Shown: positions 1 through 64,000, counted from the stretch's first letter. The stretch: DNA of 64,000 nucleotides from an uncultured delta proteobacterium (GCA_963823335.1 CAWGLD010000001.1:1-64000), one strand, 5' to 3'. The notes: a model not told the origin generated them from the letters alone. Translations and numbers: made by a program.

Positions 1-112
1 TGATGTGCCACAATATCGGTTTGCCCCCGATTTCAACCATGGGTTTTGGCCGCATGGTTGTTTCTTCTGATAGCCGGGTGCCAAATCCGCCAGCCAAGAT
101 GATTGCCTTCAT
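1..112 (-). CDS. rfbF: Glucose-1-phosphate cytidylyltransferase, N-terminal part (runs off window)
   Basis: Manual translation [37 protein letters not shown], a typical RfbF N-terminus. Confidence 0.85.
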
Positions 113-208
113 TCGTTCGTTATCCTTTTTTCGAGAGTGCGTGCTTTTAGTTGCTGTTATTTTTATCTAGGTTGAGCGTTTCAAATTTTGGAAACAAAAA
201 CTTCTCGA

Positions 209-324
209 ATCAACTACCACCCGTGAAACGGGTGGCTTGGATTTCCCCCAAAATGGGGGAAAAACAAAGGAGACGGCACGTCTCCGTAAGTTCAGGTTCG
301 GAACCGCGTGCCAAGCACGCGGTT
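209..324. repeat. Four consecutive hairpins; the first resembles an IS200/IS605-type end
   Basis: caactaCCACCCGT-gaa-ACGGGTGGcttg; tccccc/ggggga; ggagacg/cgtctcc; aaccgcgtgc/gcacgcggtt. Confidence 0.55.
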
Positions 325-453
325 TGTAGAACAATCAAAATATGCTCTGTTTATGGGTACATTTCTTCAGTTTGGATTGACTCTTTGAATATCTACAAAA
401 CAACCATATGGTGTATTGTTCCCACCATATGGTTGTTTGTGGAGAATTAAATT

Positions 454-1327
454 TTATCTCAGTGATTCAATAAAGCAGCTGCCACCGCCGCCGCCGCCGC
501 CGCCATTTTTATCTTTATCTTTATCGTCGTCAGGAACAGCGCAATATGATACCTCATCATTATAATGCTGTGAGATCTCATCAGCTGTCAATACCCTGCC
601 GTATATGGCAACCTCGTCCAGTGTGCCGTTATAGTGGTACCCAGGACCCAGATTGAGCCAACCTATGTTGAGGTCAGCTGTTCAGATTCAAATCCTTCTC
701 CATTGTCGTAATGATGATCTACCGAATCATTTAATACGCCATCTACGTATAGTCTGTTTTCATTTTCGGCAGAATCTCTTACCACAGCAACATGATGCCA
801 TACTCCGTCTGTTAAGTCATCGTTCCCTTCAAGAAACTCTCCTGTCCACCCTTGAACCAATTCCTGTACCATTTGTAGCTATTAAAACAAAAGCAGCCTT
901 GCCGTCCGCCCACAATCCAGTCCACCATTGCATTCGCTAGTTGACACCGTCATCCCTACCCACAACAACTTCATTATCACTAAATGCGTCGTCCGTTCTT
1001 CTGATCCAATATTCGATTGAGAAACTGTCACCAGAGGCCCAATTGAAGGAATCATCTGCCGGCACATTAATGCCTGTGTCAGCACCCAAATTGTTGTGCG
1101 CCATCCACTATCCCGGCGACTGCGGTGGGGCTGGCAGCGCCCACGCCATCGTTGACGCTGCCTACAGAGTCTGAGTAGATATCACCGTTGTCCTCGTCAA
1201 GTGCCCATAAAGAAGTAATGCCATCTGGACATTGAGCATACGCTGGACTTGTTACAAGAAGAACGACACCTAACACACTCCCAATCAAGGATGTATACAA
1301 AGTAGCTCTCCACTTTTTCATCATCAT
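454..1327 (-). CDS. Exported LamG/concanavalin-A-like protein with C-terminal G8-SCFIESLR tag (frameshifted in this sequence)
   Basis: Fragments 1079-1327 (signal peptide, W-x-LDE) and 663-872 (WHHVAVVRD..LYVDG) plus manual translation of the end YCAVPDDDKDKDKNGGGGGGGGSCFIESLR*. Confidence 0.75.
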
Positions 1328-1394
1328 CTTGTCCTCCTTTATTAAATATTCAGTTAATTAATTTGGAAACGCCAAACAACAATGCCAACATTCG

Positions 1395-2984
1395 TTAGTT
1401 GCTGATGGCACTGATAAAACATAACCCACTACCGGAATTATCACTACCATCATTCTCTGGCTTTATATATTGGGGAAGAACTCCTCCAGGCTTGCGAACC
1501 ATACATCAGCCATTTTACCATACCCCGAATCCACGACAAATGGATCCACAACAAGACTTGGATGGAGATCATCATACATATCTCCACCATCATCTGTTAA
1601 CCTATAATCGATGTCGGCATCATCTCTCCATGTCTACCAAAATTATTTTGTCCCCATCGGCGATACGGTTGTTTGCCAGGGTCTCAAGCTCATTATTATA
1701 GGTTGTCGTATCTTGACTGTAATCAACACGATTGATAATTTTCGCGAGAATAACCGTAATATGTTCACTGTATTCATCTATTTCGTCCAGAATATTTTCG
1801 ACACTTGCACTTGTAGTCATTGGTTTTCAGACCGTTTGTGCCAATATGAAGCAATATCACATCTGGAGGATAATATTGCAAATATGGCCCCCTTGTAATT
1901 TCTTCATCCGGTAGAATTGATTAAAACCGGTCTTCAGTAAAACCGCTAGTTGATCGGCTGTAATTCCAGGAAACCCTGCATTATCGTAATCAAATGCCGG
2001 CAACACATCTTGACCTGCTTTTTCACTACCAACAAAATCAACCGGATAATCCGCATTTTCTAACCATAGCCACAAGGGCCAACGATAACCTGTTCGTTCC
2101 GCTGCAGGTCGCGTTTCATTTGAATGGCTATCATAAGTTATCGAATCTCCAAGCGGCATTATTTTCACCGCCGTATTATTCTGACTGCCTCTATTCGTGA
2201 CACCCCCGAATGCACAATACCCCTGGAAAGGTAATAATGCATTTGAATCTCATTTATGGTCAATACACGTCGATAGATAGCAATCTCATCCATCGAACCG
2301 TTAAAGAAAGAGCCTGGTGTGCTTCCATCTATATATCCGATGTTGATAGGTGCTGTGGATTTAAAGCCTGAGTTGTAAATGATATTGTCCGAATCTTCTA
2401 TTTTTCCATCCACATATAGGCGGTTTTCACGACTTTCAGCGTCCCTCACAACAGCAATATGATGCCATTTCATATTGTCCAATGTTTTGTTGCCTTCTAT
2501 AAGCATTGGATTCGCCGTCAGCGGAAGTTAAAGAGAACGCAGCTTTTCCAGATGCGTTGACAGAAAGCCACCACTGCATACTTGTTCGAGCATCGTTTCT
2601 GCCAATTAGAACCTCTCTGCTTGTAGTTCCTGGTAATCTTTTAACCCAAAGCTCAATCGAAAAACTGTCCGTCGCAGCAAAGTCAAACATTTTGTTTGCA
2701 GGGGCATCGATACCGGTATTGATGCCATTGAATTTCTGACTATTGCTATCAACGCCCTGACCGCTAATGACAGGGCAGTTATTTGAACATATGGCAGCAT
2801 TTGCGTATTCTGTTTCGTCTAGATAGCCTTCGAAATCTTGGCTTATTGCGTCCTCATCCAATTTCCAATAGGAGATCATTTTTTCAGGGCACAGGGCTTT
2901 TGCAGTACCAATGTCGATAATCGTCCAGCAAAGGAGAACAGATACAGCAGCAAATAAACGATTCATAGTAACATATTTCCTCAA
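1395..2984 (-). CDS. Exported LamG + SGNH/GDSL hydrolase protein with C-terminal GSGLCFISAISN tag (several frameshifts)
   Basis: Fragments 2436-2984 (signal, YWKLDE), 2165-2506 (WHHIAVVRD, MDEIAIY), 1857-2168 (KIMPLGDSIT) and 1620-1820; manual translation of the end DGSDNSGSGLCFISAISN*. Confidence 0.75.
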
Positions 2985-3174
2985 ACGGTTGCAGATAGTA
3001 AGTTTTCAGAGGTCTTTTCTTCTTCGGACATATTAAATCTTTTAATAATACAATCAACCTTTTTTATGGTTGCGGTTCATATGCACAGATAGCTCCGCCC
3101 CCTCAGTTACAGGCCAAAAGCCACTTTTGTACTGAATGAAAGCAAGATTTGATTAAAAACGATTAACTCAAGAA

Positions 3175-3190
3175 AGCAATTAATGTGCCA
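3175..3190 (-). promoter_or_regulatory. Sigma-54 -24/-12 promoter of the LamG genes
   Basis: TGGCAC-ATTAA-TTGCT on the minus strand. Confidence 0.8.
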
Positions 3191-3540
3191 CGAATCGAAG
3201 CTTCTCAATTTTGGCAACAAAACGGTCAAAGAATCCTCGTAGCAGCTCGACTTTAGCTCGTCGACAAGTCTTGCTGCGAGGAATCTTTAATTTTTTAGGA
3301 AAATCACACCAGCATTGTGAATTTTAATTCATGAAAACTATGTAATTTTCTGCCACATCATGGTAATGTTTGCCAAATATACCGCTATCCTGATATAATG
3401 ACTCAATAAATTTATCTATTCTTATGTATAATTTATCATAATTATATGTTTTTTGCTAAAATTGCAAGATAAAAGTTGTAAAAGATCGAGACGGATGATA
3501 AATTTTACTCAAAATGAGCGTTTCAAATTAGGTTCTATTT

Positions 3541-3556
3541 TGGCATGAATAATGCT
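3541..3556 (+). promoter_or_regulatory. Sigma-54 promoter of the MerR-TPR gene
   Basis: TGGCATGAATAATGCT (GG-N10-GC). Confidence 0.65.
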
Positions 3557-3741
3557 TAATGTTTTTACCATTATTCTTAGCTGCAAAATCTGTGTATTTT
3601 GGATTTGCGGGCCATGGTCTTTTTCGTGGTTTCGTACTTTCGTGATTTCGTGACAAAAAATCTTTTCCTTTTCCGGTTTGTCCGGGTTGGGTTATGTATA
3701 TAAGAACAAGGAATATATTCAGGTAGTTATAGCGCCCTAAA

Positions 3742-5655
3742 ATGAAAAAATTCAAAAACAAAGACATCTCCATATCAGACCTGGCAAATGAATTTCACGT
3801 CAGCAAGGCGGCTATTGAGCTTTATGGTGTTCATCGGTTAATACAACCCATTTCCGGCAAAACAACCCGGCCGGTCTATCGCCCCCTCGATAAAGCACGT
3901 TTAAAATTTATTGCCAGAGCCAAAGAAGCGGACTACACCATTGGCGATATAAAGGACCTGATCGGAGTCCTCGATCTCGAAAAAGACGAAATTGACCAGA
4001 TTGAAGAAAGCCTGGTCTATTGTAAAAATAAATCTGCTGCACTCACAAAGACCCTGGAAGACCTCGATGCCCTGGAACAAATCAATGTCACCTGCGATAT
4101 AGAACTTCTGGAAGCGTATAAAACTGATTTGAACAATTTAAAATATGGACTGGATATTGCGCCCATAACAACAGCTGCGCCGGATCCTATTGCTGAAACG
4201 TCCAGTGCAAAACCCAGAACGCTTGTTTACAGCCATCTTGACGACCAGGTTAAAGCCGCTACGCCTGCTATCGTCCCAAAAAAATCACGAAGGTCTCTGG
4301 CTGTTGTTGCGGGGATCTTTCTGGTGGCCATATCCGGCTATTTATACCTTGGTGGTGACCTTCTTCCTGACATGTCAAATAATTTGGTGGCAACCCCCAA
4401 GGTGGATCCGGTCGAAATGACTACTGAGACAGCCACTTCGAACCAGACCGATGAAATAAATCTGTCTGAATCAGATACGAATACAGATGGCAGTGTCGAC
4501 ACCCTCACCAATAAACGCGCCTCAACAAAAGCGCCGATTTTGTTGAACGACTTCCCGATATTAAAAAATGAGTTGAATTCCCCGTCTACCGACCCCATGG
4601 CAAGCATGCCCGAGACCTATTCAGACAAACAAATCCAGGACACGAAAAATACCCAGGCCCTGCTGGACGTCATCAACGAATCCCGGGAAAAAACGCCCAA
4701 ACCGGGCACGCCCGAGAAAGAAAGGACAGAAGATGTCTTTTTAAAACAGCTGTTTGCCGATATGCAAAAAAAATATGATCAACAGGCACAAATTCAGAAA
4801 CCGACCACCAATGACACTAGCGGAAGAAATGCTGCACCTGAAGAAATGAGCGAGACAAAGGAAGCCCAAGACCTCACGCCCGTGGACATTCCAAACGACG
4901 CTTCCCAGACTGACAAAACCATGCCCACGACAACAAAGACGTCCCCGATAATAACCACAACTACACCAGAAAAAGCTGCTCCTCTGGTAGTTAGTCGGGC
5001 ACCTGCATCTTTGAATACCGATACACCATCCACGAACACGCTTGCACCTCCGCAATCCGTACCAAGCCCCAAACCCGCGTCACCGGTTATCCGGCCAAAG
5101 TCTTCGACAGAACAGCCAACCGCTTCAACAAAGAAAGCGGAAACATCCATACTTTCAAAGCGTGATGAATCAGCGAGCAAAGTAATCACACCGCCGAAAC
5201 CCAAGCCGCTACCTGAACCTGAGCCCAAACCGGATCCCAAGCCTAAACCTAAACCTGAACCCAAACCAAAGGCAATTCCTCAAAAACCAGCCAATCCGGA
5301 AGCATTGAAATGGACCCAGAAAAGCTATGAGAGCGTGATGGCCGACGATGCCGGCCAAGCGATCATCGCGGCGTCCGTAGCGATCACACTCGATCCGAAC
5401 CTGGTGAATGCCTATATCAATCGCTCATGGGCCTACAGCAAAAAAGGGCTCTACGACAGAGCTATCCAGGATTGTGACAAAGCGCTCGACATCGACAATG
5501 ACAATGCGCTGGCTTACAACAACAGGGGACTGGCCTTTCAAGGTAAAGGCGACATGGACAAGGCCAAGGCGGACTACGAGCGGGCATGTAAGCTGGGCTT
5601 TGATATCGGCTGCAAGAATTATCGGGAAGTTGTAGAAAGCAAGCTTGCTGAATAA
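3742..5655 (+). CDS. MerR-HTH / single TM / Pro-Thr-rich linker / TPR protein
   Basis: N-terminal MerR-like ISDLANEF...RLKFIARAK..YTIGDIKDLI; KKSRR followed by a hydrophobic helix; PEPKP run; TPRs AYINRSWAY and AYNNRGLA. Confidence 0.8.
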   Translation: MKKFKNKDISISDLANEFHVSKAAIELYGVHRLIQPISGKTTRPVYRPLDKARLKFIARAKEADYTIGDIKDLIGVLDLEKDEIDQIEESLVYCKNKSAALTKTLEDLDALEQINVTCDIELLEAYKTDLNNLKYGLDIAPITTAAPDPIAETSSAKPRTLVYSHLDDQVKAATPAIVPKKSRRSLAVVAGIFLVAISGYLYLGGDLLPDMSNNLVATPKVDPVEMTTETATSNQTDEINLSESDTNTDGSVDTLTNKRASTKAPILLNDFPILKNELNSPSTDPMASMPETYSDKQIQDTKNTQALLDVINESREKTPKPGTPEKERTEDVFLKQLFADMQKKYDQQAQIQKPTTNDTSGRNAAPEEMSETKEAQDLTPVDIPNDASQTDKTMPTTTKTSPIITTTTPEKAAPLVVSRAPASLNTDTPSTNTLAPPQSVPSPKPASPVIRPKSSTEQPTASTKKAETSILSKRDESASKVITPPKPKPLPEPEPKPDPKPKPKPEPKPKAIPQKPANPEALKWTQKSYESVMADDAGQAIIAASVAITLDPNLVNAYINRSWAYSKKGLYDRAIQDCDKALDIDNDNALAYNNRGLAFQGKGDMDKAKADYERACKLGFDIGCKNYREVVESKLAE

Positions 5656-5674
5656 AATCGTGTGACGATTTTAT
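5652..5674. repeat. Palindrome ATAAAATCGT-N3/4-ACGATTTTAT (also at about 30627, 38099 and 63209)
   Basis: Four copies read directly from the sequence. Confidence 0.75.
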
Positions 5675-5684
5675 AAGGTTACAT

Positions 5685-6914
5685 ATGATAAATCACAAAT
5701 GGTCGGTCGTACTTTTGCTTGTTTTTCTCCACTTGTCTCTCAATTCCTGGGCAGACAACGTAAATCCAACCAGTGCCAAGGGCCCGTCATCCATCGCAAA
5801 ACCCCTGAAGACCATAACAATCCAAGTGGCGTCTCTAAAATATGAAAACAAGGCCGGGCAAGAGTTGACACGTCTCAAATCCCATGATCTGGACGCATTT
5901 GTCCATCATGAAAGCGTTGCCGAAAAAGGAATGTGGTATCGCATCTATGTGGGAAAGTTTGAAAACAGAGACGAAGCCAAAAAATTTGCCCAAAAAATTA
6001 AAGATCGAGGGATAATATCGGGGTTCTGGATCAAACAAATCGAGATACCTGTCGATCCGGTAAAACCCTCACAAACAGCAATAAGTACAACCGAGAAACC
6101 CGATACAAAAACCGACACGCTGCATGAAAAACAAGTGCCTCCAGCGGCAGTGGTCGAAACACCTAAGACAGTTCTTCCGTCGGAGACAAAACCATCACGC
6201 TCTCAACCATTGGCAGAAAAGTCGAATGAGCAAACACTATCACCCCCTGTACCCCCGGTCGAAAAACCAAAAAGGACCATGACGAAAAAAGAGCTAAAGG
6301 AGATTTTTCCCGCAGAGGACATTCATGATAAGCAACCCATCTCACCAGTACAGGGCATCGCGGTTCAGGGTCCCGGCGAGCAGGAAGGAAGCAGCAAGTT
6401 TTCAGTGGGGGTCAAGTCAAGCTACTTTCTTGCGTCAGATACGAAAGATTTCAAAATTAAACGAACCGACGGAGGCGACCAGTATTCCTGGTCGATCAAA
6501 AGCCCAAAGGTTTACAACTCGCTGCTGTCAAACTATCAAATCAATCCGACAATCTCAATCGAGGCCGGTATCGAAAGGGCTTTTTTTACAAAACTCGATA
6601 TCTGGCATCTCACGATGGGTCCAAAATTTGAATTCAAAAAGATCGGTATGTTAACCCCCTATGCAAAAGGCAGTCTGGTTATGGGTCATATGAAATGGGA
6701 TGACGCCCCCGGAGATTTTGACACGGCCTGGGGATGGGAAGGGGGATTCGGTGTTTCCTTCAGCAGATCGAACATACAATTTGGGCTTGAAACATCCTAT
6801 CGGGCTATTACATACGATTACAACCGGCCATCTGACAACGACGTTACAGCGACGGATAACCAGATCGATTTTTCAGGATTTGCGTTGTCGGCAACAATGC
6901 GTTACCGGTTCTAA
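5685..6914 (+). CDS. SPOR-domain + outer-membrane beta-barrel protein
   Basis: Signal peptide; SPOR IQVASL...WYRIYVGKF..RDEAK; Pro-rich linker; amphipathic strands ending in MRYRF. Confidence 0.8.
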   Translation: MINHKWSVVLLLVFLHLSLNSWADNVNPTSAKGPSSIAKPLKTITIQVASLKYENKAGQELTRLKSHDLDAFVHHESVAEKGMWYRIYVGKFENRDEAKKFAQKIKDRGIISGFWIKQIEIPVDPVKPSQTAISTTEKPDTKTDTLHEKQVPPAAVVETPKTVLPSETKPSRSQPLAEKSNEQTLSPPVPPVEKPKRTMTKKELKEIFPAEDIHDKQPISPVQGIAVQGPGEQEGSSKFSVGVKSSYFLASDTKDFKIKRTDGGDQYSWSIKSPKVYNSLLSNYQINPTISIEAGIERAFFTKLDIWHLTMGPKFEFKKIGMLTPYAKGSLVMGHMKWDDAPGDFDTAWGWEGGFGVSFSRSNIQFGLETSYRAITYDYNRPSDNDVTATDNQIDFSGFALSATMRYRF

Positions 6915-7087
6915 GCGGCACACAGAAACCAACTAAATTGACAATTATCTAATTGTATAATATAGACATTCTTATCTGTCCTTCCACCAACCAAAAGTGA
7001 AACTTCCAATTTAAAGAATATTGTATTCGGAAATATTTTCAGAATGTAGAACGCTCACCTTAGGTCCAAATTATTTTACTGAAACAT

Positions 7088-7819
7088 ATGGACAAATCTG
7101 AAATGCCCCTTGCCGCTGAATTGAAAAAGACATTGCCTCCGGAAAATCAAACCAATTTCCTTTCAAATCTTAAATACCTTATGGTTATTTCCAAGGCCTA
7201 TTTAGAGAAATACCACCTTGACGATGATCAAAAAAAAGCCACGATAAGAACCGCAAATGCGGTTTTTAACGAATGCAGAAAATGGGAAGGCTTATTCAAT
7301 AAATATAGATCCCCTTTCAAGAAAAAAAAGAAAAATGAAAGCGACCATTTCTTCTATCAGCGTGCTATACTGCTGTCTGTAATGATTAAATCTTATTGTA
7401 TAGGAAATCTCATGGGAAATAACAGAAATAAATCATTAGCAAAAACAACCGATTTTTTGTGTGGTGCGCTGAATATTAAAGTGGGCAACACGGATTTTGA
7501 AAAACATGGTTTAGTGCTTCAAACCAAAGAGATCTCTCAAAATGAGCAAAAAATGAATAGCATCAAAGATAAGAGAAGGTATGAAAGGATAGAATACGTT
7601 ACATCTGTGAGTGTCATCATGGACAAGAATAAATATATAACGGAGTTACTGAATCTTAGCCTTGGCGGTGCCTTTATTTCTGCTGACAGCATTCCACATA
7701 TAGAAACAGGAAAACAGGTTTCATTAGGGATTCCATTTGTGAACAAACCTAATGAAATCGAAATTAAAGCGACCGTTCAACGACTTTTTGGAATGGGTGC
7801 AGGTGTCGAGTTCTTTTAA
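7088..7819 (+). CDS. PilZ-domain protein with an uncharacterised N-terminus
   Basis: RRYER and NLSLGGA motifs, ending in GAGVEFF. Confidence 0.75.
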   Translation: MDKSEMPLAAELKKTLPPENQTNFLSNLKYLMVISKAYLEKYHLDDDQKKATIRTANAVFNECRKWEGLFNKYRSPFKKKKKNESDHFFYQRAILLSVMIKSYCIGNLMGNNRNKSLAKTTDFLCGALNIKVGNTDFEKHGLVLQTKEISQNEQKMNSIKDKRRYERIEYVTSVSVIMDKNKYITELLNLSLGGAFISADSIPHIETGKQVSLGIPFVNKPNEIEIKATVQRLFGMGAGVEFF

Positions 7820-7820
7820 A

Positions 7821-8058
7821 AGGATCATCTCAAAAAGAGTTGATCCAAATTAAGGGTTCAAGGATTCCAGGGGTCCAGGGTTCGAGTGAGATGAAGCGAG
7901 ACATCAGCTAATTGCTTAAGAATTATATGAAAAAGGGAAAGCTTCAGGAATCAAGAGAGGAGCTCGGAGATGAAGAGAGAATGCTAAAAGCGATGATCAA
8001 ATCCCTGGAAAACAAACACTTGAATCCTTGAATCCTGGACTCCTTGAACCCTTTCTCC
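7821..8058 (+). mobile_element. Decayed four-helix-bundle gene cassette, copy 1
   Basis: Homologous to 35359-35677; encodes LLKNY fused to MKKGKLQ...RMLKAMIKSLENKHLNP*; flanked by inverted 8-mer arrays. Confidence 0.7.
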
Positions 8059-11000
8059 TTAAAAAATGTTGAAACGGTAGGATATTTCTAAAGCAATACC
8101 CGACGTGTCCAGCTTATCGTCTGCGGAATAACCATCCTTAGGCCTGTCCGCATCGTGTTTATAAAAAGCATAGCTCAACCTGACTTCCACGTTCCCTTTC
8201 TGGAACCCTGTACCGATTGAAAACCCCATTGCGGGATCATATCCGGAAACAGGATAATCCAAATCAGCATCAATATATCGGTAGCCAATGCCTGCGAGCA
8301 CCAGTGGGCGCATGGCGCCTATCCACCTTGGGTTGTATTCTTTCGCGTAATACACACCGGAAAGAGAAAAGGTATAGCTGTTTAATGTGGAGTCGTCACC
8401 CGAGGGGGCGTTTTTTATGTTTCCGCTGTAAAAATCGTAGGCAAAGGTCAACTCCACTGAAAAATTATCTGAAACGCCATAACTCCCTCTCAAAAAAGGA
8501 TAAATAGCGCTGTCGACTTCATTGGTGATGGACTCGCCTTCATCGGAAGCTTTGACCTCAGATCCGATATATGTGTAACCAAGACCGGCATGTAAATACC
8601 ATGGTTTGCCCTTTTTGGGAGAGTCAGCGGTGGTTCCGGCGCTGCTGACTGCCGCCGGGGTATAAGCATCCTGCTTTGTTTCGAGTTTTCTTAACTCCTC
8701 CAATGTTGATTGATCTTCCTGGAGAGGTGTTGGCACGCCGACATCAGGAACGGTTTCGGCCGACTCGGACTGGGGGGGGGCCCCGGCCGCAGCACCTTCG
8801 GCGGCGTATGAATTGGAAACGAACAGGGATGCCCCCAGCAGGATCGCTGTTACAAGCATCAGCATGCTAAGGCGATGACGTACAAAACGATTCAGGGAAA
8901 AGATAGAGACAACAGCCAGAAAAAAAAAACCGATACCTCTTGTCGGATTCGATGGCCTCCCTTCTGATCGTGTGGTCTCGATAAAACAGCCACCGCCGCC
9001 ACCATACGAGCTATCATCACCCCCCGCCGAAGAACCCGGTGGTTCTGTAACGAAAGAATCATCGAGACCATAGTCGGTACCTGCGTCATTGGTAGCATAG
9101 GCACTCACATAATAGGTGGTCTCGGGCAAAAGACCTGTCATCCTATACTTAAATACATAAGGCACAGCACCTGAATAGGGCCCCATAGATCTACAGTCAT
9201 CATTATCGTCTAAGGTTGGCCCTGGATTTGTGCTCCAGCAAAACCCATGATCATCGGGTGAGGGTTCTCCCAAGTCTGTAATACTGCCATTCGCCGTTGC
9301 CTTTGTATCGCTGATAAGACTGACGGCAAAGGTGGTCACCGTAGGTTCTATAAAAGTGGTAAAAACAACTTCACTACCATAAACAGTTGTTAGGGCGTTT
9401 GTGGCATAGGCCCGCACGTAATAGGTCGTTCCAGGCGACAAGCCTGTCAAATCCGAAGTGAACGTACCCTCTGCCGGCACCCCTTCCTTCGTAAGGCTGT
9501 CAGCGGTGGTGGGAGGCCTGCCACGATCTGTCCCGGTGGTGTTCCAGCAGATGCCGTGCTGTGTGGCAGCGGGTGCCCCCAGGTTCGTGATCTCGCCCCC
9601 GCCTGTTGCGGATGTTTGGTCGATATCGGTTACTTCATCCGTTCCCACGGCCATGGCATCCGGGTCGGACCTAAATGGTTGTGTCGACCCATAGACTGTG
9701 CCGGCACTATTGGTCGCATATGCCCGCACATTATAATTCCTGAAAGGTACAAGGGGGCTGATGACGGATTCAAACGGATGAGGAACCTGGCCGAGGTAGG
9801 CGCCTAACCTTGATATGCCGTCATTGTTATTGATGGTCGGGATTGTTGGCGCTCCGCTCCAGCAAATCCCATGTTGCGTTAAAGTAGGTATACCCCGATC
9901 GGTAATGGTACCGTGTCCAATAGCATCATCTTTGGTTACATCGCTCACCGCCTGGGTCGTCACCACAGGGAGTTTCGGCAACGTTGTAAAGGTCAACTGA
10001 TCGCCGTAGACCGTAGCGACATCGTTGGTGGCATAGGCTCGGATATAGTACCTGGTATCCGGTGTAAGCCCGTTGATATTGCTTGTAAATACGTCAGCCG
10101 AGCCAGCAGCCCCCTCATCGGTAGAATCAAGACTTTGGGCAAGTGTCGAAAATGGAATCGTATTCCAGCAAACACCGTGCTCCGTGGGATTGGGCGCACC
10201 AAGAACGTCAAAGTCGCCACGTCCCAAAGCAGTGGTCGTACCGATATTGATCACTGACAGTGTCGACACTTCCGGTGCTTGTTGCTCTGTTCTGAAAGAC
10301 ACCTGGTTTCCGTATGATGTCCCGCCAGCATTGGTGGCGTAGGCACGCACATAGTAAGTTGTATTGGGTGAAAGACCGGTAATATTCGCTGTAAAGGCAC
10401 CCGTGACGTACGCCGCACCCTTATCCGTAGAACTATCGGCAGTCGTTGGTGTCCCGCCGGTATTCCAGCAAACTCCGTGCGCCGTGGGGTTCGGCACCCC
10501 CAGACTGGTGATATTACCGTTACCGGTGGCCGTAGAGATGGTTATGCTCGTTACTGCCTGGGTCGTCACTGTCGGTGGCTGCTGGTTCGTAGTAAACGAC
10601 ACCTGACCTCCGTATGATGTCCCGGCCGTGTTGGTGACATAAGCCCGCACATAGTAAATCGTATTGGGTGAAAGACCGGTAATGTTCGCTGTAAAGGCAC
10701 CCGTGACGGACGCTAGCACCCTCATCCGTAAGGCTATCACCAATCGTCGGTGTTCGGCCGGTATTCCAGCACACACCGTGCGCCGTGGGATTCGGCACCC
10801 CCAGACTGGTGATATTGCCGTTGCCGGTGGCCGTGGTGGCGGTAAGGTCGCTAACTGCCTGGGTTGTAACCGTGGGCGCCTGCGCTAAGGTCTTAAACGA
10901 CACTTGGTTGCCGTATGATGTATCGCCCCCGTTGGTAGTGGCATAAGCCCGCACAAAATAAGTCGTATTGGGTGAAAGACCGGTAATATTCGATGTAAAG

Positions 11001-11275
11001 GCACCTGTGATGGACGTGAACCCTCATCCGTAAGACTGATCACCAATCGTCGGTGTTCCGCCGGTATTCCAGCAAACACCGTGCGCCGTCGGATTCGGCG
11101 GTGCTGCTCCCAGATCGGTGATATCGCCGTTGCCGGTGGCCGTCGTTGTGGTGATGTCGCTCACATTTTGGGTTGTTACTGTCAGAGTTTGCGCCAAAGC
11201 CGTATACGGTATCAGCAGAAAAAACAGAAATAAAAAAAGTAGAATGGCAAATTTATGTGATATTTTCAGTTTCAT
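8059..11275 (-). CDS. Surface protein: signal peptide, 7 FN3-like repeats, GGGGGCFIET, TM, second signal peptide, OM beta-barrel (frameshifts in the 5' repeats)
   Basis: ORFs 11024-11275, 10520-10954 and 8059-10776 join into one gene; repeat signature HGVCW..YYVRAYATN..YG; ends EISYRFNIF. Confidence 0.8.
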
Positions 11276-11625
11276 AAACCCTCATCATTATTTAATGACC
11301 GTCCCTGTGCAAGGGTTGGCATACAGACCTTGTTTCAAGTTTAGGACTAAGATAATATGGTTCGATCAACACCTAAAATTAAAAATAAACGCTTGCTATA
11401 TATGATGAATCCAATCATTCTCCGTGACAACCGTTCCATCATTCCAGCAAAAATAATTGTGCGAACACGACACATTCTTATCTCTACAATAATTTCAATG
11501 ACTTATAAACGAATGTATATAAATATCACAAAATCGTGCATTTGACTACCCATATTATTATGGCAAACGATTACCTAATTTACAGCACAAAATTACCTAA
11601 TTGCATGGCATTAACATATTTAATG

Positions 11626-11690
11626 ATGTAGCGCAGAGCTTCAGCTCTGCTGGTACACCATTTTGGCAGGTCTGAAGACCTGCGCTACAT
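11626..11690. repeat. REPIN-like inverted pair of GTAG-type REP palindromes
   Basis: GTAGCGCAGAGCTTCAGCTCTGC...GCAGGTCTGAAGACCTGCGCTAC; second copy inverted at 13708-13768. Confidence 0.7.
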
Positions 11691-11736
11691 TACATAACGC
11701 TGCGTACTATCTCAAGTTAATGACAGTGAATATGGA

Positions 11737-12895
11737 TCATCGCTTGCGCCGTTTGAAATATAAAAATGCCAAAACAACAGCGGAAAAAATAATCACGCCA
11801 TGCATTAACACCATGTTGGCGGTGTTCAATGTCTCTGATAAAACATAACCCATAATCATCTCCACCAATACCAGCAGATCCGTCCGGATTGTTTACAGTT
11901 TTGAATGACACTTCATTGCCATAGGATGTGCCGGCTGTATTGGTCGCATACGCATTTACATAATAGGTCATGTCTGGTAAAAGCTCTGTTAGGACAAATG
12001 AGAAAGGCCCGGTCTCATTAGCTTCTCCCTGCTCAGTTATATAGTCACCCAGGTCAGGCATGCCGGTTGTGTTCCAGCAAAAACCATGCTGAGTCGGGTT
12101 AGGTGAGCCGACATCTATAATCGTTCCATTCATCGTGGCACTGATGCTGCTTATATCGTCAATGTCCTTTGTGCTTACAATGGGTGGAGAAGAGCTTGTC
12201 GAAAACGTCACCACGTTTCCGTAAGCGGTGCCTTCATCGTTGGTGGCATACGCCCGGACAAAATATTTCCGGTTGCTTTTGAGGCCTTTGATCTCGGAGG
12301 TAAACGGGCCGGTTACATAAAGCGCGCCCTCCTCGGTTCTTTTGTCATCGATGGTCGGAGAACCATCCTCGTTCCAGCAAACGCCATGTTGTGTGGGATT
12401 AGATATGCCCAGATCTTCCACGGTGCCATGACCCAGGGCCGATTTTGACTTGATGTCCGTTACGGGTTGGGTCGTCACCGTTGGGATGAACCTCGTTGTG
12501 GTAAATTCCAGCACATCGCCGTAAGATATGGCTCCCCACCATTCCCTGGCATAGGCCCTGACAAAATAGATTGTCCCGGGCTCCAGACCGGACATATCAG
12601 AAGAGAAATTAACAGCATTCCTTAAGGGCCCTTCGGCCTCGTTGGTACTGTTATCTTCTTCCAGATTGGGATCACCCGTGGTATCCCAGCAAACCCCGTA
12701 TGCGGTAACATAAATTGGATTCGAAACAACACCGTTGCCCGTGGCATTATTATATGAAATATTTGTAACATTTTGCGTTATGGCGGTGGCTGCGGAGGCC
12801 GGATTTTGAAGGACAAGGAGCAGCAACAGCGACATCACACAGTAACTAATTGTTTTTATATTCATTTTTAACTTTATCAATCCCATTCTTGGCAT
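11737..12895 (-). CDS. Exported protein with 3 FN3-like repeats and a CFI-TM-basic sorting tail (one extra base near 11836)
   Basis: ORF 11717-12895; removing one base after CFI gives CFIETLNTANMVLMHGVIIFSAVVLAFLYFKRRKR* with stop at 11737. Confidence 0.75.
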
Positions 12896-12903
12896 ACTTT
12901 CTT

Positions 12904-12939
12904 TAGGATCTTCTCCCCATTTGGGAGAAAGGGTTCAAG
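12904..12939 (-). mobile_element. Isolated right end of the four-helix-bundle cassette
   Basis: taggatcttctcccc-atttgggagaaagggttcaag matches 35360-35400. Confidence 0.6.
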
Positions 12940-13027
12940 AAATGCGCGAATATCACTTGTTTTTGCAAAGGGTTTGTCCGCCGGCAGCACGACGTGTTTA
13001 ATCAGTATCTTCAATCACTGACAACCA

Positions 13028-13043
13028 TACAAGAAACATGCCA
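13028..13043 (-). promoter_or_regulatory. Probable sigma-54 promoter of the FN3 genes
   Basis: TGGCAT-GTTTC-TTGTA (-12 element has GT instead of GC). Confidence 0.5.
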
Positions 13044-13274
13044 CATAAGTTCGCTTTACGAATTTATGTCTCGCGATGCTCTCGCTGTTGCGGGTCAGAT
13101 ATAAACAATTGACAAATAGGACGGTTTCACATAACTATCAACACGTAGAATACATTGAAGAAACTCGCAGCCCCGACAAGTCGGGATTTCCGCTTTGCTT
13201 CAACAAGCCACGGGGAATGCGCAGGCAATTGCAGTTCAATAAGCCTTCAGGCAATCTAAGCACGGTTTAATAAA

Positions 13275-13637
13275 ATGAAAATTAAAGCACTGTTCATCGT
13301 TATCGTGTCAGTCCTGCTGATAAGTTGTTCGTCCACACCCGAAAAAGCACCTGATGTGGAGTTGTCCGAGCAGGCATTCGAAGCAATCTCTGCGGGTGAT
13401 TATGAAAAAGCCGAAGCGCTTCTGGAAGTTGCGCTGTCTATTAACCCCGACAACCCTTACGCACTTCTCAACCTGGGTGTGGTGTATCAAAATACCGGAA
13501 GGATTGAAAAGGCCCGCGAACAGTATGTAAAGATAATTCTTCTGGACGTCAAAGAAACGGTGGTGAGAAGCAATGTGAGGAGCATGGAAGGCAAGTCGTT
13601 GGTCGATATCGCCAAAGAAAATCTAGAAAATATGTAA
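13275..13637 (+). CDS. TPR lipoprotein
   Basis: Lipobox LLIS-C; TPR NPYALLNLGVVY. Confidence 0.8.
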   Translation: MKIKALFIVIVSVLLISCSSTPEKAPDVELSEQAFEAISAGDYEKAEALLEVALSINPDNPYALLNLGVVYQNTGRIEKAREQYVKIILLDVKETVVRSNVRSMEGKSLVDIAKENLENM

Positions 13638-13707
13638 CCGAACCCACCCCTGTCGGTGATCAGAAGTCAATGCCATCAACTTAAAGTGACTCCCAGTTCC
13701 ATATAAT

Positions 13708-13768
13708 GTAGCGCAGGTCTTTAGACCTGCAACAAAGGTTTACCAGCAGAGCTGAAGCTCTGCGCTAC
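13708..13768. repeat. REPIN-like element, copy 2
   Basis: Inverted relative to 11626-11690. Confidence 0.7.
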
Positions 13769-13851
13769 GAGACCTTTGCAAAACGCCCTCTTTCGGTTCA
13801 AGTTAGTGGTATTGGCTTAGAAATGTTAGCAGGGAGAGCCGGGAAGGGGTA

Positions 13852-14091
13852 TCACTTTCTTCGTATGATGAGCAGACCAACCAAACCCGTTCCTAATAAA
13901 AAACCAAGGGTTATTAATTGTCGCTGGTCTATCCGTGCAGATTCCCGGGAGTCATAAGAAATCAAACTGTTAGACAAGGGCTGTGACGTGACGCTCGACG
14001 TGTCCAGATAGTCGTTATCGATCTTTGCCGCATTACCTATCAGGCCGACAAAAACAATTAAAAGAAATACTATGATAAAGAGTTTTTTCAT
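13852..14091 (-). CDS. 79-aa membrane protein with a PEP-CTERM-like TM/basic tail
   Basis: N-terminal signal-like helix; C-terminus FLLGTGLVGLLIIRRK. Confidence 0.65.
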   Translation of the reverse strand: MKKLFIIVFLLIVFVGLIGNAAKIDNDYLDTSSVTSQPLSNSLISYDSRESARIDQRQLITLGFLLGTGLVGLLIIRRK

Positions 14092-14206
14092 TATATGCCA
14101 TCATATATGCGTATATCATACCGCCCAACAGGCGTGGATGATCCGTCACTTACCCCAATAACAATCGTGAATCGACACCGCGGCAATCCCGCTTGACTAT
14201 TTAACA

Positions 14207-14222
14207 TGCACAACCGATGCCA
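14207..14222 (-). promoter_or_regulatory. Sigma-54 promoter
   Basis: TGGCATCGGTTGTGCA (GG-N10-GC), about 115 bp upstream of the start at 14091. Confidence 0.6.
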
Positions 14223-14528
14223 TATCTATATTTTTTCCCATCTAATTGACTTTATAGACAATTTAAACCAAGAACCATCTCTCCTTTTCGCAAATTTATG
14301 TTGATTATGAAATATGTGTCCTATTTATTAGGTAATTAATTACACAAAAGGAATTGGGTCTCTTTATGATTCGCTGCCCAACCCCGCGGCATGCGAAGCG
14401 CTGCCGCAGGCAGAATCCACAAGGAATGCGCTCACTGTTGCGGTTCAGCTTCAAGCATGATCTTTATAACGACAAGAGAGAAACGTTCACCCTGAAAAAT
14501 TGAAATCGAGATCTCGGCAAACCCCCTC

Positions 14529-15515
14529 CTAACGATTTTTCCTTTTTGTGAAAAATTTCTCCCGGTACTCGGGGACCAGTTTCATGGGCGGCCGCTCGTG
14601 CTGTTCCAGTGGGCGAATGTCCGATCTGATCTGATTTTGAAAAAGACTGTATTGAATCATTTCATCGAAAAGATCCTGGCGAATAGCAATTCCCCCCTGT
14701 CGTGCCATGCGATTCAAAAATGTCCTGATGATCACGAAGGCCATCCGGCCCAGCGCCTTGGTATCCTGATTTTTGTGAACCCGCCGGTCCAGGTCTACCT
14801 GGGCCATGACATCAAGACCCCATTTTTCATGGATATCCATGAGCATACCGGTTTCCACGCCGTAACCGATCTGAAAGGGGATGCTTTCAAACACACTGCG
14901 ATACCCTGCGTATTCTCCCGAAAGCGGCTGTAGAATCTGGGTCAGGTCCGGCATAAAAAGCGAAAAAAGAGGCCGGGTCACCAGTTCCGTCACCCGACCG
15001 CCTCCGGTGGGACGCAGCTTGTTATCCCCCAATGAGATGGGGCGGTCGTAAAAAGCCTTGGTAAAACGGATTCTATCTGTAAGCAGAAGCGGCCCCAGCA
15101 GTCCGTAAGCAAAGCGATGGTGGATATTCTTGATGTCCGCATCAATGTAAACAATGATATCACCGTGAGTCACATGGAGCGCCTTCCACAGATTTTCCCC
15201 TTTGCCTTTGAATTTCTCGAGATGCGGCAGGATATTGTTGGCCTCATGCACGTCTACGTCGAAAGAGCGGGCTATGTCGCGGGTTTGATCCGTGGATCCG
15301 GAATCGATCACCACGATCTCGTCCAACAGGGGATAGCGGATCATGAGTTCCGATTTCATGATGATGATCTCTTTGGCAATCGTTTTTTCCTCGTTCAAGG
15401 TGGGAAAGCACAAAGATATGGTGACCTTTTTGCGTTGCTTCTCCGCCACCAGACGGCCAATCTTCTTGAAGGCTGAATGGTGGAATGTGTTTGATTTGAT
15501 CCATTTTCTATTCAT
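14529..15515 (-). CDS. gpgS: Glucosyl-3-phosphoglycerate synthase
   Basis: PTLNEE, IDSGSTD, GKGENLWKA, DADI, GGRVTELV.RP, QPLSGEYA, GYGVE. Confidence 0.85.
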   Translation of the reverse strand: MNRKWIKSNTFHHSAFKKIGRLVAEKQRKKVTISLCFPTLNEEKTIAKEIIIMKSELMIRYPLLDEIVVIDSGSTDQTRDIARSFDVDVHEANNILPHLEKFKGKGENLWKALHVTHGDIIVYIDADIKNIHHRFAYGLLGPLLLTDRIRFTKAFYDRPISLGDNKLRPTGGGRVTELVTRPLFSLFMPDLTQILQPLSGEYAGYRSVFESIPFQIGYGVETGMLMDIHEKWGLDVMAQVDLDRRVHKNQDTKALGRMAFVIIRTFLNRMARQGGIAIRQDLFDEMIQYSLFQNQIRSDIRPLEQHERPPMKLVPEYREKFFTKRKNR

Positions 15516-16665
15516 CGCACACTCCGTTGTCCATAGCCATGAGCAGCGCCGGTATCTGGGCAACCCCTTTGTACATAGGCTCGATTTCGATCATGGCGTC
15601 ATTCTGGTGAAAATTGTCCCCCCAGGTAATGCCCAGGGTAATGGCCGGAATTTTCCGGTGTAGAAAAATGGACAAAGTCGTTTCACTCGGTTCGCTGAAA
15701 ATCTCCACCTCCAGGTGATTCAGTATCCGGGCTGCACACTTGATCAAAGGGTGGTTGTGGTTCAGACGGGTTGCATTCAGATTGCTGATGCGGTGGAGCT
15801 TCAGCTCCACATCAAACATTTTGTTTATCCTTTCGACAATATCCCGTATGTCAGCATAGAGCGTCCTCACCATATCATCCGAGTCGCTTCGAATCTCGAA
15901 CCCGATGTTGGCATCGTAGGCGATATTGCCGTGGTTGAACCCACCGGAAATCCTGCCGATCACAATCTGCGTCCTGGGTTTCTGGGGCAGCCCCAATCCC
16001 AGGATGGCGTTAATCACCTCGTTGATGACCAGGATGGCATTGGGCTTGTAACGTCGCCTCTCGTGATTCTCCACGGCAATACTGCAAGATATCTCACTGC
16101 GAATCATTCCGTAGGAAAAATAATTGAGCCGCCCCAGTTCGATGCTTTCCAGGCATATGGCTCCCCGGATGGGCGAAGGCCAATGGCTGAGAAGCCGGCG
16201 AATCCCTTTTTGGTTGCCCCGGCCCAGGGAAAGAATCGGCGCCACCAGTACGATATCCGATTCAAACCGCAGTTCGAGGCGTTTGAAAATCTCCGGCAGG
16301 GAGACCAGCACACCGACAGCGGCCGAATTGTCCGAAACCCCGATGCCGCTGATGATCTTGTCCGTCACCTCGTAATGCAGTTCCTCTTCCAACTCGGAAA
16401 ACGTATCTAAGTGTGCAACCACAAATAGGGGTGGTTTAGTCGAAGCGGTTCCACGGATCACCCCCATGGGGTTTCCGTAATCGTCGATGGCACAATCGTC
16501 CACCTGAAATTCCGACAGACGCTCCACTAGATGTTCTGCACGTTGTTTTTCATGAAATGTGGGTGCAGGAATCTGACCCATGAGCACGATGTTACTGATG
16601 ATAATCTCCCGGATCTCGCGGATCTTGTCCACAAATAGCGGAAGTGCATCGAGGTATTTATCCAT
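15508..16665 (-). CDS. M20/M25/M40 family metallo-hydrolase
   Basis: PAPTFHE, VVAHLDT, GVSDN, dimerisation domain; overlaps the gpgS start. Confidence 0.75.
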   Translation of the reverse strand: MDKYLDALPLFVDKIREIREIIISNIVLMGQIPAPTFHEKQRAEHLVERLSEFQVDDCAIDDYGNPMGVIRGTASTKPPLFVVAHLDTFSELEEELHYEVTDKIISGIGVSDNSAAVGVLVSLPEIFKRLELRFESDIVLVAPILSLGRGNQKGIRRLLSHWPSPIRGAICLESIELGRLNYFSYGMIRSEISCSIAVENHERRRYKPNAILVINEVINAILGLGLPQKPRTQIVIGRISGGFNHGNIAYDANIGFEIRSDSDDMVRTLYADIRDIVERINKMFDVELKLHRISNLNATRLNHNHPLIKCAARILNHLEVEIFSEPSETTLSIFLHRKIPAITLGITWGDNFHQNDAMIEIEPMYKGVAQIPALLMAMDNGVCDE

Positions 16666-16737
16666 GACATCTCCTATCCCGAACATTTCATGAAACTTGA
16701 CAAGAATCGATCATGTTTGCGAAATACCCAGGTTATG

Positions 16738-17595
16738 TTAAGAATTGTCGGTATGGGCAATCAATTGCCGCAAATCGGTGATAATCATGTCCGGCACAAG
16801 ATGCCGGCAGCAGGCATCACCGGATCTTCGCCGCAGGGAACGCTGGTCACCTGCAAACAAGGCGGCTTGAAATCCGACCGTCTTGGCCGGCAGGATATCG
16901 TTGCGCATGTCATTGCCCACATACAAAACAGAGGCCGCAGAACCCCCCCGCCGGGTAATGACATCCAGCGCCTTCTCAAACATGAAACAGGATGGTTTGG
17001 CGGATCCGAAACGATAAGAAAAAAATGTCAATTGCGGGTCAAATCCACACCTGTCCAGAGATGTACCCAGCAGGTATTCCAGCAGACGCGGGGTGTAAAA
17101 TTGTGCATTGGAGATGATTCCCATCAACAGCTCCTGACCCCGGCAAGCGGACAGCAGGTCCCCAAGTCCCGGCATGGGGTAAACCGGATTAACCGACAAT
17201 TCGTATTCCAGGGCAAAGGCTTTCACCCGGTCTGTGTCACCCGTGCCGAGCAAGGTCTGCCAGATCTGAACGATGTCGATTTCTGGATAGTCGTTCCCTT
17301 CCTGCCGAAGGCTTTTATGAACATTTTCTATGGCCCGATGCAGGTCGTCCATAAGATTTCCCGGCCTTCTGTCGATGCCATGGCGCTGCAGCACACCGGT
17401 TAGCACCTGTTTACGGTCGCTGTCCACGGCAAGGAAGTCCATTTCTCCCGACCCGCTGATCACAAGCGTACCGTACACATCGAACAGGATAACCTTCACC
17501 CGCCTCAACTTTGAAAGCCCGATGGGTGCCTCTCCCGTTGAAATCGGTCTCAGGGGATGAATGTGTCGTTCGAACACGGCATCCTCATTCCTCAT
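16738..17595 (-). CDS. HAD-superfamily phosphatase
   Basis: FDVYGTL, ISNAQ, KP, YVGNDMRND. Confidence 0.8.
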   Translation of the reverse strand: MRNEDAVFERHIHPLRPISTGEAPIGLSKLRRVKVILFDVYGTLVISGSGEMDFLAVDSDRKQVLTGVLQRHGIDRRPGNLMDDLHRAIENVHKSLRQEGNDYPEIDIVQIWQTLLGTGDTDRVKAFALEYELSVNPVYPMPGLGDLLSACRGQELLMGIISNAQFYTPRLLEYLLGTSLDRCGFDPQLTFFSYRFGSAKPSCFMFEKALDVITRRGGSAASVLYVGNDMRNDILPAKTVGFQAALFAGDQRSLRRRSGDACCRHLVPDMIITDLRQLIAHTDNS

Positions 17596-18991
17596 ATGCC
17601 CCCCATTTTAACAAGGAAAATCGTTCCAGATCGAAAAACGCGTCCAGAAGGACCTGTTTGTTTAGACGCTGATGAACCGGCTGATGAACAACCCGTTCGT
17701 ATATCGAGAGGAGCCGCTCCCGGTACTTTTCCATACCAAAGTGAGCCACCACGGATCTGCGGTTGTTTTCCAGCATCTCAGGCGCATCATCTCCCGGTGG
17801 CAAAAAGGAAATCAGGGGGTTCAGAGAAGCCAGGTGTGCCTTGGCCCCCGGCTGCGACAGCACGTGTGAGAGAACCTGTCTTTGGTATCTTTCGCTCAGC
17901 AGACCGAAATCAACCACGCCTTGACATGACAGATGGGCCAGATGTTGATGAATACGTTCCGGGTCGACGGGATGGCGATATGTGTCTGCAGCATGAATGA
18001 CGGTCCTCTGCCAGTCCTGAAAAAATTGATCCGCATCAAACCATGCCGATGGGACATCGAGCCGGTCATAGAGAAAATCCAGACAAAGACCGTTTTCCTC
18101 GAAATCCTTACAGATATCCCCGAGCCTTCGCCCCCGCAACATCTTTCCGGCTGTCCAGGGTTCGAGGAAGGAAAAACCAAACCCCTCGGTTATGCTGGTT
18201 GTGATCATGTATGACGCAGCCCCGACCAATCTGGCGAAGCCATGCCGCCGTCCGATTTCGAAGTTGACATTCAGATGTTTTTTTTTCACATAGGCCCGCC
18301 AGTCCCGGTAGCTCGCCATATCCCGCTGGCTGTTTGGCGGCAGTGTAACGCCCAGGTGTTGACCCGGCGCCAGATACAAAGACAGCAGTATGGCTTCGCC
18401 GATATTTTTTCGCCGAATAGCACGGACCGGGTAAAGCACAAGGGATTTTGGGAAGTGTCCCGTTTCAGCAGGCAGGGGGTCAATCGCGTTGGGAATCAGG
18501 TGCACCCCGCTATCCGTCAGACCTGCCTTGACCACAATTCGGCGGTCCCGGGTGTTGATCACCCCGTAATGGCAATCCACCGGATAAGATTCCAGGGAAT
18601 AACTATCCGGTCGCCCGTCTTCTGCAAAATCGTGAATGTGTAAAAACAAATTGACCCCTGATGCCTGCAGTCGCTTGATGCAGCGGATAAAATTCCGGTT
18701 CTTGGCCAGTGTCGGGTTGTGGATATGCAGTACGTCACAGCCCCCCGGCCACACTTCGGACAGCGCTTTCAACACACGCTCGGCAGTGACATCCGCTGCC
18801 GGGGATGGAGTGCACGGCAGTTCGTACCCGAGCCCGGGGATCTCCACCACGCGACAGGGCAACACGGTTCCGGCCTGTTCGCCGGTCAGAACGAGGACCT
18901 CGCAGTTGCCCCGCAAGGCTGAAATCTGCCGTTTCAATACAGTGGTCACACCCCCTGTTTTGAGATGGTAATGGAGAATGGCAATCTTCAT
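17585..18991 (-). CDS. GT4-like glycosyltransferase
   Basis: HYHL..GGV, YPVRAIRRKN, EGFGFSFLEPW. Confidence 0.8.
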   Translation of the reverse strand: MKIAILHYHLKTGGVTTVLKRQISALRGNCEVLVLTGEQAGTVLPCRVVEIPGLGYELPCTPSPAADVTAERVLKALSEVWPGGCDVLHIHNPTLAKNRNFIRCIKRLQASGVNLFLHIHDFAEDGRPDSYSLESYPVDCHYGVINTRDRRIVVKAGLTDSGVHLIPNAIDPLPAETGHFPKSLVLYPVRAIRRKNIGEAILLSLYLAPGQHLGVTLPPNSQRDMASYRDWRAYVKKKHLNVNFEIGRRHGFARLVGAASYMITTSITEGFGFSFLEPWTAGKMLRGRRLGDICKDFEENGLCLDFLYDRLDVPSAWFDADQFFQDWQRTVIHAADTYRHPVDPERIHQHLAHLSCQGVVDFGLLSERYQRQVLSHVLSQPGAKAHLASLNPLISFLPPGDDAPEMLENNRRSVVAHFGMEKYRERLLSIYERVVHQPVHQRLNKQVLLDAFFDLERFSLLKWGAYEE

Positions 18992-19101
18992 GATGCTTCC
19001 CCGAATAAATTCGTTTCACGAATCTAGTAAGCATGACTTTGTGGCGCTGAAAGCCTTGAAAATGGCGCATCACAAATAAAAACGCACCCACTCAGAACAA
19101 A

Positions 19102-19117
19102 TGCTATTTCCATGCCA
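19102..19117 (-). promoter_or_regulatory. Sigma-54 promoter of the GT-HAD-M20-gpgS operon
   Basis: TGGCATGGAAATAGCA. Confidence 0.65.
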
Positions 19118-19436
19118 AATGCCAAATAGCTCCGTGTTATGTAAAAAAACAGCAGCACGGTTGTCGTAAATTTAAATGAAATATCTAATCGTTATGACAA
19201 GCAAGATACAGAAAGATACTGTTTATGACCTGCTTGAAGAGGCTCCCTATACAGTAACGGCAATGAACCGCTGTTTCGGGGGCAATGGCGAAATAAATTA
19301 TTATTTCTTATGGTTAAACTGAAGGAATGATTTCGAATTTTTGCGAATCAGACATCTATATTTTTATAAATTGGCCAGAACCGTTTGTCAAAAGCATTTC
19401 GGATTTTTTTTCGACAAGCCATACCACCCTCCCATT

Positions 19437-21140
19437 TCATGAAAGTGGCGGCCCAGAACCAGGTTCCAGCCATAGCACCTCATAGGGGGACATACTTACG
19501 GCTTGGGCCTTAAAGCTTCCATCACCCAGGATATCGGTAAGAGCGATGTCCGTTTCTGCAATGGGAAGAGCCATGGTCAGTCTCTCGGCAGACAGATTGG
19601 TCAGGGCAAAAAGAGTCTGATCTTGGCAAGAACGCTGAATGGTCAGCACCCGCTCATCGAGAAGGTGAACCTGCATACCGGCAGCGGGGTGAAAGGCGGG
19701 CTGGCGCAGCCGGGTACGGATCATTTTCCGGTAGGCTTGAAATATCCTGGACCGGGTGGTCTGGGAGTCCGCCAGTTCTGCAGCAATGACGCTGGCTGAG
19801 AGTTTCTCCCGATTTACAGCCCGTGCTCTTCCCGTGGCCTCGACACCGGCCGTCCAGTTGCGTGACCCCAGAAGACTATGGATGTAAACCCCCGGGACAC
19901 CAGGCAGTACCAGGGCTACCGCCTGGGAAGCTAAAAATCGTGGTATGTGAAACGGATCATTGGGGACGTCTGGGTTTTTGAGTGCATCGAAATACGTGAT
20001 GTTAAACTCGTAAGGGCTTTCCGAGCCATCCGTTCGTCGGCGGGTGGAAACGTGACCGCCGTTACGTTTTATGCGCTGTGCCAGGCAATCGATTTCAGAT
20101 GGCGATAGTAAGCCCTCAAGAGGGCGCACACCAATACCATCGTGGGAGGCCGTAAAATTGAAAAACGTCGTGCCCTCAGAAAGAACCGACAAGGTCTGGG
20201 CCCATTCTGCCAGTATCCGTACGTTTTCTACGGTTAGGGCATGCAGCAACAGCGGTGCTAGGGTGAAGTTATAAATCACCTGGGCTTCGTCGCGACCGTT
20301 TCCGAAATATCGTACGTTTTCTTCGTGGGGAACGTTGGTTTCGGTAATCAGGGCCACCTGGGGCGCTACCATGTCCAGGATTCTCCGAAACAACCGGACC
20401 ATGGCATGGGTTTTCTCATGGTGGATACAGGGTGTTCCAATTTCCTTCCACAAGTAGGCGATGGCATCCAGGCGGATGATTTCGGCTCTCTGGGACACGT
20501 AAAAAAGCAGGGCCCGCACCATGATTTCCAAGACATCGAGACTCTGGTAGTTGAGATCGACCTGGTCCTCACTGAAGGTGGTCCATAGATGCACCCTGTT
20601 ACCGGAATCCTTGGTGAATTCCGTCAGGAGGGGCAGAGACCGTGGGCGGGTCACCATGGAGAGATCCGTTGTAGGATCGACCTCGATGGCCAGGTTTTCA
20701 AAGCCTTCCTGGTCTGCCAGGTATTTTCTGAACCAGACGCTTTCAGCGGAAATGTGGTTTGCCACAAGATCGATCATGAGCCTGAATCGCTCACCAAGAG
20801 AACGGATGTCTGTCCAGGATCCCAGATCGGACCGGACAGCAAAAAAATCCGTTATTGAAAATCCGTCATCCGACGAATAGGGAAAAAACGGCAGCAGGTG
20901 AAGCCCGGAAAACAGGTCGTTGGCATGATCATTCAAAAAATGGCGCAGGGTCTGGAGTGGCAGCTCCCCTTCCCGCAACAGTGAGTCACCATAGGTTATG
21001 AGGAAGGTATCCGATTCTGAAAAGGAGGCTGCCTCACCCTGGGTGTTTTTCTTTAAAAACGCGTCTAGGATTACCGAGAACCGTGAAAAGGCGGATTCCC
21101 CTTTTGGCTTTCCGTAGATATTCTGCAGAATCGATTGCAT
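19437..21140 (-). CDS. GH13_18 sugar phosphorylase, probably glucosylglycerate phosphorylase
   Basis: LITYGDS, SSDDGF, RLDA, TETNVPH and PYE loops as in YcjM-type enzymes, SHDGIG. Confidence 0.8.
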   Translation of the reverse strand: MQSILQNIYGKPKGESAFSRFSVILDAFLKKNTQGEAASFSESDTFLITYGDSLLREGELPLQTLRHFLNDHANDLFSGLHLLPFFPYSSDDGFSITDFFAVRSDLGSWTDIRSLGERFRLMIDLVANHISAESVWFRKYLADQEGFENLAIEVDPTTDLSMVTRPRSLPLLTEFTKDSGNRVHLWTTFSEDQVDLNYQSLDVLEIMVRALLFYVSQRAEIIRLDAIAYLWKEIGTPCIHHEKTHAMVRLFRRILDMVAPQVALITETNVPHEENVRYFGNGRDEAQVIYNFTLAPLLLHALTVENVRILAEWAQTLSVLSEGTTFFNFTASHDGIGVRPLEGLLSPSEIDCLAQRIKRNGGHVSTRRRTDGSESPYEFNITYFDALKNPDVPNDPFHIPRFLASQAVALVLPGVPGVYIHSLLGSRNWTAGVEATGRARAVNREKLSASVIAAELADSQTTRSRIFQAYRKMIRTRLRQPAFHPAAGMQVHLLDERVLTIQRSCQDQTLFALTNLSAERLTMALPIAETDIALTDILGDGSFKAQAVSMSPYEVLWLEPGSGPPLS

Positions 21141-21263
21141 GGCAATGCGCCTCATTAAAATATGTGGACGCACAATAATATTGACTTTTTTAGTGTTTGG
21201 TGTTTTTTTTTACGGGTTAAATCGAACCAAGGTAACCTATCTATCGAACGTGCGGAAACCACG

Positions 21264-22529
21264 ATGTATATCCCCTTCGACAAGGTTAACAACATCGGAT
21301 TCATCTCCACTCGGTTTTCCGGAACCGACGGTGTTTCACTGGAAACGGAAAAATGGGCCCGTGTTTTCAAAGAAAAGGGGTTTCACTGTTTCTATTTTGC
21401 CGGTGAACTGGACAGGCCTTCGTCTCATTCGCACCTGGTACCGACCGCCCATTTTATGGAGCCGGATATCCGGTTTATTTTCAATGCCGCATTCAGCAGT
21501 CATGCCATCGGGGTGCGCACACGGCAACTGACCACCAAGATTTACGACCTCAAGGAGCATCTCAAAGATGCGTTATACGATTTTATTGCCAAATTCAAGA
21601 TAGATCTTCTGATCCCCGAAAACGCGTTGACCATTCCACTCAACATCCCCCTGGGTCTGGCCATCACCGAAGTCATTGCCGAAACCGGTCTGCCCACCAT
21701 TGCTCACCACCACGATTTTTTCTGGGAGCGCCCGCAGTTCAAGACCAATTCGGTTTGGGACTATCTCAACATGGCTTTTCCTCCCCATCTTCCGACCATC
21801 CGGCACGTGGTGATCAATTCATCGGCCGCCAATCAGCTCGGTCTTAGGACGGGTATTTCTTCCATGACCATTCCCAATGTCATGGATTTCGCGCATCCGC
21901 CTCCCCCCCCGGATGCCTATGCCAGTGATGTCCGGGAAGCGCTGGGGCTCGCTCCGGATGAACGGCTCATTCTGCAGCCGACACGGGTGGTGAAGCGCAA
22001 GGGGATTGAAAATGCCATCGAGTTGGTAAGCCGTCTGGGGATGAAAGCACTGCTGGTCATTTCTCACGCCTCCGGGGACGAGGGGCACGACTACGAACAA
22101 CGGATCATCGACTATTCACGGCGCATGCAGGTCAACACCCGGTTCGTATCTCAGATCATCAACGAACGCCGGGGAACCACTCCGGACGGACGTAAGATCT
22201 ACACCCTCCAGGACATTTACCACCATGCCGATTTCGTGACCTATCCATCGACCCGCGAGGGATTCGGCAATGCGTTTCTGGAAGCGGTCTACTTCCGGAA
22301 GCCGATATTGGTCAACCATTATTCCATCTATACCTTTGACATCAAGCCCAAGGGGTTTTCAGCCGTGGAAATTGACGGGTACGTCACCGACGAAGCCGTG
22401 GAAAAAACACGCGCCCTGATCGAAGACACCCGGCTCCGGGAAGAGATGGTGGAAACCAACTACACCCTCGGAAAAAAGTTCTATTCCTACGAGGTACTTC
22501 GCAATAAATTGATGAACCTGATGGTGTAA
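21264..22529 (+). CDS. GT4 glycosyltransferase, mannosylglucosylglycerate synthase-like
   Basis: IGFISTRFSGTDGVSLE, HHHDFFWER, QPTRVVKRKGIE, EGFGNAFLE. Confidence 0.75.
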   Translation: MYIPFDKVNNIGFISTRFSGTDGVSLETEKWARVFKEKGFHCFYFAGELDRPSSHSHLVPTAHFMEPDIRFIFNAAFSSHAIGVRTRQLTTKIYDLKEHLKDALYDFIAKFKIDLLIPENALTIPLNIPLGLAITEVIAETGLPTIAHHHDFFWERPQFKTNSVWDYLNMAFPPHLPTIRHVVINSSAANQLGLRTGISSMTIPNVMDFAHPPPPPDAYASDVREALGLAPDERLILQPTRVVKRKGIENAIELVSRLGMKALLVISHASGDEGHDYEQRIIDYSRRMQVNTRFVSQIINERRGTTPDGRKIYTLQDIYHHADFVTYPSTREGFGNAFLEAVYFRKPILVNHYSIYTFDIKPKGFSAVEIDGYVTDEAVEKTRALIEDTRLREEMVETNYTLGKKFYSYEVLRNKLMNLMV

Positions 22530-22659
22530 ATCATTTATTTGAAATATCTCGCAATTCTACTTCGCAAAACTTCTAATTTGACCTCCACGCAAGCTGCACC
22601 ACACGCCAATAATATTTTAACTTATTGATTTTATAGATTTATCCATACATTGTTTTGTC

Positions 22660-22675
22660 TGGCATACTTTATGCT
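22660..22675 (+). promoter_or_regulatory. Sigma-54 promoter
   Basis: TGGCATACTTTATGCT upstream of the usp fragment. Confidence 0.65.
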
Positions 22676-22756
22676 AATTACTGAGGCATCAACTCGATAT
22701 TCCCATAACGCGATAGCCCGGAAATATTCGGGATAACCATGACTGGAGGCGACACG

Positions 22757-22927
22757 ATGTATAAAACAATTCTGGTTCCCCTGGACGGTTCCAAACGCGC
22801 CGAAAATATATTGAAACATGTGGAACAACTGGCCTTTAGCTACGGCGCTAAGGTCATTTTTGTCCAGATACTCAACCGGGTAGACCGTCCTTTACTTGTC
22901 ATACGCGCCCGGAGCGTTACCGAATAG
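22757..22927 (+). pseudogene. Truncated universal stress protein
   Basis: MYKTILVPLDGSKRAE start joined to a terminal DRPLLVIR; middle is missing. Confidence 0.7.
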
Positions 22928-22991
22928 GTGTTCTTGTCGTGTGGCTTCGAAAAATAGGCTATTATAAACAACACAGAAAAGGAGTCGTATT

Positions 22992-24122
22992 ATGGATGCC
23001 CTGATTATCATGGTTCTGGCGTTTATCGGATACATCGTCATGTATCCCCAGTCTGTCCTGGCCGTCTGGGTGGAAGTGCCCATCGCCATATACCTGGGCT
23101 ATCTCATCTATAAGAAAGGGGCCAACGTCATGACATGGTCCATTTATGCCGTGATTGCCATGTATGTGTGCGTGTTTCTCGGTCCCTACCTGCCCTTCAA
23201 AATGCCTGCCATTGCCGGCATTCCCCCCACAGGTGTGTGGACCATTATCCTGCTGGCATACGGGTTTATCGCGTCCACCCTACCGGTAACCACCCTGCTG
23301 CAGCCCCGTGATTTCATAAACTCCCATCAGCTGGTGATTGCCATGGCGCTGCTGGTTCTGGGTGTGATGGTGGCAGCCTTCGGCGGCAACCTGAACATCG
23401 TAGCGCCGGCCGTACAGGCAACCCCGCTGGAAGCTCCCCCCATGTGGCCGTTCCTTTTCATTACCATCGCCTGTGGTGCAATCTCGGGCTTCCACGCCCT
23501 GGTCTCTTCCGGTACCAGCGCCAAACAGGTCCGCAATGAAAACGATGCCTTGTTTGTGGGCTACGGCTCCATGCTGATGGAAGGCGCCCTGGCAACCCTG
23601 GTCATCATTGCCGTGGCTGCAGGTATTGGCATGGGATATACAACCAAGGCGGGTGAAACACTTACCGGTGTGGCTGCCTGGACCACCCACTATGCTTCCT
23701 GGGCGGCGGCTAACGGTCTGGGCTCCAAGATTTCGGCCTTTGTGGACGGTTCGGCCAACATGATCATGACCCTGGGTATTTCCAAAACGTTCACCCTGGC
23801 CATCATGGCTGTTTTCGTGGCATCCTTTGCCGGCACCACCCTGGACACGGCCACCCGGATTCAACGCTATGTGATCGGTGAACTGGGACAAAGTCTCAAG
23901 CTGAACTGGTTAACCGGCCGCTACGTGGCCACCGCGGTGGCCGTCGGAAGCGCTCTGATCCTGGCTTTTGCCACCGGGGCCAGTGGCAATGGTGCCCTGA
24001 AACTGTGGCCGCTGTTTTTGGGGTTGCCGGACCAATTCTATACCGCTCATTTTTTGCCCATTCACACAGACATGTTCATGAAGTTCCGCCTGAGGCGCTA
24101 TTCGTATTCGAACGCAATCTAA
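22992..24122 (+). pseudogene. cstA: Carbon starvation protein CstA with internal and C-terminal deletions
   Basis: LLQPRDFIN, PFLFITIACGAISGFHALVSSGTS, GYGSMLMEG, TTLDTATR; N-terminal helices missing; breaks after LWPLF. Confidence 0.75.
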
Positions 24123-24316
24123 CCGGGATGACCTTGGTAACACCATATTTGGCACTGGTGGCCTATTTTCTCCAATTTCCCCGCTTTTATCTTGCAGCAA
24201 CTCTTTTAATATCCCTGTACGCTGTTTACTACACTTACCCTTCTCATAAACGCATTGCCTTTGATGAGAAAATATTTCGGACACCTCATGTGATACCGCT
24301 TGACCCGACACATTGA
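24011..24316 (+). pseudogene. 3' remnant of a membrane protein gene fused to the cstA breakpoint
   Basis: Frame AVFGVAGPILYR...YYTYPS.KRI has hydrophobic helices but no start or RBS of its own. Confidence 0.5.
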
Positions 24317-24336
24317 CGAAAAGAGAAAAAGAGACA

Positions 24337-24627
24337 ATGGTTTCAATGCTCGATAGCTTAAAAAACAAAATGATTGCGGCCTTTAAAACCACCGACGCCG
24401 TTATGCGCGGCAGGGCCGTTGAAACCATAGAATACGAACTCGGTGAGCTGGACAATATTTTCGGGATTCTGGTTCTGGGTACCCTGATCGGGATTCCATC
24501 GCCCCCCATTCATACAACCATGGAGCTGTTACCCCTGATGAACCAGGAACTGGATCTTATGCTGGAAAAAATTTCCATTGCCCAGGATCCGCTGAGCGAT
24601 CTTTTTTCAGTATTACAAATCGATTGA
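24337..24627 (+). CDS. Small CstA/ArsA-associated protein (cory-CC-star-like)
   Basis: ELDNIFGILVLGTLIGIPSPP..TMELLP, located between cstA and arsA. Confidence 0.6.
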   Translation: MVSMLDSLKNKMIAAFKTTDAVMRGRAVETIEYELGELDNIFGILVLGTLIGIPSPPIHTTMELLPLMNQELDLMLEKISIAQDPLSDLFSVLQID

Positions 24628-24636
24628 AAGGATACG

Positions 24637-25506
24637 ATGGCACCCGACATTCATTTTTTTATTGGAAAAGGCGGTGTCGGCAAATCGACAACATCGGCGT
24701 TAACAGCCTTGAAATTAGCCCATGCAGGCCACGATACCCTTCTGGTATCCATGGACCCGGCCCATAACCAGAGAGATCTTTTTCAGGAACCCTTCTCCGA
24801 AAAGCCAAAACAGGTGATGCCTCTATTGTCCATTAAAGAGATAGATACGGATTACTGGATCAAAACCTATTTGAAGGATACCGAGTCACAGCTGAAAAAA
24901 ATGTACAGCTATCAAAGCGCATTCAATATCCAGAATTACTACCGTGTGCTGAAATATTCCCCCGGGTTGGAAGAATACGCCATGCTGCTCGCGTTTGAAA
25001 ACATACTTCACACAACAACGAAGATAAATGTAATTATTTTCGACATGCCCCCTACGGCGCTGACCCTGCGGTTTTTTTCGCTACCGTTCATTTCCCTTGT
25101 CTGGTTGAAAGAGTTGTTACAGCTGAGAAATACAATTTATGAGAAAAAAGAAATTGTTTCCAAAATTAAACTTGGGCACAAAAAAATCGAGCAGGACAAG
25201 GTGAAGACCAGATTGGAAACATTGATCGAAAGCCATAAGTGTCTGAAAGATCTTTTTTTCTCTGAAACCACCCACATCAACCTGGTACTTAACAATGATC
25301 CATTGTCCCTGGCGGAAGCCGTCCGGATTCAACAAAAGCTCAAGGACATCGGCATCGGGATCCGTTCGATAATTCTAAACAAAGTGAATAGTGACATCGC
25401 CGGCGCCTTTTATGGATACACCATCAAGCTTTTCCCCGACAGTTCCCGGGACCTTTACGGTATGGACGCACTAAAAGCCTATATCTTAGAGAATCGTGAG
25501 TTATAA
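24637..25506 (+). CDS. ArsA/GET3-family ATPase
   Basis: GKGGVGKST, SMDPAHN, SPGLEE, FDMPPT. Confidence 0.85.
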   Translation: MAPDIHFFIGKGGVGKSTTSALTALKLAHAGHDTLLVSMDPAHNQRDLFQEPFSEKPKQVMPLLSIKEIDTDYWIKTYLKDTESQLKKMYSYQSAFNIQNYYRVLKYSPGLEEYAMLLAFENILHTTTKINVIIFDMPPTALTLRFFSLPFISLVWLKELLQLRNTIYEKKEIVSKIKLGHKKIEQDKVKTRLETLIESHKCLKDLFFSETTHINLVLNNDPLSLAEAVRIQQKLKDIGIGIRSIILNKVNSDIAGAFYGYTIKLFPDSSRDLYGMDALKAYILENREL

Positions 25507-25720
25507 TTATCAGGATTCGTTTACAATCGGAAGCGGTGTTGGGGAAGATATGCCAGGCACATGGTTTTAGATTTGCAAGCATGCCATTTGAAAATGGCAC
25601 CCTGCTCTATTTCAAGGCAGTCTTGGCCTGAACCGAAACAGTGTATGCATTTATTTGTACCGGGCAACCATTCTCCCGAATCATAAATTAGATTTCCGGT
25701 GTTTATGCCACCACCGATTT

Positions 25721-27583
25721 TTAATCGTCATAAAAAGATGTCTGTATTTCATAAACACCGTTGTATAAATGCGCTTTAACAGGGCAATCCCCTTTCTGCA
25801 ACACCTTCATAGCTGCAATATTTGAGAATAAAACCTCTGCCAGGAACCCCTTCAGACCCCGCTCTTTAGCCAGGCGTATGAGCATCTTATAGAGAAATGA
25901 AGCGATTCCGAGTCGCTGATATTGCTCATCCACGATGAAAACGACTTCGGCATACGGCTTGCCGGGGATTCTGATGTAGCGTGCTTCGGCTATGATGCGC
26001 CCTTGACCTTCTTCCCCTAAAAGCCCGACGATGGAGATCGTCTGGTTCCAGTCAATATTCACATATTCCTGCATTTTCGGATGGGGCATACTTCTGATGG
26101 CCTGCAGGTAGCGGTAATAAATACCCGTATCTGAAAATCTATAGAATAAATGCCGCATGCCCTCTTCATCGGAAGGTTTGATACCGCGAAACCTGATTTT
26201 GAGATTGTTCCTGGTCAATAACGTTGTAGCAATGCTTGAGGGATAGAAACGGGCGCTATTTAAAAGAAAGATTTGATCGTCATACAATATCTTACCGTCC
26301 TTGGCTTTCTGCACAAGATATGGACGGTCGTCCGGATGAGCGATATCGATGAGAGCCTGGGCCCGTTCCCTAACGGTTCTGCCTTCTAAATAAGCCACGC
26401 CGTATTCTGTGACAACTTCCACGACTGATTCAAACGCATCAAAACGGTTTTGGTGATTGACAATGGACGGCAGTATATTCGGTTCGCCGTTTGGGTCGCG
26501 ACTTGTCAGGGCAAAGATGGAACGTCCGCCCTCCGACAACTCGGCACCTTTTGAGAAATCCATAACTTCGGCCGGGCCGCTGGCAATGTTACCCTTGCCA
26601 ACAAATAGTCCGATACGGCCGTTCAGGTCCACTTTCCTGGCAGAGACGATCATAATGAATTTTGGATTACGTCCTATTATCAACGGGTTAAAAACTTTGT
26701 CGATCCGTTGGAACTCAACCAGGGGATTGTTGTTCAGCCATTCCATCAAAACGGGAGTGCCGAGAGCATAAGACGTCAGTGCTTTTCCCCGATATGTTTC
26801 CTTGCGTTGGTTTGTGGCAGCCCCGCATTTCATCAGGTCCATGAGCGGGTCGGTGAAAAAGGGCGAATGAATTCCCAGATGGCGTTTTGTCGACAGGTGT
26901 ACGGCCAAAGATTCGTACAGTGGTCCGATTGAAAAAGAAATACAACTGTTATCATCAATCAGAGACGCCACATGCTCTGCTACCTGGCCCCAGGCACTAT
27001 CGATCTCCCAGCGATCGAAATATATGGGAGGATCCGTGGAACGGACCAAAAAATCAAATTCAGATACCTTCACAAAGGTATCTCCAAATGTTCGAGGTAT
27101 TTGGGTGTTTATTTCACCCACACAAATCGATGCCTGCTCCATGGCTTCTCGGGCCACATCAACAGCGATTCCAAAACTGCAAAACTCATTCTTGTCAGGA
27201 GGTGTAATTTGAAGAATGGCCACGTCGATAGGATTTAGAAAAGATTTGATCAACTTGGGTATTCTCACGAACCGACTCGGTATCAAATCCACGCGCCCTT
27301 CTTTAATGGCCTCGTCCGCCACCCATCCGGAGAAGAAGGTCTTCAATCGATAATTCCTGGATTGGAGGGCCTGTGGGGAAAGGATGTCTCCGAAACTGAC
27401 CAGCTGGATCAGTTCGAGGTCTTCTACCTGTTTGCTTTCAGCAGCCATAAGGTGTCGAACCATGGTTCGGGGTTCGGCGGCCGCGGTTCCCAGGAAGATA
27501 CTCATTCCGGGTTTGATCCGATCAATCACCGTTTCCGGAGATACGATCATGGATTTCCAATGGGTGTTTGTATTCGTTCCCAT
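25721..27583 (-). CDS. Acetyl-CoA hydrolase/CoA-transferase fused to a GNAT domain
   Basis: AAEP, QITPPD, FGDTF, VVTEYGVA, RAQALIDIAHPDDR; C-terminal GNAT YQRLGIA. Confidence 0.85.
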   Translation of the reverse strand: MGTNTNTHWKSMIVSPETVIDRIKPGMSIFLGTAAAEPRTMVRHLMAAESKQVEDLELIQLVSFGDILSPQALQSRNYRLKTFFSGWVADEAIKEGRVDLIPSRFVRIPKLIKSFLNPIDVAILQITPPDKNEFCSFGIAVDVAREAMEQASICVGEINTQIPRTFGDTFVKVSEFDFLVRSTDPPIYFDRWEIDSAWGQVAEHVASLIDDNSCISFSIGPLYESLAVHLSTKRHLGIHSPFFTDPLMDLMKCGAATNQRKETYRGKALTSYALGTPVLMEWLNNNPLVEFQRIDKVFNPLIIGRNPKFIMIVSARKVDLNGRIGLFVGKGNIASGPAEVMDFSKGAELSEGGRSIFALTSRDPNGEPNILPSIVNHQNRFDAFESVVEVVTEYGVAYLEGRTVRERAQALIDIAHPDDRPYLVQKAKDGKILYDDQIFLLNSARFYPSSIATTLLTRNNLKIRFRGIKPSDEEGMRHLFYRFSDTGIYYRYLQAIRSMPHPKMQEYVNIDWNQTISIVGLLGEEGQGRIIAEARYIRIPGKPYAEVVFIVDEQYQRLGIASFLYKMLIRLAKERGLKGFLAEVLFSNIAAMKVLQKGDCPVKAHLYNGVYEIQTSFYDD

Positions 27584-27716
27584 CAATTCCCTTTAACGGT
27601 ATTTTATCATTCCAGATAATTCCATTGCTTAACTCATCCGGACGAATGTCGGGCTATACTCATATGGGTGAATTGATGGCCTGGCACGGAGATGGCGTTC
27701 CCTGTCACGGCTCAGA

Positions 27717-28661
27717 CTATTCCGTTTCAAGCATGGTCCGGATAGTGTCAATTTTCTCCTTTGCCTTGGCATACCCTTCTTCGATGGTATGCTCGACCTG
27801 GTCAAAATCAAGCATTTTTAATTCCCCAAGGTGAGGCCGTATCAGAACGTCGGGTGGGGTCACGGCGAGATTTATTCGGTTTATCCGATCCTGCATGATG
27901 GCGATGGAGGTTGTGACCGTTTCGATGATATCCGGTGTCGATGCTTCTTTTTTAAACAGCTCATTGATTTTGCTTTTAAAGCTGAATTCTGCAGTTTCAT
28001 AATATGCTGTCAGCTTTTGAATGAGCTCGTTCTTATGAACCGCTTGTTTCACCGGCGTCTCTTCACTTTGGGTTTTCTGTTTTTTGCGCTTTTTCTTGGA
28101 GACCGTCCCGCTGCTGAGATCGACGGCAATCACTACATCCGCTCCCATTGACCGGGCCACACTTACCGGCACCGGGTCCACCAGACCGCCATCCACGAGC
28201 CAGCGATCCTTTATCCATGCCGGCGCAAACAGTCCCGGCATGGACATGCTGGCCCTGAGAGCATCCAAGATGTCCCCGGATTTCAAGACCACTTTTTGCC
28301 CTGTTTCGAGATCTGTGGCAACCATCATAATGGGAATTTTCAACTCAGAAAAGTTTTGTACATCGGTGTGTACCGAAAAAAGTTCTCTCAGTCTTTTGGT
28401 ACCGTTTAAAATACCAGACCGCGGAAGCACAATGTCAAAATAGGAAAAGATTTTTTTGCCATCCATTTTGAGAACAAATTTCTTGAGGCTCTGGATGCTT
28501 CCACTGGCATAGATAGCCCCGACATAGGCCCCGACACTGCATCCGACAATGAAGTCGATGGGGATATTCTCTTCCTCCAAAGCCTCGATGGCTCCGATAT
28601 GGGCCCAACCGCGTGAAGAGCCGCAACCCAGGACCAGACCGACTGTTTTTTTCTGTAGCAT
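27717..28661 (-). CDS. Patatin-like phospholipase (RssA-like)
   Basis: GCGSSRGWAHIG, GCSVG, DGG. Confidence 0.85.
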   Translation of the reverse strand: MLQKKTVGLVLGCGSSRGWAHIGAIEALEEENIPIDFIVGCSVGAYVGAIYASGSIQSLKKFVLKMDGKKIFSYFDIVLPRSGILNGTKRLRELFSVHTDVQNFSELKIPIMMVATDLETGQKVVLKSGDILDALRASMSMPGLFAPAWIKDRWLVDGGLVDPVPVSVARSMGADVVIAVDLSSGTVSKKKRKKQKTQSEETPVKQAVHKNELIQKLTAYYETAEFSFKSKINELFKKEASTPDIIETVTTSIAIMQDRINRINLAVTPPDVLIRPHLGELKMLDFDQVEHTIEEGYAKAKEKIDTIRTMLETE

Positions 28662-28808
28662 GTTTATATCCTATTAGTAGATACCCGGGTCCAAAGGGCC
28701 CGGCACTAGGTTACCCCTATCAGGGGCTTTATCACCAAGTATTTGAACCAAAGAAATCAGAAGTCAGAATTTCGTAAAGGGCTAGATTGTCTTAATGCTG
28801 GACAACGA

Positions 28809-29017
28809 ATGAACATCGAACATCGAACGCCCAACATCGAATTTTGAACCGAAAAAGCGAGCGCATTCCCCGTAGGTTCTGCCGTACGGCAAAACATTCC
28901 TCGTAGCTTGCTGCGAGGTTCTTCAATTTGAAAGGATGAAGAAACAGAAATAATTCGGTATTGGGTTTTTGTTTTCATTCGACATTGGACGTTCGATGTT
29001 GGACGTTGGACGTTCAT
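28809..29017. repeat. Inverted heptamer arrays (AACATCG)n ... (GGACGTT/CGATGTT)n with a nested REP-like insert
   Basis: Read directly from the sequence. Confidence 0.7.
28844..28926. repeat. 83-bp TTGAA...TTCAA REP/MITE-like element; near-identical copy at 42580-42662, shorter inverted copy at 29556-29607
   Basis: One mismatch between the two long copies; core cctcgtagcttgctgcgagg hairpin. Confidence 0.8.
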
Positions 29018-29036
29018 CTTTATAAAATCATTTGGA

Positions 29037-29504
29037 TCAACTCTTTTTAGGATGATCGTGTATCAGTGTTCTCAAAATGTCTTCCTTCCCCACAATACCT
29101 ACGAGCCTGCCTTCATCCAATACGGGAATCGTGTGTAACCCGCTATCCACCATCAGACCGGCCACCACCTCAATGCCCATGTCCGGTTCGACAAAAACCG
29201 GGTCCGTCGTCATTGCCTGGGCTACCGTGATGGCAGCTATCTTTTTAACCTGCTTTTCGATCTGTTTGGCAGATGATGTCGAGAACAATCCATCCATAAA
29301 CGTGAAAAATGAAGGGATGGGAAGTCTTTTCTGCTGAGCGATCAGATCACTCTGGCATAAAATCCCCACCAGTTTTTTTCTTTCATCAACAACAGGGATA
29401 CCATTGATACGCTTTTCTAAAAGAAGTTTTGCTGCCTGCAGGATTTCCGTCTCCGGGGAGACGGTAATGACTTTTGTTGTCATAATATCTTTTACTTTTA
29501 GCAT
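29037..29504 (-). CDS. CBS-domain protein
   Basis: VKDIMT, GIPVVD..LVGI, IPVLDEGRLVGIV. Confidence 0.85.
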   Translation of the reverse strand: MLKVKDIMTTKVITVSPETEILQAAKLLLEKRINGIPVVDERKKLVGILCQSDLIAQQKRLPIPSFFTFMDGLFSTSSAKQIEKQVKKIAAITVAQAMTTDPVFVEPDMGIEVVAGLMVDSGLHTIPVLDEGRLVGIVGKEDILRTLIHDHPKKS

Positions 29505-29807
29505 GGCGCCTCCTCGACACAGGTAGATAACCGGGTCCAGAGAGCCCGGCACTGATTGAAGACCCTCGCAGCAAGCTACGGGGAATGCGCTCGCTGTTTC
29601 GGTTCAACCCTATAAGGGTTAATGTTATACACATTCATCGTGGGATAAATTCTAAATCCGAATACCGAAATACGAAACAAAGATGAGAACAAGCCATATT
29701 TCCTATTTGGCCATTTGTGATCGAAAAGATCAATGAAAATGTTGCCGCTTTCGCATAGGCTGAACCAATTAGTTCCCGATACATAAATAAACCCGTGTGG
29801 AACCATT

Positions 29808-29910
29808 TATACCGCTTGTCATAATAATGTTCCGAAAATTGGATGGCGGCATAAGGGGTTGTAGCAGAAAAAATATCCTCAATCGGAACGTTTTTCTGAC
29901 AACCCCTATA
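29808..29910 (+). mobile_element. 103-bp MITE, copy A
   Basis: Imperfect TIR TATA-N4-TTGTCA.AA.AA.GTTCCGA at both ends; copies at 42673-42775 and 63258-63360. Confidence 0.8.
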
Positions 29911-29918
29911 CGAGAACT

Positions 29919-30612
29919 TTATATGGCATTTTTACCAAAAAATTCCCGTCGGTTTTCCCGCTGGTCGATCATGTATAGTAAGTCTGCCTTTTCCATGAGT
30001 TTTTTCTTTAGAGGTGCCAGTCGGTCGCGATCGATATGACGCATACGAATATAAACCTTTCGAAAACCTTCCGGAACCTTATCGTAGGAAGAGAGAATGC
30101 TGACCATCTGCCCTCCGAATTCTCTTATGATATCAGCGAGTTCCTTGATGGTTCCGGGCTTGTCTTTAATTTTAAAGGCAAACTGGATTCCCCCGGCATT
30201 TATGCCTGTCAGTGAAATGAGCACCCGGAACAGATCCGTTTGGGTAATCACACCCACAACCGCCCCCTTCTCGTTAACCACCGGAGCGCCTGAAATTTTG
30301 TTGTCTCAGAAGCAGCTCAGCCGTTTCTTCAACCGTCCAGTCCAGAGGCACTGCAATGGGATTTTTGGTCATGATGTCTTTGATTTTGATTTTCATCAAA
30401 AGGTATAGTAGCTCATGAACGTCCAAACTGGTAGCATCCGACGCAGATGCTCTTTTCAGATCACGGTCTGTGATAACTCCCACCAGTTTGTCCTTTTTCA
30501 CAACCGGCAGCATCCGAATACGATGCTCTTTCATCAGCGACGTTGCAATCTGCATGGACGTATCGACATCTATCTTAACGACGTTTTTGCTCATCCAATT
30601 TTTAACCAGCAT
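29919..30612 (-). CDS. CBS + ACT domain protein (AcuB-like), frameshift near 30305
   Basis: MLVKNWMS, DRDLKRASASDAT, ISGAPVV, DKPGTIK. Confidence 0.8.
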
Positions 30613-30704
30613 AACGACCTCCTTTAATAAAATCGTAGAAACGATTTTATTTGACGCGACGTTGTCGCTTTTAAGTGCAAAACGAATTTTATGACCCTTG
30701 CGGC

Positions 30705-31223
30705 CTATTTGTCCTGAAAGGTAATGTCCAATTCTTCCTTGGGAAGCGGAATGATAAATATCGGTTTTCTTGTCCGGCGCAGGACTCTTTTTGCAGTGCT
30801 GCCAAGAAAGGTATTCGCCAATATGCCCTTGCCATGGGTTCCCATAATGATCATGTCACAGTTCAGATCATCGGCAATATTCAAGATAGTCTCCGCTGGA
30901 TACCCTTCGACAACCTCAATAGAGCTGATGATATCTTCATAGGCGGCATGAGCTTTTGTTTCCTTGGCGTAAACTTTTTCAAGCCTTTTCGTGATCCTGT
31001 CCTTGATATCTTCCAGATGCTCATTGAAAAGCGATTGGCGTTGCTTCCCATCGATATAGATATCCAGCATGGGAGCGTATCCTATGGTAGGCCTGTCAAA
31101 CACATGCAGAATGATGATTTCGGCCTTATAGAGTCTGGCCGCGTTCAATGCAAGGCGCAGGACATAAGCCGAATTGGGTGACAAATCGGTGGCGTAGAGA
31201 ATTTTTTTGATTTCAGGTCTCAT
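30705..31223 (-). CDS. Universal stress protein
   Basis: KKILYATDLS, IIMGTHGKG..FLGSTA. Confidence 0.9.
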   Translation of the reverse strand: MRPEIKKILYATDLSPNSAYVLRLALNAARLYKAEIIILHVFDRPTIGYAPMLDIYIDGKQRQSLFNEHLEDIKDRITKRLEKVYAKETKAHAAYEDIISSIEVVEGYPAETILNIADDLNCDMIIMGTHGKGILANTFLGSTAKRVLRRTRKPIFIIPLPKEELDITFQDK

Positions 31224-31297
31224 GGTGGCCTCCTTGGGTTTGTGGTTAAATAGCAACCTTGACCTATCAACTTTAATTCCTGAAGACTTTTTTCTAC

Positions 31298-32206
31298 TCA
31301 GTACTTCTCCCGAATTATTTTTTCCATTTCAAAGAACAAATCCTGTTCTCGAATAACACCGGCGACTTTTCCGGAAACTTCCACCACCAGCCGGCGGGCA
31401 TTGTTCTGCACCATCATGTAGGCCGCTTCCATCAGGCTGGCGGCCCCTTCGATCCGCAACGGCGCAGGGGACATGACTTCCCTGATCTTGATTTTTGACT
31501 TTTGCGTGACTTCCTTTATGAACATTCCCTGCCAGAACATGGGGGAATACTGGATGCTGTCGGCCATGGAGGGTTTGGGGGCTGTCAGGTAGGACGGCAG
31601 TACCAGTTCCAGCAAGTCCCTGATGGCCAGAATACCCTCGACGGTGTCTTTGTCATCCATCACCAAAACGGAACGATGCCCGGTCTCCATCAGCCGGCTG
31701 GTGGAGACCTTCGAGGTAAAAGAAGCCTTCAGCTTCAAGATGGCATCCCGAACACTCTCGTCGGCGCTGACCGTGGTGTATTCCTGAAATGGAACCATGA
31801 CCCCCATCACTCTTTTTTCTTCAAAGCTTTCCGGGGCCTTTCCATACTGATAGGCATCTTCGATTTTGGATGCCAGGATGTTGATGTCACAGGGTTTGCT
31901 CAAATAATCGAAGGCCCCTTTTGCACGAGCCTCCTCGGCCGACGGGAGGGCGGCATTTCCGGTCAGCATGATCACCTGCAGATCCGGGGAACGTTTTTTA
32001 ATCTCTGCCAGGACCTGGTGCCCATCCATGCCGGGCATCTTGATGTCCAGAACGACCACATCCGGGTTTTCATCGAGTTTTTTAATTGCCTCCGAACCAC
32101 TTGCAGCCAGAATGGTTTCGAATCCTTTGCGACTCAGGATTCGTTCTGTGGTTGTCCGGAACTGGGCCTCGTCATCCACCATCAATATCTTTATTTTTCG
32201 ACTCAT
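31298..32206 (-). CDS. Response regulator with receiver + CBS pair
   Basis: ILMVDDE, LDIKMPGMDG, KP, followed by CBS motifs. Confidence 0.85.
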   Translation of the reverse strand: MSRKIKILMVDDEAQFRTTTERILSRKGFETILAASGSEAIKKLDENPDVVVLDIKMPGMDGHQVLAEIKKRSPDLQVIMLTGNAALPSAEEARAKGAFDYLSKPCDINILASKIEDAYQYGKAPESFEEKRVMGVMVPFQEYTTVSADESVRDAILKLKASFTSKVSTSRLMETGHRSVLVMDDKDTVEGILAIRDLLELVLPSYLTAPKPSMADSIQYSPMFWQGMFIKEVTQKSKIKIREVMSPAPLRIEGAASLMEAAYMMVQNNARRLVVEVSGKVAGVIREQDLFFEMEKIIREKY

Positions 32207-32249
32207 TTCATTTGCTTCCTTTTATTATGTTTATCCCTGCAACGCCCCT

Positions 32250-32786
32250 CTATCGGGCGAGAATCGGTATTAACGACCAGAAAAAGAGGATCCAGATTGC
32301 CAGAGAAATGGCCATGATCAACAGGGCCTCCTTCAGCTTCAACCCGCAGCCCTTTGTTATTCCGGTTCCAATCAGCCACCACTTCCAAGGCTCGGTAAAT
32401 ATCACAACATACGGCACCCACGAAACCAGCAAGGTGACACCGGCGCTGAGGGCATAGATACTGAACAATCTTGTAAACCGAACTTTCCTCCCGATGCTCA
32501 GTGCCATAACAACGTAGCCCAACCCTGCCAGAACAAACACCATCCCCACAGCGTTGAACATATGGATGCCGCCGGTGATGAAAAAGTTCTGAAGATCCGA
32601 GTTCATCAAACTTGCAAAGCTGAAAAAACCGGCCGATAAGAATAGAAAACCAAGGGCTTGCGTCATACCGCCGGACTGTGGCAGTTCGCTGAAGAACCGG
32701 CGTGGGTGTCCCATGATACTGAAAACGGTCTCAACATAAAAACCCAATGAAAACGTGTCCATCCGGTTTGCCTCGTCAGATGTCAT
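32250..32786 (-). CDS. YIP1-like membrane protein
   Basis: HPRRFF followed by several TM helices. Confidence 0.65.
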   Translation of the reverse strand: MTSDEANRMDTFSLGFYVETVFSIMGHPRRFFSELPQSGGMTQALGFLFLSAGFFSFASLMNSDLQNFFITGGIHMFNAVGMVFVLAGLGYVVMALSIGRKVRFTRLFSIYALSAGVTLLVSWVPYVVIFTEPWKWWLIGTGITKGCGLKLKEALLIMAISLAIWILFFWSLIPILAR

Positions 32787-32950
32787 TGCCAGACCCCCAA
32801 CTTGTAGCCCGCCCCTATCACCAGCATGATGACGGTCAGGACAAAAAAGAACTTGCGCTCCGTATCTTTGCTGAAGTATAGCCGGCCATCTTCAAGACGC
32901 AGTATTCTGTTTGCCTTTTGATCGATGCCATATCCGCTGTGTTGTTTCAT
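32783..32950 (-). CDS. 55-aa membrane protein (not in the ORF track)
   Basis: MKQHSGYGIDQKANRILRLEDGRLYFSKDTERKFFFVLTVIMLVIGAGYKLGVWQ*; RBS upstream; ATGA overlap with the next gene. Confidence 0.7.
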   Translation of the reverse strand: MKQHSGYGIDQKANRILRLEDGRLYFSKDTERKFFFVLTVIMLVIGAGYKLGVWQ

Positions 32951-32974
32951 ATTTCCTTCCCCTTTCAGAAGCGT

Positions 32975-34828
32975 CTAAAAGCCAGGTAAATCGCCGAATC
33001 CCAGGATTTGCCAGAAAACCAAGACCAGCAGCATCAGCAGCACTTGAGATAAAATCCAAATGGGTACTCCCACGCGCAGAAAGTCCTTGGGTTCGAGGTA
33101 GCCGCTGGCGTAAACAATGGCATTGGGTGGTGTGCCGATCACCATGCAGTAGGCAAAGGAAGACGAAATAGCCGTTACCATTGCCATGAACGGCAGATAC
33201 ATTGTGCCCGGATGCGCCAGACCGGCCATGTTCAGGGTGACGGGGCCCACGGCGGCGGCGGCAGGACCATCTGCCATCAAATTGGTAATGATGGCTGTCA
33301 GACCGCTCGAGGCTGCCAGCAACGGCAGGCCGGAGTCGATTCCGAGGGGAGCCACCAATTCGAGGGCACTCCTGGCTATCCAGTAGGCAGCACCCGAACT
33401 GTCCAAAACTCTTCCAAAAATCATGGCGCCGGCATAAAGCCAGATCACACCCCAATCCACTTTTTCCTGGTAATCACGCCAGTTGGTGATCCCGGCAAAC
33501 AGATAGGCGATTGCCCCGGCCATGGCAATCACGCCGATGCCCAGGCGCACCGGCAGCCAGCCCATATCAAAAAAGGTTTTTTCGGTAAACCAGCCGAACA
33601 GCATGACGACGAAGATAATGATGGCCGTAATCTGCTTGCGGTTCCAGCCGCCCATCTTGTCGATTTCGAATTTCAATTGGCCCATGGCCGGTGCCAGAGA
33701 AGTGATCTGCGGCTTGAATCGAAGGTTTATGGTAAACCAGGTGAGAGGAATCATGATGATGACAAAGGGAAAACAATAGACGATCCACTGGATATAACCG
33801 ATGTCCATGCCGAACATGTCGTTGAGATAGGTCATCATGATGACGTTACGGGCACCGCCGGAAGGAGCGCCCGGGCCACCGATGTTGCACGCCATGGCGA
33901 TGGTGATCATGATCATTTTGCCCAGTTCCGGATCTTCCGGGATTTCCCGTGTCAGACTGTTCTGGTAAAGCAGCATACCGATGGGCAGAAACATGGCCGC
34001 CAGGGCGTGATCGGAGATAAAGGCCGCCAGGGGGCTGATGATCACAAAAAAGATCAGCGTAATCCAGCGCACGTTCGGTACGGCCAGCTTGCGAAACATC
34101 ATCAGACAGATGCGCTTGTCCACGCCGGTCTTGACAAAGGCTGCGGCAAACATGAGGCTGCCCATGATAAACCAGACCGCATCGTCCCAGTAAAGCATGG
34201 TGACTTCTTTACGGCTGACTACGCCGGTAAACACCAGCAGCAACCCGATGCAAAACGCCACGCCGGGCAGCGGGATGCATTCCGTCAAAAAGCAGATCAC
34301 CACGAAAACGACCATGGCCATGGCCACCTTGATAGCCCAGGCCCCCTGGTCCGCCGACTTTCTGTCCTTGTCGGACAGTTCCTCGTATTTGAGGCCTTCC
34401 TTGCGCAGGGTCAGCGCTTTTTGGGCAACATCCAGATACGTCTCGTTGTCGAGTTTTGTGTCCACGAAAGTCATGGCTCTATCGAAATTTTCCTTGGCCG
34501 CGGGAATTTTGTTACCCCTGGCCCATGACAGATCGCGGTTCAAAAAACTCTTTCTGCCCAGAGCCCCCATCTGAACATTCTGTTCCATGATCTGGGCGCA
34601 GAGAAGTTCCCATTGTTCGGCATCTACACTTTTTTTATTGAAAAATGATTGGGTAATAAAATTAACTGCCGCCGTGGGGCCTACCTTGTATTCCATACCC
34701 ACGTCCTTCATCCCGTAAGGCGTGGGCATGAACAAGATCACAAACAGCAGAATTATTGGAAAAATAAAAATTTTCCAGTTCACGTACTTGTCGTATCCGG
34801 TCGCTTTTTTCTTAGTCTTTTCTGTCAT
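32975..34828 (-). CDS. SLC13/DASS anion (sulfate or dicarboxylate) symporter
   Basis: TECIPLP, ISDHA, PSGGARN, VDWGV, IGTPPNAIVY. Confidence 0.85.
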   Translation of the reverse strand: MTEKTKKKATGYDKYVNWKIFIFPIILLFVILFMPTPYGMKDVGMEYKVGPTAAVNFITQSFFNKKSVDAEQWELLCAQIMEQNVQMGALGRKSFLNRDLSWARGNKIPAAKENFDRAMTFVDTKLDNETYLDVAQKALTLRKEGLKYEELSDKDRKSADQGAWAIKVAMAMVVFVVICFLTECIPLPGVAFCIGLLLVFTGVVSRKEVTMLYWDDAVWFIMGSLMFAAAFVKTGVDKRICLMMFRKLAVPNVRWITLIFFVIISPLAAFISDHALAAMFLPIGMLLYQNSLTREIPEDPELGKMIMITIAMACNIGGPGAPSGGARNVIMMTYLNDMFGMDIGYIQWIVYCFPFVIIMIPLTWFTINLRFKPQITSLAPAMGQLKFEIDKMGGWNRKQITAIIIFVVMLFGWFTEKTFFDMGWLPVRLGIGVIAMAGAIAYLFAGITNWRDYQEKVDWGVIWLYAGAMIFGRVLDSSGAAYWIARSALELVAPLGIDSGLPLLAASSGLTAIITNLMADGPAAAAVGPVTLNMAGLAHPGTMYLPFMAMVTAISSSFAYCMVIGTPPNAIVYASGYLEPKDFLRVGVPIWILSQVLLMLLVLVFWQILGFGDLPGF

Positions 34829-34868
34829 GACACCATTTCCCTCACGGCTCACCGGTCAAGCGTTATTA

Positions 34869-35332
34869 TCATCGCTCGGGTTTTTCAGCCTGCTTCAAAA
34901 TTTCCCGGGGTGATTTCATGTAACTGCGCGATTGCGCCATCTGTATTTTTTCCTCCAATAGCTGTCTTTTCCGAAAAGCCTCCTTAACCTTTGCAATCAG
35001 GTCGTCGATATCCGTGGGTTTCATCAGATAATCCGTGGCGCCGCATTTCAAGCCGTCAATGGCTGATTCGACGGTGGCATGTCCGGTCAGCATAATGACC
35101 TCAACCAGGGGAAACCGTCTTTTAATCTCCTTTAATGTTTCATTCCCGTCCATACCGGGCATCTTGACATCGAGAACCACCACATGAATATGCTTTTGAT
35201 CTCAATAGTGTCAAGGGCTTCCGCCCCGCTGGTGGCGGTAACGACATCGATCCCTTTTTTGTTCAGCAGTTTTTGGGTGGTGGAAAGAAATCGTTCTTCA
35301 TCATCCACCAGCATGAGTTTCATTGCCTCCAT
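34869..35332 (-). CDS. Stand-alone receiver protein (frameshift near 35185)
   Basis: MKLMLVDDEERF + VVLDVKMPGMDG..LTGHA..KP. Confidence 0.8.
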
Positions 35333-35358
35333 AGCAGACTCCTTGTTGAAGTTGTTAA

Positions 35359-35677
35359 TTAAGGATCTTCTCCCAATTATTTGGGAGAAAGGGTCCAAGG
35401 GGTCCAGGATTCAAGGATTCAAGTGTTTGTTTTCAAGGGATTTGATCAGTGCTTTCAGCATTCTCTCTACATCCCCGATCTTCATTCTTAATTCCTGAAG
35501 CCTCTCTTTTCCCATATAACCCAAGTCACCAGATATCATCGTTTATCCAAACAAAGTTTATACGATTTTTCAAAAACGTTTAACTCTTTATAATTTTTAA
35601 GCATTCCACTCGAACCCTGGAATCCTCGAATCCTTGAACCCTTCATTTAGATCAACTCTTTTGGGTCTGATCCTTAA
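35359..35677 (-). mobile_element. Decayed four-helix-bundle gene cassette, copy 2 (both ends present)
   Basis: TTAAGGATC..GATCCTTAA termini, terminal hairpins, inverted 8-mer arrays; MLKNYKELNVFEKSYKLCLD plus ISGDLGY...RMLKALIKSLENKHLNP*. Confidence 0.75.
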
Positions 35678-35716
35678 AACCGCTCCAGTAGACCCCTCCT
35701 GTAAAATCTGGGAAAT

Positions 35717-37402
35717 TCACTTGACCGAGGGCAGCCGGATGGTAAACGTGGTGCTGTTGTTCTCCTGACTATCAACCGACATGCTGCCGCCCATTTTATC
35801 GATGATGCCGTAGCATACCGAAAGCCCCAGTCCCGTCCCTTTGCCTACCGGTTTGGTGGTGAAAAACGGCGCAAACACCTTCTTCAAGTTTTCAGGACTG
35901 ATACCGCTGCCGTTGTCGCGGATCTTAATTTCGACTTGCCCGTCTTCCGCATGACCGGATTCGATCTGAATGGCACCCCCTGAAGATCCATGTCTAACGA
36001 TGACGGCATCGATGGCGTTGTTCAAGAGATTCACCAGGACCTGTTGCAGATGGCGCAGGTCTCCATGAACCTCCGAATTTTGATCGGATGTTTTCTGCTC
36101 GATGGCAATCCCGTGCACACCGGCCTTGTTGGCCACCATACCGACGACTTCGGGGATGAAGGTGTGAAGATCAATATCTTTGACCACCGGCTCACCCTTG
36201 CGTCCGAATTGAAGAATGGCCTGGGTAATATCCGCACATCGATCCACCTGAAGTTTGATCTGTGCAATGGAATCTTCCATGTCCGACAGATCTTCCGACT
36301 CCTTTATGTCCCCTTTTTGCTTCAGATCCGAAAAAATCATCTCGATCAGGGCATACTCGCTTTTTATGATCTGAAGGGGGTTGTTGATTTCATGGGCAAA
36401 TCCGGAAGCCATTTCCCCGATTTCCGCCAGCCTACCGGCCCGGAAAAGTTGTTCGCCCAGTTCATCTTTCTCCTGATCCATACGTTCCATACGACGGACA
36501 ATACGGTCCGTCAGAATAAAGGCAATGGCAACGATGATCATACCGCCCAGAACACTGATGAAAAATATACGATATGCGGCCTGGTGCAATGACTTGAACG
36601 CATCCGCTTTTTCCTGTCGCACCACCAGCAGCCAGCTGTTATCTTTCAGCCATGTGGTGGCATATAGAAAGGTCTCGCCATGAACATCGGCGCCTAAAAA
36701 GGCTTTTATTTCCTCATGAACCGGTCCGTATTTGGGGCGATCCGGATCCTTTCCCATCAATGAACCGCCGGAACGTCTTTCCGTTTGAAATACACCTTCG
36801 GTGTCCAGGAGATACGCCTCACCGGTTTTACCGATGCGCACCTTTTTTACCAAGTCATTGAATATCTGGGTGTCGATGGTGGCGCGGATGACCCACTGAC
36901 GACCTTGATTCATCTGGGCAATGGCGATGACAAAATGGGGCACCTGGCGGTAGCCGAGAAAGACGTTGCTGATATAAAACCCGTTTTTCATAACTGCTTT
37001 GAACCAGGGAGCCTGATCGTACACCTTGCCCGACAATGGATACGGTCCGTGGTAGGCAATGTGCAGGCCGTTTTCATCTAAAATGCCCAGATCCACAAAG
37101 GCACTGGATTTTTTTTGCAGACTGTAAAATGTTTGTTCAAGCTTATCTTGATACTTCAGTTCTTCAAAGGACAAGGTATTGCTTACAAATTCCAGATCGG
37201 CTTTTCTCTCCACTAAAAATGATTCGATCATCTGCCGGTGGTCATGCACAATTCGCTGAATGCTGGCGATGGTGCTGTTTTCCAGTGAGTTTGTAAAATA
37301 ATAATGCCCGATGCCCAATACCATGGCATACGGAATCAGAGGTGCCAGAATCATGCTGGCAAGAATTACTTTTTTTAAACCCGCATACGGATTTTGCTTC
37401 AT
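35717..37402 (-). CDS. Sensor histidine kinase with Cache-like periplasmic domain
   Basis: 2 TM helices, AHEINNPL, NLLNNA, DNGSG, FFTTK, GTGLGL. Confidence 0.9.
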   Translation of the reverse strand: MKQNPYAGLKKVILASMILAPLIPYAMVLGIGHYYFTNSLENSTIASIQRIVHDHRQMIESFLVERKADLEFVSNTLSFEELKYQDKLEQTFYSLQKKSSAFVDLGILDENGLHIAYHGPYPLSGKVYDQAPWFKAVMKNGFYISNVFLGYRQVPHFVIAIAQMNQGRQWVIRATIDTQIFNDLVKKVRIGKTGEAYLLDTEGVFQTERRSGGSLMGKDPDRPKYGPVHEEIKAFLGADVHGETFLYATTWLKDNSWLLVVRQEKADAFKSLHQAAYRIFFISVLGGMIIVAIAFILTDRIVRRMERMDQEKDELGEQLFRAGRLAEIGEMASGFAHEINNPLQIIKSEYALIEMIFSDLKQKGDIKESEDLSDMEDSIAQIKLQVDRCADITQAILQFGRKGEPVVKDIDLHTFIPEVVGMVANKAGVHGIAIEQKTSDQNSEVHGDLRHLQQVLVNLLNNAIDAVIVRHGSSGGAIQIESGHAEDGQVEIKIRDNGSGISPENLKKVFAPFFTTKPVGKGTGLGLSVCYGIIDKMGGSMSVDSQENNSTTFTIRLPSVK

Positions 37403-37550
37403 GGGTTGGGCTGCTCTGGTTTATATTTACCAATAAATTCGTTTTACGAATGTATGAAACGCGACAGTTGAAATGCCTTATCTTACTTCTGCTGTTCGAT
37501 ATTTCCTATTCAGTATTCGATCTTTTCTTTAAAAACTGGCGGATAGAAGA

Positions 37551-37919
37551 TCACCCTAACAGAGTTTCATAAACCACCTGTTTCAGACGCTCGACGCTGA
37601 CGTCCCTTTTTTCCACAAAAATAACTTTCTTCACGGTATTTGAATCAAATGTGTGATCTAAAAAATGGGTGTGCACAATTATCGGCAGTGTTGGAATACG
37701 ATCCAGAACAGTATCCAATATATTTGAACCATCACTGTCGGGAAGATCCGGGTCCAGTATGATCAGATCGAGAGGATCATGATGGAATGTCATTTTAATC
37801 ACTTCACGGGCATTTTCCGCCAGAAGGACCTGGAAGCCCGCAGAAACCATCTCGCGCTGAAGAAACAGGCGCACATTTCGATTTCGATCGGCAATCAGTA
37901 TTGTAAAATCCGTTTTCAC
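37551..37919 (-). CDS. Atypical receiver-domain protein
   Basis: ILIADRN, ILDPDLP, VEK; GTG start. Confidence 0.7.
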   Translation of the reverse strand: MKTDFTILIADRNRNVRLFLQREMVSAGFQVLLAENAREVIKMTFHHDPLDLIILDPDLPDSDGSNILDTVLDRIPTLPIIVHTHFLDHTFDSNTVKKVIFVEKRDVSVERLKQVVYETLLG

Positions 37920-37961
37920 TGATTTGTTCCTTAAGGCAAATGGGTAAGCTATGATCCAAAA

Positions 37962-37977
37962 AGCAAGCTCTATGCCA
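37962..37977 (-). promoter_or_regulatory. Sigma-54 promoter
   Basis: TGGCAT-AGAGC-TTGCT. Confidence 0.8.
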
Positions 37978-38240
37978 TCTAATCAGATATCGAAAATATT
38001 TGTTAACTATCTGGAAATAAAGTGAATAATATTTCAGATCTGACAAATCATATCCGGTGGCAATAAAGGAGTGTCGATTTATTTTACAGGGTGTAAACAT
38101 AAAATCGTGACACGATTTTATTTGCAGACTGGAGATTGCTGTAGTAATTTGGAAAAGTTATTCCGATGGGCCATCGCCCTCAGGATAAGATCGCTATTGG
38201 CTCCAGTGAAACGGAAAACAAACGTCACTAGCAACGTATT

Positions 38241-39473
38241 ATGGGATGGAGACCCAAAGTGCCGGACAATAAAACTGAGTCGACAAAACCGGAGTTGCCC
38301 CGGGACCAGCCAACATTTATCTTCAACCGGATGGAGTTCGCAGGATCAATGGGGGATCTGGGAACCCTGCTCCCTATTACCATCGCCATGATTGTCTTAA
38401 ACGGGCTGAACGTCACCAATGTCATGGTGACCGTGGGGCTGTTTTATGTCGTTGCCGGTCTCTACTTCAGGGTGCCGGTCCCGGTCCAGCCTATGAAGGT
38501 CATCGGCGCTTATGCCATTGCCGTCGGTCTTACACCGACGCAGATCATTGCCGCTAGTCTCTGGATGGGGATTTTAGTTCTTATTCTGGGTACCACCGGT
38601 CTGATTCATGTGATCGGTAAATACACCCCCAAAAGCACCGTTCGCGGCGTGCAGCTCGGTGTCGGCATCATCCTGATGAGCAAGGGGCTGAATTTTATCA
38701 TCCAACCGGATCCCAATCTGGCCATCCAGACCATCGGTGCCATCAACACGGGAATTATCCTGGGAATCGTCGGTATGATCGTGACATTTCTGTTGCTCGA
38801 CAATCGAAAATTTCCGGCGGCAGTCCTGGTTGTAGCGGGCGGTATTGCCGTCGGGCTCTTGATCGGCAAGCCGGTGAGATGGGAGGAAATGAAAATCGGG
38901 TTTCATCTGCCCCGTTTTTTCCCTTACGGTCTGCCATCCTGGAACGACATCCTCTGGGTGCTGCCGGTTCTGGTGCTGCCTCAGATCCCCATGACCATCG
39001 GCAATGCCATACTCTCCAACACCGATGTCATGCATGAATACTTCGGTGAAAAAGCTCGCCGGGCATCCTATCGTTCCATCGCCAATAGCCAGGGAATTGC
39101 AGGGATTTTCAGTTTTATACTGGGGGGTATCCCCATGTGCCATGGCGCGGGGGGAGTGGCCGCCATGTATCGATTCGGGGCACGCACCGCCGCCGCTAAT
39201 GTGATCATCGGTGCCATATTCGTGGCCCTGGCCGTCTTGTTCGGGCAGAACGCGCTCCCCATATTAAATTTACTCCCCATGTCTCTGCTGGGGGTTCTTC
39301 TGGTTTTTGCCGGGGCACAACTGGCCCTCATGGTCAATGACCTCACCGAACGCAAAGATCTTTTTGTGGCCCTGATCATGCTGGGCATCACCCTGACGGT
39401 GAATCTTGCCGTGGCATTTCTATGCGGTATTGTCATCGCTTATGCGCTGAAGAGTGACAGGGTGAGTGTCTGA
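38241..39473 (+). CDS. MOT1-family molybdate/sulfate transporter (start may be GTG at 38259)
   Basis: EFAGSMGDLGTLLP, PVPVQPMK, PQIPMTIGNA, PMCHGAGG..A.YRFGART. Confidence 0.85.
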   Translation: MGWRPKVPDNKTESTKPELPRDQPTFIFNRMEFAGSMGDLGTLLPITIAMIVLNGLNVTNVMVTVGLFYVVAGLYFRVPVPVQPMKVIGAYAIAVGLTPTQIIAASLWMGILVLILGTTGLIHVIGKYTPKSTVRGVQLGVGIILMSKGLNFIIQPDPNLAIQTIGAINTGIILGIVGMIVTFLLLDNRKFPAAVLVVAGGIAVGLLIGKPVRWEEMKIGFHLPRFFPYGLPSWNDILWVLPVLVLPQIPMTIGNAILSNTDVMHEYFGEKARRASYRSIANSQGIAGIFSFILGGIPMCHGAGGVAAMYRFGARTAAANVIIGAIFVALAVLFGQNALPILNLLPMSLLGVLLVFAGAQLALMVNDLTERKDLFVALIMLGITLTVNLAVAFLCGIVIAYALKSDRVSV

Positions 39474-39549
39474 AGATGAACGTCCACATCCATTGTTGTA
39501 AATCGACATTTTTAAAAACATGGCCACAAGACCTTTATCAACGTCCGAT

Positions 39550-39630
39550 AAATCCCTGGAAAACAAACGCTTGAATCCGTGAATCCTGGACCCCTTGAAC
39601 CCTTTCTCCCAATTAATTGGGAGAAGATCC
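39550..39630 (+). mobile_element. 3' fragment and right end of the four-helix-bundle cassette
   Basis: aaatccctggaaaacaaacgcttgaatcc...ttctcccaattaattgggagaagatcc. Confidence 0.7.
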
Positions 39631-39644
39631 AATAAGTTGAAAGG

Positions 39645-41084
39645 TTACTCGCGGTGGTCCTCATCAACGGACGTTTTAAGTTTGAGACCATATTTTTCAA
39701 TTTTGGCGTGTAAGGTGGGGCGGGAAAGCCCGAGCAGTTTGGCCGCCCGGGTGCGGTTTCCATCGGTTAGATTCAAGGCTTCACTGACCAGGGTACCGGA
39801 AATATGATCCATGATGCTTTCATAGGTGTGCTCTTCAGCTTCCTCGGTCATTGATCTGCGCATCCAGAGGCGAATGACCTCTTCGGCCGCTTTGGGATCG
39901 GCATCCCTGATTACTTTTTTATCGTCAAGAGCCTGCAGAACGTCCTCGGATTGGATTGGAGCACCCCGGCTGAAAATCAAGGCTTTTTGAATGGTATTGG
40001 CCAGTTCGCGAACATTGCCCGGCCATAAATGGTTGTTTAAAGGAGCAACAGCACCTCGCTCAATTCCGGGATTGTCCATACCCAACTCGATGGCGTATCG
40101 AGACATAAAATAGTCTGTCAAAAGCGGGATGTCGTCCCGGCGTTCGCGCAGGGGCGGAAGCGAAATCGTTACCACTTTTAGCCGGTAGTACAGATCCTCA
40201 CGAAACCGCCCATTCGCCAGGGCTACCTCCAGATCACGATTGGTAGCCGCAAGAATGCGGACATCCACCGGTATGGTCTGACGCCCCCCCAATCGTTCAA
40301 TACTTCGTTCCTGCAGCAGGCGCAATATTTTGGCCTGAATGCTAAAGGGCATATCACCGATCTCGTCCAGAAACACGGTGCCGCCGTTGGCTTGTTCGAT
40401 TTTTCCCACCCGGCGGTGAACTGCCCCGGTAAAAGCCCCTTTTTCATAACCAAACAGTTCACTTTCCAGGAGGTTCTCCGGGATGGCAACACAGTTGATC
40501 ACCAGAAAGGGTTTCTCCGCTCTCAGGCTGTGCTGGTATATGGCCCGAGCCACCAGTTCCTTGCCGGTCCCGGACTCTCCCCGGATCAGCACCGTTGCGT
40601 CGGCAGTGGAGACACGTCCGATGGCCTTGTATACATCCTGCATGGATTTGCTGCGCCCGACAATGGCTTCTTTGCTTGCTTCGTCCGGTGAAACATCCAT
40701 TTGCACCGGTGTGCGCATAAAACGCCCGGCTTCCAGTGCCTGGTGAATAACCGTCAGCATGGCGGGGATTTCAAAGGGTTTCAGAATGTAATCAAAGGCG
40801 CCTATTTTGGTGGCTTGAATGGCGGTTTCGGTGGTTCCGTAAGCGGTCATGATAATAACCGGAAGCTTGGGCTCTAAGGCGTGAATAGCTTCAAAGGTTT
40901 CCAGGCCGTTCATCCCAGGTAGCCGGACGTCGACGATCACCAGGTCCGGTGACTGGTTTTGAACGATTTCAATACCTGCTTCCCCCGAAGCGGCGCCTTC
41001 AGCCGTGTAGCCTTCCTCGGATAAAAGTTTGTGAAAACTTTTACGAAGCTGGTCGTCGTCGTCAATAATCAGAATCGTGCTCAT
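39645..41084 (-). CDS. Sigma-54-dependent response regulator (NtrC family)
   Basis: Receiver, GESGTGKE, GAFTGA, FLDEIGD, WPGNVREL, Fis-type HTH. Confidence 0.95.
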   Translation of the reverse strand: MSTILIIDDDDQLRKSFHKLLSEEGYTAEGAASGEAGIEIVQNQSPDLVIVDVRLPGMNGLETFEAIHALEPKLPVIIMTAYGTTETAIQATKIGAFDYILKPFEIPAMLTVIHQALEAGRFMRTPVQMDVSPDEASKEAIVGRSKSMQDVYKAIGRVSTADATVLIRGESGTGKELVARAIYQHSLRAEKPFLVINCVAIPENLLESELFGYEKGAFTGAVHRRVGKIEQANGGTVFLDEIGDMPFSIQAKILRLLQERSIERLGGRQTIPVDVRILAATNRDLEVALANGRFREDLYYRLKVVTISLPPLRERRDDIPLLTDYFMSRYAIELGMDNPGIERGAVAPLNNHLWPGNVRELANTIQKALIFSRGAPIQSEDVLQALDDKKVIRDADPKAAEEVIRLWMRRSMTEEAEEHTYESIMDHISGTLVSEALNLTDGNRTRAAKLLGLSRPTLHAKIEKYGLKLKTSVDEDHRE

Positions 41085-42558
41085 CGTTTGACTCCTGACG
41101 CGGCAAAAAGATGACAAATGTCGCGCCCCTGCTCTGGTTTGATTCGATTTCCAACCATCCGTTATGCTCCTCGATAATGCGAACGGCAATACTCAATCCC
41201 AGTCCGGTACCTTCTTCTTTGGTGGTGAAAAAAGGTTGCAGCACTTTGCCCCTGATCGGTTCGGGAATCCCCGGACCGTCGTCACTTATCCGGATGAGCA
41301 CACCCCTCTCTTTTGACCGTGCCACCGATTCCTGCTCCTGAATGACAATGGAACCACCCCTTTCCATGGCCTCGCATGCATTCACCACAAGATTGACAAT
41401 GACTTCTTTGATCTGCTCGGGATCGGCCTCGATTTCAGGCAGATATTGCTCACGCCTGATGGCTACCTCGACATTATAGGACTTTAGACGATGTTTTAAT
41501 AGCGTGATGGCTTGATCGACAACCATTGAAGGACTGACGGGCTGGATCTTGAGTTTCGGAGGTCTGGAAAATTCGAGAAAATTCTGAACGATGGTATCCA
41601 CATGACGAATTTCTTCCGATATGACATCAAAATCTTCTTTCTGGGTATCTGTGAGCTTCAGTGATCGGCTCAAACTGAAAAGACGCATTTTCACCGACGT
41701 AAACGGGTTGCGAATACTGTGGGCCATCCCGGCGGCAAGTTTGCCGACCAAAGCCATTCTATCCGCCTGCAACAGGGATTCACGGCTTTTTTGAAGCTCG
41801 GACTGGGTCTGGTCCACATTCTGAATCAGGCCTCGCACGCCATGACTGAGCACTTTGACCTCATCACCCACCAAGGCTTTATCCTCCTCGCTGCCGACTT
41901 CAACCGTCAAGCGGCGAAGCGGTCTGAGAATCTGGGATCTCAAAACAAATGCCAGCAAAACGGCCAGAAGGAAACCAATGCACACGGTGGTTATGGCAAC
42001 AATCCTGAGGTTGGCGGCCTGGATCTGGTTGTTCGCTTTTACCTGCTGAATTCTTTCTTCATGGATCTCTTTGTATTTATGGCATAAATCCAATAGGGTG
42101 AAAAAAAGATCGCGGACCTGCCGGTGAAGGGCAACGCCGGTATCACGATTACCCGCCTGATAGTAGGAGATGACGCGATCTTTGAGGTTGATGTACTGAG
42201 CATATTCGGATTTGATCCGATAAAGCGCTTCTTTTTCATGCTCGTTTTCAGCCATATGTATCGCATCTGTCAGCCGCTCTTTGAAAATCTGCCGAAATTC
42301 ACCCAGTTTTCTCAGCCATTCGGGGTCACCTTCCATAAAGTAATAGGAAACAAACCCTTTCTGGTTGACCAGCGCAATTTCAAGGGCTTCCGCTGCTTGA
42401 AACGCCACGATGTTTTTTTCCGTAACACCCACCAGCAGAGTATCCATTTGATAGGTGTACCAGACGGTAACGATACCTCCGGCCATGGTGATAAAAACCA
42501 GCGCAGCCAGAATGACGTAAATACGGATACGCAGGCTCATTTTCCGCCATATTTTCAC
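41062..42558 (-). CDS. Sensor histidine kinase with helical periplasmic domain
   Basis: 2 TM helices, AHSIRNPF, DDGPG, GTGLGL. Confidence 0.9.
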   Translation of the reverse strand: MKIWRKMSLRIRIYVILAALVFITMAGGIVTVWYTYQMDTLLVGVTEKNIVAFQAAEALEIALVNQKGFVSYYFMEGDPEWLRKLGEFRQIFKERLTDAIHMAENEHEKEALYRIKSEYAQYINLKDRVISYYQAGNRDTGVALHRQVRDLFFTLLDLCHKYKEIHEERIQQVKANNQIQAANLRIVAITTVCIGFLLAVLLAFVLRSQILRPLRRLTVEVGSEEDKALVGDEVKVLSHGVRGLIQNVDQTQSELQKSRESLLQADRMALVGKLAAGMAHSIRNPFTSVKMRLFSLSRSLKLTDTQKEDFDVISEEIRHVDTIVQNFLEFSRPPKLKIQPVSPSMVVDQAITLLKHRLKSYNVEVAIRREQYLPEIEADPEQIKEVIVNLVVNACEAMERGGSIVIQEQESVARSKERGVLIRISDDGPGIPEPIRGKVLQPFFTTKEEGTGLGLSIAVRIIEEHNGWLEIESNQSRGATFVIFLPRQESNDEHDSDY

Positions 42559-42672
42559 AACTCAGCAACCCCCTGCCTTTTGAACCGAAAAAGCGAGCGC
42601 ATTCCCCGTAGGTTCTGCCGTACGGCAGAACATTCCTCGTAGCTTGCTGCGAGGTTCTTCAATTGCGACTTT

Positions 42673-42775
42673 TATACCGCTTGTCATAATAATGTTCCGA
42701 AAACAGGATGGCGGCATAAGGGGTTGTAGCAGAAAAAAGGTCCTCAATCGGAACGTTTTTCTGACAACCCCTATA
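42673..42775 (+). mobile_element. 103-bp MITE, copy B (next to an 83-bp REP-like element)
   Basis: Near-identical to 29808-29910. Confidence 0.8.
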
Positions 42776-42797
42776 TCTAAACCACCCCGGTGGGCAC

Positions 42798-43238
42798 CTA
42801 TAGGTCGCCGCTTCTTCGTAAAAGAAGTTTTAGCTCGGCTTTTCGAATTCGCTCGGCCTGCTCATCTTTTCTTTTAAGAGCCGCTTCCAGCTTGGCGGTC
42901 AGTTCCCCAAAACGGGCCGGTTTTAAAAGATAATCAAAGGCCCCCAGTTTCAAGCCTTTCACCGCGCTCTCGGTGCTCCCATGACCGGTCAGCATGATGA
43001 CTTCAACCAGAGGGAACCTGTTTTTTATTTCCCTGAGGGTTTCGATGCCATCCATGCCCGGCATTAAAATATCCAGTATTACCACGTCAATTTCTTTTGA
43101 TTCTAAAATATCAAGACATTCCTGGCCGCTATGGGCCGGGGTAACGTTTTCGCCCGCCTCTTCCAGTCTGAGGCTAAGTATTTCTACAAAATCGTGTTCA
43201 TCATCAACCAGCAAAATTCGGATCGGTATTTTAATCAT
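42798..43238 (-). CDS. Stand-alone receiver protein
   Basis: ILLVDDE, LDILMPGMDG, KP. Confidence 0.9.
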   Translation of the reverse strand: MIKIPIRILLVDDEHDFVEILSLRLEEAGENVTPAHSGQECLDILESKEIDVVILDILMPGMDGIETLREIKNRFPLVEVIMLTGHGSTESAVKGLKLGAFDYLLKPARFGELTAKLEAALKRKDEQAERIRKAELKLLLRRSGDL

Positions 43239-43257
43239 GATGATTTTTTTCTCCTAT

Positions 43258-44479
43258 CTACTCTGCAAAGCGAGACTTAATTTTTTCAACCCATTTTTGA
43301 CCGAAACGTTCGTCAACATCATCGTTATTTTTTTGATGCTTCGGTAGCCGGATAGAAAAGCTGGTTCCCAATCCAAGCTTACTTTCTACGTCAATGGTAC
43401 CACCCAGTTTCTCAATGATTCCCCTGGTGACAAAAAGGCCCAGCCCGGTCCCTGCCCCGGGGGATTTCGTGCTGAAAAACGGTTCGAATATTTTTTCCAG
43501 ATTCTCCCGGGGGATGCCTTGACCGGTATCGCTGATGGTGATCGTCTGGCTGGCACCGGCATTTTTGATGGCAATGGTAATGGTGCCTGCGGCATTTATG
43601 GCATGAACGGCGTTTGTCAGCAGGTTTAAAAATACCTGTCTCAACTGGTAAGGATCGCTTTGGATCGAGCCCAGTGATGGTTCCATCCGGCGGATGATTT
43701 CAATGTCCTCTGTTTTTGATCTCATGGCTGATGAGCCGAATGGCTTCTTCAGCTAATTCAGTCAAGTCCACTTCCGAGACGCTCGATTCCGATCTTCCCA
43801 CAACCCCCAAAAGCTGATGGGTGATCCGGCTCGCCCTCTCGACACTTTTTTCCACCTTATCCAAGGCCTTGGCAAAATCATCACGGCGGGGCATGTCTTT
43901 CAGTTCATCTCTGGCGAACAATTGCTGCATCCATCCTGCCGACTCTCTGATAATGGCCAGGGGGTTGTTTATCTCGTGCGCCACACCGGCAGCCAGGGTC
44001 CCCAGGGATGCCAGTCGTTCGGTGGCGATCATCTGCTGCTCCATTTGCTTTCGGTACTCAGCTTCCTGTTGCTCGGCCGTTATTCTTTGAATCTTATCGT
44101 AAGCCTGAATTATCTTGTTATAAAGATGTTCCAGCTCGATGGGTTTCATCAAGTAGTCAAAGGCACCCGATTTAATCCCTTCGATGCCATCGAAAGTGGT
44201 GGCATGGCCTGTCAGCAATATGACCTCGGTCTTGGGATAGGTGGTATTGATATTTTGCAGGACCTCGATACCACTCATGCCCGGCATCTTGACATCCAGA
44301 ACCACCACATCCATCGCTTTTTTCTCGAGAATCGACAGACATTCATTCCCGTTGGCCGCCTGATCGCAGTCCAGGCCTCTTTTGGCCAGGCGTTTGGCCA
44401 TGGTTTGACGGAAGTTCTCTTCATCGTCCACCAGAAGAAGACGGATGGGTTTTAATTGATGGGTATCGCCTGTTTTCAT
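43258..44479 (-). CDS. Hybrid receiver-histidine kinase (frameshift near 43705)
   Basis: Receiver + AHEINNPL in 43700-44500; HATPase in 43258-43725. Confidence 0.85.
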
Positions 44480-46056
44480 ACGAGTCCCAAAATCTTCCAC
44501 CAGACCCCCGCCACAAGAACCAAAACACCCAACAACACGGGGGTAGCAACAAGGCCTGCCTTTGTCAGATCGGAGGCCTTGAAATACCGGTAGCTATACG
44601 CGATGGCATTGGGAGGACAGCCAATTACCAGCAGCATGGCAAAAGAGGTGGACATACCCAGGCACAGGGCCATCACCGTGGGATTCACCCCTTCAAGCTG
44701 GGCCATGGGTATCACGATGGGCAATATCAGGGCTGCGGCGGCCACATTGGCCATGGCATTGGTTACCAGGGCGCCGAAAACGGCTACCCCGATAAAGAGC
44801 ACCAGCCATCCGCCGCCTTGAACGAGGGGGAAAAAAAGATGGGCAAAATAAGCGGCCGCACCTGAACCACCCATGGCCAGCCCCAGTGAAATACCGCCGC
44901 CAAAAATAAACAGTGCCGTGCCCCACTCCAGATTCTTGTGAATGTCTTCCCATTCCAGAACGCCGGCCAGAACCAACGCAGTGACACCCAGCATGCCGGT
45001 CACGGAATAATCTATACCATGAAGTCCCTTGGTCAACCACAGAATGAATGCTAAGCCGATGATGATCAGTGTTCTCTTTTCAATGGAGCTCCATGGAGCC
45101 AGTTTTTCGTCGAATGTCGGCATCTTGTATTTATCGTTCGGTCGAAAAACCAGCCAGACCACGCCAACGGCCACCGGTACGGTAAGAATGGCAGCCGGCA
45201 TGGCATACTTGATCCAGTCGAAGAAGGTAATTTCTATACCGGTGAATTCCAGCAGAAATGCGGCAGCCACCATGTTGCGACCGCCACCCACCAGGGTGCC
45301 CATGCCGCCGGCGGAACAGGCAAACGGCAGGGAGAGCATCATGAATTTTGCCGTATTGGAATGGGGTTCTATTTTGGCCGCCCGCATCAAGGGCAGCATG
45401 GTCACGATGCCCACGGCACAGGCAGCAGCATCATGCATGAAAGAAGATGCCAGCCCCAGACTGATGGCGATGATAAAAGTGAATTTGGTAACGCTGTTTC
45501 CGGCTTTTTGAATGATAAAATGCCCTAAACGTCTGGTCAGTCCTGCCTTGTCCAGGGAAATGGCAAAAATCAGACAGCACATGATAAAGACCACCACCGG
45601 ATGCATATAAGGTGCCCAGGCATCTTTGACATCCGCGATACCCATGACGACGATCAAGACCCCGATACAGATGGCCGTGATCTCGAGGGGAATGGGCTCG
45701 GCCACAAAAAGAAAAATCAGCATGGCCAGGATGGCCAGAAATCGTTTAGCTTTAGGCGAAAGACCGTCTACATAATCGACCCGAAGGTCCTTCATTTTCA
45801 GGTTTTCAGCCGTTTCCCGCAGATATCTACCCGGAGTTTTAAAATCCTTCGGGTTTTTGACTTCAACCATATATTCTTGAGTTGATTTGCCTGCCTTATC
45901 GATAAGCTTAAAATTATCTTGGATATGCTGAAAAAAGTCGTGGTTGTTATCTCCGGTTATGGTGAATCTGGTTCCCTCCGGCCTGGGCAGCAACAGAACC
46001 ACGATGCAAAGAACAATCGCCACGCCAAGCTGAAACCACTTTGATTTTAGTAACAT
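44476..46056 (-). CDS. SLC13/DASS anion symporter, second copy
   Basis: AEPIPL, MHDAA, VGGGRN, LEWGT, IGCPPNAIAY. Confidence 0.85.
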   Translation of the reverse strand: MLLKSKWFQLGVAIVLCIVVLLLPRPEGTRFTITGDNNHDFFQHIQDNFKLIDKAGKSTQEYMVEVKNPKDFKTPGRYLRETAENLKMKDLRVDYVDGLSPKAKRFLAILAMLIFLFVAEPIPLEITAICIGVLIVVMGIADVKDAWAPYMHPVVVFIMCCLIFAISLDKAGLTRRLGHFIIQKAGNSVTKFTFIIAISLGLASSFMHDAAACAVGIVTMLPLMRAAKIEPHSNTAKFMMLSLPFACSAGGMGTLVGGGRNMVAAAFLLEFTGIEITFFDWIKYAMPAAILTVPVAVGVVWLVFRPNDKYKMPTFDEKLAPWSSIEKRTLIIIGLAFILWLTKGLHGIDYSVTGMLGVTALVLAGVLEWEDIHKNLEWGTALFIFGGGISLGLAMGGSGAAAYFAHLFFPLVQGGGWLVLFIGVAVFGALVTNAMANVAAAALILPIVIPMAQLEGVNPTVMALCLGMSTSFAMLLVIGCPPNAIAYSYRYFKASDLTKAGLVATPVLLGVLVLVAGVWWKILGLV

Positions 46057-46136
46057 TTCTTCCCCTTTCCTCCTGATGACAAGCTCCGTCTCCGGATCTG
46101 AATATACCGAAAGTCAAATCGAACATGCTGCATTCG

Positions 46137-46544
46137 CTATAGATTCTGCTTGCGATAGGCATGCGCCTCCATGATTTTTTCAATCAAGTCTTCCAATTCA
46201 CACGGTTTGGTAAGGTAGTCAAAAGCCCCCAGCTTGATCCCCTGTTCGGCAGCTTCCGCAGATCCATGCCCTGTCAGCATGATAACGACCAGCCGGGGGG
46301 CCATGATTTTAAGCGTTTTAAGCACTTCGATACCACTCATGTCTTCCATCTTCAAATCCAGGAGAGCCACATCAAACGTCTGGCCACGAAGCACCCGAAT
46401 AGCCTCGGTGCCGCTGTACGCCTTGACGACATCCATGTTCCTACGCTGGAGTCTCTTGGACACAATATTTACAAAATCCTTTTCATCGTCGATCAGAAGA
46501 AGACGAACGGGATCGGAATTTATATTTTTATTTGAACGGGTCAT
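46137..46544 (-). CDS. Stand-alone receiver protein
   Basis: LLIDDE, LDLKM, LTGHG, KP. Confidence 0.9.
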   Translation of the reverse strand: MTRSNKNINSDPVRLLLIDDEKDFVNIVSKRLQRRNMDVVKAYSGTEAIRVLRGQTFDVALLDLKMEDMSGIEVLKTLKIMAPRLVVIMLTGHGSAEAAEQGIKLGAFDYLTKPCELEDLIEKIMEAHAYRKQNL

Positions 46545-48256
46545 TGTTGTCTATCGGATTCCTTTTGAAACGGAAGGGAGATTGAAAAGGTCGTACCCGT
46601 TCCCACCGTACTGTCTACTTCGAGTTTCCCACCCATTTTTTCAATAATCCCATAACAGATCGAAAGCCCCAGACCGGTTCCCTTGCCCACCGGTTTGGTT
46701 GTGAAAAAGGGATCAAATATCCGGTCCAGGTTGGCTTCTGGGATTCCCTTTCCCGTATCGGAAACTTCAATGACAAGGGCGTGTCCTCGCTGGTGCGATG
46801 ATATCGTCAGCGTACCACCATCGGGATCCATGGCATCGATGGCGTTGTTGATCAGGTTAAAAAAGACTTGCTGCAGCTCGGATATGGAGGCCTTTAAAGA
46901 AGAGAGGTCTTCCTGAAAATTGGTCTGGATTTCCACCATGCCGTATTTGGCCCGCTGGGAAGAAAGAGCCACCAGTTCCTCGAGCAGCGCGTTTATATTC
47001 ACCTCCTGAATTGTCGTGTCGGTTTTGCGGGCAAAGCTGAGTAATTTATGGGTAATTTCCTTACATCGTTTCCCCTGGGTTTTAATCTGGGCGATGGCCC
47101 GTTCGAATTCAACTCGGTTCTCACTTTTTTCGAACGTTTCTTCTTCCATAAGATCGCCCATCCAGCCGGCTTCCTCCACCATAATGGCGACGGGATTGTT
47201 GATTTCGTGGGCAATGCCTGCAGCCAGTTCGCCTACCGAGGCAAGTTTACCTGTCTCAACGATTTTTTTACTCATCATCTGTTTTTCTGCATCTGCTTTG
47301 GCAACCCGTTCGACGATGGTTTTGGACAGGGTAAAGGCCATGATGACAATACCGATCAAGCCGATGAACATCAGGGCAGTCGTTATCATGAATGTTTTGT
47401 TCAGGTCGGCAAATGCATCTGCAGTGCGTTGCTGGTATACCAGCAACCAGTCTCCGTTTTTAATTGAAGCCGCAATGTAGATGTTTTTATGACGGGAGGC
47501 GTCTGTTTTGGTGGCGATGCGGATTTTTCCGGGGGATATTTGTTGATTTGCCAGAAATTCTTCATAAATGGTTTTGCTGTCAATCATATCCTTGGAAGGA
47601 TTTGTCTCCGGGGTTGTCTGCAACTTTCCGGCATTGTTTAAAATAAACGCAAACCCGGTTTGACCGAGGCGAATATTTTCAACCATGGTTGTAAATGCGA
47701 CAAAATCGATGGTCGCCCGTAAAATCAAAGAGCCATCATCGCGACTGTTGCTTACGGCAATGATAAAATGAGGCAACCCCCTGAGCCCTAAAAAAACATC
47801 GCTGATAAAATACTCGCTCTGGATCGCTTTTTGAAACCATTCTGCATCCGAGTAATCGGCCTTGGCCAATTTAAACGGTCCGGCATAGGCAACTTGTTCA
47901 CCATGGGAATTAACGACACCTAAATCAACGAAATCATATTCAAAGTCTTTCTGGAGGTCTGTCAGGCGCTCTTGAAGGAACAATTCATCCTGCAGGTTGC
48001 TCTGACTGCAGCTATCACTCAAAAATCGAATATCGCTCAGTTTTTCCTGTAAGAAATTGTCGATTTTCTGTGAATGGCTGAGAACCAGTTCACGAAGATG
48101 GTCGTAGACCTTTTCATGATAGGAGGCACGAAATTGGCGATAGATCGTGCTGCTCACAAGGATCAGGGGAATAACGGAAACGATAATGATGATCAGGATG
48201 ATGTTACGGTTTAAAGACCGCAAATACTGATCGGTCGATTGCGTAGATTTCGTCAT
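46541..48256 (-). CDS. Sensor histidine kinase, paralogue of 35717-37402
   Basis: Shared ISDVFLG.R..PHF and RATID motifs; AHEINNP; GTGLGL. Confidence 0.9.
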
Positions 48257-48275
48257 AGTCTTATTATCGCTTTTG

Positions 48276-48722
48276 CTAATATCCGCGTTTTGCTATAATT
48301 TCTTTAATATGGGCTTCCTGGATTTTTTTTTCGTGACCCCGTTTTTTCTGCGCAGCCTCATTGACTTTGCCCATCAATTGTTCCATGTCACAGGGTTTCA
48401 TCAAGTAGTCAAAAGCGCCAAACCTCATCCCTTCAATGGCTGATTCTACCGTAGCATGGGCAGTGAGCATGACAACTTCGATTATCGGGTAAGCGGCCTT
48501 CATTTTCTTGAGGGTTTCGATCCCATCCATACCGGGCATCTTGACATCCAGGATCACCACATCCACATTGGGATGTTTATCCAGGGTTTGCAATGCCTCA
48601 GGGCCGCTAAAGGCTGCAATCACGTCCAAATTCCTTTTCTCCAGACGTTTGGTCATGGTTTCTACAAAAGGGGTTTCATCGTCGACCAACATGACTAAAG
48701 GGGTAACTAAAGGGGAATTCAT
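48276..48722 (-). CDS. Stand-alone receiver protein
   Basis: MLVDDE, LDVKMPGMDG, KP. Confidence 0.9.
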   Translation of the reverse strand: MNSPLVTPLVMLVDDETPFVETMTKRLEKRNLDVIAAFSGPEALQTLDKHPNVDVVILDVKMPGMDGIETLKKMKAAYPIIEVVMLTAHATVESAIEGMRFGAFDYLMKPCDMEQLMGKVNEAAQKKRGHEKKIQEAHIKEIIAKRGY

Positions 48723-48923
48723 TTTATGTCTCCTTTTGGTTTAAACCTTAATTGTCGAGTTAAATACCGGGACTCTTTTTCTCTGTCAGATCTAAACCAA
48801 TCCGGGTCAAAGGTCAAGAATTGAACGCCCCCTTGTGCCGGTGGATAGTCTTATTGTAACCTATTTCCCGGATATGATATCATAGCAAATTTCCAATGTA
48901 AGTTCCGGATCAGTTTTTGTGGG

Positions 48924-48939
48924 AGCAAAGCCTGTGCCA
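48924..48939 (-). promoter_or_regulatory. Sigma-54 promoter
   Basis: TGGCAC-AGGCT-TTGCT. Confidence 0.8.
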
Positions 48940-49125
48940 AAAAAGGAAGGATTACTAACATGCTATTTTTTATTAGAAAACTATGATAAGGATAATCGCT
49001 TCCTTAAGAAAAGGGAAGGTGCTTGGGCTTGCGGGTGTCAGGTTTTTTTACAGTTTGTTAAAAAATCAAGCTGTGCTATGCATATAATGTGCTTGAGGCG
49101 TAAATTAAAAAAAGGAGCATAGGAT

Positions 49126-49284
49126 ATGAATCCATTTTTCATAACGGCACTTTTTCGCATGCTTAGTCTGAAACGCACATGCCCGGAGTGCAAAAGAGGC
49201 CAGACCGTTTCTTCAGACAAAAAAGGAGAACCGGTGAAGTGCAAATTCTGCGGAGCGACCATCCCGCCACGAGCAACCCGTTGA
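49126..49284 (+). CDS. 52-aa zinc-ribbon-like protein (not in the ORF track)
   Basis: AGGAG RBS; MNPFFITALFRMLSLKRTCPECKRGQTVSSDKKGEPVKCKFCGATIPPRATR*. Confidence 0.7.
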   Translation: MNPFFITALFRMLSLKRTCPECKRGQTVSSDKKGEPVKCKFCGATIPPRATR

Positions 49285-49347
49285 ACTTGCCTGGTTAATG
49301 GGCGACAATGACCTATGTTAAATGCAATTAAACTGCCATAACTATCT

Positions 49348-50100
49348 ATGCTATTAGCTACACTAATCAAAGCCAGCGTATTTTTAGGAAGGGCTCTTCT
49401 TGGGGCATCCCGTGACCTGGCACCCATCATCATCGTTATCGCGCTGTTCCAGGTCCTGGTCCTACATCAACCCTTCCCGGACTTTTTATCGATATTGGCC
49501 GGATTGGGACTGGTGATTGTTGGCTTAGCCCTTTTTGTGGTCGGTCTGGACATGGGTCTCTTTCCCCTGGGCGAAGCCCTGGCAGAAGAATTTGCACGTA
49601 AAGGCAGCCTCTTCTGGCTTTTGCTTTTCGCTTTTGCCTTAGGGACCGGAACCACCGTTGCCGAGCCGGCCCTGATAGCCGTCACACGCGAGGGGGCAAG
49701 AGCCGCCGCCGAGGCGGGACTTATTGACAATACCGTTACCGCGATAAAGCAATATGCGTTTGGCGTCCGTTTGACCGTGGCATTGTCCGTCGGCGCTGCA
49801 ATTGTTCTTGGGGTATTGCGAATTTTACGCGGTTGGTCCCTGCCAATTTTGATCGTCGGCGGCTACCTGCTGATTATGCTCATGACCGTGTTCGCACCAA
49901 AGGAGATCATAGGATTAGCGTATGATTCGGGCGGCGTCACCACCTCAACCGTTACAGTGCCACTCGTTACGGCCCTGGGTGTTGGACTCGCGCGCACCAT
50001 ACGCGGCAGAAGCCCATTGACGGACGGTTTTGGTCTCATCGCCCTGGCATCTCTTACGCCCATGATATTTGTGATGATTTACGGATTGATCGTCATTTAG
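49348..50100 (+). CDS. DUF1538 membrane protein
   Basis: TVAEPAL, AYDSGGVTT, DGFGLIA. Confidence 0.85.
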   Translation: MLLATLIKASVFLGRALLGASRDLAPIIIVIALFQVLVLHQPFPDFLSILAGLGLVIVGLALFVVGLDMGLFPLGEALAEEFARKGSLFWLLLFAFALGTGTTVAEPALIAVTREGARAAAEAGLIDNTVTAIKQYAFGVRLTVALSVGAAIVLGVLRILRGWSLPILIVGGYLLIMLMTVFAPKEIIGLAYDSGGVTTSTVTVPLVTALGVGLARTIRGRSPLTDGFGLIALASLTPMIFVMIYGLIVI

Positions 50101-50107
50101 GGGAAAT

Positions 50108-50866
50108 ATGGAAATACTTTTTAACCCCATACTGCTGCTGATGGCCACAGCCAAAGAAGTGCTTCCGGTTCTCGGGCTGCTGGTTATATTTCAAACCCTT
50201 GTGCTCAAGAAACCACTTCCCCAGCCGGGTAGAATCCTCTTTGGATTCGTTGCCGTTCTGGTCGGTATGACCTGCTTTCTCGGTGGCTTGGATTTGGCTC
50301 TTTTTCCCATTGGCAGAACCATGGCGCTTCAACTGGCTGAGAGCGCCCAGTACGGTGGTAAGGCAACCTGGACAGCTTATGGATGGGTCTATCTTTTTGC
50401 CTTTTTGATGGGTTTTTCCACCACCATAGCAGAGCCGTCCCTCATCGCGGTGGCCCACAAGGCACATGAAGCCTCACGCCAGGCAATTTCATCCTGGGGC
50501 TTACGTATTGCAGTTGCTATCGGGGTTGGCTTCGGTATAACATTGGGTACCTTTCGTATCGTCACAGGTTCACCGCTGTATCTTTATATTATGGCTGGAT
50601 ATGTGGTGGTTATCATTCAAACCGCATTTGCACCCCGGATGATTATTCCATTGGCTTATGATTCCGGTGGTGTGACGACATCTACGGTAACCGTTCCACT
50701 GGTTGCAGCCCTTGGTTTGGGGCTGGCCTCCAGCGTTCCGGGCCGAAGTGTCGTTATGGATGGATTCGGGCTCATCGCGTTTGCCAGTCTGTTTCCAATC
50801 ATCAGCGTTTTGGGCTACGCCCAACTGGTTCAGTGGAGAGTGCAACGGAAAGCCCGTAAAACCTAA
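50108..50866 (+). CDS. DUF1538 membrane protein, second copy
   Basis: TIAEPSL, AYDSGGVTT, DGFGLIA. Confidence 0.85.
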   Translation: MEILFNPILLLMATAKEVLPVLGLLVIFQTLVLKKPLPQPGRILFGFVAVLVGMTCFLGGLDLALFPIGRTMALQLAESAQYGGKATWTAYGWVYLFAFLMGFSTTIAEPSLIAVAHKAHEASRQAISSWGLRIAVAIGVGFGITLGTFRIVTGSPLYLYIMAGYVVVIIQTAFAPRMIIPLAYDSGGVTTSTVTVPLVAALGLGLASSVPGRSVVMDGFGLIAFASLFPIISVLGYAQLVQWRVQRKARKT

Positions 50867-50873
50867 AGTGAGC

Positions 50874-50950
50874 GTTTCAAATTTTAAGAATATTGGATTT
50901 AGAAATATTTTCAAAGGATTTGATCCATTTGGATTCTTAAAATTTGAAAC
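50874..50950. repeat. 18-bp perfect inverted repeat; TGAGCGTTTCAAATT also occurs at 173 and 3515
   Basis: gtttcaaattttaagaat / attcttaaaatttgaaac. Confidence 0.6.
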
Positions 50951-51148
50951 CCGTTGGGATTGTCGATCTTACCGCATCTACGGTGTCAGATGCCATTCCG
51001 CATAGACCACTATAGCGAAATAGCATCTTCCTTGTATCTACGGCAACCTCGACAATCGCTCAATTTAGGTAAAAACAAACAAAGTACTGCCCGAGTATAA
51101 GTGCAAAGCTAAAATATGGAAGGAATCGGGCGAAAGTGATGGCGCGCA

Positions 51149-51472
51149 ATGGTGTATAAATGCATACTCGCAATGGTGAAGCCGGACTTGACCGGTATGG
51201 TCGTCGATTCTGCTAAAGAAGTAGGTGCCACCGGAGCGACAATCATACCCGCTTCGGGCACAGGTGCCCATGAAGCGAAAACCTTTTTCGGCCTCAGCCT
51301 GGATATTCGCACGGATGTGGTTCTTTTTCTGGTGGACAATGAAATTGTTGAAGCGGTCCTATCTGCCATTCAAGAGGCCGGGCGGTTTAACGAACCCGGC
51401 ACGGGAATCGCTTTTGTGCTGGCTGTCGAGCAGACAGCCGGATTGGAAAGTCAGACGTCACCGCATCGGTAA
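51149..51472 (+). CDS. PII-like signalling protein
   Basis: GATGATII.ASGTG, PGTGIAFV; follows the DUF1538 pair. Confidence 0.8.
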   Translation: MVYKCILAMVKPDLTGMVVDSAKEVGATGATIIPASGTGAHEAKTFFGLSLDIRTDVVLFLVDNEIVEAVLSAIQEAGRFNEPGTGIAFVLAVEQTAGLESQTSPHR

Positions 51473-51562
51473 CGACCTGCACTTTTGCGTATTCCAAGAA
51501 CCGAAATGTGTTTAAACAGCTAGGATGCTGGAACGCTGCTGTCCGCTTATAGCTGTCAGCCA

Positions 51563-51629
51563 CCCTCCAACCCTTGTGTCACCCTCGGCCCCTCCAACCC
51601 TTGTATCACCCTCTGCCCCTCCAACCCTT
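51563..51629. repeat. 27-bp tandem repeat, 2.5 units
   Basis: ccctccaacccttgtRtcaccctcKgc units starting at 51563, 51590 and 51617. Confidence 0.75.
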
Positions 51630-51633
51630 CCCT

Positions 51634-53088
51634 TTACCCTTTGGAATCCATGAGCGCCTTGAGCTTCAAGGCCAGATCACTCATGGGCTCCGCCTTGGTG
51701 TTTTGTGAATAATTCTCCCAGCCGCCTTCTTCCGCTGCATCGCCCGGTACCAGGGTAATCTTCCGGTCCCGCACGTTTATCTCAGCCACGCTGACACTGA
51801 GCGACTCGCCGGGTTTGAGTTGTTCCAGATGACCGGGTTTTTCAGCCAGGTTGAATTTCGATTTCGGCAACAGACCGGTGATCCCCGGCACCAGCGTTAC
51901 GAAATATCCAAACGTTTCCTTGTGCTCCAGCGTTCCCGTGACGACCTGACCGACCTTGAAAGTGTCCGACACCTCGAGCCACGGGTCTCCCTGGGTGTCG
52001 CGCATACTGAGGGATATCCTGCGTTTCCTGGGGTCGATATCCTTGATCAATACAGAAACGCTTTCCCCCGGTGTCACCTCGTCTGCAGGTTTCACCACAC
52101 GCTTGACATAGCTCATTTCACTGATGTGAACCAGTCCTTCTATACCCGGTGCGATCTCCACAAATACACCGAAATCCATACAACGGGTCACCGTGCCGTT
52201 GACCTTGTCTCCAGAATTGAACTTTTCCGACACCTGGTTCCACGGATCTTCCGCCACCTGCTTCATGGAGAGAGAGATCTTTTTGGCGCCCTTCTTGTCG
52301 CTCCCCGTGATGCCGATGACCTTCACCAACACCCTGTCGTCGGCCTGGACCACCTGCTCGGGTTTTTCCACCCTGGACCAGCCCAACTCCGAAACATGTA
52401 CCATACCCTCCAGACCCGGAATCAGCTCGACAAATGCACCGTAAGGCATGAGTTTGGTGACACGCCCTTCCACAACATCGTCCTGCTTCAATGTGCTCAA
52501 GAAGGATGCTTTTTCTTTTTCCATGGCCTGGGCCAGTATCTTTCGCCGGGAAACCACGATGTTTTTTCCATTATCCTCAAACTGCGTAATCAGAAATTCA
52601 TATCCCTGGCCCACATAATCTTCCGGTGTTTCGACATATGCGACATCCATCTGGCTGATGGGACAAAACGCACGGCGGCGAAGGATTTCCACGTTGAACC
52701 CACCTTTGCAGGTGGCCTGTACTTTTCCTTCCACGGGAATGGCGCTCTGAAACGCTTCTCTCAACATTTCCACACCGCCGATACCGGAGATGGCCTTGGA
52801 AAGACGTATTTCATGCTCATCGCGCGCCACCACGTACAGCTCCAAGTCGTCACCTTCCGCAAACGGCAGGTTTCCTTCACTGTCCAACAGCTCTGCCCGA
52901 TCCACAATACCGTCCACCTTGGTGCCGATATCCAGAAAAATGGCGTCCTTTCCTATGGATATGATCTTGCCGGAAATCTTGTCGCCGAGTTCAAGATCGT
53001 CACTCATACCGGCGCTGTAGGATTCGAAAAGATCGGCAAAACTTTCTTCTTGCGGGTCATTGTTTTCATTTTCAATTTGGTCTGACAT
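51634..53088 (-). CDS. rpsA: 30S ribosomal protein S1-like protein (5 S1 domains, probably a paralogue)
   Basis: ESFADLFE, RAFCPISQMD, YGAFVEL..GLEGMVHVSE, FGVFVE..GLVHISE. Confidence 0.75.
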   Translation of the reverse strand: MSDQIENENNDPQEESFADLFESYSAGMSDDLELGDKISGKIISIGKDAIFLDIGTKVDGIVDRAELLDSEGNLPFAEGDDLELYVVARDEHEIRLSKAISGIGGVEMLREAFQSAIPVEGKVQATCKGGFNVEILRRRAFCPISQMDVAYVETPEDYVGQGYEFLITQFEDNGKNIVVSRRKILAQAMEKEKASFLSTLKQDDVVEGRVTKLMPYGAFVELIPGLEGMVHVSELGWSRVEKPEQVVQADDRVLVKVIGITGSDKKGAKKISLSMKQVAEDPWNQVSEKFNSGDKVNGTVTRCMDFGVFVEIAPGIEGLVHISEMSYVKRVVKPADEVTPGESVSVLIKDIDPRKRRISLSMRDTQGDPWLEVSDTFKVGQVVTGTLEHKETFGYFVTLVPGITGLLPKSKFNLAEKPGHLEQLKPGESLSVSVAEINVRDRKITLVPGDAAEEGGWENYSQNTKAEPMSDLALKLKALMDSKG

Positions 53089-53307
53089 GGTTCCACCCCA
53101 TAAAAGGTTAAAGAAATCTGATGATGGTTCACCTATATTTAACTAAACTCAGGCGATAGGTAGGCGAGGAAGCCGCTATTTGCAACAGTTTTTTGATTTT
53201 CAGGTCCAAAAAGACGTGTTTCGGTGTTTTTTCATGGATAGGGGAAGAAATCAGGCTTTGCTGCGAAGAAAGTGAATCTCCACACGCTTATAAACATGAG
53301 GATCTAC

Positions 53308-54306
53308 CTAACGCTTGAATCTTAAAATGAGGGGTTTTGTTGCTTTGGAATGGTCATCACCAGAATTATCAAATACGGCCATTGCGAAACCATACCGCTT
53401 TAAAGGGTTAAAAACCACATCATCCTCATGACCGGTATCCAGTTTTCTGGTGAACATTACGGTCCAAAAGCCATCCGCATAATGACTTTCAGCCTTCACG
53501 TCAAATCGAGATCCATCCGGCTTAACGGGCAATCGATAGGGAATGATGTCTCCAACTCCAAATTTATCATAATCTTGTATTTTTACAGCCTGCTCAAAAA
53601 GAAGGATACCGGGGATGGTGGGTTTTTTATCCGGATCCTGCATATATACGGGTCTTAATCCATTCATATCCTCATTTCTTATGTCTCCTCCGGTGCCGAA
53701 ATCTTTCCGTCTTCCTGTTTCGCGATAGGACCCGGATGGGTTCCCGGCCACGGTCAGCCATGCATCATCTGCATACCCATACGGAGCCGAACGAGCGGCT
53801 TTCCAATGCCATAAGTCACCTTTTTCCACATCGGTTCGTGTCGCGAACCGCCATTTTTCCTTGGGAATGTCAGGAGGACTGTGGCACGTAACCGCACACC
53901 CCCGCGTGGCAAATTTTTGAATTCGCGTCGTTTCGAACAGCAATGCAATCCGATCTTCATTGCCCTCCATATGGACCCATTCATTGCCATTAAACCGCCA
54001 TGATTGCTTGATAACACTGTGGGTTGCATCTCTCCATCTCAACCTGAAATACACGCTGTCATCCGTGTAGGCCGCTTGTGTAGACACAACACCATTGGTC
54101 ACGTCAACAATTTCCCTTCCCTGGACAGGGATATCGATCCCTTTAAAATTCTGCCAGATGGCATCGTCCAAGCCTTTTGGCGCTTGTACAAGGTGTTCCG
54201 CGCTGATCATCAATGTGTCGGCTGCCATGAGAAAATTCCTTCCTAAGGGCAGAAGAACCAAAACCAACGAAAAGAGAACCAGACAAAAAGATTTACCACA
54301 ACTCAT
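53308..54306 (-). CDS. Periplasmic EB_dh (DOMON-like) heme-binding protein
   Basis: Signal peptide, YFRLRWRD, NEDRIA, GCAVTCH, DLWHWKA, RKLDTG. Confidence 0.75.
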   Translation of the reverse strand: MSCGKSFCLVLFSLVLVLLPLGRNFLMAADTLMISAEHLVQAPKGLDDAIWQNFKGIDIPVQGREIVDVTNGVVSTQAAYTDDSVYFRLRWRDATHSVIKQSWRFNGNEWVHMEGNEDRIALLFETTRIQKFATRGCAVTCHSPPDIPKEKWRFATRTDVEKGDLWHWKAARSAPYGYADDAWLTVAGNPSGSYRETGRRKDFGTGGDIRNEDMNGLRPVYMQDPDKKPTIPGILLFEQAVKIQDYDKFGVGDIIPYRLPVKPDGSRFDVKAESHYADGFWTVMFTRKLDTGHEDDVVFNPLKRYGFAMAVFDNSGDDHSKATKPLILRFKR

Positions 54307-54339
54307 AACAAACCTCTACCTTGTGATTACACGCCCATG

Positions 54340-55404
54340 TTAATGTGCAGTGGTTCCAAAATGTTCAAAATAACCCATAAAGGACAGCGTCAGCAGAAGA
54401 ACCGCTATCGCTGCTGCCGGTATGATAGTTTTCAATCTCTTGGCAGGGTGACGCTCTGACGAACGATCAAGAAAGGGCAACAAAAGCACCAGCCCTGTCA
54501 GGCAGCCTGGAATAATCGCGGACCCCATCACCATTAACGGTCCCTTAAAAATCGCCACCAACTGGTTTAAAAATAAAACCCACCATTCTGGTCTGGGTAC
54601 AAAATTGGAATCGGTGGGATCCGCCGGGTCTCCAAACGAAGAGGGCCAATACCAGCTGATTAGGCCCAAGATCAATGTAACCATCAGAAACAACACCATA
54701 AATCGGCTTATAATGGTCGGGGTTGTCGTTTTCTTGGCGTCACCGTTACTTGTTAGCAGCAACTCCGCTAAACCGCGCCGATAAATAAAGTGGAAATGCA
54801 CAGCAATAAACAGCAATAACGCGCCCGGTAAAACGAGTATATGCAACACGTAAAATCGTGTCAGGGCAACGATACCGGTTAAAGATCCACCTTGAAGAAT
54901 CCGGGTCATGAAATCACCCACCAGTGGTACAGACGAAATAATACTTAGCCGCACCTGGGTAGACCAATATCCTTTCTGATCCCAGGGGAGCAGGTCCCCG
55001 GTGATGATAAACAAGGGAAAGATCATGAAGGTCAACACCCCGGACACCCACACCAGCTGTCTCGGGGACTTGTATGCCCCAGCAATCATCGCCCGCAGCA
55101 AATGCAGTCCCGACGTGATCAAGAGCAGGTTCCAGGCATAATGGTGAATACCCCTGATAACACTTCCGAAAGGAAGGTTGAAAATAGAATAATCAACGCT
55201 GTCATAAGCCGCTCCAGGAACAGGGGAGTAGTAAAAAGCCATGACCCCCCCGGACAACAACAGGAGTAGAATCAAAACCAGGATCAGCGAACCTGAAAAG
55301 CGGCGCCAGGAAAGAGCATTGTCGGAGACTTCAAATGTCCGAAGCCTGCCGACAAGCTCTTTCAATGCAAGAAATTCAAGTAATATATCAAACCGACTTG
55401 TCAC
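54340..55404 (-). CDS. Cytochrome b of a Rieske/cytb complex (b6-like + subunit IV-like in one chain)
   Basis: AYDSV, RGIHH..LHLLR, LPWDQKGYW, LTRFYVLH..VH, DPADP, RPEWW, LLPFLD. Confidence 0.9.
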   Translation of the reverse strand: MTSRFDILLEFLALKELVGRLRTFEVSDNALSWRRFSGSLILVLILLLLLSGGVMAFYYSPVPGAAYDSVDYSIFNLPFGSVIRGIHHYAWNLLLITSGLHLLRAMIAGAYKSPRQLVWVSGVLTFMIFPLFIITGDLLPWDQKGYWSTQVRLSIISSVPLVGDFMTRILQGGSLTGIVALTRFYVLHILVLPGALLLFIAVHFHFIYRRGLAELLLTSNGDAKKTTTPTIISRFMVLFLMVTLILGLISWYWPSSFGDPADPTDSNFVPRPEWWVLFLNQLVAIFKGPLMVMGSAIIPGCLTGLVLLLPFLDRSSERHPAKRLKTIIPAAAIAVLLLTLSFMGYFEHFGTTAH

Positions 55405-55548
55405 AATCTTCCCCTCGCATGGAGCTATTGGTCTTGGCGCTGGTGTTCCTTACGTTATAAACGCTCATTATCAAGTTCGAGCGGTTGTTCGACCTAATTT
55501 TCCATAGCAGTTTCGGAACATTATTCTGACAAACGCTATAACAAGCGG

Positions 55549-56538
55549 CTATCGTTTGAAACTCAGAGTGATAACTTCGGAATCATAAGAATTTTCATCT
55601 CCGGAATCATCAAACAATGCCAGAGCAAAGTTGTAATTCTTGCGCACATTAAAGGCAACATCGTCGTCATTGCCGGTGTCCAGTTTTCTATGAAGCAAGA
55701 CTGTCCAACCCCCATCCGCATAGCGGCTCACTGCCTTGATATCGGCCCTGGATCCTTCAGGCGGAGTGGGCATCTGGTACGTAAGCGTATCGCCTGCTTT
55801 GAATATGGAGTAATCACTTATTTCTACGATATCCGAAGCGAGCAGGATGCCGTCATCGGTAAGCTTTTTGCCGGGCGCCAGCATATATTTCGGTTTCGAT
55901 TTGTCCTCCGTCATATTTTTCTGGTCACCGCCCTTGCCTGCGTCGCTCTTTCGTCCGCCACCCTTTTCACCTATTTTTGTCAGCCATGTATCGTCGGCAA
56001 ATCCGGCAGGATCTGATCGAGCTGCTTTCCAGTGCCAGAGGTCACCTTTCTCCGCCTCTGTGGTTGTCCCGAATTTCCCTTCTGAGGCATTGGGCGCTCC
56101 GGATGGCACATGGCAGGTAATCGCACAACCTTTTGTGGCAAAGTTGTTGATTCGATTAATTTCAAAAAGTATCGATATGCGGTCTTCATTACCTTTCTGA
56201 TGGCTCCATTTCTCGCCATCGTACTGCCAGGCACCCTTCGTCAAGCTCTTTGTTGCATCGCTCCATTTGAAGAGGAAGTAGATGTCGTCATCGGAATAGA
56301 CTGCTTTGGTACTGACAGATGTTTTTTCCCCGGCAAATTTTTCCTTTCCATCAAAAGGAACAATAATTCCCTTGGCCTTTTCCCAGACGGCATCATCCAA
56401 CCCAGAAGGCCCTGATTTTACATGCTGTACAATCAAGGTCTCCTTGGACGCGCCGATGGCCTCATTTGACTTCATGAAAAATGCACCAAAAACCAGAATC
56501 GCACAAATCGTCAAGCTTACAATAAATTTTATGCCCAT
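55549..56538 (-). CDS. Periplasmic EB_dh heme-binding protein, paralogue
   Basis: NEDRIS, GCAITCH, DLWHWKAARS, RKLDTG. Confidence 0.75.
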   Translation of the reverse strand: MGIKFIVSLTICAILVFGAFFMKSNEAIGASKETLIVQHVKSGPSGLDDAVWEKAKGIIVPFDGKEKFAGEKTSVSTKAVYSDDDIYFLFKWSDATKSLTKGAWQYDGEKWSHQKGNEDRISILFEINRINNFATKGCAITCHVPSGAPNASEGKFGTTTEAEKGDLWHWKAARSDPAGFADDTWLTKIGEKGGGRKSDAGKGGDQKNMTEDKSKPKYMLAPGKKLTDDGILLASDIVEISDYSIFKAGDTLTYQMPTPPEGSRADIKAVSRYADGGWTVLLHRKLDTGNDDDVAFNVRKNYNFALALFDDSGDENSYDSEVITLSFKR

Positions 56539-56570
56539 GTTATTATCTCCTTTTTTGGGGGTCCATTATT

Positions 56571-57086
56571 TTAGAAGGATAGATAAACCAGCAAATTGCC
56601 TTCATTTATCTTATGTTCCAATGTTGACAACGCTCGTGTCGGCGGCCCAGCTACAGGCTTACCATCCGCATCAAATCTACCGGAATGACAGGGGCAATCA
56701 AAGGATTGTGTGTCGTCACGCCAGATCACATTACATGCCAGGTGGGTACAGGTTGATGAGAATATTTTGAATCGATCGTCTGCTTCCGCCCTAGCCCACA
56801 CAAATCCTCGTTGAGGCAGAACCAACCACCCATCTTTCACCATAAACTCATAGGCAAGCATCTGAAAGCCGGTCGCTTGAATATCTGTGGTTGCACCAAA
56901 ATCAACCCATTTTCCGGTTCCCTTTTTCATGGCAGGCGCGATGAGATAGGAAATTAGTGGAATACCGGTGAGGAATGAGGCGCAGCCCATCAATGTGGCA
57001 ACCTGGAGAAAGCCCCTCCGATCGGCCTTGATAGGTTCCGCTGACGACATTGCATCATTGGCAATGGCAATTTTGCCGCTGTTCAT
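56571..57086 (-). CDS. Rieske 2Fe-2S protein (start uncertain)
   Basis: Tat motif DRRGFL + TM; CTHLAC and CPCHSGRF. Confidence 0.9.
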   Translation of the reverse strand: MNSGKIAIANDAMSSAEPIKADRRGFLQVATLMGCASFLTGIPLISYLIAPAMKKGTGKWVDFGATTDIQATGFQMLAYEFMVKDGWLVLPQRGFVWARAEADDRFKIFSSTCTHLACNVIWRDDTQSFDCPCHSGRFDADGKPVAGPPTRALSTLEHKINEGNLLVYLSF

Positions 57087-57200
57087 TTGCTTGAGTCCTT
57101 CATCCATGGCAACAATTGAAACACTATAGAACTCCTGAGGCATATCGATTGCTTATTGAATGGCAATACACCTCATAGTAAACACCGTATATGAGTGAAT

Positions 57201-57216
57201 GTGAAAAAAACGTGAA
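57201..57216 (-). promoter_or_regulatory. ColR-type binding box upstream of the Rieske operon
   Basis: TTCACGTTTTTTTCAC, followed by a TACTAT -10-like hexamer at 57175-57180. Confidence 0.65.
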
Positions 57217-57300
57217 CTTAGTGTAAAATGTTTGTGAATTTTAGCGATGAGAGGTTATTTATGAGGAAAAAACGGGAAATGCTTTGGTTAGCAGACAATT

Positions 57301-58635
57301 CTATTGTGGCATACTATCACTCAAATCCTTGGGATGCGGCGCAGATGAACTGCTTGCGGACTGAAAAAACAATGATACTTTTGTCCCTTTCCCCAGATCA
57401 CTTTCTATTTGAAAGCGCCAGCCGAACCGATCACATAGCCTACTCACAATAGACAGACCCAGTCCATATCCTTGACTGCTTTCTCCCCTGGAATATGGTT
57501 GGGTTACCCTGTCTAATTCACAAGGATCAATGCCCTCACCTGTGTCTGTGATAGATACGCTGTCACCACAGACCTGTATGGAAATCGTTCCATTCAGGGT
57601 GTGATGGAAAGCATTGTTAATCAAATTGGTGATAACCGCCCTCAATACAGGAGGTGGCGCGTTGAGAATGGGTTGGGCCTCTTGTACAAAGTGTATTTTG
57701 ATCGACTTGTCGGCAAGAAGATGACGCTTTTGTTTGACGACATCCTGAATCACGGGTACAACAGCACATATCTGGCTGGAATCGATTGTTAATCTTTCTC
57801 TTCCCAACCAGAGGAAGGTTTCTATAATGTTTTCCATGTTTGCCACCGCACGTGAAATACGCTGCACAGGTCTATAAACCGACCGCTCTTCCATAGCAGA
57901 TTGCTTCTTCAATATTTCAACCGCTCCCTTGATCACCGTAACCGGGGTCCTCAATTCATGACTGGCATCCCTTGTAAATTTTTTCTCCCGTTTGATAAAT
58001 GCGTCTACCCTTGTCATGGCCGTTTCCAGTGTTTTTGCAAGAAGTCCGACCTCATCATTTGAGAAAGATCCGTGAAGATCCATCGGCAGCTTTTCCGGGC
58101 CGGATTCCCTAACCTGTTCTGAAAGATAGACAACCGGTGCGATGATTTTTCGGGATGTCATCATTCCGATCCATATGGCCAACACAACAATCAGGATGAC
58201 GCCAATGCTGAGAACAATACCGATATAGAGTTTCCGGGTTTCCGTGAATTCAAGGGCACTTACGTTGTAAAGCATATACAGCGGCTCCGTTCGATTCGGG
58301 TATAGCTTTACCGCGACATGGTACTCAATTCCCTGGTAATATTTTTCATGAATACCTTCGCTGATACCCTCGACCATCGATGCTGCAAAGTCCGGCATCG
58401 ACTTACTACCGGCGTATACATTTATATGAGACGAATTGGGCGATAAAAGACCGGCGTGTTCTTGATATTGAAGCCCTACACGAGCCATTTCTTCAGACAG
58501 ACGACTATCGATCATTTTGTCATCGATAAAGTCCAGAGAGATATATATGACCAAAGAAAAAATAATTCCGAGTCCTGTACCGAACAGACAGAATGTAAAA
58601 ACAATTCGCTTCCGAAGACTATGACGAAATTTCAT
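57301..58635 (-). CDS. HAMP sensor histidine kinase, ColS-like
   Basis: MKFRHSLRKRI, EFTE just before TM2, DASHELRTP, GYGLGL. Confidence 0.85.
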   Translation of the reverse strand: MKFRHSLRKRIVFTFCLFGTGLGIIFSLVIYISLDFIDDKMIDSRLSEEMARVGLQYQEHAGLLSPNSSHINVYAGSKSMPDFAASMVEGISEGIHEKYYQGIEYHVAVKLYPNRTEPLYMLYNVSALEFTETRKLYIGIVLSIGVILIVVLAIWIGMMTSRKIIAPVVYLSEQVRESGPEKLPMDLHGSFSNDEVGLLAKTLETAMTRVDAFIKREKKFTRDASHELRTPVTVIKGAVEILKKQSAMEERSVYRPVQRISRAVANMENIIETFLWLGRERLTIDSSQICAVVPVIQDVVKQKRHLLADKSIKIHFVQEAQPILNAPPPVLRAVITNLINNAFHHTLNGTISIQVCGDSVSITDTGEGIDPCELDRVTQPYSRGESSQGYGLGLSIVSRLCDRFGWRFQIESDLGKGTKVSLFFQSASSSSAPHPKDLSDSMPQ

Positions 58636-59338
58636 TAGACCTCCCCAAACAATATCCAACACCACGAACCGTTTGAAGAAGAGGTGTGCTAAATGGCCTG
58701 TCTATGGCACGTCGCAGTGCATAAATATGGCTGCGCAAGGCATCACTTTCAGGGGGCAAATCACCCCACAGTGCATATTCGATTTCTTTTCGCTCAACGA
58801 CATTGGGGTAGGCTTTCATTAGCATTGCAAGAAGGTTTAAACAGGTACGATTCAACTCGATGAGTTTCCCGGACCTTCGAACCTTCATGGTTCCCAAATC
58901 CAGTTCCAGATCAGCCACATGAAATTGTTTTTCAGTTAAATCAATACCCCGGCGAACGATCGCATTAATTCTTGCCGAAAGCTCTTTTAGGGCAAAAGGC
59001 TTAACTAGATAATCATCCGCTCCGGAATCAAAACCAGCGAGCTTGTCATCGAGGGTGTCACGAGCGGTCAGCATCAGAATAGGGGTTTGTTTTCCACCCT
59101 CTTTTCTGAGTTTTCTACAAAAAGTGAGTCCATCCATTCCCGGTAGCATGACATCCAATATGATCGCATCATAATCCTGGGTCAATGCCAGGTGCAACCC
59201 ACCGATGCCATCCATGGCAAAATCCAGTTGATGCCCACCGGCTTCCATGAAATCCGCAATATTTTCAGCGATATCGATGTTGTCCTCCACAACAAGGATA
59301 CGTAAAAGACTTTTCTGTTTAAAGGCTGACAATTCCAT
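58619..59338 (-). CDS. OmpR-family response regulator, ColR-like
   Basis: DGIGGLHLA, LTARDTLDDK, LWGD.PPESDALRSHIYALR.AIDRPF..PLLQTVRGVGY. Confidence 0.9.
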   Translation of the reverse strand: MELSAFKQKSLLRILVVEDNIDIAENIADFMEAGGHQLDFAMDGIGGLHLALTQDYDAIILDVMLPGMDGLTFCRKLRKEGGKQTPILMLTARDTLDDKLAGFDSGADDYLVKPFALKELSARINAIVRRGIDLTEKQFHVADLELDLGTMKVRRSGKLIELNRTCLNLLAMLMKAYPNVVERKEIEYALWGDLPPESDALRSHIYALRRAIDRPFSTPLLQTVRGVGYCLGRSNEISS

Positions 59339-60504
59339 CAATCAAACCGCTCCCCTTTTTGCCGTACAAACTCCAAGAAACTTTCTCTTTTCGGAATTTG
59401 GAAAGGCATGTCTTCCAGATTCTCCGCGATGGGGAATCGACCATAGGTATGACACGCCGCCACGGCCGCATGAATATGATCCGATGGTGTATCAGCAGGA
59501 ATCTGGTTGAGATGAATCATACAGCGTCCGTTTCGCGCCATCTTGTCGATATAGAGCTTGATGCGTTCCACAATCGCCTCAACTGGCCCAGCTTTCAGCA
59601 ATGTTGCATCGACACCGGCGGATACAAAGGCGTTGTGCTTATTTGCAAATGCCTTCACTCTCTCCGGGCCGATGTCGTACAAATCCGGATCCAGCACACT
59701 CAGGGAGCCGGGACTGCATTTGAGTTTTTGCAAGAAAAAACGCTCCGGGTCTCTGCTTTTTGCATCACCCCAGTTCCCTCTTGTAATCACGTTGTCGCCT
59801 AATCTGTCTCGCAGTCGCTCAGTGTAAGCCACTACATATTCATCCATCATATCAAGGGTGATCATCGGAGGAGAGGCCCAGGCATCACGTCCATCGATGA
59901 TCAGATTCTCATTTCCGGCCTCGCTTCTCATCACTTCGATAAAGGGTACGATAGCATCGTCACACAGAAATTTAAACAGACGATGCACAAAGCGCGGCCG
60001 ATCGAACATATCCGTGACCAGGTTTTCATATCCCCGGATATTTGCAGCAATGCTGAACGGTCCGGAAAAATAGACCCGCTCTAGCTTTCCCGTCATTTCC
60101 AGGAAATGTTTATTGACCTCCCGGACCCACGGCATGCGGCCGGATTTATATGGATCAGGGGGGATGATTCGATCCAGATCCGATGGTGTACGTATGAGCG
60201 GCCGGGTACGGTCGGTATCTGGTATCCCCCTGGAAGGATAAATGACTCTTTGTCCCAGGGCTTCGGCCTCTATGTTGTATACGTCCCAGAAATTACTGAC
60301 CAGATCGAAGCGGTAGTATTCGGTAACGAGGAGTTGTATCTGCGTAAAAGTAAGCGCGTCTGTGAAGAAACGTTTTGCTGAAACACCTGCGATATGAGCT
60401 GAATGGTCATTGCTTTGAGCTCCGATGGCAATATTGGTTTCTTGGGTGGTCGGGCCTGTGCCCGTTTTTCTTGCTATTGTCATGATAAAGCTCCATAGCA
60501 TCAT
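59338..60504 (-). CDS. URO-D / MtaA-like (uroporphyrinogen decarboxylase family) protein
   Basis: NIEAEALG, DPYKSGRMP, GPFSIA..IRG, IPADTP..HIHA. Confidence 0.7.
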   Translation of the reverse strand: MMLWSFIMTIARKTGTGPTTQETNIAIGAQSNDHSAHIAGVSAKRFFTDALTFTQIQLLVTEYYRFDLVSNFWDVYNIEAEALGQRVIYPSRGIPDTDRTRPLIRTPSDLDRIIPPDPYKSGRMPWVREVNKHFLEMTGKLERVYFSGPFSIAANIRGYENLVTDMFDRPRFVHRLFKFLCDDAIVPFIEVMRSEAGNENLIIDGRDAWASPPMITLDMMDEYVVAYTERLRDRLGDNVITRGNWGDAKSRDPERFFLQKLKCSPGSLSVLDPDLYDIGPERVKAFANKHNAFVSAGVDATLLKAGPVEAIVERIKLYIDKMARNGRCMIHLNQIPADTPSDHIHAAVAACHTYGRFPIAENLEDMPFQIPKRESFLEFVRQKGERFD

Positions 60505-60615
60505 ACCGGCCGGTTGTCATTCAATATCCCAATGAACACCCGAGATCCCCACACAGGCTCCATAGGATTTTGGATATTATATCTTGACAGCAGCATATCC
60601 GGTTCGTAATCTCCT

Positions 60616-60761
60616 TAGAAGCTATCTCAAAATAGTTTTTTGGCCCAATTTCTGTGTTGGTCCCTTGCTTCAACTCCTCGGAATACTTCAGTATGCCTGC
60701 GGGTTGAATTTCGGGCCCGCCTTGAACTTGAACCAAAACCCTTTTTTTGAGATAGCTTCTA
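60616..60761. mobile_element. 146-bp MITE
   Basis: Perfect 17-bp TIR TAGAAGCTATCTCAAAA / TTTTGAGATAGCTTCTA. Confidence 0.75.
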
Positions 60762-60788
60762 TCATATTTTTTTGGGGGAGGTTGACCA

Positions 60789-63212
60789 ATGATTCAAAAC
60801 TACGAGAAGCTCGGTGCTTTTTATCTCGGCAAGGAATATGACCTGGCCACCCGTACGCTCAAAGAGGACCTGATTCTCTACGATTCCAAAGATCTCAATA
60901 CCCACGCGGTCATCATCGGCATGACCGGCAGTGGTAAAACAGGACTTGGCATCGGTCTTCTGGAGGAAGCGCTGATCGACAACATCCCCATTATTGCCAT
61001 CGATCCCAAAGGGGATCTGCCCAACCTGCTTTTGACCTTTCCAGACCTTGACCCCATGGATTTCCAACCCTGGGTGAATACCCAGGATGCTCTCAACCAG
61101 GGTCTCAGCATCGACAAATTCGCTGCCAAGCAGGCTGAAACCTGGCGCAAGGGACTCGCGGACTGGGGCCAGGCACCGGAACGCATCGCCCGTCTGAAAG
61201 CTGCGGCGGAGTTTACCGTGTACACCCCGGGAAGCCATGCAGGGGAGCCGGTAAGTGTTCTAAAATCCTTTGCTCCCCCGCCGTCTGCAATTCTTGCAGA
61301 AACCGACCTGTTTCGCGAATGTGTCCAGACCACGGCCACAGGTATCCTCGCCCTTTTGGGGATTCAAGCGGATCCCATCACCAGCCGGGAGCACATCCTG
61401 ATTGCCAAAATCCTTGAGGCTGTCTGGTCTGAGTCCAGGAGTCTCGATATCGCCGGTTTGATCCATACCATTCAATCCCCGCCCTTCGAACGTATTGGGG
61501 TGATGGATCTGGAGATGTTCTACCCTGCCAAAGACCGATTTGCCCTGGCCATGCGTCTGAACAACCTCCTGGCATCACCGGGTTTTGAAACCTGGATGGA
61601 AGGCAGGCCCCTCAACATTGGACAGATGCTGCATACTGACCAGGGCAAACCCCGCGCCTCCATTTTTACCATCAGCCATCTTTCAGATACCGAACGAATG
61701 TTTTTCGTTTCCATGCTCCTCAACGAGATTGTCGGATGGATGCGAACCCAGGCCGGCACATCCAGTTTGCGTGCTATTTTGTACATGGATGAAATTTTCG
61801 GATACTTCCCTCCCATCAGCAATCCACCCTCCAAAACACCCCTTTTGACACTTCTGAAGCAGGCACGCGCTTATGGACTGGGCGTGGTGCTGTCTACCCA
61901 AAACCCGGTGGATCTGGACTATAAGGGGCTTGCCAATACCGGTACCTGGTTTATCGGTCGTCTGCAGACCGAACGTGACAAGGGGCGGGTTCTGGAAGGT
62001 CTTGAAGGCGCTGCTGCGGGGAGTCGATTTGATCGCGGTCGTATGGAAGAAATCCTGGCAGGCCTGGGCAAACGGGTATTTCTCCTGCATAACGTGCACG
62101 AAAATGAACCTGTTATTTTCCAGACCCGCTGGGCCTTGTCCTATTTGCGGGGCCCCATGACCCGGGAGCAGATTAAAGCCTTAAAAGCCGACAAGGCGAG
62201 CCAACAGCCGGTGATTGACAATCTATCGGAATCGCTTGCAGCCGGTCCGATAAAACCGGTTGAGCCTGCCCAGGTCCTAACAGGCCCGCCGACACTGCCG
62301 CCGGGGGTTGAAACATTTTATATGCCTGCCTCCGGGGCCGGTCATGGTGTGGTGTATTATCCTGGTGTAATCGGTCGTATGGATGTCCACTATGCCGATG
62401 CCAGGTATATGGTGGAAACCACTGAGACACTGGCGCTTGTCGCCCAGTTGGGAGATGGTCCTGTTGCCCTGGACTGGGACAGTGCTGTGGAAGTTGACCC
62501 TTTCGCCATTGAGACCGTGCCGGTCTCCGGGGGGCAATATGCTGATCTGCCCACAGCGGCATCCAAGGTCACCAACTACCGCAAGTGGAACAAGGACCTG
62601 TTACGCTGGGTAAGTCAAAACCGTCCGAAGTTGCTTTTGCGTTCAAAACGTTTTGGCATGACCAGTCAACTGGGTGAATCCGAGGGCGAGTTTCGATCGA
62701 GACTGGCACAAACAATGCGTGAAAAACGGGATCTGGAAGTTGAGAAGCTGCGCAGAAAATACAGCAAGCGCTTCACGACGTTGAAAGATCGACTGATGCG
62801 CTCCGAGCAGGCCATTGACAGGGAATCCGAGCAGGCCAAGGCCTCAAAAATGCAGACGGCGATTTCCTTTGGCACCGCCATTCTGGGTGCCTTCCTGGGT
62901 CGTAAGGCCGTCAGCACCACATCGGCTTCAAGGGTTGGAACCGCCATGAGATCCGCCAGTCGCGTCAAAAAGGAAAAAATGGACGTGGTCAGGGCCTCAG
63001 AGAGGGCTGAGGCGATCCGTCTGCAACTGACCGAACTCGACGAACGCCTGCAGGCGGATATGGATACGATCGAGCTGTCCCTGGATACGGATGTGGAAGA
63101 GCTCGAGGAAATCAGCATAAAACCCAAAAGCACGGGTATCACCCTGGAGGTCTTTGGGCTGACCTGGATGCCGTTTAGAAGGAATGCCGGCGGCGGGATG
63201 AGCGCAGAATAA
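60789..63212 (+). CDS. HerA/FtsK-like (DUF87/DUF853-type) P-loop ATPase with C-terminal coiled coil
   Basis: GMTGSGKT, IDPKGD, LYMDE, STQNPVDLD. Confidence 0.8.
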   Translation: MIQNYEKLGAFYLGKEYDLATRTLKEDLILYDSKDLNTHAVIIGMTGSGKTGLGIGLLEEALIDNIPIIAIDPKGDLPNLLLTFPDLDPMDFQPWVNTQDALNQGLSIDKFAAKQAETWRKGLADWGQAPERIARLKAAAEFTVYTPGSHAGEPVSVLKSFAPPPSAILAETDLFRECVQTTATGILALLGIQADPITSREHILIAKILEAVWSESRSLDIAGLIHTIQSPPFERIGVMDLEMFYPAKDRFALAMRLNNLLASPGFETWMEGRPLNIGQMLHTDQGKPRASIFTISHLSDTERMFFVSMLLNEIVGWMRTQAGTSSLRAILYMDEIFGYFPPISNPPSKTPLLTLLKQARAYGLGVVLSTQNPVDLDYKGLANTGTWFIGRLQTERDKGRVLEGLEGAAAGSRFDRGRMEEILAGLGKRVFLLHNVHENEPVIFQTRWALSYLRGPMTREQIKALKADKASQQPVIDNLSESLAAGPIKPVEPAQVLTGPPTLPPGVETFYMPASGAGHGVVYYPGVIGRMDVHYADARYMVETTETLALVAQLGDGPVALDWDSAVEVDPFAIETVPVSGGQYADLPTAASKVTNYRKWNKDLLRWVSQNRPKLLLRSKRFGMTSQLGESEGEFRSRLAQTMREKRDLEVEKLRRKYSKRFTTLKDRLMRSEQAIDRESEQAKASKMQTAISFGTAILGAFLGRKAVSTTSASRVGTAMRSASRVKKEKMDVVRASERAEAIRLQLTELDERLQADMDTIELSLDTDVEELEEISIKPKSTGITLEVFGLTWMPFRRNAGGGMSAE

Positions 63213-63257
63213 AATCGTAGACACGATTTTATAGAACGCGACGGTGTCGCTCCTTTG

Positions 63258-63360
63258 TATAGGGATTGTCAGAAAAACGTTCCGATTGAGGACCTTTTTT
63301 CTGCTACAACCCCTTATGCCGCCATCCTATTTTCGGAACAGTATTATGACAAGCGGTATA
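63258..63360 (-). mobile_element. 103-bp MITE, copy C (inverted)
   Basis: Reverse complement of 29808-29910 with a few mismatches. Confidence 0.8.
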
Positions 63361-63363
63361 AGC

Positions 63364-64000
63364 TTAACCCGAAACCGGTACGACATAAAATAAGATCGAA
63401 AAGAAATGAAGAATACTTCCAGCCAGCACAAACAGGTGCCAGATGGCATGGTGATATTTCAATGTTTTCCAGCAATAGAAAAGAATGCCGGTCGTGTAGG
63501 CCAGCCCGCCCAGCACGAGAAAGACGATGCCACCGGTCGCCACGGATACGATCAAGGGCTTGATCGCCACCACCACCACCCAGCCCATTCCGATATACAA
63601 ACCCAGGGACAACGCCTGCCAGCGTTTCAGCATGGACAATTGAAACACCAGCCCGAGAGCCGCAAGACCCCAAATCACGCCAAAAAGCCACCAGCCCCAG
63701 GGTCCGCGAAGACTCACCAGTGTAAACGGTGTGTAGGTTCCCGCAATGAGCAGGTATATGGCGGAATGGTCCAGGACCTGTAGAATGCTTTTCACCCGGG
63801 GTTTCTGAATGCTGTGGTAAAGCGTGGATGCCGTGTAAAGAAGTACCAGGGTTGTAGCGTAAATACTGACACTGACAATGTGCCAGACATTGCCGTAGAT
63901 ACTTGCAAAAGCAGTCAGTATTCCCAACGCGGCAATGGCCAGCACCATACCGATCCCGTGGGTGATGCTGTTGGCAATCTCTTCGGCCATGCTGTAATGC
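63364..64000 (-). CDS. Hemolysin III / PAQR family membrane protein (start probably beyond the window)
   Basis: EEIANSITHG, ASTLYHS, DHSAIYLLIAGTYTP, HAIWHLFV. Confidence 0.9.
   Translation of the reverse strand, partial: HYSMAEEIANSITHGIGMVLAIAALGILTAFASIYGNVWHIVSVSIYATTLVLLYTASTLYHSIQKPRVKSILQVLDHSAIYLLIAGTYTPFTLVSLRGPWGWWLFGVIWGLAALGLVFQLSMLKRWQALSLGLYIGMGWVVVVAIKPLIVSVATGGIVFLVLGGLAYTTGILFYCWKTLKYHHAIWHLFVLAGSILHFFSILFYVVPVSG

Follow-up and report, generated by a model that had tools for sequence, protein, structure and literature searches.

The window analyzed here is a stretch of DNA of 64,000 nucleotides, and the CFI-tagged locus that it contains is that of a Desulfobacterales-like bacterium. 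Four genes on the minus strand, which we refer to as P1 to P4, encode exported proteins with signal-peptide-like N termini (judged by eye), and in all four the passenger is followed by an acidic or Gly-rich, low-complexity linker and ends with the residues C-F-I. Translation placed all four CFI tags at the sites given by the original prediction. P1 (positions 454 to 1327) is a LamG-type protein (Pfam Laminin_G_3) that ends with GGGGGGGGSCFIESLR (454-504, stop codon 454-456), and P2 (1395 to 2966), a protein with LamG and GDSL/SGNH-like domains, ends with GSGLCFISAISN (1395-1433, stop codon 1395-1397). The passenger of P3 (8980 to 11275) consists of a signal peptide (by eye), FN3-like repeats, and an acidic/Gly linker, and P4 (11737 to 12895) contains three FN3-like repeats.

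Chance does not explain this cluster. A six-frame search of the window with the pattern G-x(0,1)-CFI-[ES] returned three matches, all inside positions 1-13000, whereas 300 block shuffles gave 0.1 matches on average and never more than one (one match in 30 of the 300, two in none). P4 is absent from these matches because its unrepaired frame reads CFIR.

A profile scan with the P4 alignment yielded three related loci (L001, L002, and L003); in a scan with the PilZ protein encoded at the locus, none of 44 pattern matches was confirmed. The collected protein set comprises 286 proteins (477,802 residues) and is a homology-biased sample, in which 26 of the 35 CFI tripeptides fall inside the last 60 residues, a portion that accounts for 3.6% of all residues, and in which Gly is found no more than three residues before the Cys in 25 of these 26 C-terminal tripeptides versus one of the nine located elsewhere. 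The domains of tag-bearing passengers include LamG, GDSL-like, FN3-like, and cadherin/Big_9. The tag is kept while the linkers drift, and it is placed on unrelated passengers. The claim that the four neighboring proteins carry different passengers needs to be qualified accordingly: unrelated domain types do bear the tag, but the four passengers are not all distinct, with P1 and P2 both being LamG-type and P3 and P4 having FN3-like repeats in common.

The tag was expected in several topologies, and it does occur with a membrane helix, without one, and in a third arrangement. The genuine forms are two: a short form, seen in P1 and P2, in which the Cys is followed by 6-7 residues to the stop codon and there is no membrane helix, and a long form, seen in P4 once a one-base insertion is removed, in which CFI is followed by a spacer of 8-17 residues, a membrane helix, and then usually a basic cluster.

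The short form in P1 and P2

Both genes for the short form are interrupted in the window. P1 contains three frameshifts, as located by tblastn, and P2 lies in seven frame pieces and therefore has about 6 frameshifts. Truncation of long forms can nevertheless be rejected as the origin of the short ones, because the C termini of intact relatives are alike: an intact 290-residue relative of P1 (P0160, 79% identical) has the C terminus GGGGGSSCFIESLR, and intact relatives of P2 end in TCFISAITN (P0122, a protein of 518 residues encoded on the contig of L001), LCFISAINN (P0123), and WCFISAISN (P0124). P2 relatives bear a GDSL/SGNH-type lipase domain (Pfam PF00657/PF13472) besides LamG. The stretch from the Cys to the C terminus is exactly 7 or 8 residues long in 11 of 13 short forms, and a helix with a basic cluster is absent downstream of the P1 and P2 stop codons in any frame.

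The long form in P4

In P4, the sequence GGDDYGLCFI (11837-11866, with CFI at 11845-11837) is followed directly by a frame break. Read from 11835 in the next frame, the gene continues as ETLNTANMVLMHGVIIFSAVVLAFLYFKRRKR to a stop codon, so that its tail (11737-11835) consists of ETLNTANM, a membrane helix, and KRRKR. The frame repair that was originally proposed for P4 proved to be correct: eleven intact relatives, 71-92% identical to P4 in our alignment (A1), have this kind of tail, and in comparison with L001, L002, and L003 the window has a single additional base immediately after the Ile codon. Across the 13 P4-type sequences of A1, C351, F352, and I353 are invariant and the preceding linker is variable. 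One of the long forms, P0129, has no clear basic cluster.

The frame disruptions in the window (3 in P1, 6 in P2, about 3 in P3, close to its 5' end, and 1 in P4) total about 13 in roughly 7.4 kb, compared with none in the three genes (3.9 kb) that lie between the tagged ones. This imbalance, together with the intact state of the P1, P2, and P4 relatives found in other records, might indicate that the locus has decayed, in which case P1 to P4 would be pseudogenes that no longer take part in sorting in this organism and the tag would be genuine in its relatives. We view such decay as possible but not likely. Several of the breaks fall at short runs, for example G5 or A4, and resemble indel-type consensus errors; P3 and P4 of L002 show the same kind of breaks; apparent splits also affect at least two further genes of the window, those for CstA (22992) and a histidine kinase (43261/43703); and amino acid conservation over the broken pieces of P1 is high, at 70-87% to P0160.

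P3 joins a tagged passenger to an outer-membrane beta-barrel

P3 carries its tag within GGGGGCFIETT (GGGGGCFI at 8980-9003, with CFI at 8988-8980), and C, F, and I are invariant across five P3-type sequences. The protein had been taken to end at a membrane helix; however, the reading frame extends beyond its long tag, across a second hydrophobic segment, to a beta-barrel. The membrane hairpin (8803 to 8979, minus strand) opens with the spacer ETTRSEGRPSNPTR, and hydropathy scanning delimits a first hydrophobic segment, GIGFFFLAVVSIFSL (8893-8937), and a second one that ends with SNSYA (8803-8865), with the basic loop NRFVRHRLS (8866-8892) between them. The C-terminal part (8059 to 8802, minus strand) begins with a linker rich in Pro, Ala, and Glu (8653-8802) and ends with ISYRFNIF; residues 67-260 of its 263 match the Pfam outer-membrane barrel family PF13505 (OMP_b-brl) with 34.2 bits versus a gathering score of 28.7. 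Its counterpart in L001 scores 27.9 bits, slightly under that gathering score.

Tag, hairpin, and barrel are continuous and in frame in six sequences (the window, L001, L002, P0285, P0286, and P0287), and since all six read through, we rejected the possibility that P3 represents two genes with a lost stop codon. The residues at the junction are Met, Val, or Ala-Leu, and no Met or start is conserved there. The sequence SYA followed by AEG may constitute a signal peptidase site, with cleavage between the two. An AlphaFold2 model of the C-terminal module, built from five sequences, was too poor for use (mean pLDDT, 32.9; pTM, 0.20), and a complex prediction that paired the barrel (residues 145-329 of alignment A2) with the linker-CFI peptide (residues 1-34) scored 0.02 versus a mark of 0.32, which speaks neither for nor against binding.

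In all six sequences, passenger and barrel share a single reading frame, which raises the question of whether the lone C-terminal Cys serves for docking, that is, whether it joins the passenger through a covalent or disulfide bond to an envelope partner (an outer-membrane barrel like that of P3, the neighboring protein with a SPOR domain and a barrel, or a polymer) rather than to a lipid. The locus encodes two related small barrels, the C terminus of P3 and the product of the gene at 5685-6914 (E value, 2e-6). In addition, the N-terminal Cys in CP[DE] and the C-terminal Cys in SYC of the LamG relatives look like a within-domain pair, and the CFI Cys would therefore stay free. On the other hand, the barrel part of P3 contains no Cys, which makes a disulfide bond to it impossible, and neither P4 nor the short forms have a fused barrel. 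We consider docking improbable.

Relationship to catalogued sorting signals

The CFI tag was first put forward as a minimal signal, but it is not new and has already been catalogued. We read P1 to P4 as four members of the class described by the NCBIfam model NF041763 (sort_motif_CFI, CFI-box putative sorting motif-containing protein). This model, which we know by its name, length, and scores, has 14 positions, which span a Gly run, CFI, and four further residues, and a cutoff of 15.9 bits. It resembles the tags described here in having these elements at the ends of exported proteins. The last 30 residues of P1 score 17.8 bits, and a 75-residue piece of it scores 15.4 bits. On the other hand, P3 reaches only 11.5 bits, under the cutoff, and P2 and P4, both of which lack the Gly run (G-L-CFI or S-G-L-CFI), are not matched. 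Among the tails of 15 relatives, 13 are matched at an E value of 10 or less, four at or above the cutoff and nine with 9.2-15.7 bits; the matched tails include both long and short forms. Of the sorting-type models, NF041763 alone matched any of the 14 P1/P2-type tails that were scanned (13 of the 14, at the same threshold).

Models for the MYXO-, JDVT-, Synerg-, CGP-, PEP-, and GlyGly-CTERM signals matched no tail at an E value of 10 or less, although HMMER filters may lose very weak matches. For the longer family that had been referred to as CFI-box-CTERM, the long tails gave no match to a model so named at this threshold, and the helix and basic end showed only sub-cutoff similarity to Heimdall/Loki-CTERM. 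The lipobox has the consensus L-[AS]-[GA]-C; the residues that precede the Cys in our set (GGG, SGL, YGL, and GSS) do not fit it by eye, and a lipobox reading was dismissed.

Cys-containing sorting signals are described as a short Gly/Ser-rich signature with an invariant Cys, followed by a membrane helix and an Arg/Lys cluster (PMC11980579; 10.1101/2023.06.07.544157), and myxosortase was presented in 2025 as the first proven enzyme for this class of signals (PMC11980579). [quoted passage not shown] These signals and the CFI tag also share Gram-negative hosts with many surface proteins. The CFI class differs in its short form (P1 and P2), which has neither helix nor basic cluster, in the lack of a match to any of these models at an E value of 10 or less, and in the lack of a CPBP protease gene near the CFI loci. 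The main text of the preprint (10.1101/2023.06.07.544157) contains no occurrence of CFI.

The short form can also be compared, by analogy, with the eukaryotic CaaX box and its trimming by Rce1-type (CPBP) proteases. Prokaryotic Cys-signal proteases are related to Rce1 according to the Haft preprint (10.1101/2023.06.07.544157), and both the CaaX box and the short form place a Cys and then hydrophobic residues near the C terminus without a helix. However, 6-7 residues follow the Cys in the CFI tag versus three in CaaX, and the compartment is the periplasm rather than the cytosol. We know of no prenyl or other transferase for the CFI tag.

P3 has its closest architectural parallel in type V autotransporters, which likewise carry a signal peptide at the N terminus, followed in the same polypeptide by a repeat-rich passenger and, at the C terminus, an outer-membrane beta-barrel. 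It differs from them in the CFI tag and the two-segment membrane hairpin that are inserted between passenger and barrel, and Pfam detected no autotransporter beta-domain in P3, its barrel being of the small PF13505 type only.

Genomic neighborhood and the search for a processing enzyme

Between the tagged genes lie three intact genes on the plus strand (3742 to 7819), which were assigned using Pfam and whose order is kept in L001: a MerR-HTH/TPR membrane protein (3742-5655), a protein with SPOR and OMP beta-barrel domains (5685-6914), and a PilZ-domain protein (7088-7819). The barrel of the SPOR protein is the one that resembles the P3 barrel, with 22% identity. The minus strand carries the 16-mer TGGCACATTAATTGCT (3175 to 3190), a sigma-54-type -24/-12 element by its zero-mismatch consensus match only, which lies upstream of P2 at a distance of about 210 bases from its start. 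L001 has the same 16-mer (20298-20313) upstream of its own P2 orthologue. The description of the region as a sigma-54 locus stands for this perfect site and its counterpart; it does not extend to the window as a whole, where 41 sigma-54-like sites versus 33.8 expected indicate no enrichment. The neighboring operon, thought to be a polysaccharide operon, is better described otherwise: its first gene encodes a glucosyl-3-phosphoglycerate synthase (NF010496, 371.8 bits versus a cutoff of 262), which points to compatible-solute genes, and the adjoining genes are missing beside the L001 and L003 loci.

As predicted, the window lacks a sortase-like gene: a Pfam search of 43 open reading frames of at least 110 residues found no CPBP, rhomboid, or exosortase protein. 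No sortase-like or intramembrane protease or other processing enzyme was found in the 64-kb window or in about 54 kb of the three related loci. That no enzyme is linked to the tag at any of these loci would fit a tag unrelated to sorting. The CFI end could then be a conserved structural cap, mark proteins for degradation or quality control, or be recognized by a periplasmic partner, with the long-form helix acting as a simple membrane anchor. Two further points would fit as well: the helix and basic cluster by which known sorting domains are defined are missing from the short form, and a full-text literature search found no publication on the CFI-box motif. Against this, the same three-residue core stands after low-complexity linkers on unrelated domains and has a fixed tail length, which is typical of a processing signal, and NCBI curators have themselves labeled it a putative sorting motif. 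A role outside sorting appears quite unlikely to us.

A model for CFI-box function

On balance, and with moderate confidence, we favor the reading that the CFI-box is a C-terminal, Cys-containing sorting signal that follows a flexible acidic or Gly-rich linker on exported, surface-type passengers of Desulfobacterales-like bacteria. After Sec export, the unpaired CFI Cys would be modified and/or serve as the cleavage site, presumably through the action of an enzyme whose gene lies elsewhere in the genome. If myxosortase acting on MYXO-CTERM is taken as the analogy, the likely course would be that a lipid is attached to the Cys and all downstream residues are removed; the processed passenger would then stay anchored on the cell surface. 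The helix of the long form may keep the precursor in the inner membrane until processing takes place. The short form has no membrane segment and thus offers no obvious grip for an intramembrane protease; it would have to be recognized without a helix, like the eukaryotic CaaX tail. For an internal segment of P3 that resembles a signal peptide, the n-region may be supplied by the basic cluster of the sorting helix, so that a single polypeptide would give rise, in a 1:1 ratio, to the processed passenger and to an outer-membrane barrel as a separate product.

A bolder version of this model can be formulated, in which the CFI-box acts in the periplasm like a CaaX box and needs no helix, with lipidation of its Cys and trimming of the final 6-7 residues, and the P3 class is a bacterial "polyprotein" whose single reading frame encodes a surface passenger with its sorting tag and then a dedicated outer-membrane barrel that is launched by an internal signal peptide. 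We offer this version as speculation that is unlikely to hold in full.

C-terminal sorting signals determine what bacteria display on their surfaces, and the CFI-box is a curated motif for which we found no publication and for which no enzyme is known. The locus and its relatives provide a compact test set that combines helix-less, helix-bearing, and barrel-fused forms with intact orthologues and a likely common regulator site. Processing of the helix-less form would mean that recognition of the tag needs no membrane insertion, and two cuts in P3 would make it a rare example of one bacterial reading frame giving rise to two envelope proteins. Should both the CaaX-like trimming and the P3 "polyprotein" prove true, they would constitute a surface display route without a described counterpart.

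CFI tags and reading frames of P1 to P4

The original prediction of a CFI tag on four neighbouring exported proteins was confirmed: all four minus-strand genes, P1 to P4, encode the tag, and each product has an N-terminus that, read by eye, resembles a signal peptide. P1 (1327 to 454), of the LamG type, has the C-terminal end GGGGGGGGSCFIESLR, and P2 (2966 to 1395), also with LamG, ends in GSGLCFISAISN. The FN3-like repeats of P3 (11275 to 8059) lead to GGGGGCFIETT and a long continuation beyond the tag; in P4 (12895 to 11737), three FN3-like repeats are followed by GGDDYGLCFI and then by a frame break.

All four frames are damaged. Compared with the intact relative P0160, P1 changes frame three times; P2 is split over seven frame pieces, and P3 has about three changes, close to its 5' end. 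The single change in P4 is one extra base straight after the Ile codon of CFI, as seen in a DNA alignment with three related loci (L001, L002, and L003). Several of the breaks fall in short homopolymer runs. None occurs in the three intact plus-strand genes between P2 and P3, identified by Pfam as MerR-HTH/TPR, SPOR plus beta-barrel, and PilZ; L002 carries damage of a like kind. At least two further genes in the window are apparently split: at 22992-24119 (+), where the CstA match begins only at profile position 140, and at 43261-44500 (-), where a response-regulator/HisKA ORF stands apart from its HATPase_c ORF. Frame problems are thus not limited to the tagged genes, and the breaks in P1 to P4 may reflect either consensus error or true decay.

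Translated in six frames, the window contains three matches to the pattern G-x(0,1)-CFI-[ES], every one inside the first 13 kb, compared with a mean of 0.1 and a maximum of 1 in 300 block shuffles; P4 is missing from these matches solely because its frame is broken. Among 286 collected proteins, a sample biased to homologues of the query proteins, 26 of 35 CFI tripeptides lie within the last 60 residues, which make up 3.6% of all residues. The distance from Cys to the end is exactly 7 or 8 residues in 11 of 13 short forms (tags without a membrane helix, as in P1 and P2).

Relatives of the tagged proteins

The search with P4 gave 1776 matches. Among the best 120, CFI occurs near the C-terminus in 12, which are the closest relatives among these listed matches (71-92% identity to P4 in a 13-sequence alignment). 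C, F, and I are invariant in this alignment, and the preceding linker is variable. Eleven of the 12 relatives have CFI-x-[TE]-L-[NH]-[TA]-x-N-M followed by a helix and K/R-R-[KR]-R, which is the long form of the tag; the remaining one ends early.

The N-terminal piece of P2 matched 13 longer proteins. Three are orthologues ending in CFISAI[TNS]N, one of them on the contig of L001; other LamG proteins among the matches end in LCFIGAISM, LCFVSAMLN, or GCFIETVFEGSFDQ. Relatives of P2 contain GDSL/SGNH lipase domains besides LamG, and the LamG protein P0129 (Thermodesulfobacteriota) has GGCFIGT, a spacer, and a helix. When phmmer compared the tail piece of P1 with 1.84 billion representatives, 7 of the 150 matches listed had a Gly run with a C-terminal CFI. 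Among these seven are the long-form protein P0175 and the intact P1 orthologue P0160 (290 aa), which ends in GGGGGSSCFIESLR.

The CFI-box model

The tag had been put forward as a minimal signal; it is already catalogued, in the curated NCBIfam model NF041763, "CFI-box putative sorting motif-containing protein" (14 positions). This model scored 17.8 bits against P1 (cutoff, 15.9), 15.4 bits with a longer piece of it, and 11.5 bits against P3; P2 and P4, which have no Gly run, escaped it. It matched 13 of 15 tails of relatives, 4 of them at the cutoff or above, and was the sole sorting-type model to match the 14 P1/P2-type tails. The match aligns the Cys with position 8 of the model, leaving six further model positions, so that the model finishes exactly at the stop point of the short forms. 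The only match to the P4-type tail of P0002 was Heimdall-CTERM, under its cutoff. Long tails had no match at E <= 10 to the CFI-box-CTERM, MYXO-, JDVT-, Synerg-, PEP-, and GlyGly-CTERM models, and showed only sub-cutoff Heimdall/Loki-CTERM similarity, over the helix and basic end. Full-text literature searching found no paper on CFI-box or NF041763, and "CFI" is absent from the main text of the myxosortase preprint (10.1101/2023.06.07.544157). The locus is best filed as further members of the CFI-box class.

Locus context

L001 and the window are syntenic, with the order in L001 being small TPR lipoprotein, P4, P3, PilZ, SPOR-barrel, MerR-TPR, and start of P2; L003 retains the TPR gene and P4 before its contig ends. 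Upstream of the syntenic block, L001 alone has an IS200-like Y1 transposase-domain protein (6052-7020, +). L002 resembles the window, with one additional small exported gene between the PilZ and SPOR-barrel genes (19018-19401, +); its product ends in DSSESAGCFI, possibly cut by a frame error, and has no counterpart in the window.

The description of a sigma-54 locus holds in part: a perfect match to the -24/-12 16-mer consensus lies upstream of P2 (3175-3190, -), and the P2 orthologue in L001 is preceded by the identical 16-mer (20298-20313, +), but sigma-54-type sites show no overall enrichment in the window. A second perfect site is at 48924-48939 (-).

The neighbouring "polysaccharide" operon looks instead like a compatible-solute cluster (14532-22526). 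It opens with glucosyl-3-phosphoglycerate synthase (NF010496, 371.8 bits), followed by a weak ArgE/DapE-like hydrolase, a HAD hydrolase, an unassigned 468-aa ORF, an alpha-amylase-family enzyme, and a GT1 glycosyltransferase. These genes lie beside the locus in L002 and are absent beside it in L001 and L003.

A 79-aa ORF at 13852-14091 (-), 77-81% identical in the three related loci, has an N-terminal hydrophobic segment and ends in TLGFLLGTGLVGLLIIRRK, a helix plus RRK. This tail resembles the PEP-CTERM type without the PEP motif; its sole match is Pfam VPDSG-CTERM (13 bits). Farther along (53311-57143, -), a cytochrome b sits between two EB_dh (ethylbenzene-dehydrogenase-like haem-binding) proteins, with an adjoining Rieske protein; this membrane redox module has no connection with the CFI finding.

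A possible sorting signal

With its short invariant core, lone Cys, disposable linker, unrelated passengers, and fixed tail length, the tag behaves like a signal for processing or sorting. The original reading of it as a sorting signal is plausible though unproven, and the motif was already catalogued. The long form shares a tripartite design with Cys-containing signals. For one of these, MYXO-CTERM, cleavage by a CPBP protease, Cys dependence, and a surface-anchoring role have been shown (PMC11980579), and preprint 10.1101/2023.06.07.544157 argues for modification of the Cys side chain ahead of cleavage. By analogy, we propose that the Cys of CFI would be modified, probably with lipid, and that an unlinked enzyme would remove the part downstream; recognition of the short form would then resemble that of a CaaX tail. 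As in the original reading, no sortase-like enzyme was found in the window: Pfam gave no match to a CPBP, rhomboid, exosortase, or sortase family in its 43 ORFs of at least 110 aa, in the 13 ORFs of the tagged region, or in 25 ORFs from the related loci.

P3 joins the tag to a putative hairpin and a barrel

P3 had been read as a tag plus helix; it does have the tag and a hydrophobic segment, but the protein runs on to a barrel. After CFIETT come a 14-residue spacer, a 15-residue hydrophobic segment, the basic loop NRFVRHRLS, a second hydrophobic segment ending in SNSYA, a Pro/Ala/Glu-rich linker, and a domain matching Pfam OMP_b-brl (34.2 bits; threshold, 28.7). Five other sequences have this arrangement uninterrupted: L001, L002 (a copy with frame errors), P0285 (Desulfobacterales bacterium, 1065 aa), P0286 (Thermodesulfobacteriota bacterium, 1121 aa), and P0287. 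The junction residue is Met, Val, or Ala-Leu across these sequences; this variation excludes two adjacent genes and makes P3 a single protein. The passengers differ: the window and P0285 have FN3-like repeats, and L001, P0286, and P0287 have repeats of the cadherin/Big_9 type. The C-terminal module stays constant. We infer an inner-membrane hairpin made up of the two hydrophobic segments, and a signal-peptidase site between SYA and AEG. If the protein is processed both here and at the tag, the passenger and a free barrel would result. This conserved tag-hairpin-barrel fusion is the aspect most deserving follow-up.

Follow-up and report, generated by a model that had tools for sequence, protein, structure and literature searches.

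A conserved gene fusion joining a CFI-tagged surface adhesin to a small outer-membrane barrel precursor in an uncultured sediment deltaproteobacterium

In an uncultured deltaproteobacterium from sediment, one gene codes for a Cys-tagged surface adhesin together with a further signal peptide and a small barrel of the outer membrane. This arrangement is a real and conserved gene fusion, in which a CFI-box-tagged adhesin, complete with the helix and basic tail of its tag, is followed by an entire barrel precursor with a signal peptide. In our reading, to which we give a probability of roughly 0.7, the fusion is real and its product is split after the second of two hydrophobic helices into two polypeptides.

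One reading frame from adhesin to barrel

In the window (the whole stretch of DNA analyzed, 64,000 nucleotides), the focal ORF was read directly in frame on the minus strand, where it is open from 10884 to 8062 with its stop at 8059-8061 and encodes 905 aa. Without a stop, this single frame leads from FN3-like repeats through GGGGGCFIET, a first hydrophobic helix, RFVRHR, a second hydrophobic helix ending at SYA/AEG and a linker into a barrel. An earlier sequence-only reading had proposed this order of elements in one frame, and we recovered every one of them where that reading had placed it. The passenger (8989..11191) is an array of FN3-like repeats with units of the form HGVCWNT...TTYYVRAYATN, matched by Pfam fn3 (1.2e-15) and by related Ig-like models. 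After a Gly/Asp/Ser-rich stretch comes the CFI motif (Cys-Phe-Ile, 8980..8988), a putative sorting motif, which a polar spacer, ETTRSEGRPSNPTR (8938..8979), separates from helix 1, GIGFFFLAVVSIFSLN (8890..8937). On hydropathy and an AF2 model (helix 53-71 of P0001), helix 1 is a predicted stop-transfer membrane anchor of the tag. It is followed by the basic loop RFVRHR (8872..8889), with a charge of +3 and zero acidic residues, and by helix 2, LSMLMLVTAILLGASLFVSNSYA (8803..8871; AF2 helix 78-94 of P0001), a predicted internal signal peptide whose signal peptidase I site, SYA/AEG, the -3/-1 rule and alignment put at the 8803/8802 boundary. The predicted new N-terminus of the barrel part (AEGAAAG, at 8802) is AEGAAAGAPPQSESAETVPDVGVPTPLQEDQSTLEELR. 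A Pro/Ala/Glu-rich periplasmic linker (8602..8802) begins AEGAAAGAPP and contains a short predicted helix, TLEELRKLETKQD (AF2 helix 132-144), and the small outer-membrane beta-barrel itself (8062..8601) ends in LEISYRFNIF. All of these features lie on the minus strand.

The upstream part of the gene is interrupted in the window assembly. The N-terminal Sec signal peptide, MKLKISHKFAILLFLFLFFLLIPYTALA/QT (11192..11275, minus strand; read from the sequence, with its site placed by the -3/-1 rule), belongs to another frame piece than the 905-aa ORF in the present assembly, and the frame meets a stop at 11024-11026 and shifts once at some point within 10523-10884. Thus, the 905-aa ORF is without a signal peptide of its own unless these breaks are assembly indels. 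Single-base indels in contigs of runs X4 and X2, at 11038/11017 and 10713, fit the latter explanation, weakly so because depth is <5. Given the two breaks, the focal gene could also be a pseudogene in the source strain.

A paralogue (11737..12895, minus strand) consists of a signal peptide, FN3-like repeats, CFI, a TM segment, KRRKR and a stop, with no barrel. The sequence-only reading had it end after the TM/basic segment. This stands in so far as the tail (...GVIIFSAVVLAFLYFKRRKR, stop 11737-11739) is present and no barrel follows, but in the present assembly the tail is out of frame with the FN3 array through a 1-nt insertion at 11836, directly after CFI, relative to the orthologue in genome G006; the listed ORF ends at 11717. 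That orthologue (locus L007) is intact, and in some runs there are stretches without contig cover, e.g., 11787-11955, which spans the insertion.

The fusion itself could be an artefact, that is, adjacent adhesin and barrel genes merged by an assembly or homopolymer error such as a wrong length call at T10 or a missed stop. The other single-base frame breaks of the assembly (at 11836 in the paralogue and in the upstream part of the focal gene) speak for such an error, as do a frameshift inside helix 2 in genome G001, an upstream frameshift in G004, the presence at the junction of one of the genome's ten longest homopolymers, and the separate traA and traB ORFs of Myxococcus with their 4-base overlap, as described in PMC3325183. 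However, in two studies the stretch with the junction and T10 (8411-8974) is covered by contigs that show no gap. X1 record 1 spans 8363-9114 and is gap-free at the junction, X4 record 18 spans 8411-8974 and differs at one base, 8906, which turns a Ser of helix 1 into Phe, and X6 record 27 spans 8713-8893. A stop between the TM and the second hydrophobic segment, which the sequence-only reading had named as the finding that would speak against it, is absent from the independent contigs. Both frames other than the coding one after T10 reach stops, within 11 and 20 codons, with no TM/basic tail, and would ruin the conserved helix/basic/helix sequence.

The frame is also kept in relatives. The in-frame layout recurs in G004 (77% identity) and G008 (56%), both of the same genus as the source, in G029 (36% identity, another family) and in G359 (same phylum). 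A family search gave 62 matches among 1.84 billion representatives, and 49 of these homologues were fetched. In 27 of the 49, from several sources and mostly without FFF at the position of the T10 run, CF[IVM], spacer, helix, basic loop, helix, small residues and barrel follow one another in frame, with a barrel identity of 23-78% and with passengers that are unrelated to each other and reach about 2400 aa. The fusion is thus conserved, and the supposition that homologues are always two separate genes does not hold. A further four homologues are cut or frameshifted versions (P0003, P0005, P0010, P0048), five are SPOR- or SH3-barrel proteins (P0033-35, P0041, P0042), and 13 appear to be stand-alone barrels without a passenger, a class that is unreliable since at least one member, the stand-alone-looking P0038 from a 1430-nt contig, falls into the same 90% cluster as a 1745-aa fused protein. 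More dependable stand-alone members are P0047, from a 151-kb contig, P0056, from a 540-kb contig, and P0016. One homologue, P0016, is annotated as 'porin family protein [Desulfobacteraceae bacterium]'. A locus search with alignment A2 returned 2 loci only, G004- and G001-like, and two metagenome scans with the stand-alone homologues P0029 and P0022 gave no matches. Six RNA runs contain 8-13% of the sampled words of 7900-11400. By the contigs and the relatives taken together, an assembly artefact is largely refuted, and we consider a merging by error extremely improbable.

The T10 run (8920..8929; A10 on the plus strand) codes for the FFF of helix 1 and had been proposed as a slippage switch. 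Slipped-strand phase variation would here convert an anchored adhesin with a barrel into a truncated, unanchored adhesin without one. The genome has only 10 A/T runs of length 10 and none longer, and this is one of them; a one-base shift either way leads to a stop 11 or 20 codons on, ahead of the basic loop, and in G029 the corresponding position reads T11 and then A7. On the other hand, G004 retains the identical T10 in frame, no length variant was seen in the two contigs that cover the run (X1 record 1 and X4 record 18; contigs drop rare variants), FFF is missing at this position in most family members, and further A/T10 runs of the genome sit within open frames too, coding for KKK or FFF. 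The switch does not survive this comparison well, and we judge it quite improbable.

The membrane hairpin and its predicted cleavage

The loop between the two helices is net positive in all 28 fused proteins (focal included), ranging from +1 to +9 with at most one acidic residue, and R75 is almost invariant in alignment A1 (16 sequences). The RFVRHR loop appears to serve a double role: it would close the tag as a cytoplasmic tail and at the same time provide the n-region for the signal peptide that follows. Judged by rule, helix 2 has the pattern of a signal peptide, with RFVRHR as n-region, LSMLMLVTAILLGASLFV as h-region and SNSYA/AE at the site, and it aligns with the N-terminal signal peptides of the stand-alone homologues P0016, P0019, P0022, P0032 and P0038. 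Across the family, the -3/-1 residues stay small and the mature start acidic, and A100, A101, E102, G103, A105, A106, G107 and P109 show no variation among 6 sequences of 41-73% identity. The earlier suggestion that the second hydrophobic segment is a signal peptide is supported by this alignment, the positive loop and the small -3/-1 residues.

A fusion that is real but stays uncut after helix 2 would behave differently, the hairpin being a permanent inner-membrane anchor with a tethered barrel, or never inserted into the membrane. The linker lends this some plausibility in the focal protein and its close relatives, in which it is Pro/Ala-rich, ~67 residues long and of low pLDDT outside helix 132-144 (AF2), and could cross part of the periplasm. 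In P0051, P0049, P0020 and P0039, however, only about 3-10 residues lie between the predicted site and the first barrel strand, a distance too short for an uncut chain to anchor helix 2 in the inner membrane while its barrel sits in the outer one. The position of helix 2, equivalent to that of a cleaved signal peptide in stand-alone homologues, the conserved small -3/-1 residues and acidic mature start, and a barrel of eight strands that offers no lumen for a helix also argue against an uncut product, which we regard as unlikely. Separate translation of the barrel is not indicated, since no SD-like motif was found before in-frame start-like codons near helix 2 in any of 5 loci.

For a product cut after helix 2, the following sequence of events is proposed. 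The N-terminal signal peptide would direct the passenger through Sec, helix 1 would halt transfer while the basic loop remains cytoplasmic, and helix 2, as an internal signal peptide, would restart translocation. Signal peptidase I would cleave after SYA, and the barrel part (AEGAAAG...) thus released would fold into the outer membrane via BAM. The helix 1-loop-helix 2 hairpin would hold the passenger in the inner membrane until CFI-box processing, which by analogy with MYXO-CTERM would consist of Cys lipidation and a cut by a CPBP-type intramembrane protease. Signal peptidase cleavage, Cys processing, lipidation and surface display of the passenger are all steps that we infer. A bolder scheme is excision of the membrane hairpin, with the CFI-box enzyme acting as a transpeptidase that joins the passenger C-terminus to the amine of AEGAAAGAPP... 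and leaves the adhesin covalently on its own barrel; we hold this to be very improbable. In a milder version, the CF[IV] box would be a periplasmic CaaX-like signal for the CPBP protease adjoining CFI-box proteins. Such a signal would tolerate three kinds of tail, i.e., 4-8 residues, a helix with a basic tail, and a helix with a basic tail and a barrel precursor.

The FbcH cytochrome b/c1 precursor of Bradyrhizobium japonicum is likewise a membrane polyprotein that signal peptidase reportedly cuts at an internal signal peptide. Its products belong to a respiratory complex, however, and include neither a surface protein nor a barrel. A literature search on internal signal peptides, polyproteins and the outer membrane gave nothing relevant among the matches listed.

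The CFI tag and comparable systems

The focal tag resembles the CFI-box models (NF041763/NF041770) in its G/D-rich stretch followed by C-F-I, and CF[IVM] occupies the tag position in 28/28 fused proteins (focal included). NCBIfam NF041763 (sort_motif_CFI) scores 14.6 bits on the focal tag (E 0.019; 8962-9030), just short of its cut-off of 15.9. Two further proteins encoded by the genome reach 16.1 and 12.9 bits, and the 23-aa piece of the paralogue gave no match. NF041770 (CFI-box-CTERM, 69 positions, cut-off 40 bits) has no match on the focal protein or its tail, and its best match genome-wide, of 17 bits, is elsewhere than the focal gene. In the homologue P0003, with a barrel part 78% identical, the same model reaches 69.6 bits (1.4e-19) over profile positions 17-69, before the same hairpin, and in 4 of 6 scanned fused relatives a choice-of-anchor U domain stands directly before the tag. 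The focal motif differs from the CFI-box of this genome's matching proteins in its internal position: instead of lying at the extreme C-terminus, its Cys is followed by 309 residues of the ORF, with helix, basic loop, signal peptide and barrel. In the canonical CFI-box proteins of the genome the chain stops 4-5 residues past CFI without a membrane helix, and thus the MYXO-CTERM analogy for processing may not hold.

The genome encodes a CPBP/Rce1-like protease adjoining CFI-box proteins and a GspD secretin that scores above the curated cut-off. The CPBP candidate lies at G000:C5:264397-265038 (L024 10395-11039). Neither a sortase-like nor a CPBP gene was found in the focal neighborhood (positions 1-30000). 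A CPBP gene occurs in 27 of 41 relatives, many of them without a detected fused gene, and its presence therefore does not discriminate. Literature searches found no paper on the CFI-box or on lipo-invert, and the text of the 2023 myxosortase preprint contains neither 'CFI' nor 'Desulfo'. NF058595 ('invert_tail') matched the hairpins of P0007 and P0003 weakly and was set aside as unspecific, with all 14 control genomes matched and none above the cut-off. NF033207 (midcut_by_XrtH) on P0007 was not significant (E 0.07).

CFI, the GIGFFFLAVVSIFSLN helix and RFVRHR follow the tripartite layout by which MYXO-CTERM is defined in PMC11980579, with a Cys motif, a membrane helix and an Arg-rich tail, while no MYXO-CTERM domain model appeared among the library matches (E up to 10) of the focal protein and its tail. 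A sorting tag away from the C-terminus is found in an ArtA-dependent substrate of Haloferax (Abdul Halim et al., 2017, as cited in PMC11980579). This substrate and 'midcut-by-XrtH' (NF033207) proteins resemble the focal protein in a mid-precursor tripartite signal whose downstream part is removed, but both the enzymes and the motifs are others.

A fusion of a similar kind has already been noted once in passing, namely MXAN_5598 of Myxococcus xanthus (PMC11980579, mBio 2025), and the focal family is a variant of this kind. According to that article, MXAN_5598 has an internal MYXO-CTERM followed by an outer-membrane beta-barrel and an OmpA domain; its authors read it as a TraA-like/TraB-like gene fusion and proposed that the N-terminal part is processed and surface-anchored. 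In both cases a large adhesin carries a mid-protein, Cys-containing tripartite tag and then an outer-membrane barrel. By description rather than by sequence, the two differ in the tag (MYXO-CTERM vs. CFI-box), in lineage (Myxococcus vs. a delta proteobacterium with a Desulfobacteraceae homologue) and in the OmpA domain, which the focal protein lacks and the relatives P0020, P0027 and P0039 possess. Moreover, MXAN_5598 is a single protein for which the accessible text mentions no second signal peptide, whereas here there is a family with 27 fused representatives.

The comparison with TraA/TraB drawn in the sequence-only reading proves apt. As reported in PMC3325183, the two ORFs overlap by 4 bases, so that loss of the stop would yield the focal architecture, and MXAN_5598 is a fused analogue (PMC11980579). 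Common to both is a Cys-tagged surface receptor with a downstream cooperating envelope protein, but there are two genes in one case and one in the other, and the focal passenger is without PA14 or Cys-repeat domains. TraB is described as an outer-membrane barrel with an OmpA domain (PMC11980579). The TraB model NF033763 (700-bit cut-off) has no match on the focal barrel (P0002) and matches relatives only over their TSP3/OmpA part (profile positions 320-509), far under 700 bits.

The barrel, its possible partnership and the meaning of the fusion

When the last 273 aa were scanned alone, Pfam PF13505 (OMP_b-brl) matched with 34.0 bits vs. a cut-off of 28.7; it was absent from the match list when the whole 905-aa ORF was scanned. 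The AF2 model is an 8-stranded antiparallel barrel with pLDDT >90 over residues 168-345. Its best Foldseek matches are OmpX (2m06), OprG (2x27), OmpW (2f1v), the OmpA TM domain (1bxw), NspA (1p4t) and Ail (3qra), with a target-normalized TM-score of up to 0.65 (vs. OmpW 2f1v). A C-terminal aromatic beta-signal is a motif of outer-membrane barrels, and LEISYRFNIF fits it. The barrel thus models as an 8-stranded OmpX/OmpW/OmpA-like fold and not as an autotransporter translocator, and with such a fold it could not translocate the passenger in the autotransporter sense. Type Va autotransporters do share with the focal protein an N-terminal signal peptide, a large passenger and a C-terminal outer-membrane barrel in one polypeptide. 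Their barrels, however, are 12-stranded, the pore being traversed by a helix that joins them directly to the passenger, and autotransporters are not known to have a hydrophobic hairpin or a further signal peptide ahead of the barrel; in the focal protein the predicted barrel has eight strands, and two hydrophobic helices and a basic loop intervene. The NalP and AIDA-I translocators come at Foldseek ranks 40 and 28, with TM-scores of <=0.25 against the focal barrel. Elsewhere in the window, a SPOR-domain neighbor (5685..6914, plus strand) carries a C-terminal barrel distantly related to the focal one (22% identity, E 1e-6).

By our analysis, the barrel may be the outer-membrane partner of the passenger, which it may serve as TraB serves TraA. 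Alternatively, cleavage may occur while the barrel does not partner the adhesin, being instead a small tether of general use at the outer membrane or cell wall whose gene is freely fused or split without functional coupling. Barrels of this family are also found joined to SPOR, SH3 or OmpA_C domains or lacking a passenger, the passengers are unrelated to one another, and the label 'fused' changes 12 times on the barrel tree, where well-supported branches force at least 11 changes, all of which fits a general tether. This interleaving may in part reflect truncated gene calls, however, and the fusion is kept in the 27 of 49 homologues despite divergent barrels (23-78% identity) and varied passengers, a pattern difficult to account for unless co-production is selected. 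TraA and TraB, moreover, function jointly (PMC3325183). We consider the absence of any partnership possible but rather doubtful. A complex prediction between residues 100-347 (barrel part) and 1-52 (passenger end and tag) of P0001, with alignment A3, ended without a verdict at a score of 0.01.

The curated CFI-box motif, for which our searches found no publication, can occupy a mid-precursor position. Since gene callers split or truncate such ORFs (P0003, P0010, P0038), this position bears on genome annotation. To our knowledge, few bacterial polyproteins are divided by signal peptidase at a signal peptide inside the chain. If cleaved as proposed, the family described here, which counts 27 cluster representatives or more, would be a case that occurs naturally and repeatedly. 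It links two questions, i.e., how Cys-tagged proteins of the MYXO-CTERM-like and CFI-box types are processed, and why a small barrel or an OmpA-like protein, TraB for example, so frequently accompanies them. Because it makes passenger and barrel in a 1:1 ratio and at one site, the fusion would offer a compact construct for testing both cuts and the suspected partnership.

Layout of the fused gene and reality of the junction

The minus-strand frame is open from 10884 to 8062, with its stop at 8059-8061, and all elements named in the sequence-only reading are present where it had placed them. As read from the sequence, an FN3-like repeat array forms the N-terminal part, and a Gly/Asp/Ser-rich stretch lies directly before CFI (8988-8980). 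A polar spacer then leads to a first hydrophobic segment of 16 residues (helix 1, GIGFFFLAVVSIFSLN, 8937-8890), a basic loop, RFVRHR (8889-8872), and a second hydrophobic segment with small residues at its end (helix 2, LSMLMLVTAILLGASLFVSNSYA, 8871-8803). A Pro/Ala/Glu-rich linker beginning AEGAAAG follows from 8802 and precedes the C-terminal domain, whose last residues, ...ISYRFNIF, run to the stop.

The fusion is real and conserved. Contigs from sequencing runs of differing studies cross the junction without a gap: record 1 of run X1, perhaps the source sample itself, spans 8363-9114, record 18 of X4 (from another study than X1) spans 8411-8974, its one substitution, at 8906, turning a helix 1 Ser into Phe, and record 27 of X6 spans 8713-8893. 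Relative G004 has the identical frame and the identical T10 run, at 77% identity across the last 347 residues, and the fusion is also in frame in G008 (56%), in G029 (36%, another family) and in G359 from elsewhere in the phylum, all three with differing sequence at the T-run position. These contigs and in-frame relatives rule out an artefact. G001 has the same element order with a frameshift within helix 2.

The T10 run at 8920-8929, which codes for FFF in helix 1, had been proposed as a slippage switch. The genome has just ten A/T runs of length 10, this one included, and none that is longer; in G029 (locus L006, G029:C70), a relative at only 36% identity, T11 directly followed by A7 stands at the end of helix 1 and encodes ...VFFFLRKK.... 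However, other A/T10 runs of the genome likewise lie inside open frames, G004 retains its T10 in frame, FFF is absent from this place in most relatives, and the contigs crossing the junction carry no length variant. Phase switching at T10 is therefore very improbable, and the proposal was not borne out. Both alternative frames past the run reach stops, after 11 and 20 codons, and encode no helix or basic tail.

The paralogue without a barrel, in which FN3 array and CFI share one frame (ORF 11717-12895), had been taken to mark the module boundary by stopping after the first helix and basic segment. Its tail, ...GVIIFSAVVLAFLYFKRRKR (stop 11737-11739), sits in a frame other than its FN3 array, and relative to the G006 orthologue there is one additional base at 11836, immediately after the CFI codons. 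Since that orthologue reads ...CFIETLNTINMVLMHGVIVFSGIVLAIIYFKRRRR and then stops, the deduced boundary was right, with a frameshift at 11836 in the window's assembly. The fused gene is itself broken in its upstream part. There, the frame carrying the N-terminal signal peptide (from 11275 downwards) is interrupted by an in-frame stop at 11024-11026 and opens again to 10523, overlapping the long frame from 10884. Single-base indels relative to the window occur at 11038 and 11017 in X4 contigs, flanking this stop, and at 10713 in X2 contigs, inside the overlap; because contig depths are <5, the reading of these upstream breaks as assembly or strain indels is only a hint. In the CstA ORF (22992-24122) the Pfam CstA match begins at profile position 140 of 560, and another frame break may cut this gene. 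Taken with the breaks at 11836, 11024 and 10523-10884, it points to assembly errors in the form of single-base indels.

Immediately downstream of the fused gene, 7900-8068 is a short, widely repeated sequence, with contig depth of 64-368 in all four runs versus ~5 over the gene and many loose contig ends at 8017, 8053 and 8058. Within it are the repeat TTGAATCCTTGAATCC and an open frame of 34 codons (7928-8032) whose translation ends ...SLENKHLNP.

A putative second signal peptide and an anchor-type barrel

In the 16-sequence family alignment A1, helix 2 occupies the same columns as the N-terminal signal peptides carried by stand-alone homologues, and the loop Arg is nearly invariant. The loop is net positive in all 28 fused proteins (+1 to +9, with at most one acidic residue) and, by the positive-inside rule, is therefore expected to be cytoplasmic. 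Helix 2 ends in AxA-like motifs (SYA/AE, AQA/AE, GQA/GD, AVA/GE and so on), with acidic residues mostly next. By these features helix 2 is a predicted signal peptide, and we infer cleavage after it. In four homologues (P0051, P0049, P0020 and P0039) only ~3-10 residues separate the predicted site from the first barrel strand, a gap that precludes helix 2 in the inner membrane with the barrel in the outer membrane, so that the barrel must be cut free. An SD-like motif ahead of in-frame start-like codons around the loop was found in none of five loci, which argues that the barrel is most likely made within the long precursor and not from an internal start. The product is best read as a polyprotein that would be split into an adhesin bearing the tag and a small outer-membrane barrel, the latter a candidate partner of the former. 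Six sequences that share only 41-73% identity all keep the predicted mature N-terminus of the barrel part, AAEGAAAGAP, unchanged, and a linker motif, (Y/F)xPAAxSS, recurs among closer relatives; over 8602-8802 and its homologues, conservation of the two exceeds the needs of a plain linker.

The C-terminal 273 residues, scanned alone, score 34.0 bits against Pfam OMP_b-brl (cut-off 28.7), and an AlphaFold2 model from 49 sequences has pLDDT >90 over residues 168-345. Its best structural matches are 8-stranded: OmpX, OprG, OmpW (target-normalised TM-score 0.65), the OmpA transmembrane domain, NspA and Ail. Autotransporter translocators rank low among the matches and have poor TM-scores, so we rejected an autotransporter reading; the modelled barrel is predicted to be of the anchor type, not a pore for passenger transit. 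The TraB model did not match it.

Distribution of the fused barrel family

When the last 347 residues were run in a full HMMER search of 1.84 billion cluster representatives, 62 matched at E up to 0.001; 49 of these were fetched, and none of the other 13 exceeds 216 aa. Twenty-seven have CF[IVM] and, after 0-16 spacer residues, two hydrophobic segments separated by a basic loop; the second segment ends in small residues, what follows it has a mostly acidic start, and the barrel is at the extreme C-terminus. Their passengers vary (FN3-like arrays, Calx/cadherin-like and TSP3-rich regions, choice-of-anchor domains) in proteins of up to 2648 aa. Four more (P0003, P0005, P0010, P0048) are cut or frameshifted forms of this layout, and in five, SPOR or SH3 domains precede the barrel, as in the neighbouring gene at 5685-6914. 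The remaining 13 resemble stand-alone barrels with an N-terminal signal peptide, a count that is an upper bound because one of them, P0038 (217 aa, from a contig of 1430 nt), falls in one 90% cluster with P0075, a fused protein of 1745 aa. The family is rare: only 2 of 401 genomes in a phylum-wide sample match this single query at E up to 1e-5, whereas in the set of 41 close relatives 7 do so at E up to 0.001. A tree built from the barrel part (48 rows, leaving out P0062 for its short length) mixes fused with stand-alone forms, and the fused label needs 12 changes, at least 11 of them forced by well-supported branches. The pattern is compatible with recurrent fusion and fission, with truncated gene calls, or with a mixture of the two.

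Adjoining the fused gene are a PilZ-domain protein (7088-7819) and the SPOR-domain protein (5685-6914), whose C-terminal barrel is of the same broad family (22% identity, E 1e-6); the three genes are also neighbours in G004 (L002). Immediately upstream of the SPOR-barrel gene, 3742-5655 encodes a protein of 637 aa that has a MerR-type HTH at its N-terminus and TPR repeats at its C-terminus; it also contains one hydrophobic segment and a long low-complexity region rich in Pro, Thr and Lys.

The CFI tag, its candidate machinery and a Myxococcus precedent

For NCBIfam NF041763, 'CFI-box putative sorting motif', the cut-off is 15.9 bits, and the tag stays below it at 14.6 bits (E 0.019). In P0003 the same hairpin and barrel are preceded by the longer CFI-box-CTERM domain (NF041770, 1.4e-19). 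Choice-of-anchor domains are defined as a class by their position next to sorting signals; a choice-of-anchor U domain stands immediately before the tag in 4 of 6 fused relatives scanned. Our literature search found no paper on the CFI-box motif.

The source genome (G000) also encodes secreted proteins whose chain ends 4-5 residues past CFI, with no hydrophobic tail. Among its open frames of ≥200 aa, CFI occurs in the final 12 residues nine times against 1.7 expected; CFV does so seven times against 1.9. Further CFI-ending ORFs lie on C4 near 539947 (G11-CFIEALN), C6 near 196416 (CFIGLVK, 1983 aa upstream) and C10 near 26809 (CFIQSTK). Outside the window, at G000:C5:260464-266538 (L024 6465-12538), two secreted proteins that stop shortly after a CFI box and have no membrane helix there (...NNSTCFIRSLGM, 16.1 bits against NF041763, and ...GEDTGCFISAVLS) flank a TonB-dependent receptor. 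Convergently behind the second lie a 507-aa polytopic membrane protein and a CPBP/Rce1-like intramembrane protease (PF02517, 1.4e-18) that resembles the myxosortase relatives MrtJ and MrtS at scores below their cut-offs. The protease is found in 27 of 41 relatives, and its pairing with a neighbour ending ...GFG(D/E)DTGCF[IV]xxxx is retained in 7 of 8 loci of genus relatives, a within-genus synteny and hence weak evidence. Protease and CFI-box protein are a candidate CaaX-like sorting pair. The genome also has a GspD secretin scoring over its curated cut-off.

PMC11980579 outlines the MYXO-CTERM pathway as a presumed lipidation of the Cys, a cut by the CPBP protease MrtX and export through the T2SS. 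By analogy, lipidation of the passenger would probably occur at the CFI Cys, a CPBP-type enzyme would cut it, and the type II system would carry it to the surface.

The nearest precedent is the Myxococcus fused protein MXAN_5598, in which an internal MYXO-CTERM separates an adhesin region from an outer-membrane barrel and OmpA domain; it is remarked on in passing in PMC11980579, and follows the same logic. In contrast to it, the present fusion carries a CFI-box tag, recurs as a family rather than as a single protein, comes from uncultured deltaproteobacteria (one homologue is named from Desulfobacteraceae), and has a clear predicted second signal peptide whose n-region is the re-used basic tail of the tag. 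This kind of adhesin-barrel fusion had already been glimpsed in Myxococcus, and the CFI-box family is a new variant of it.
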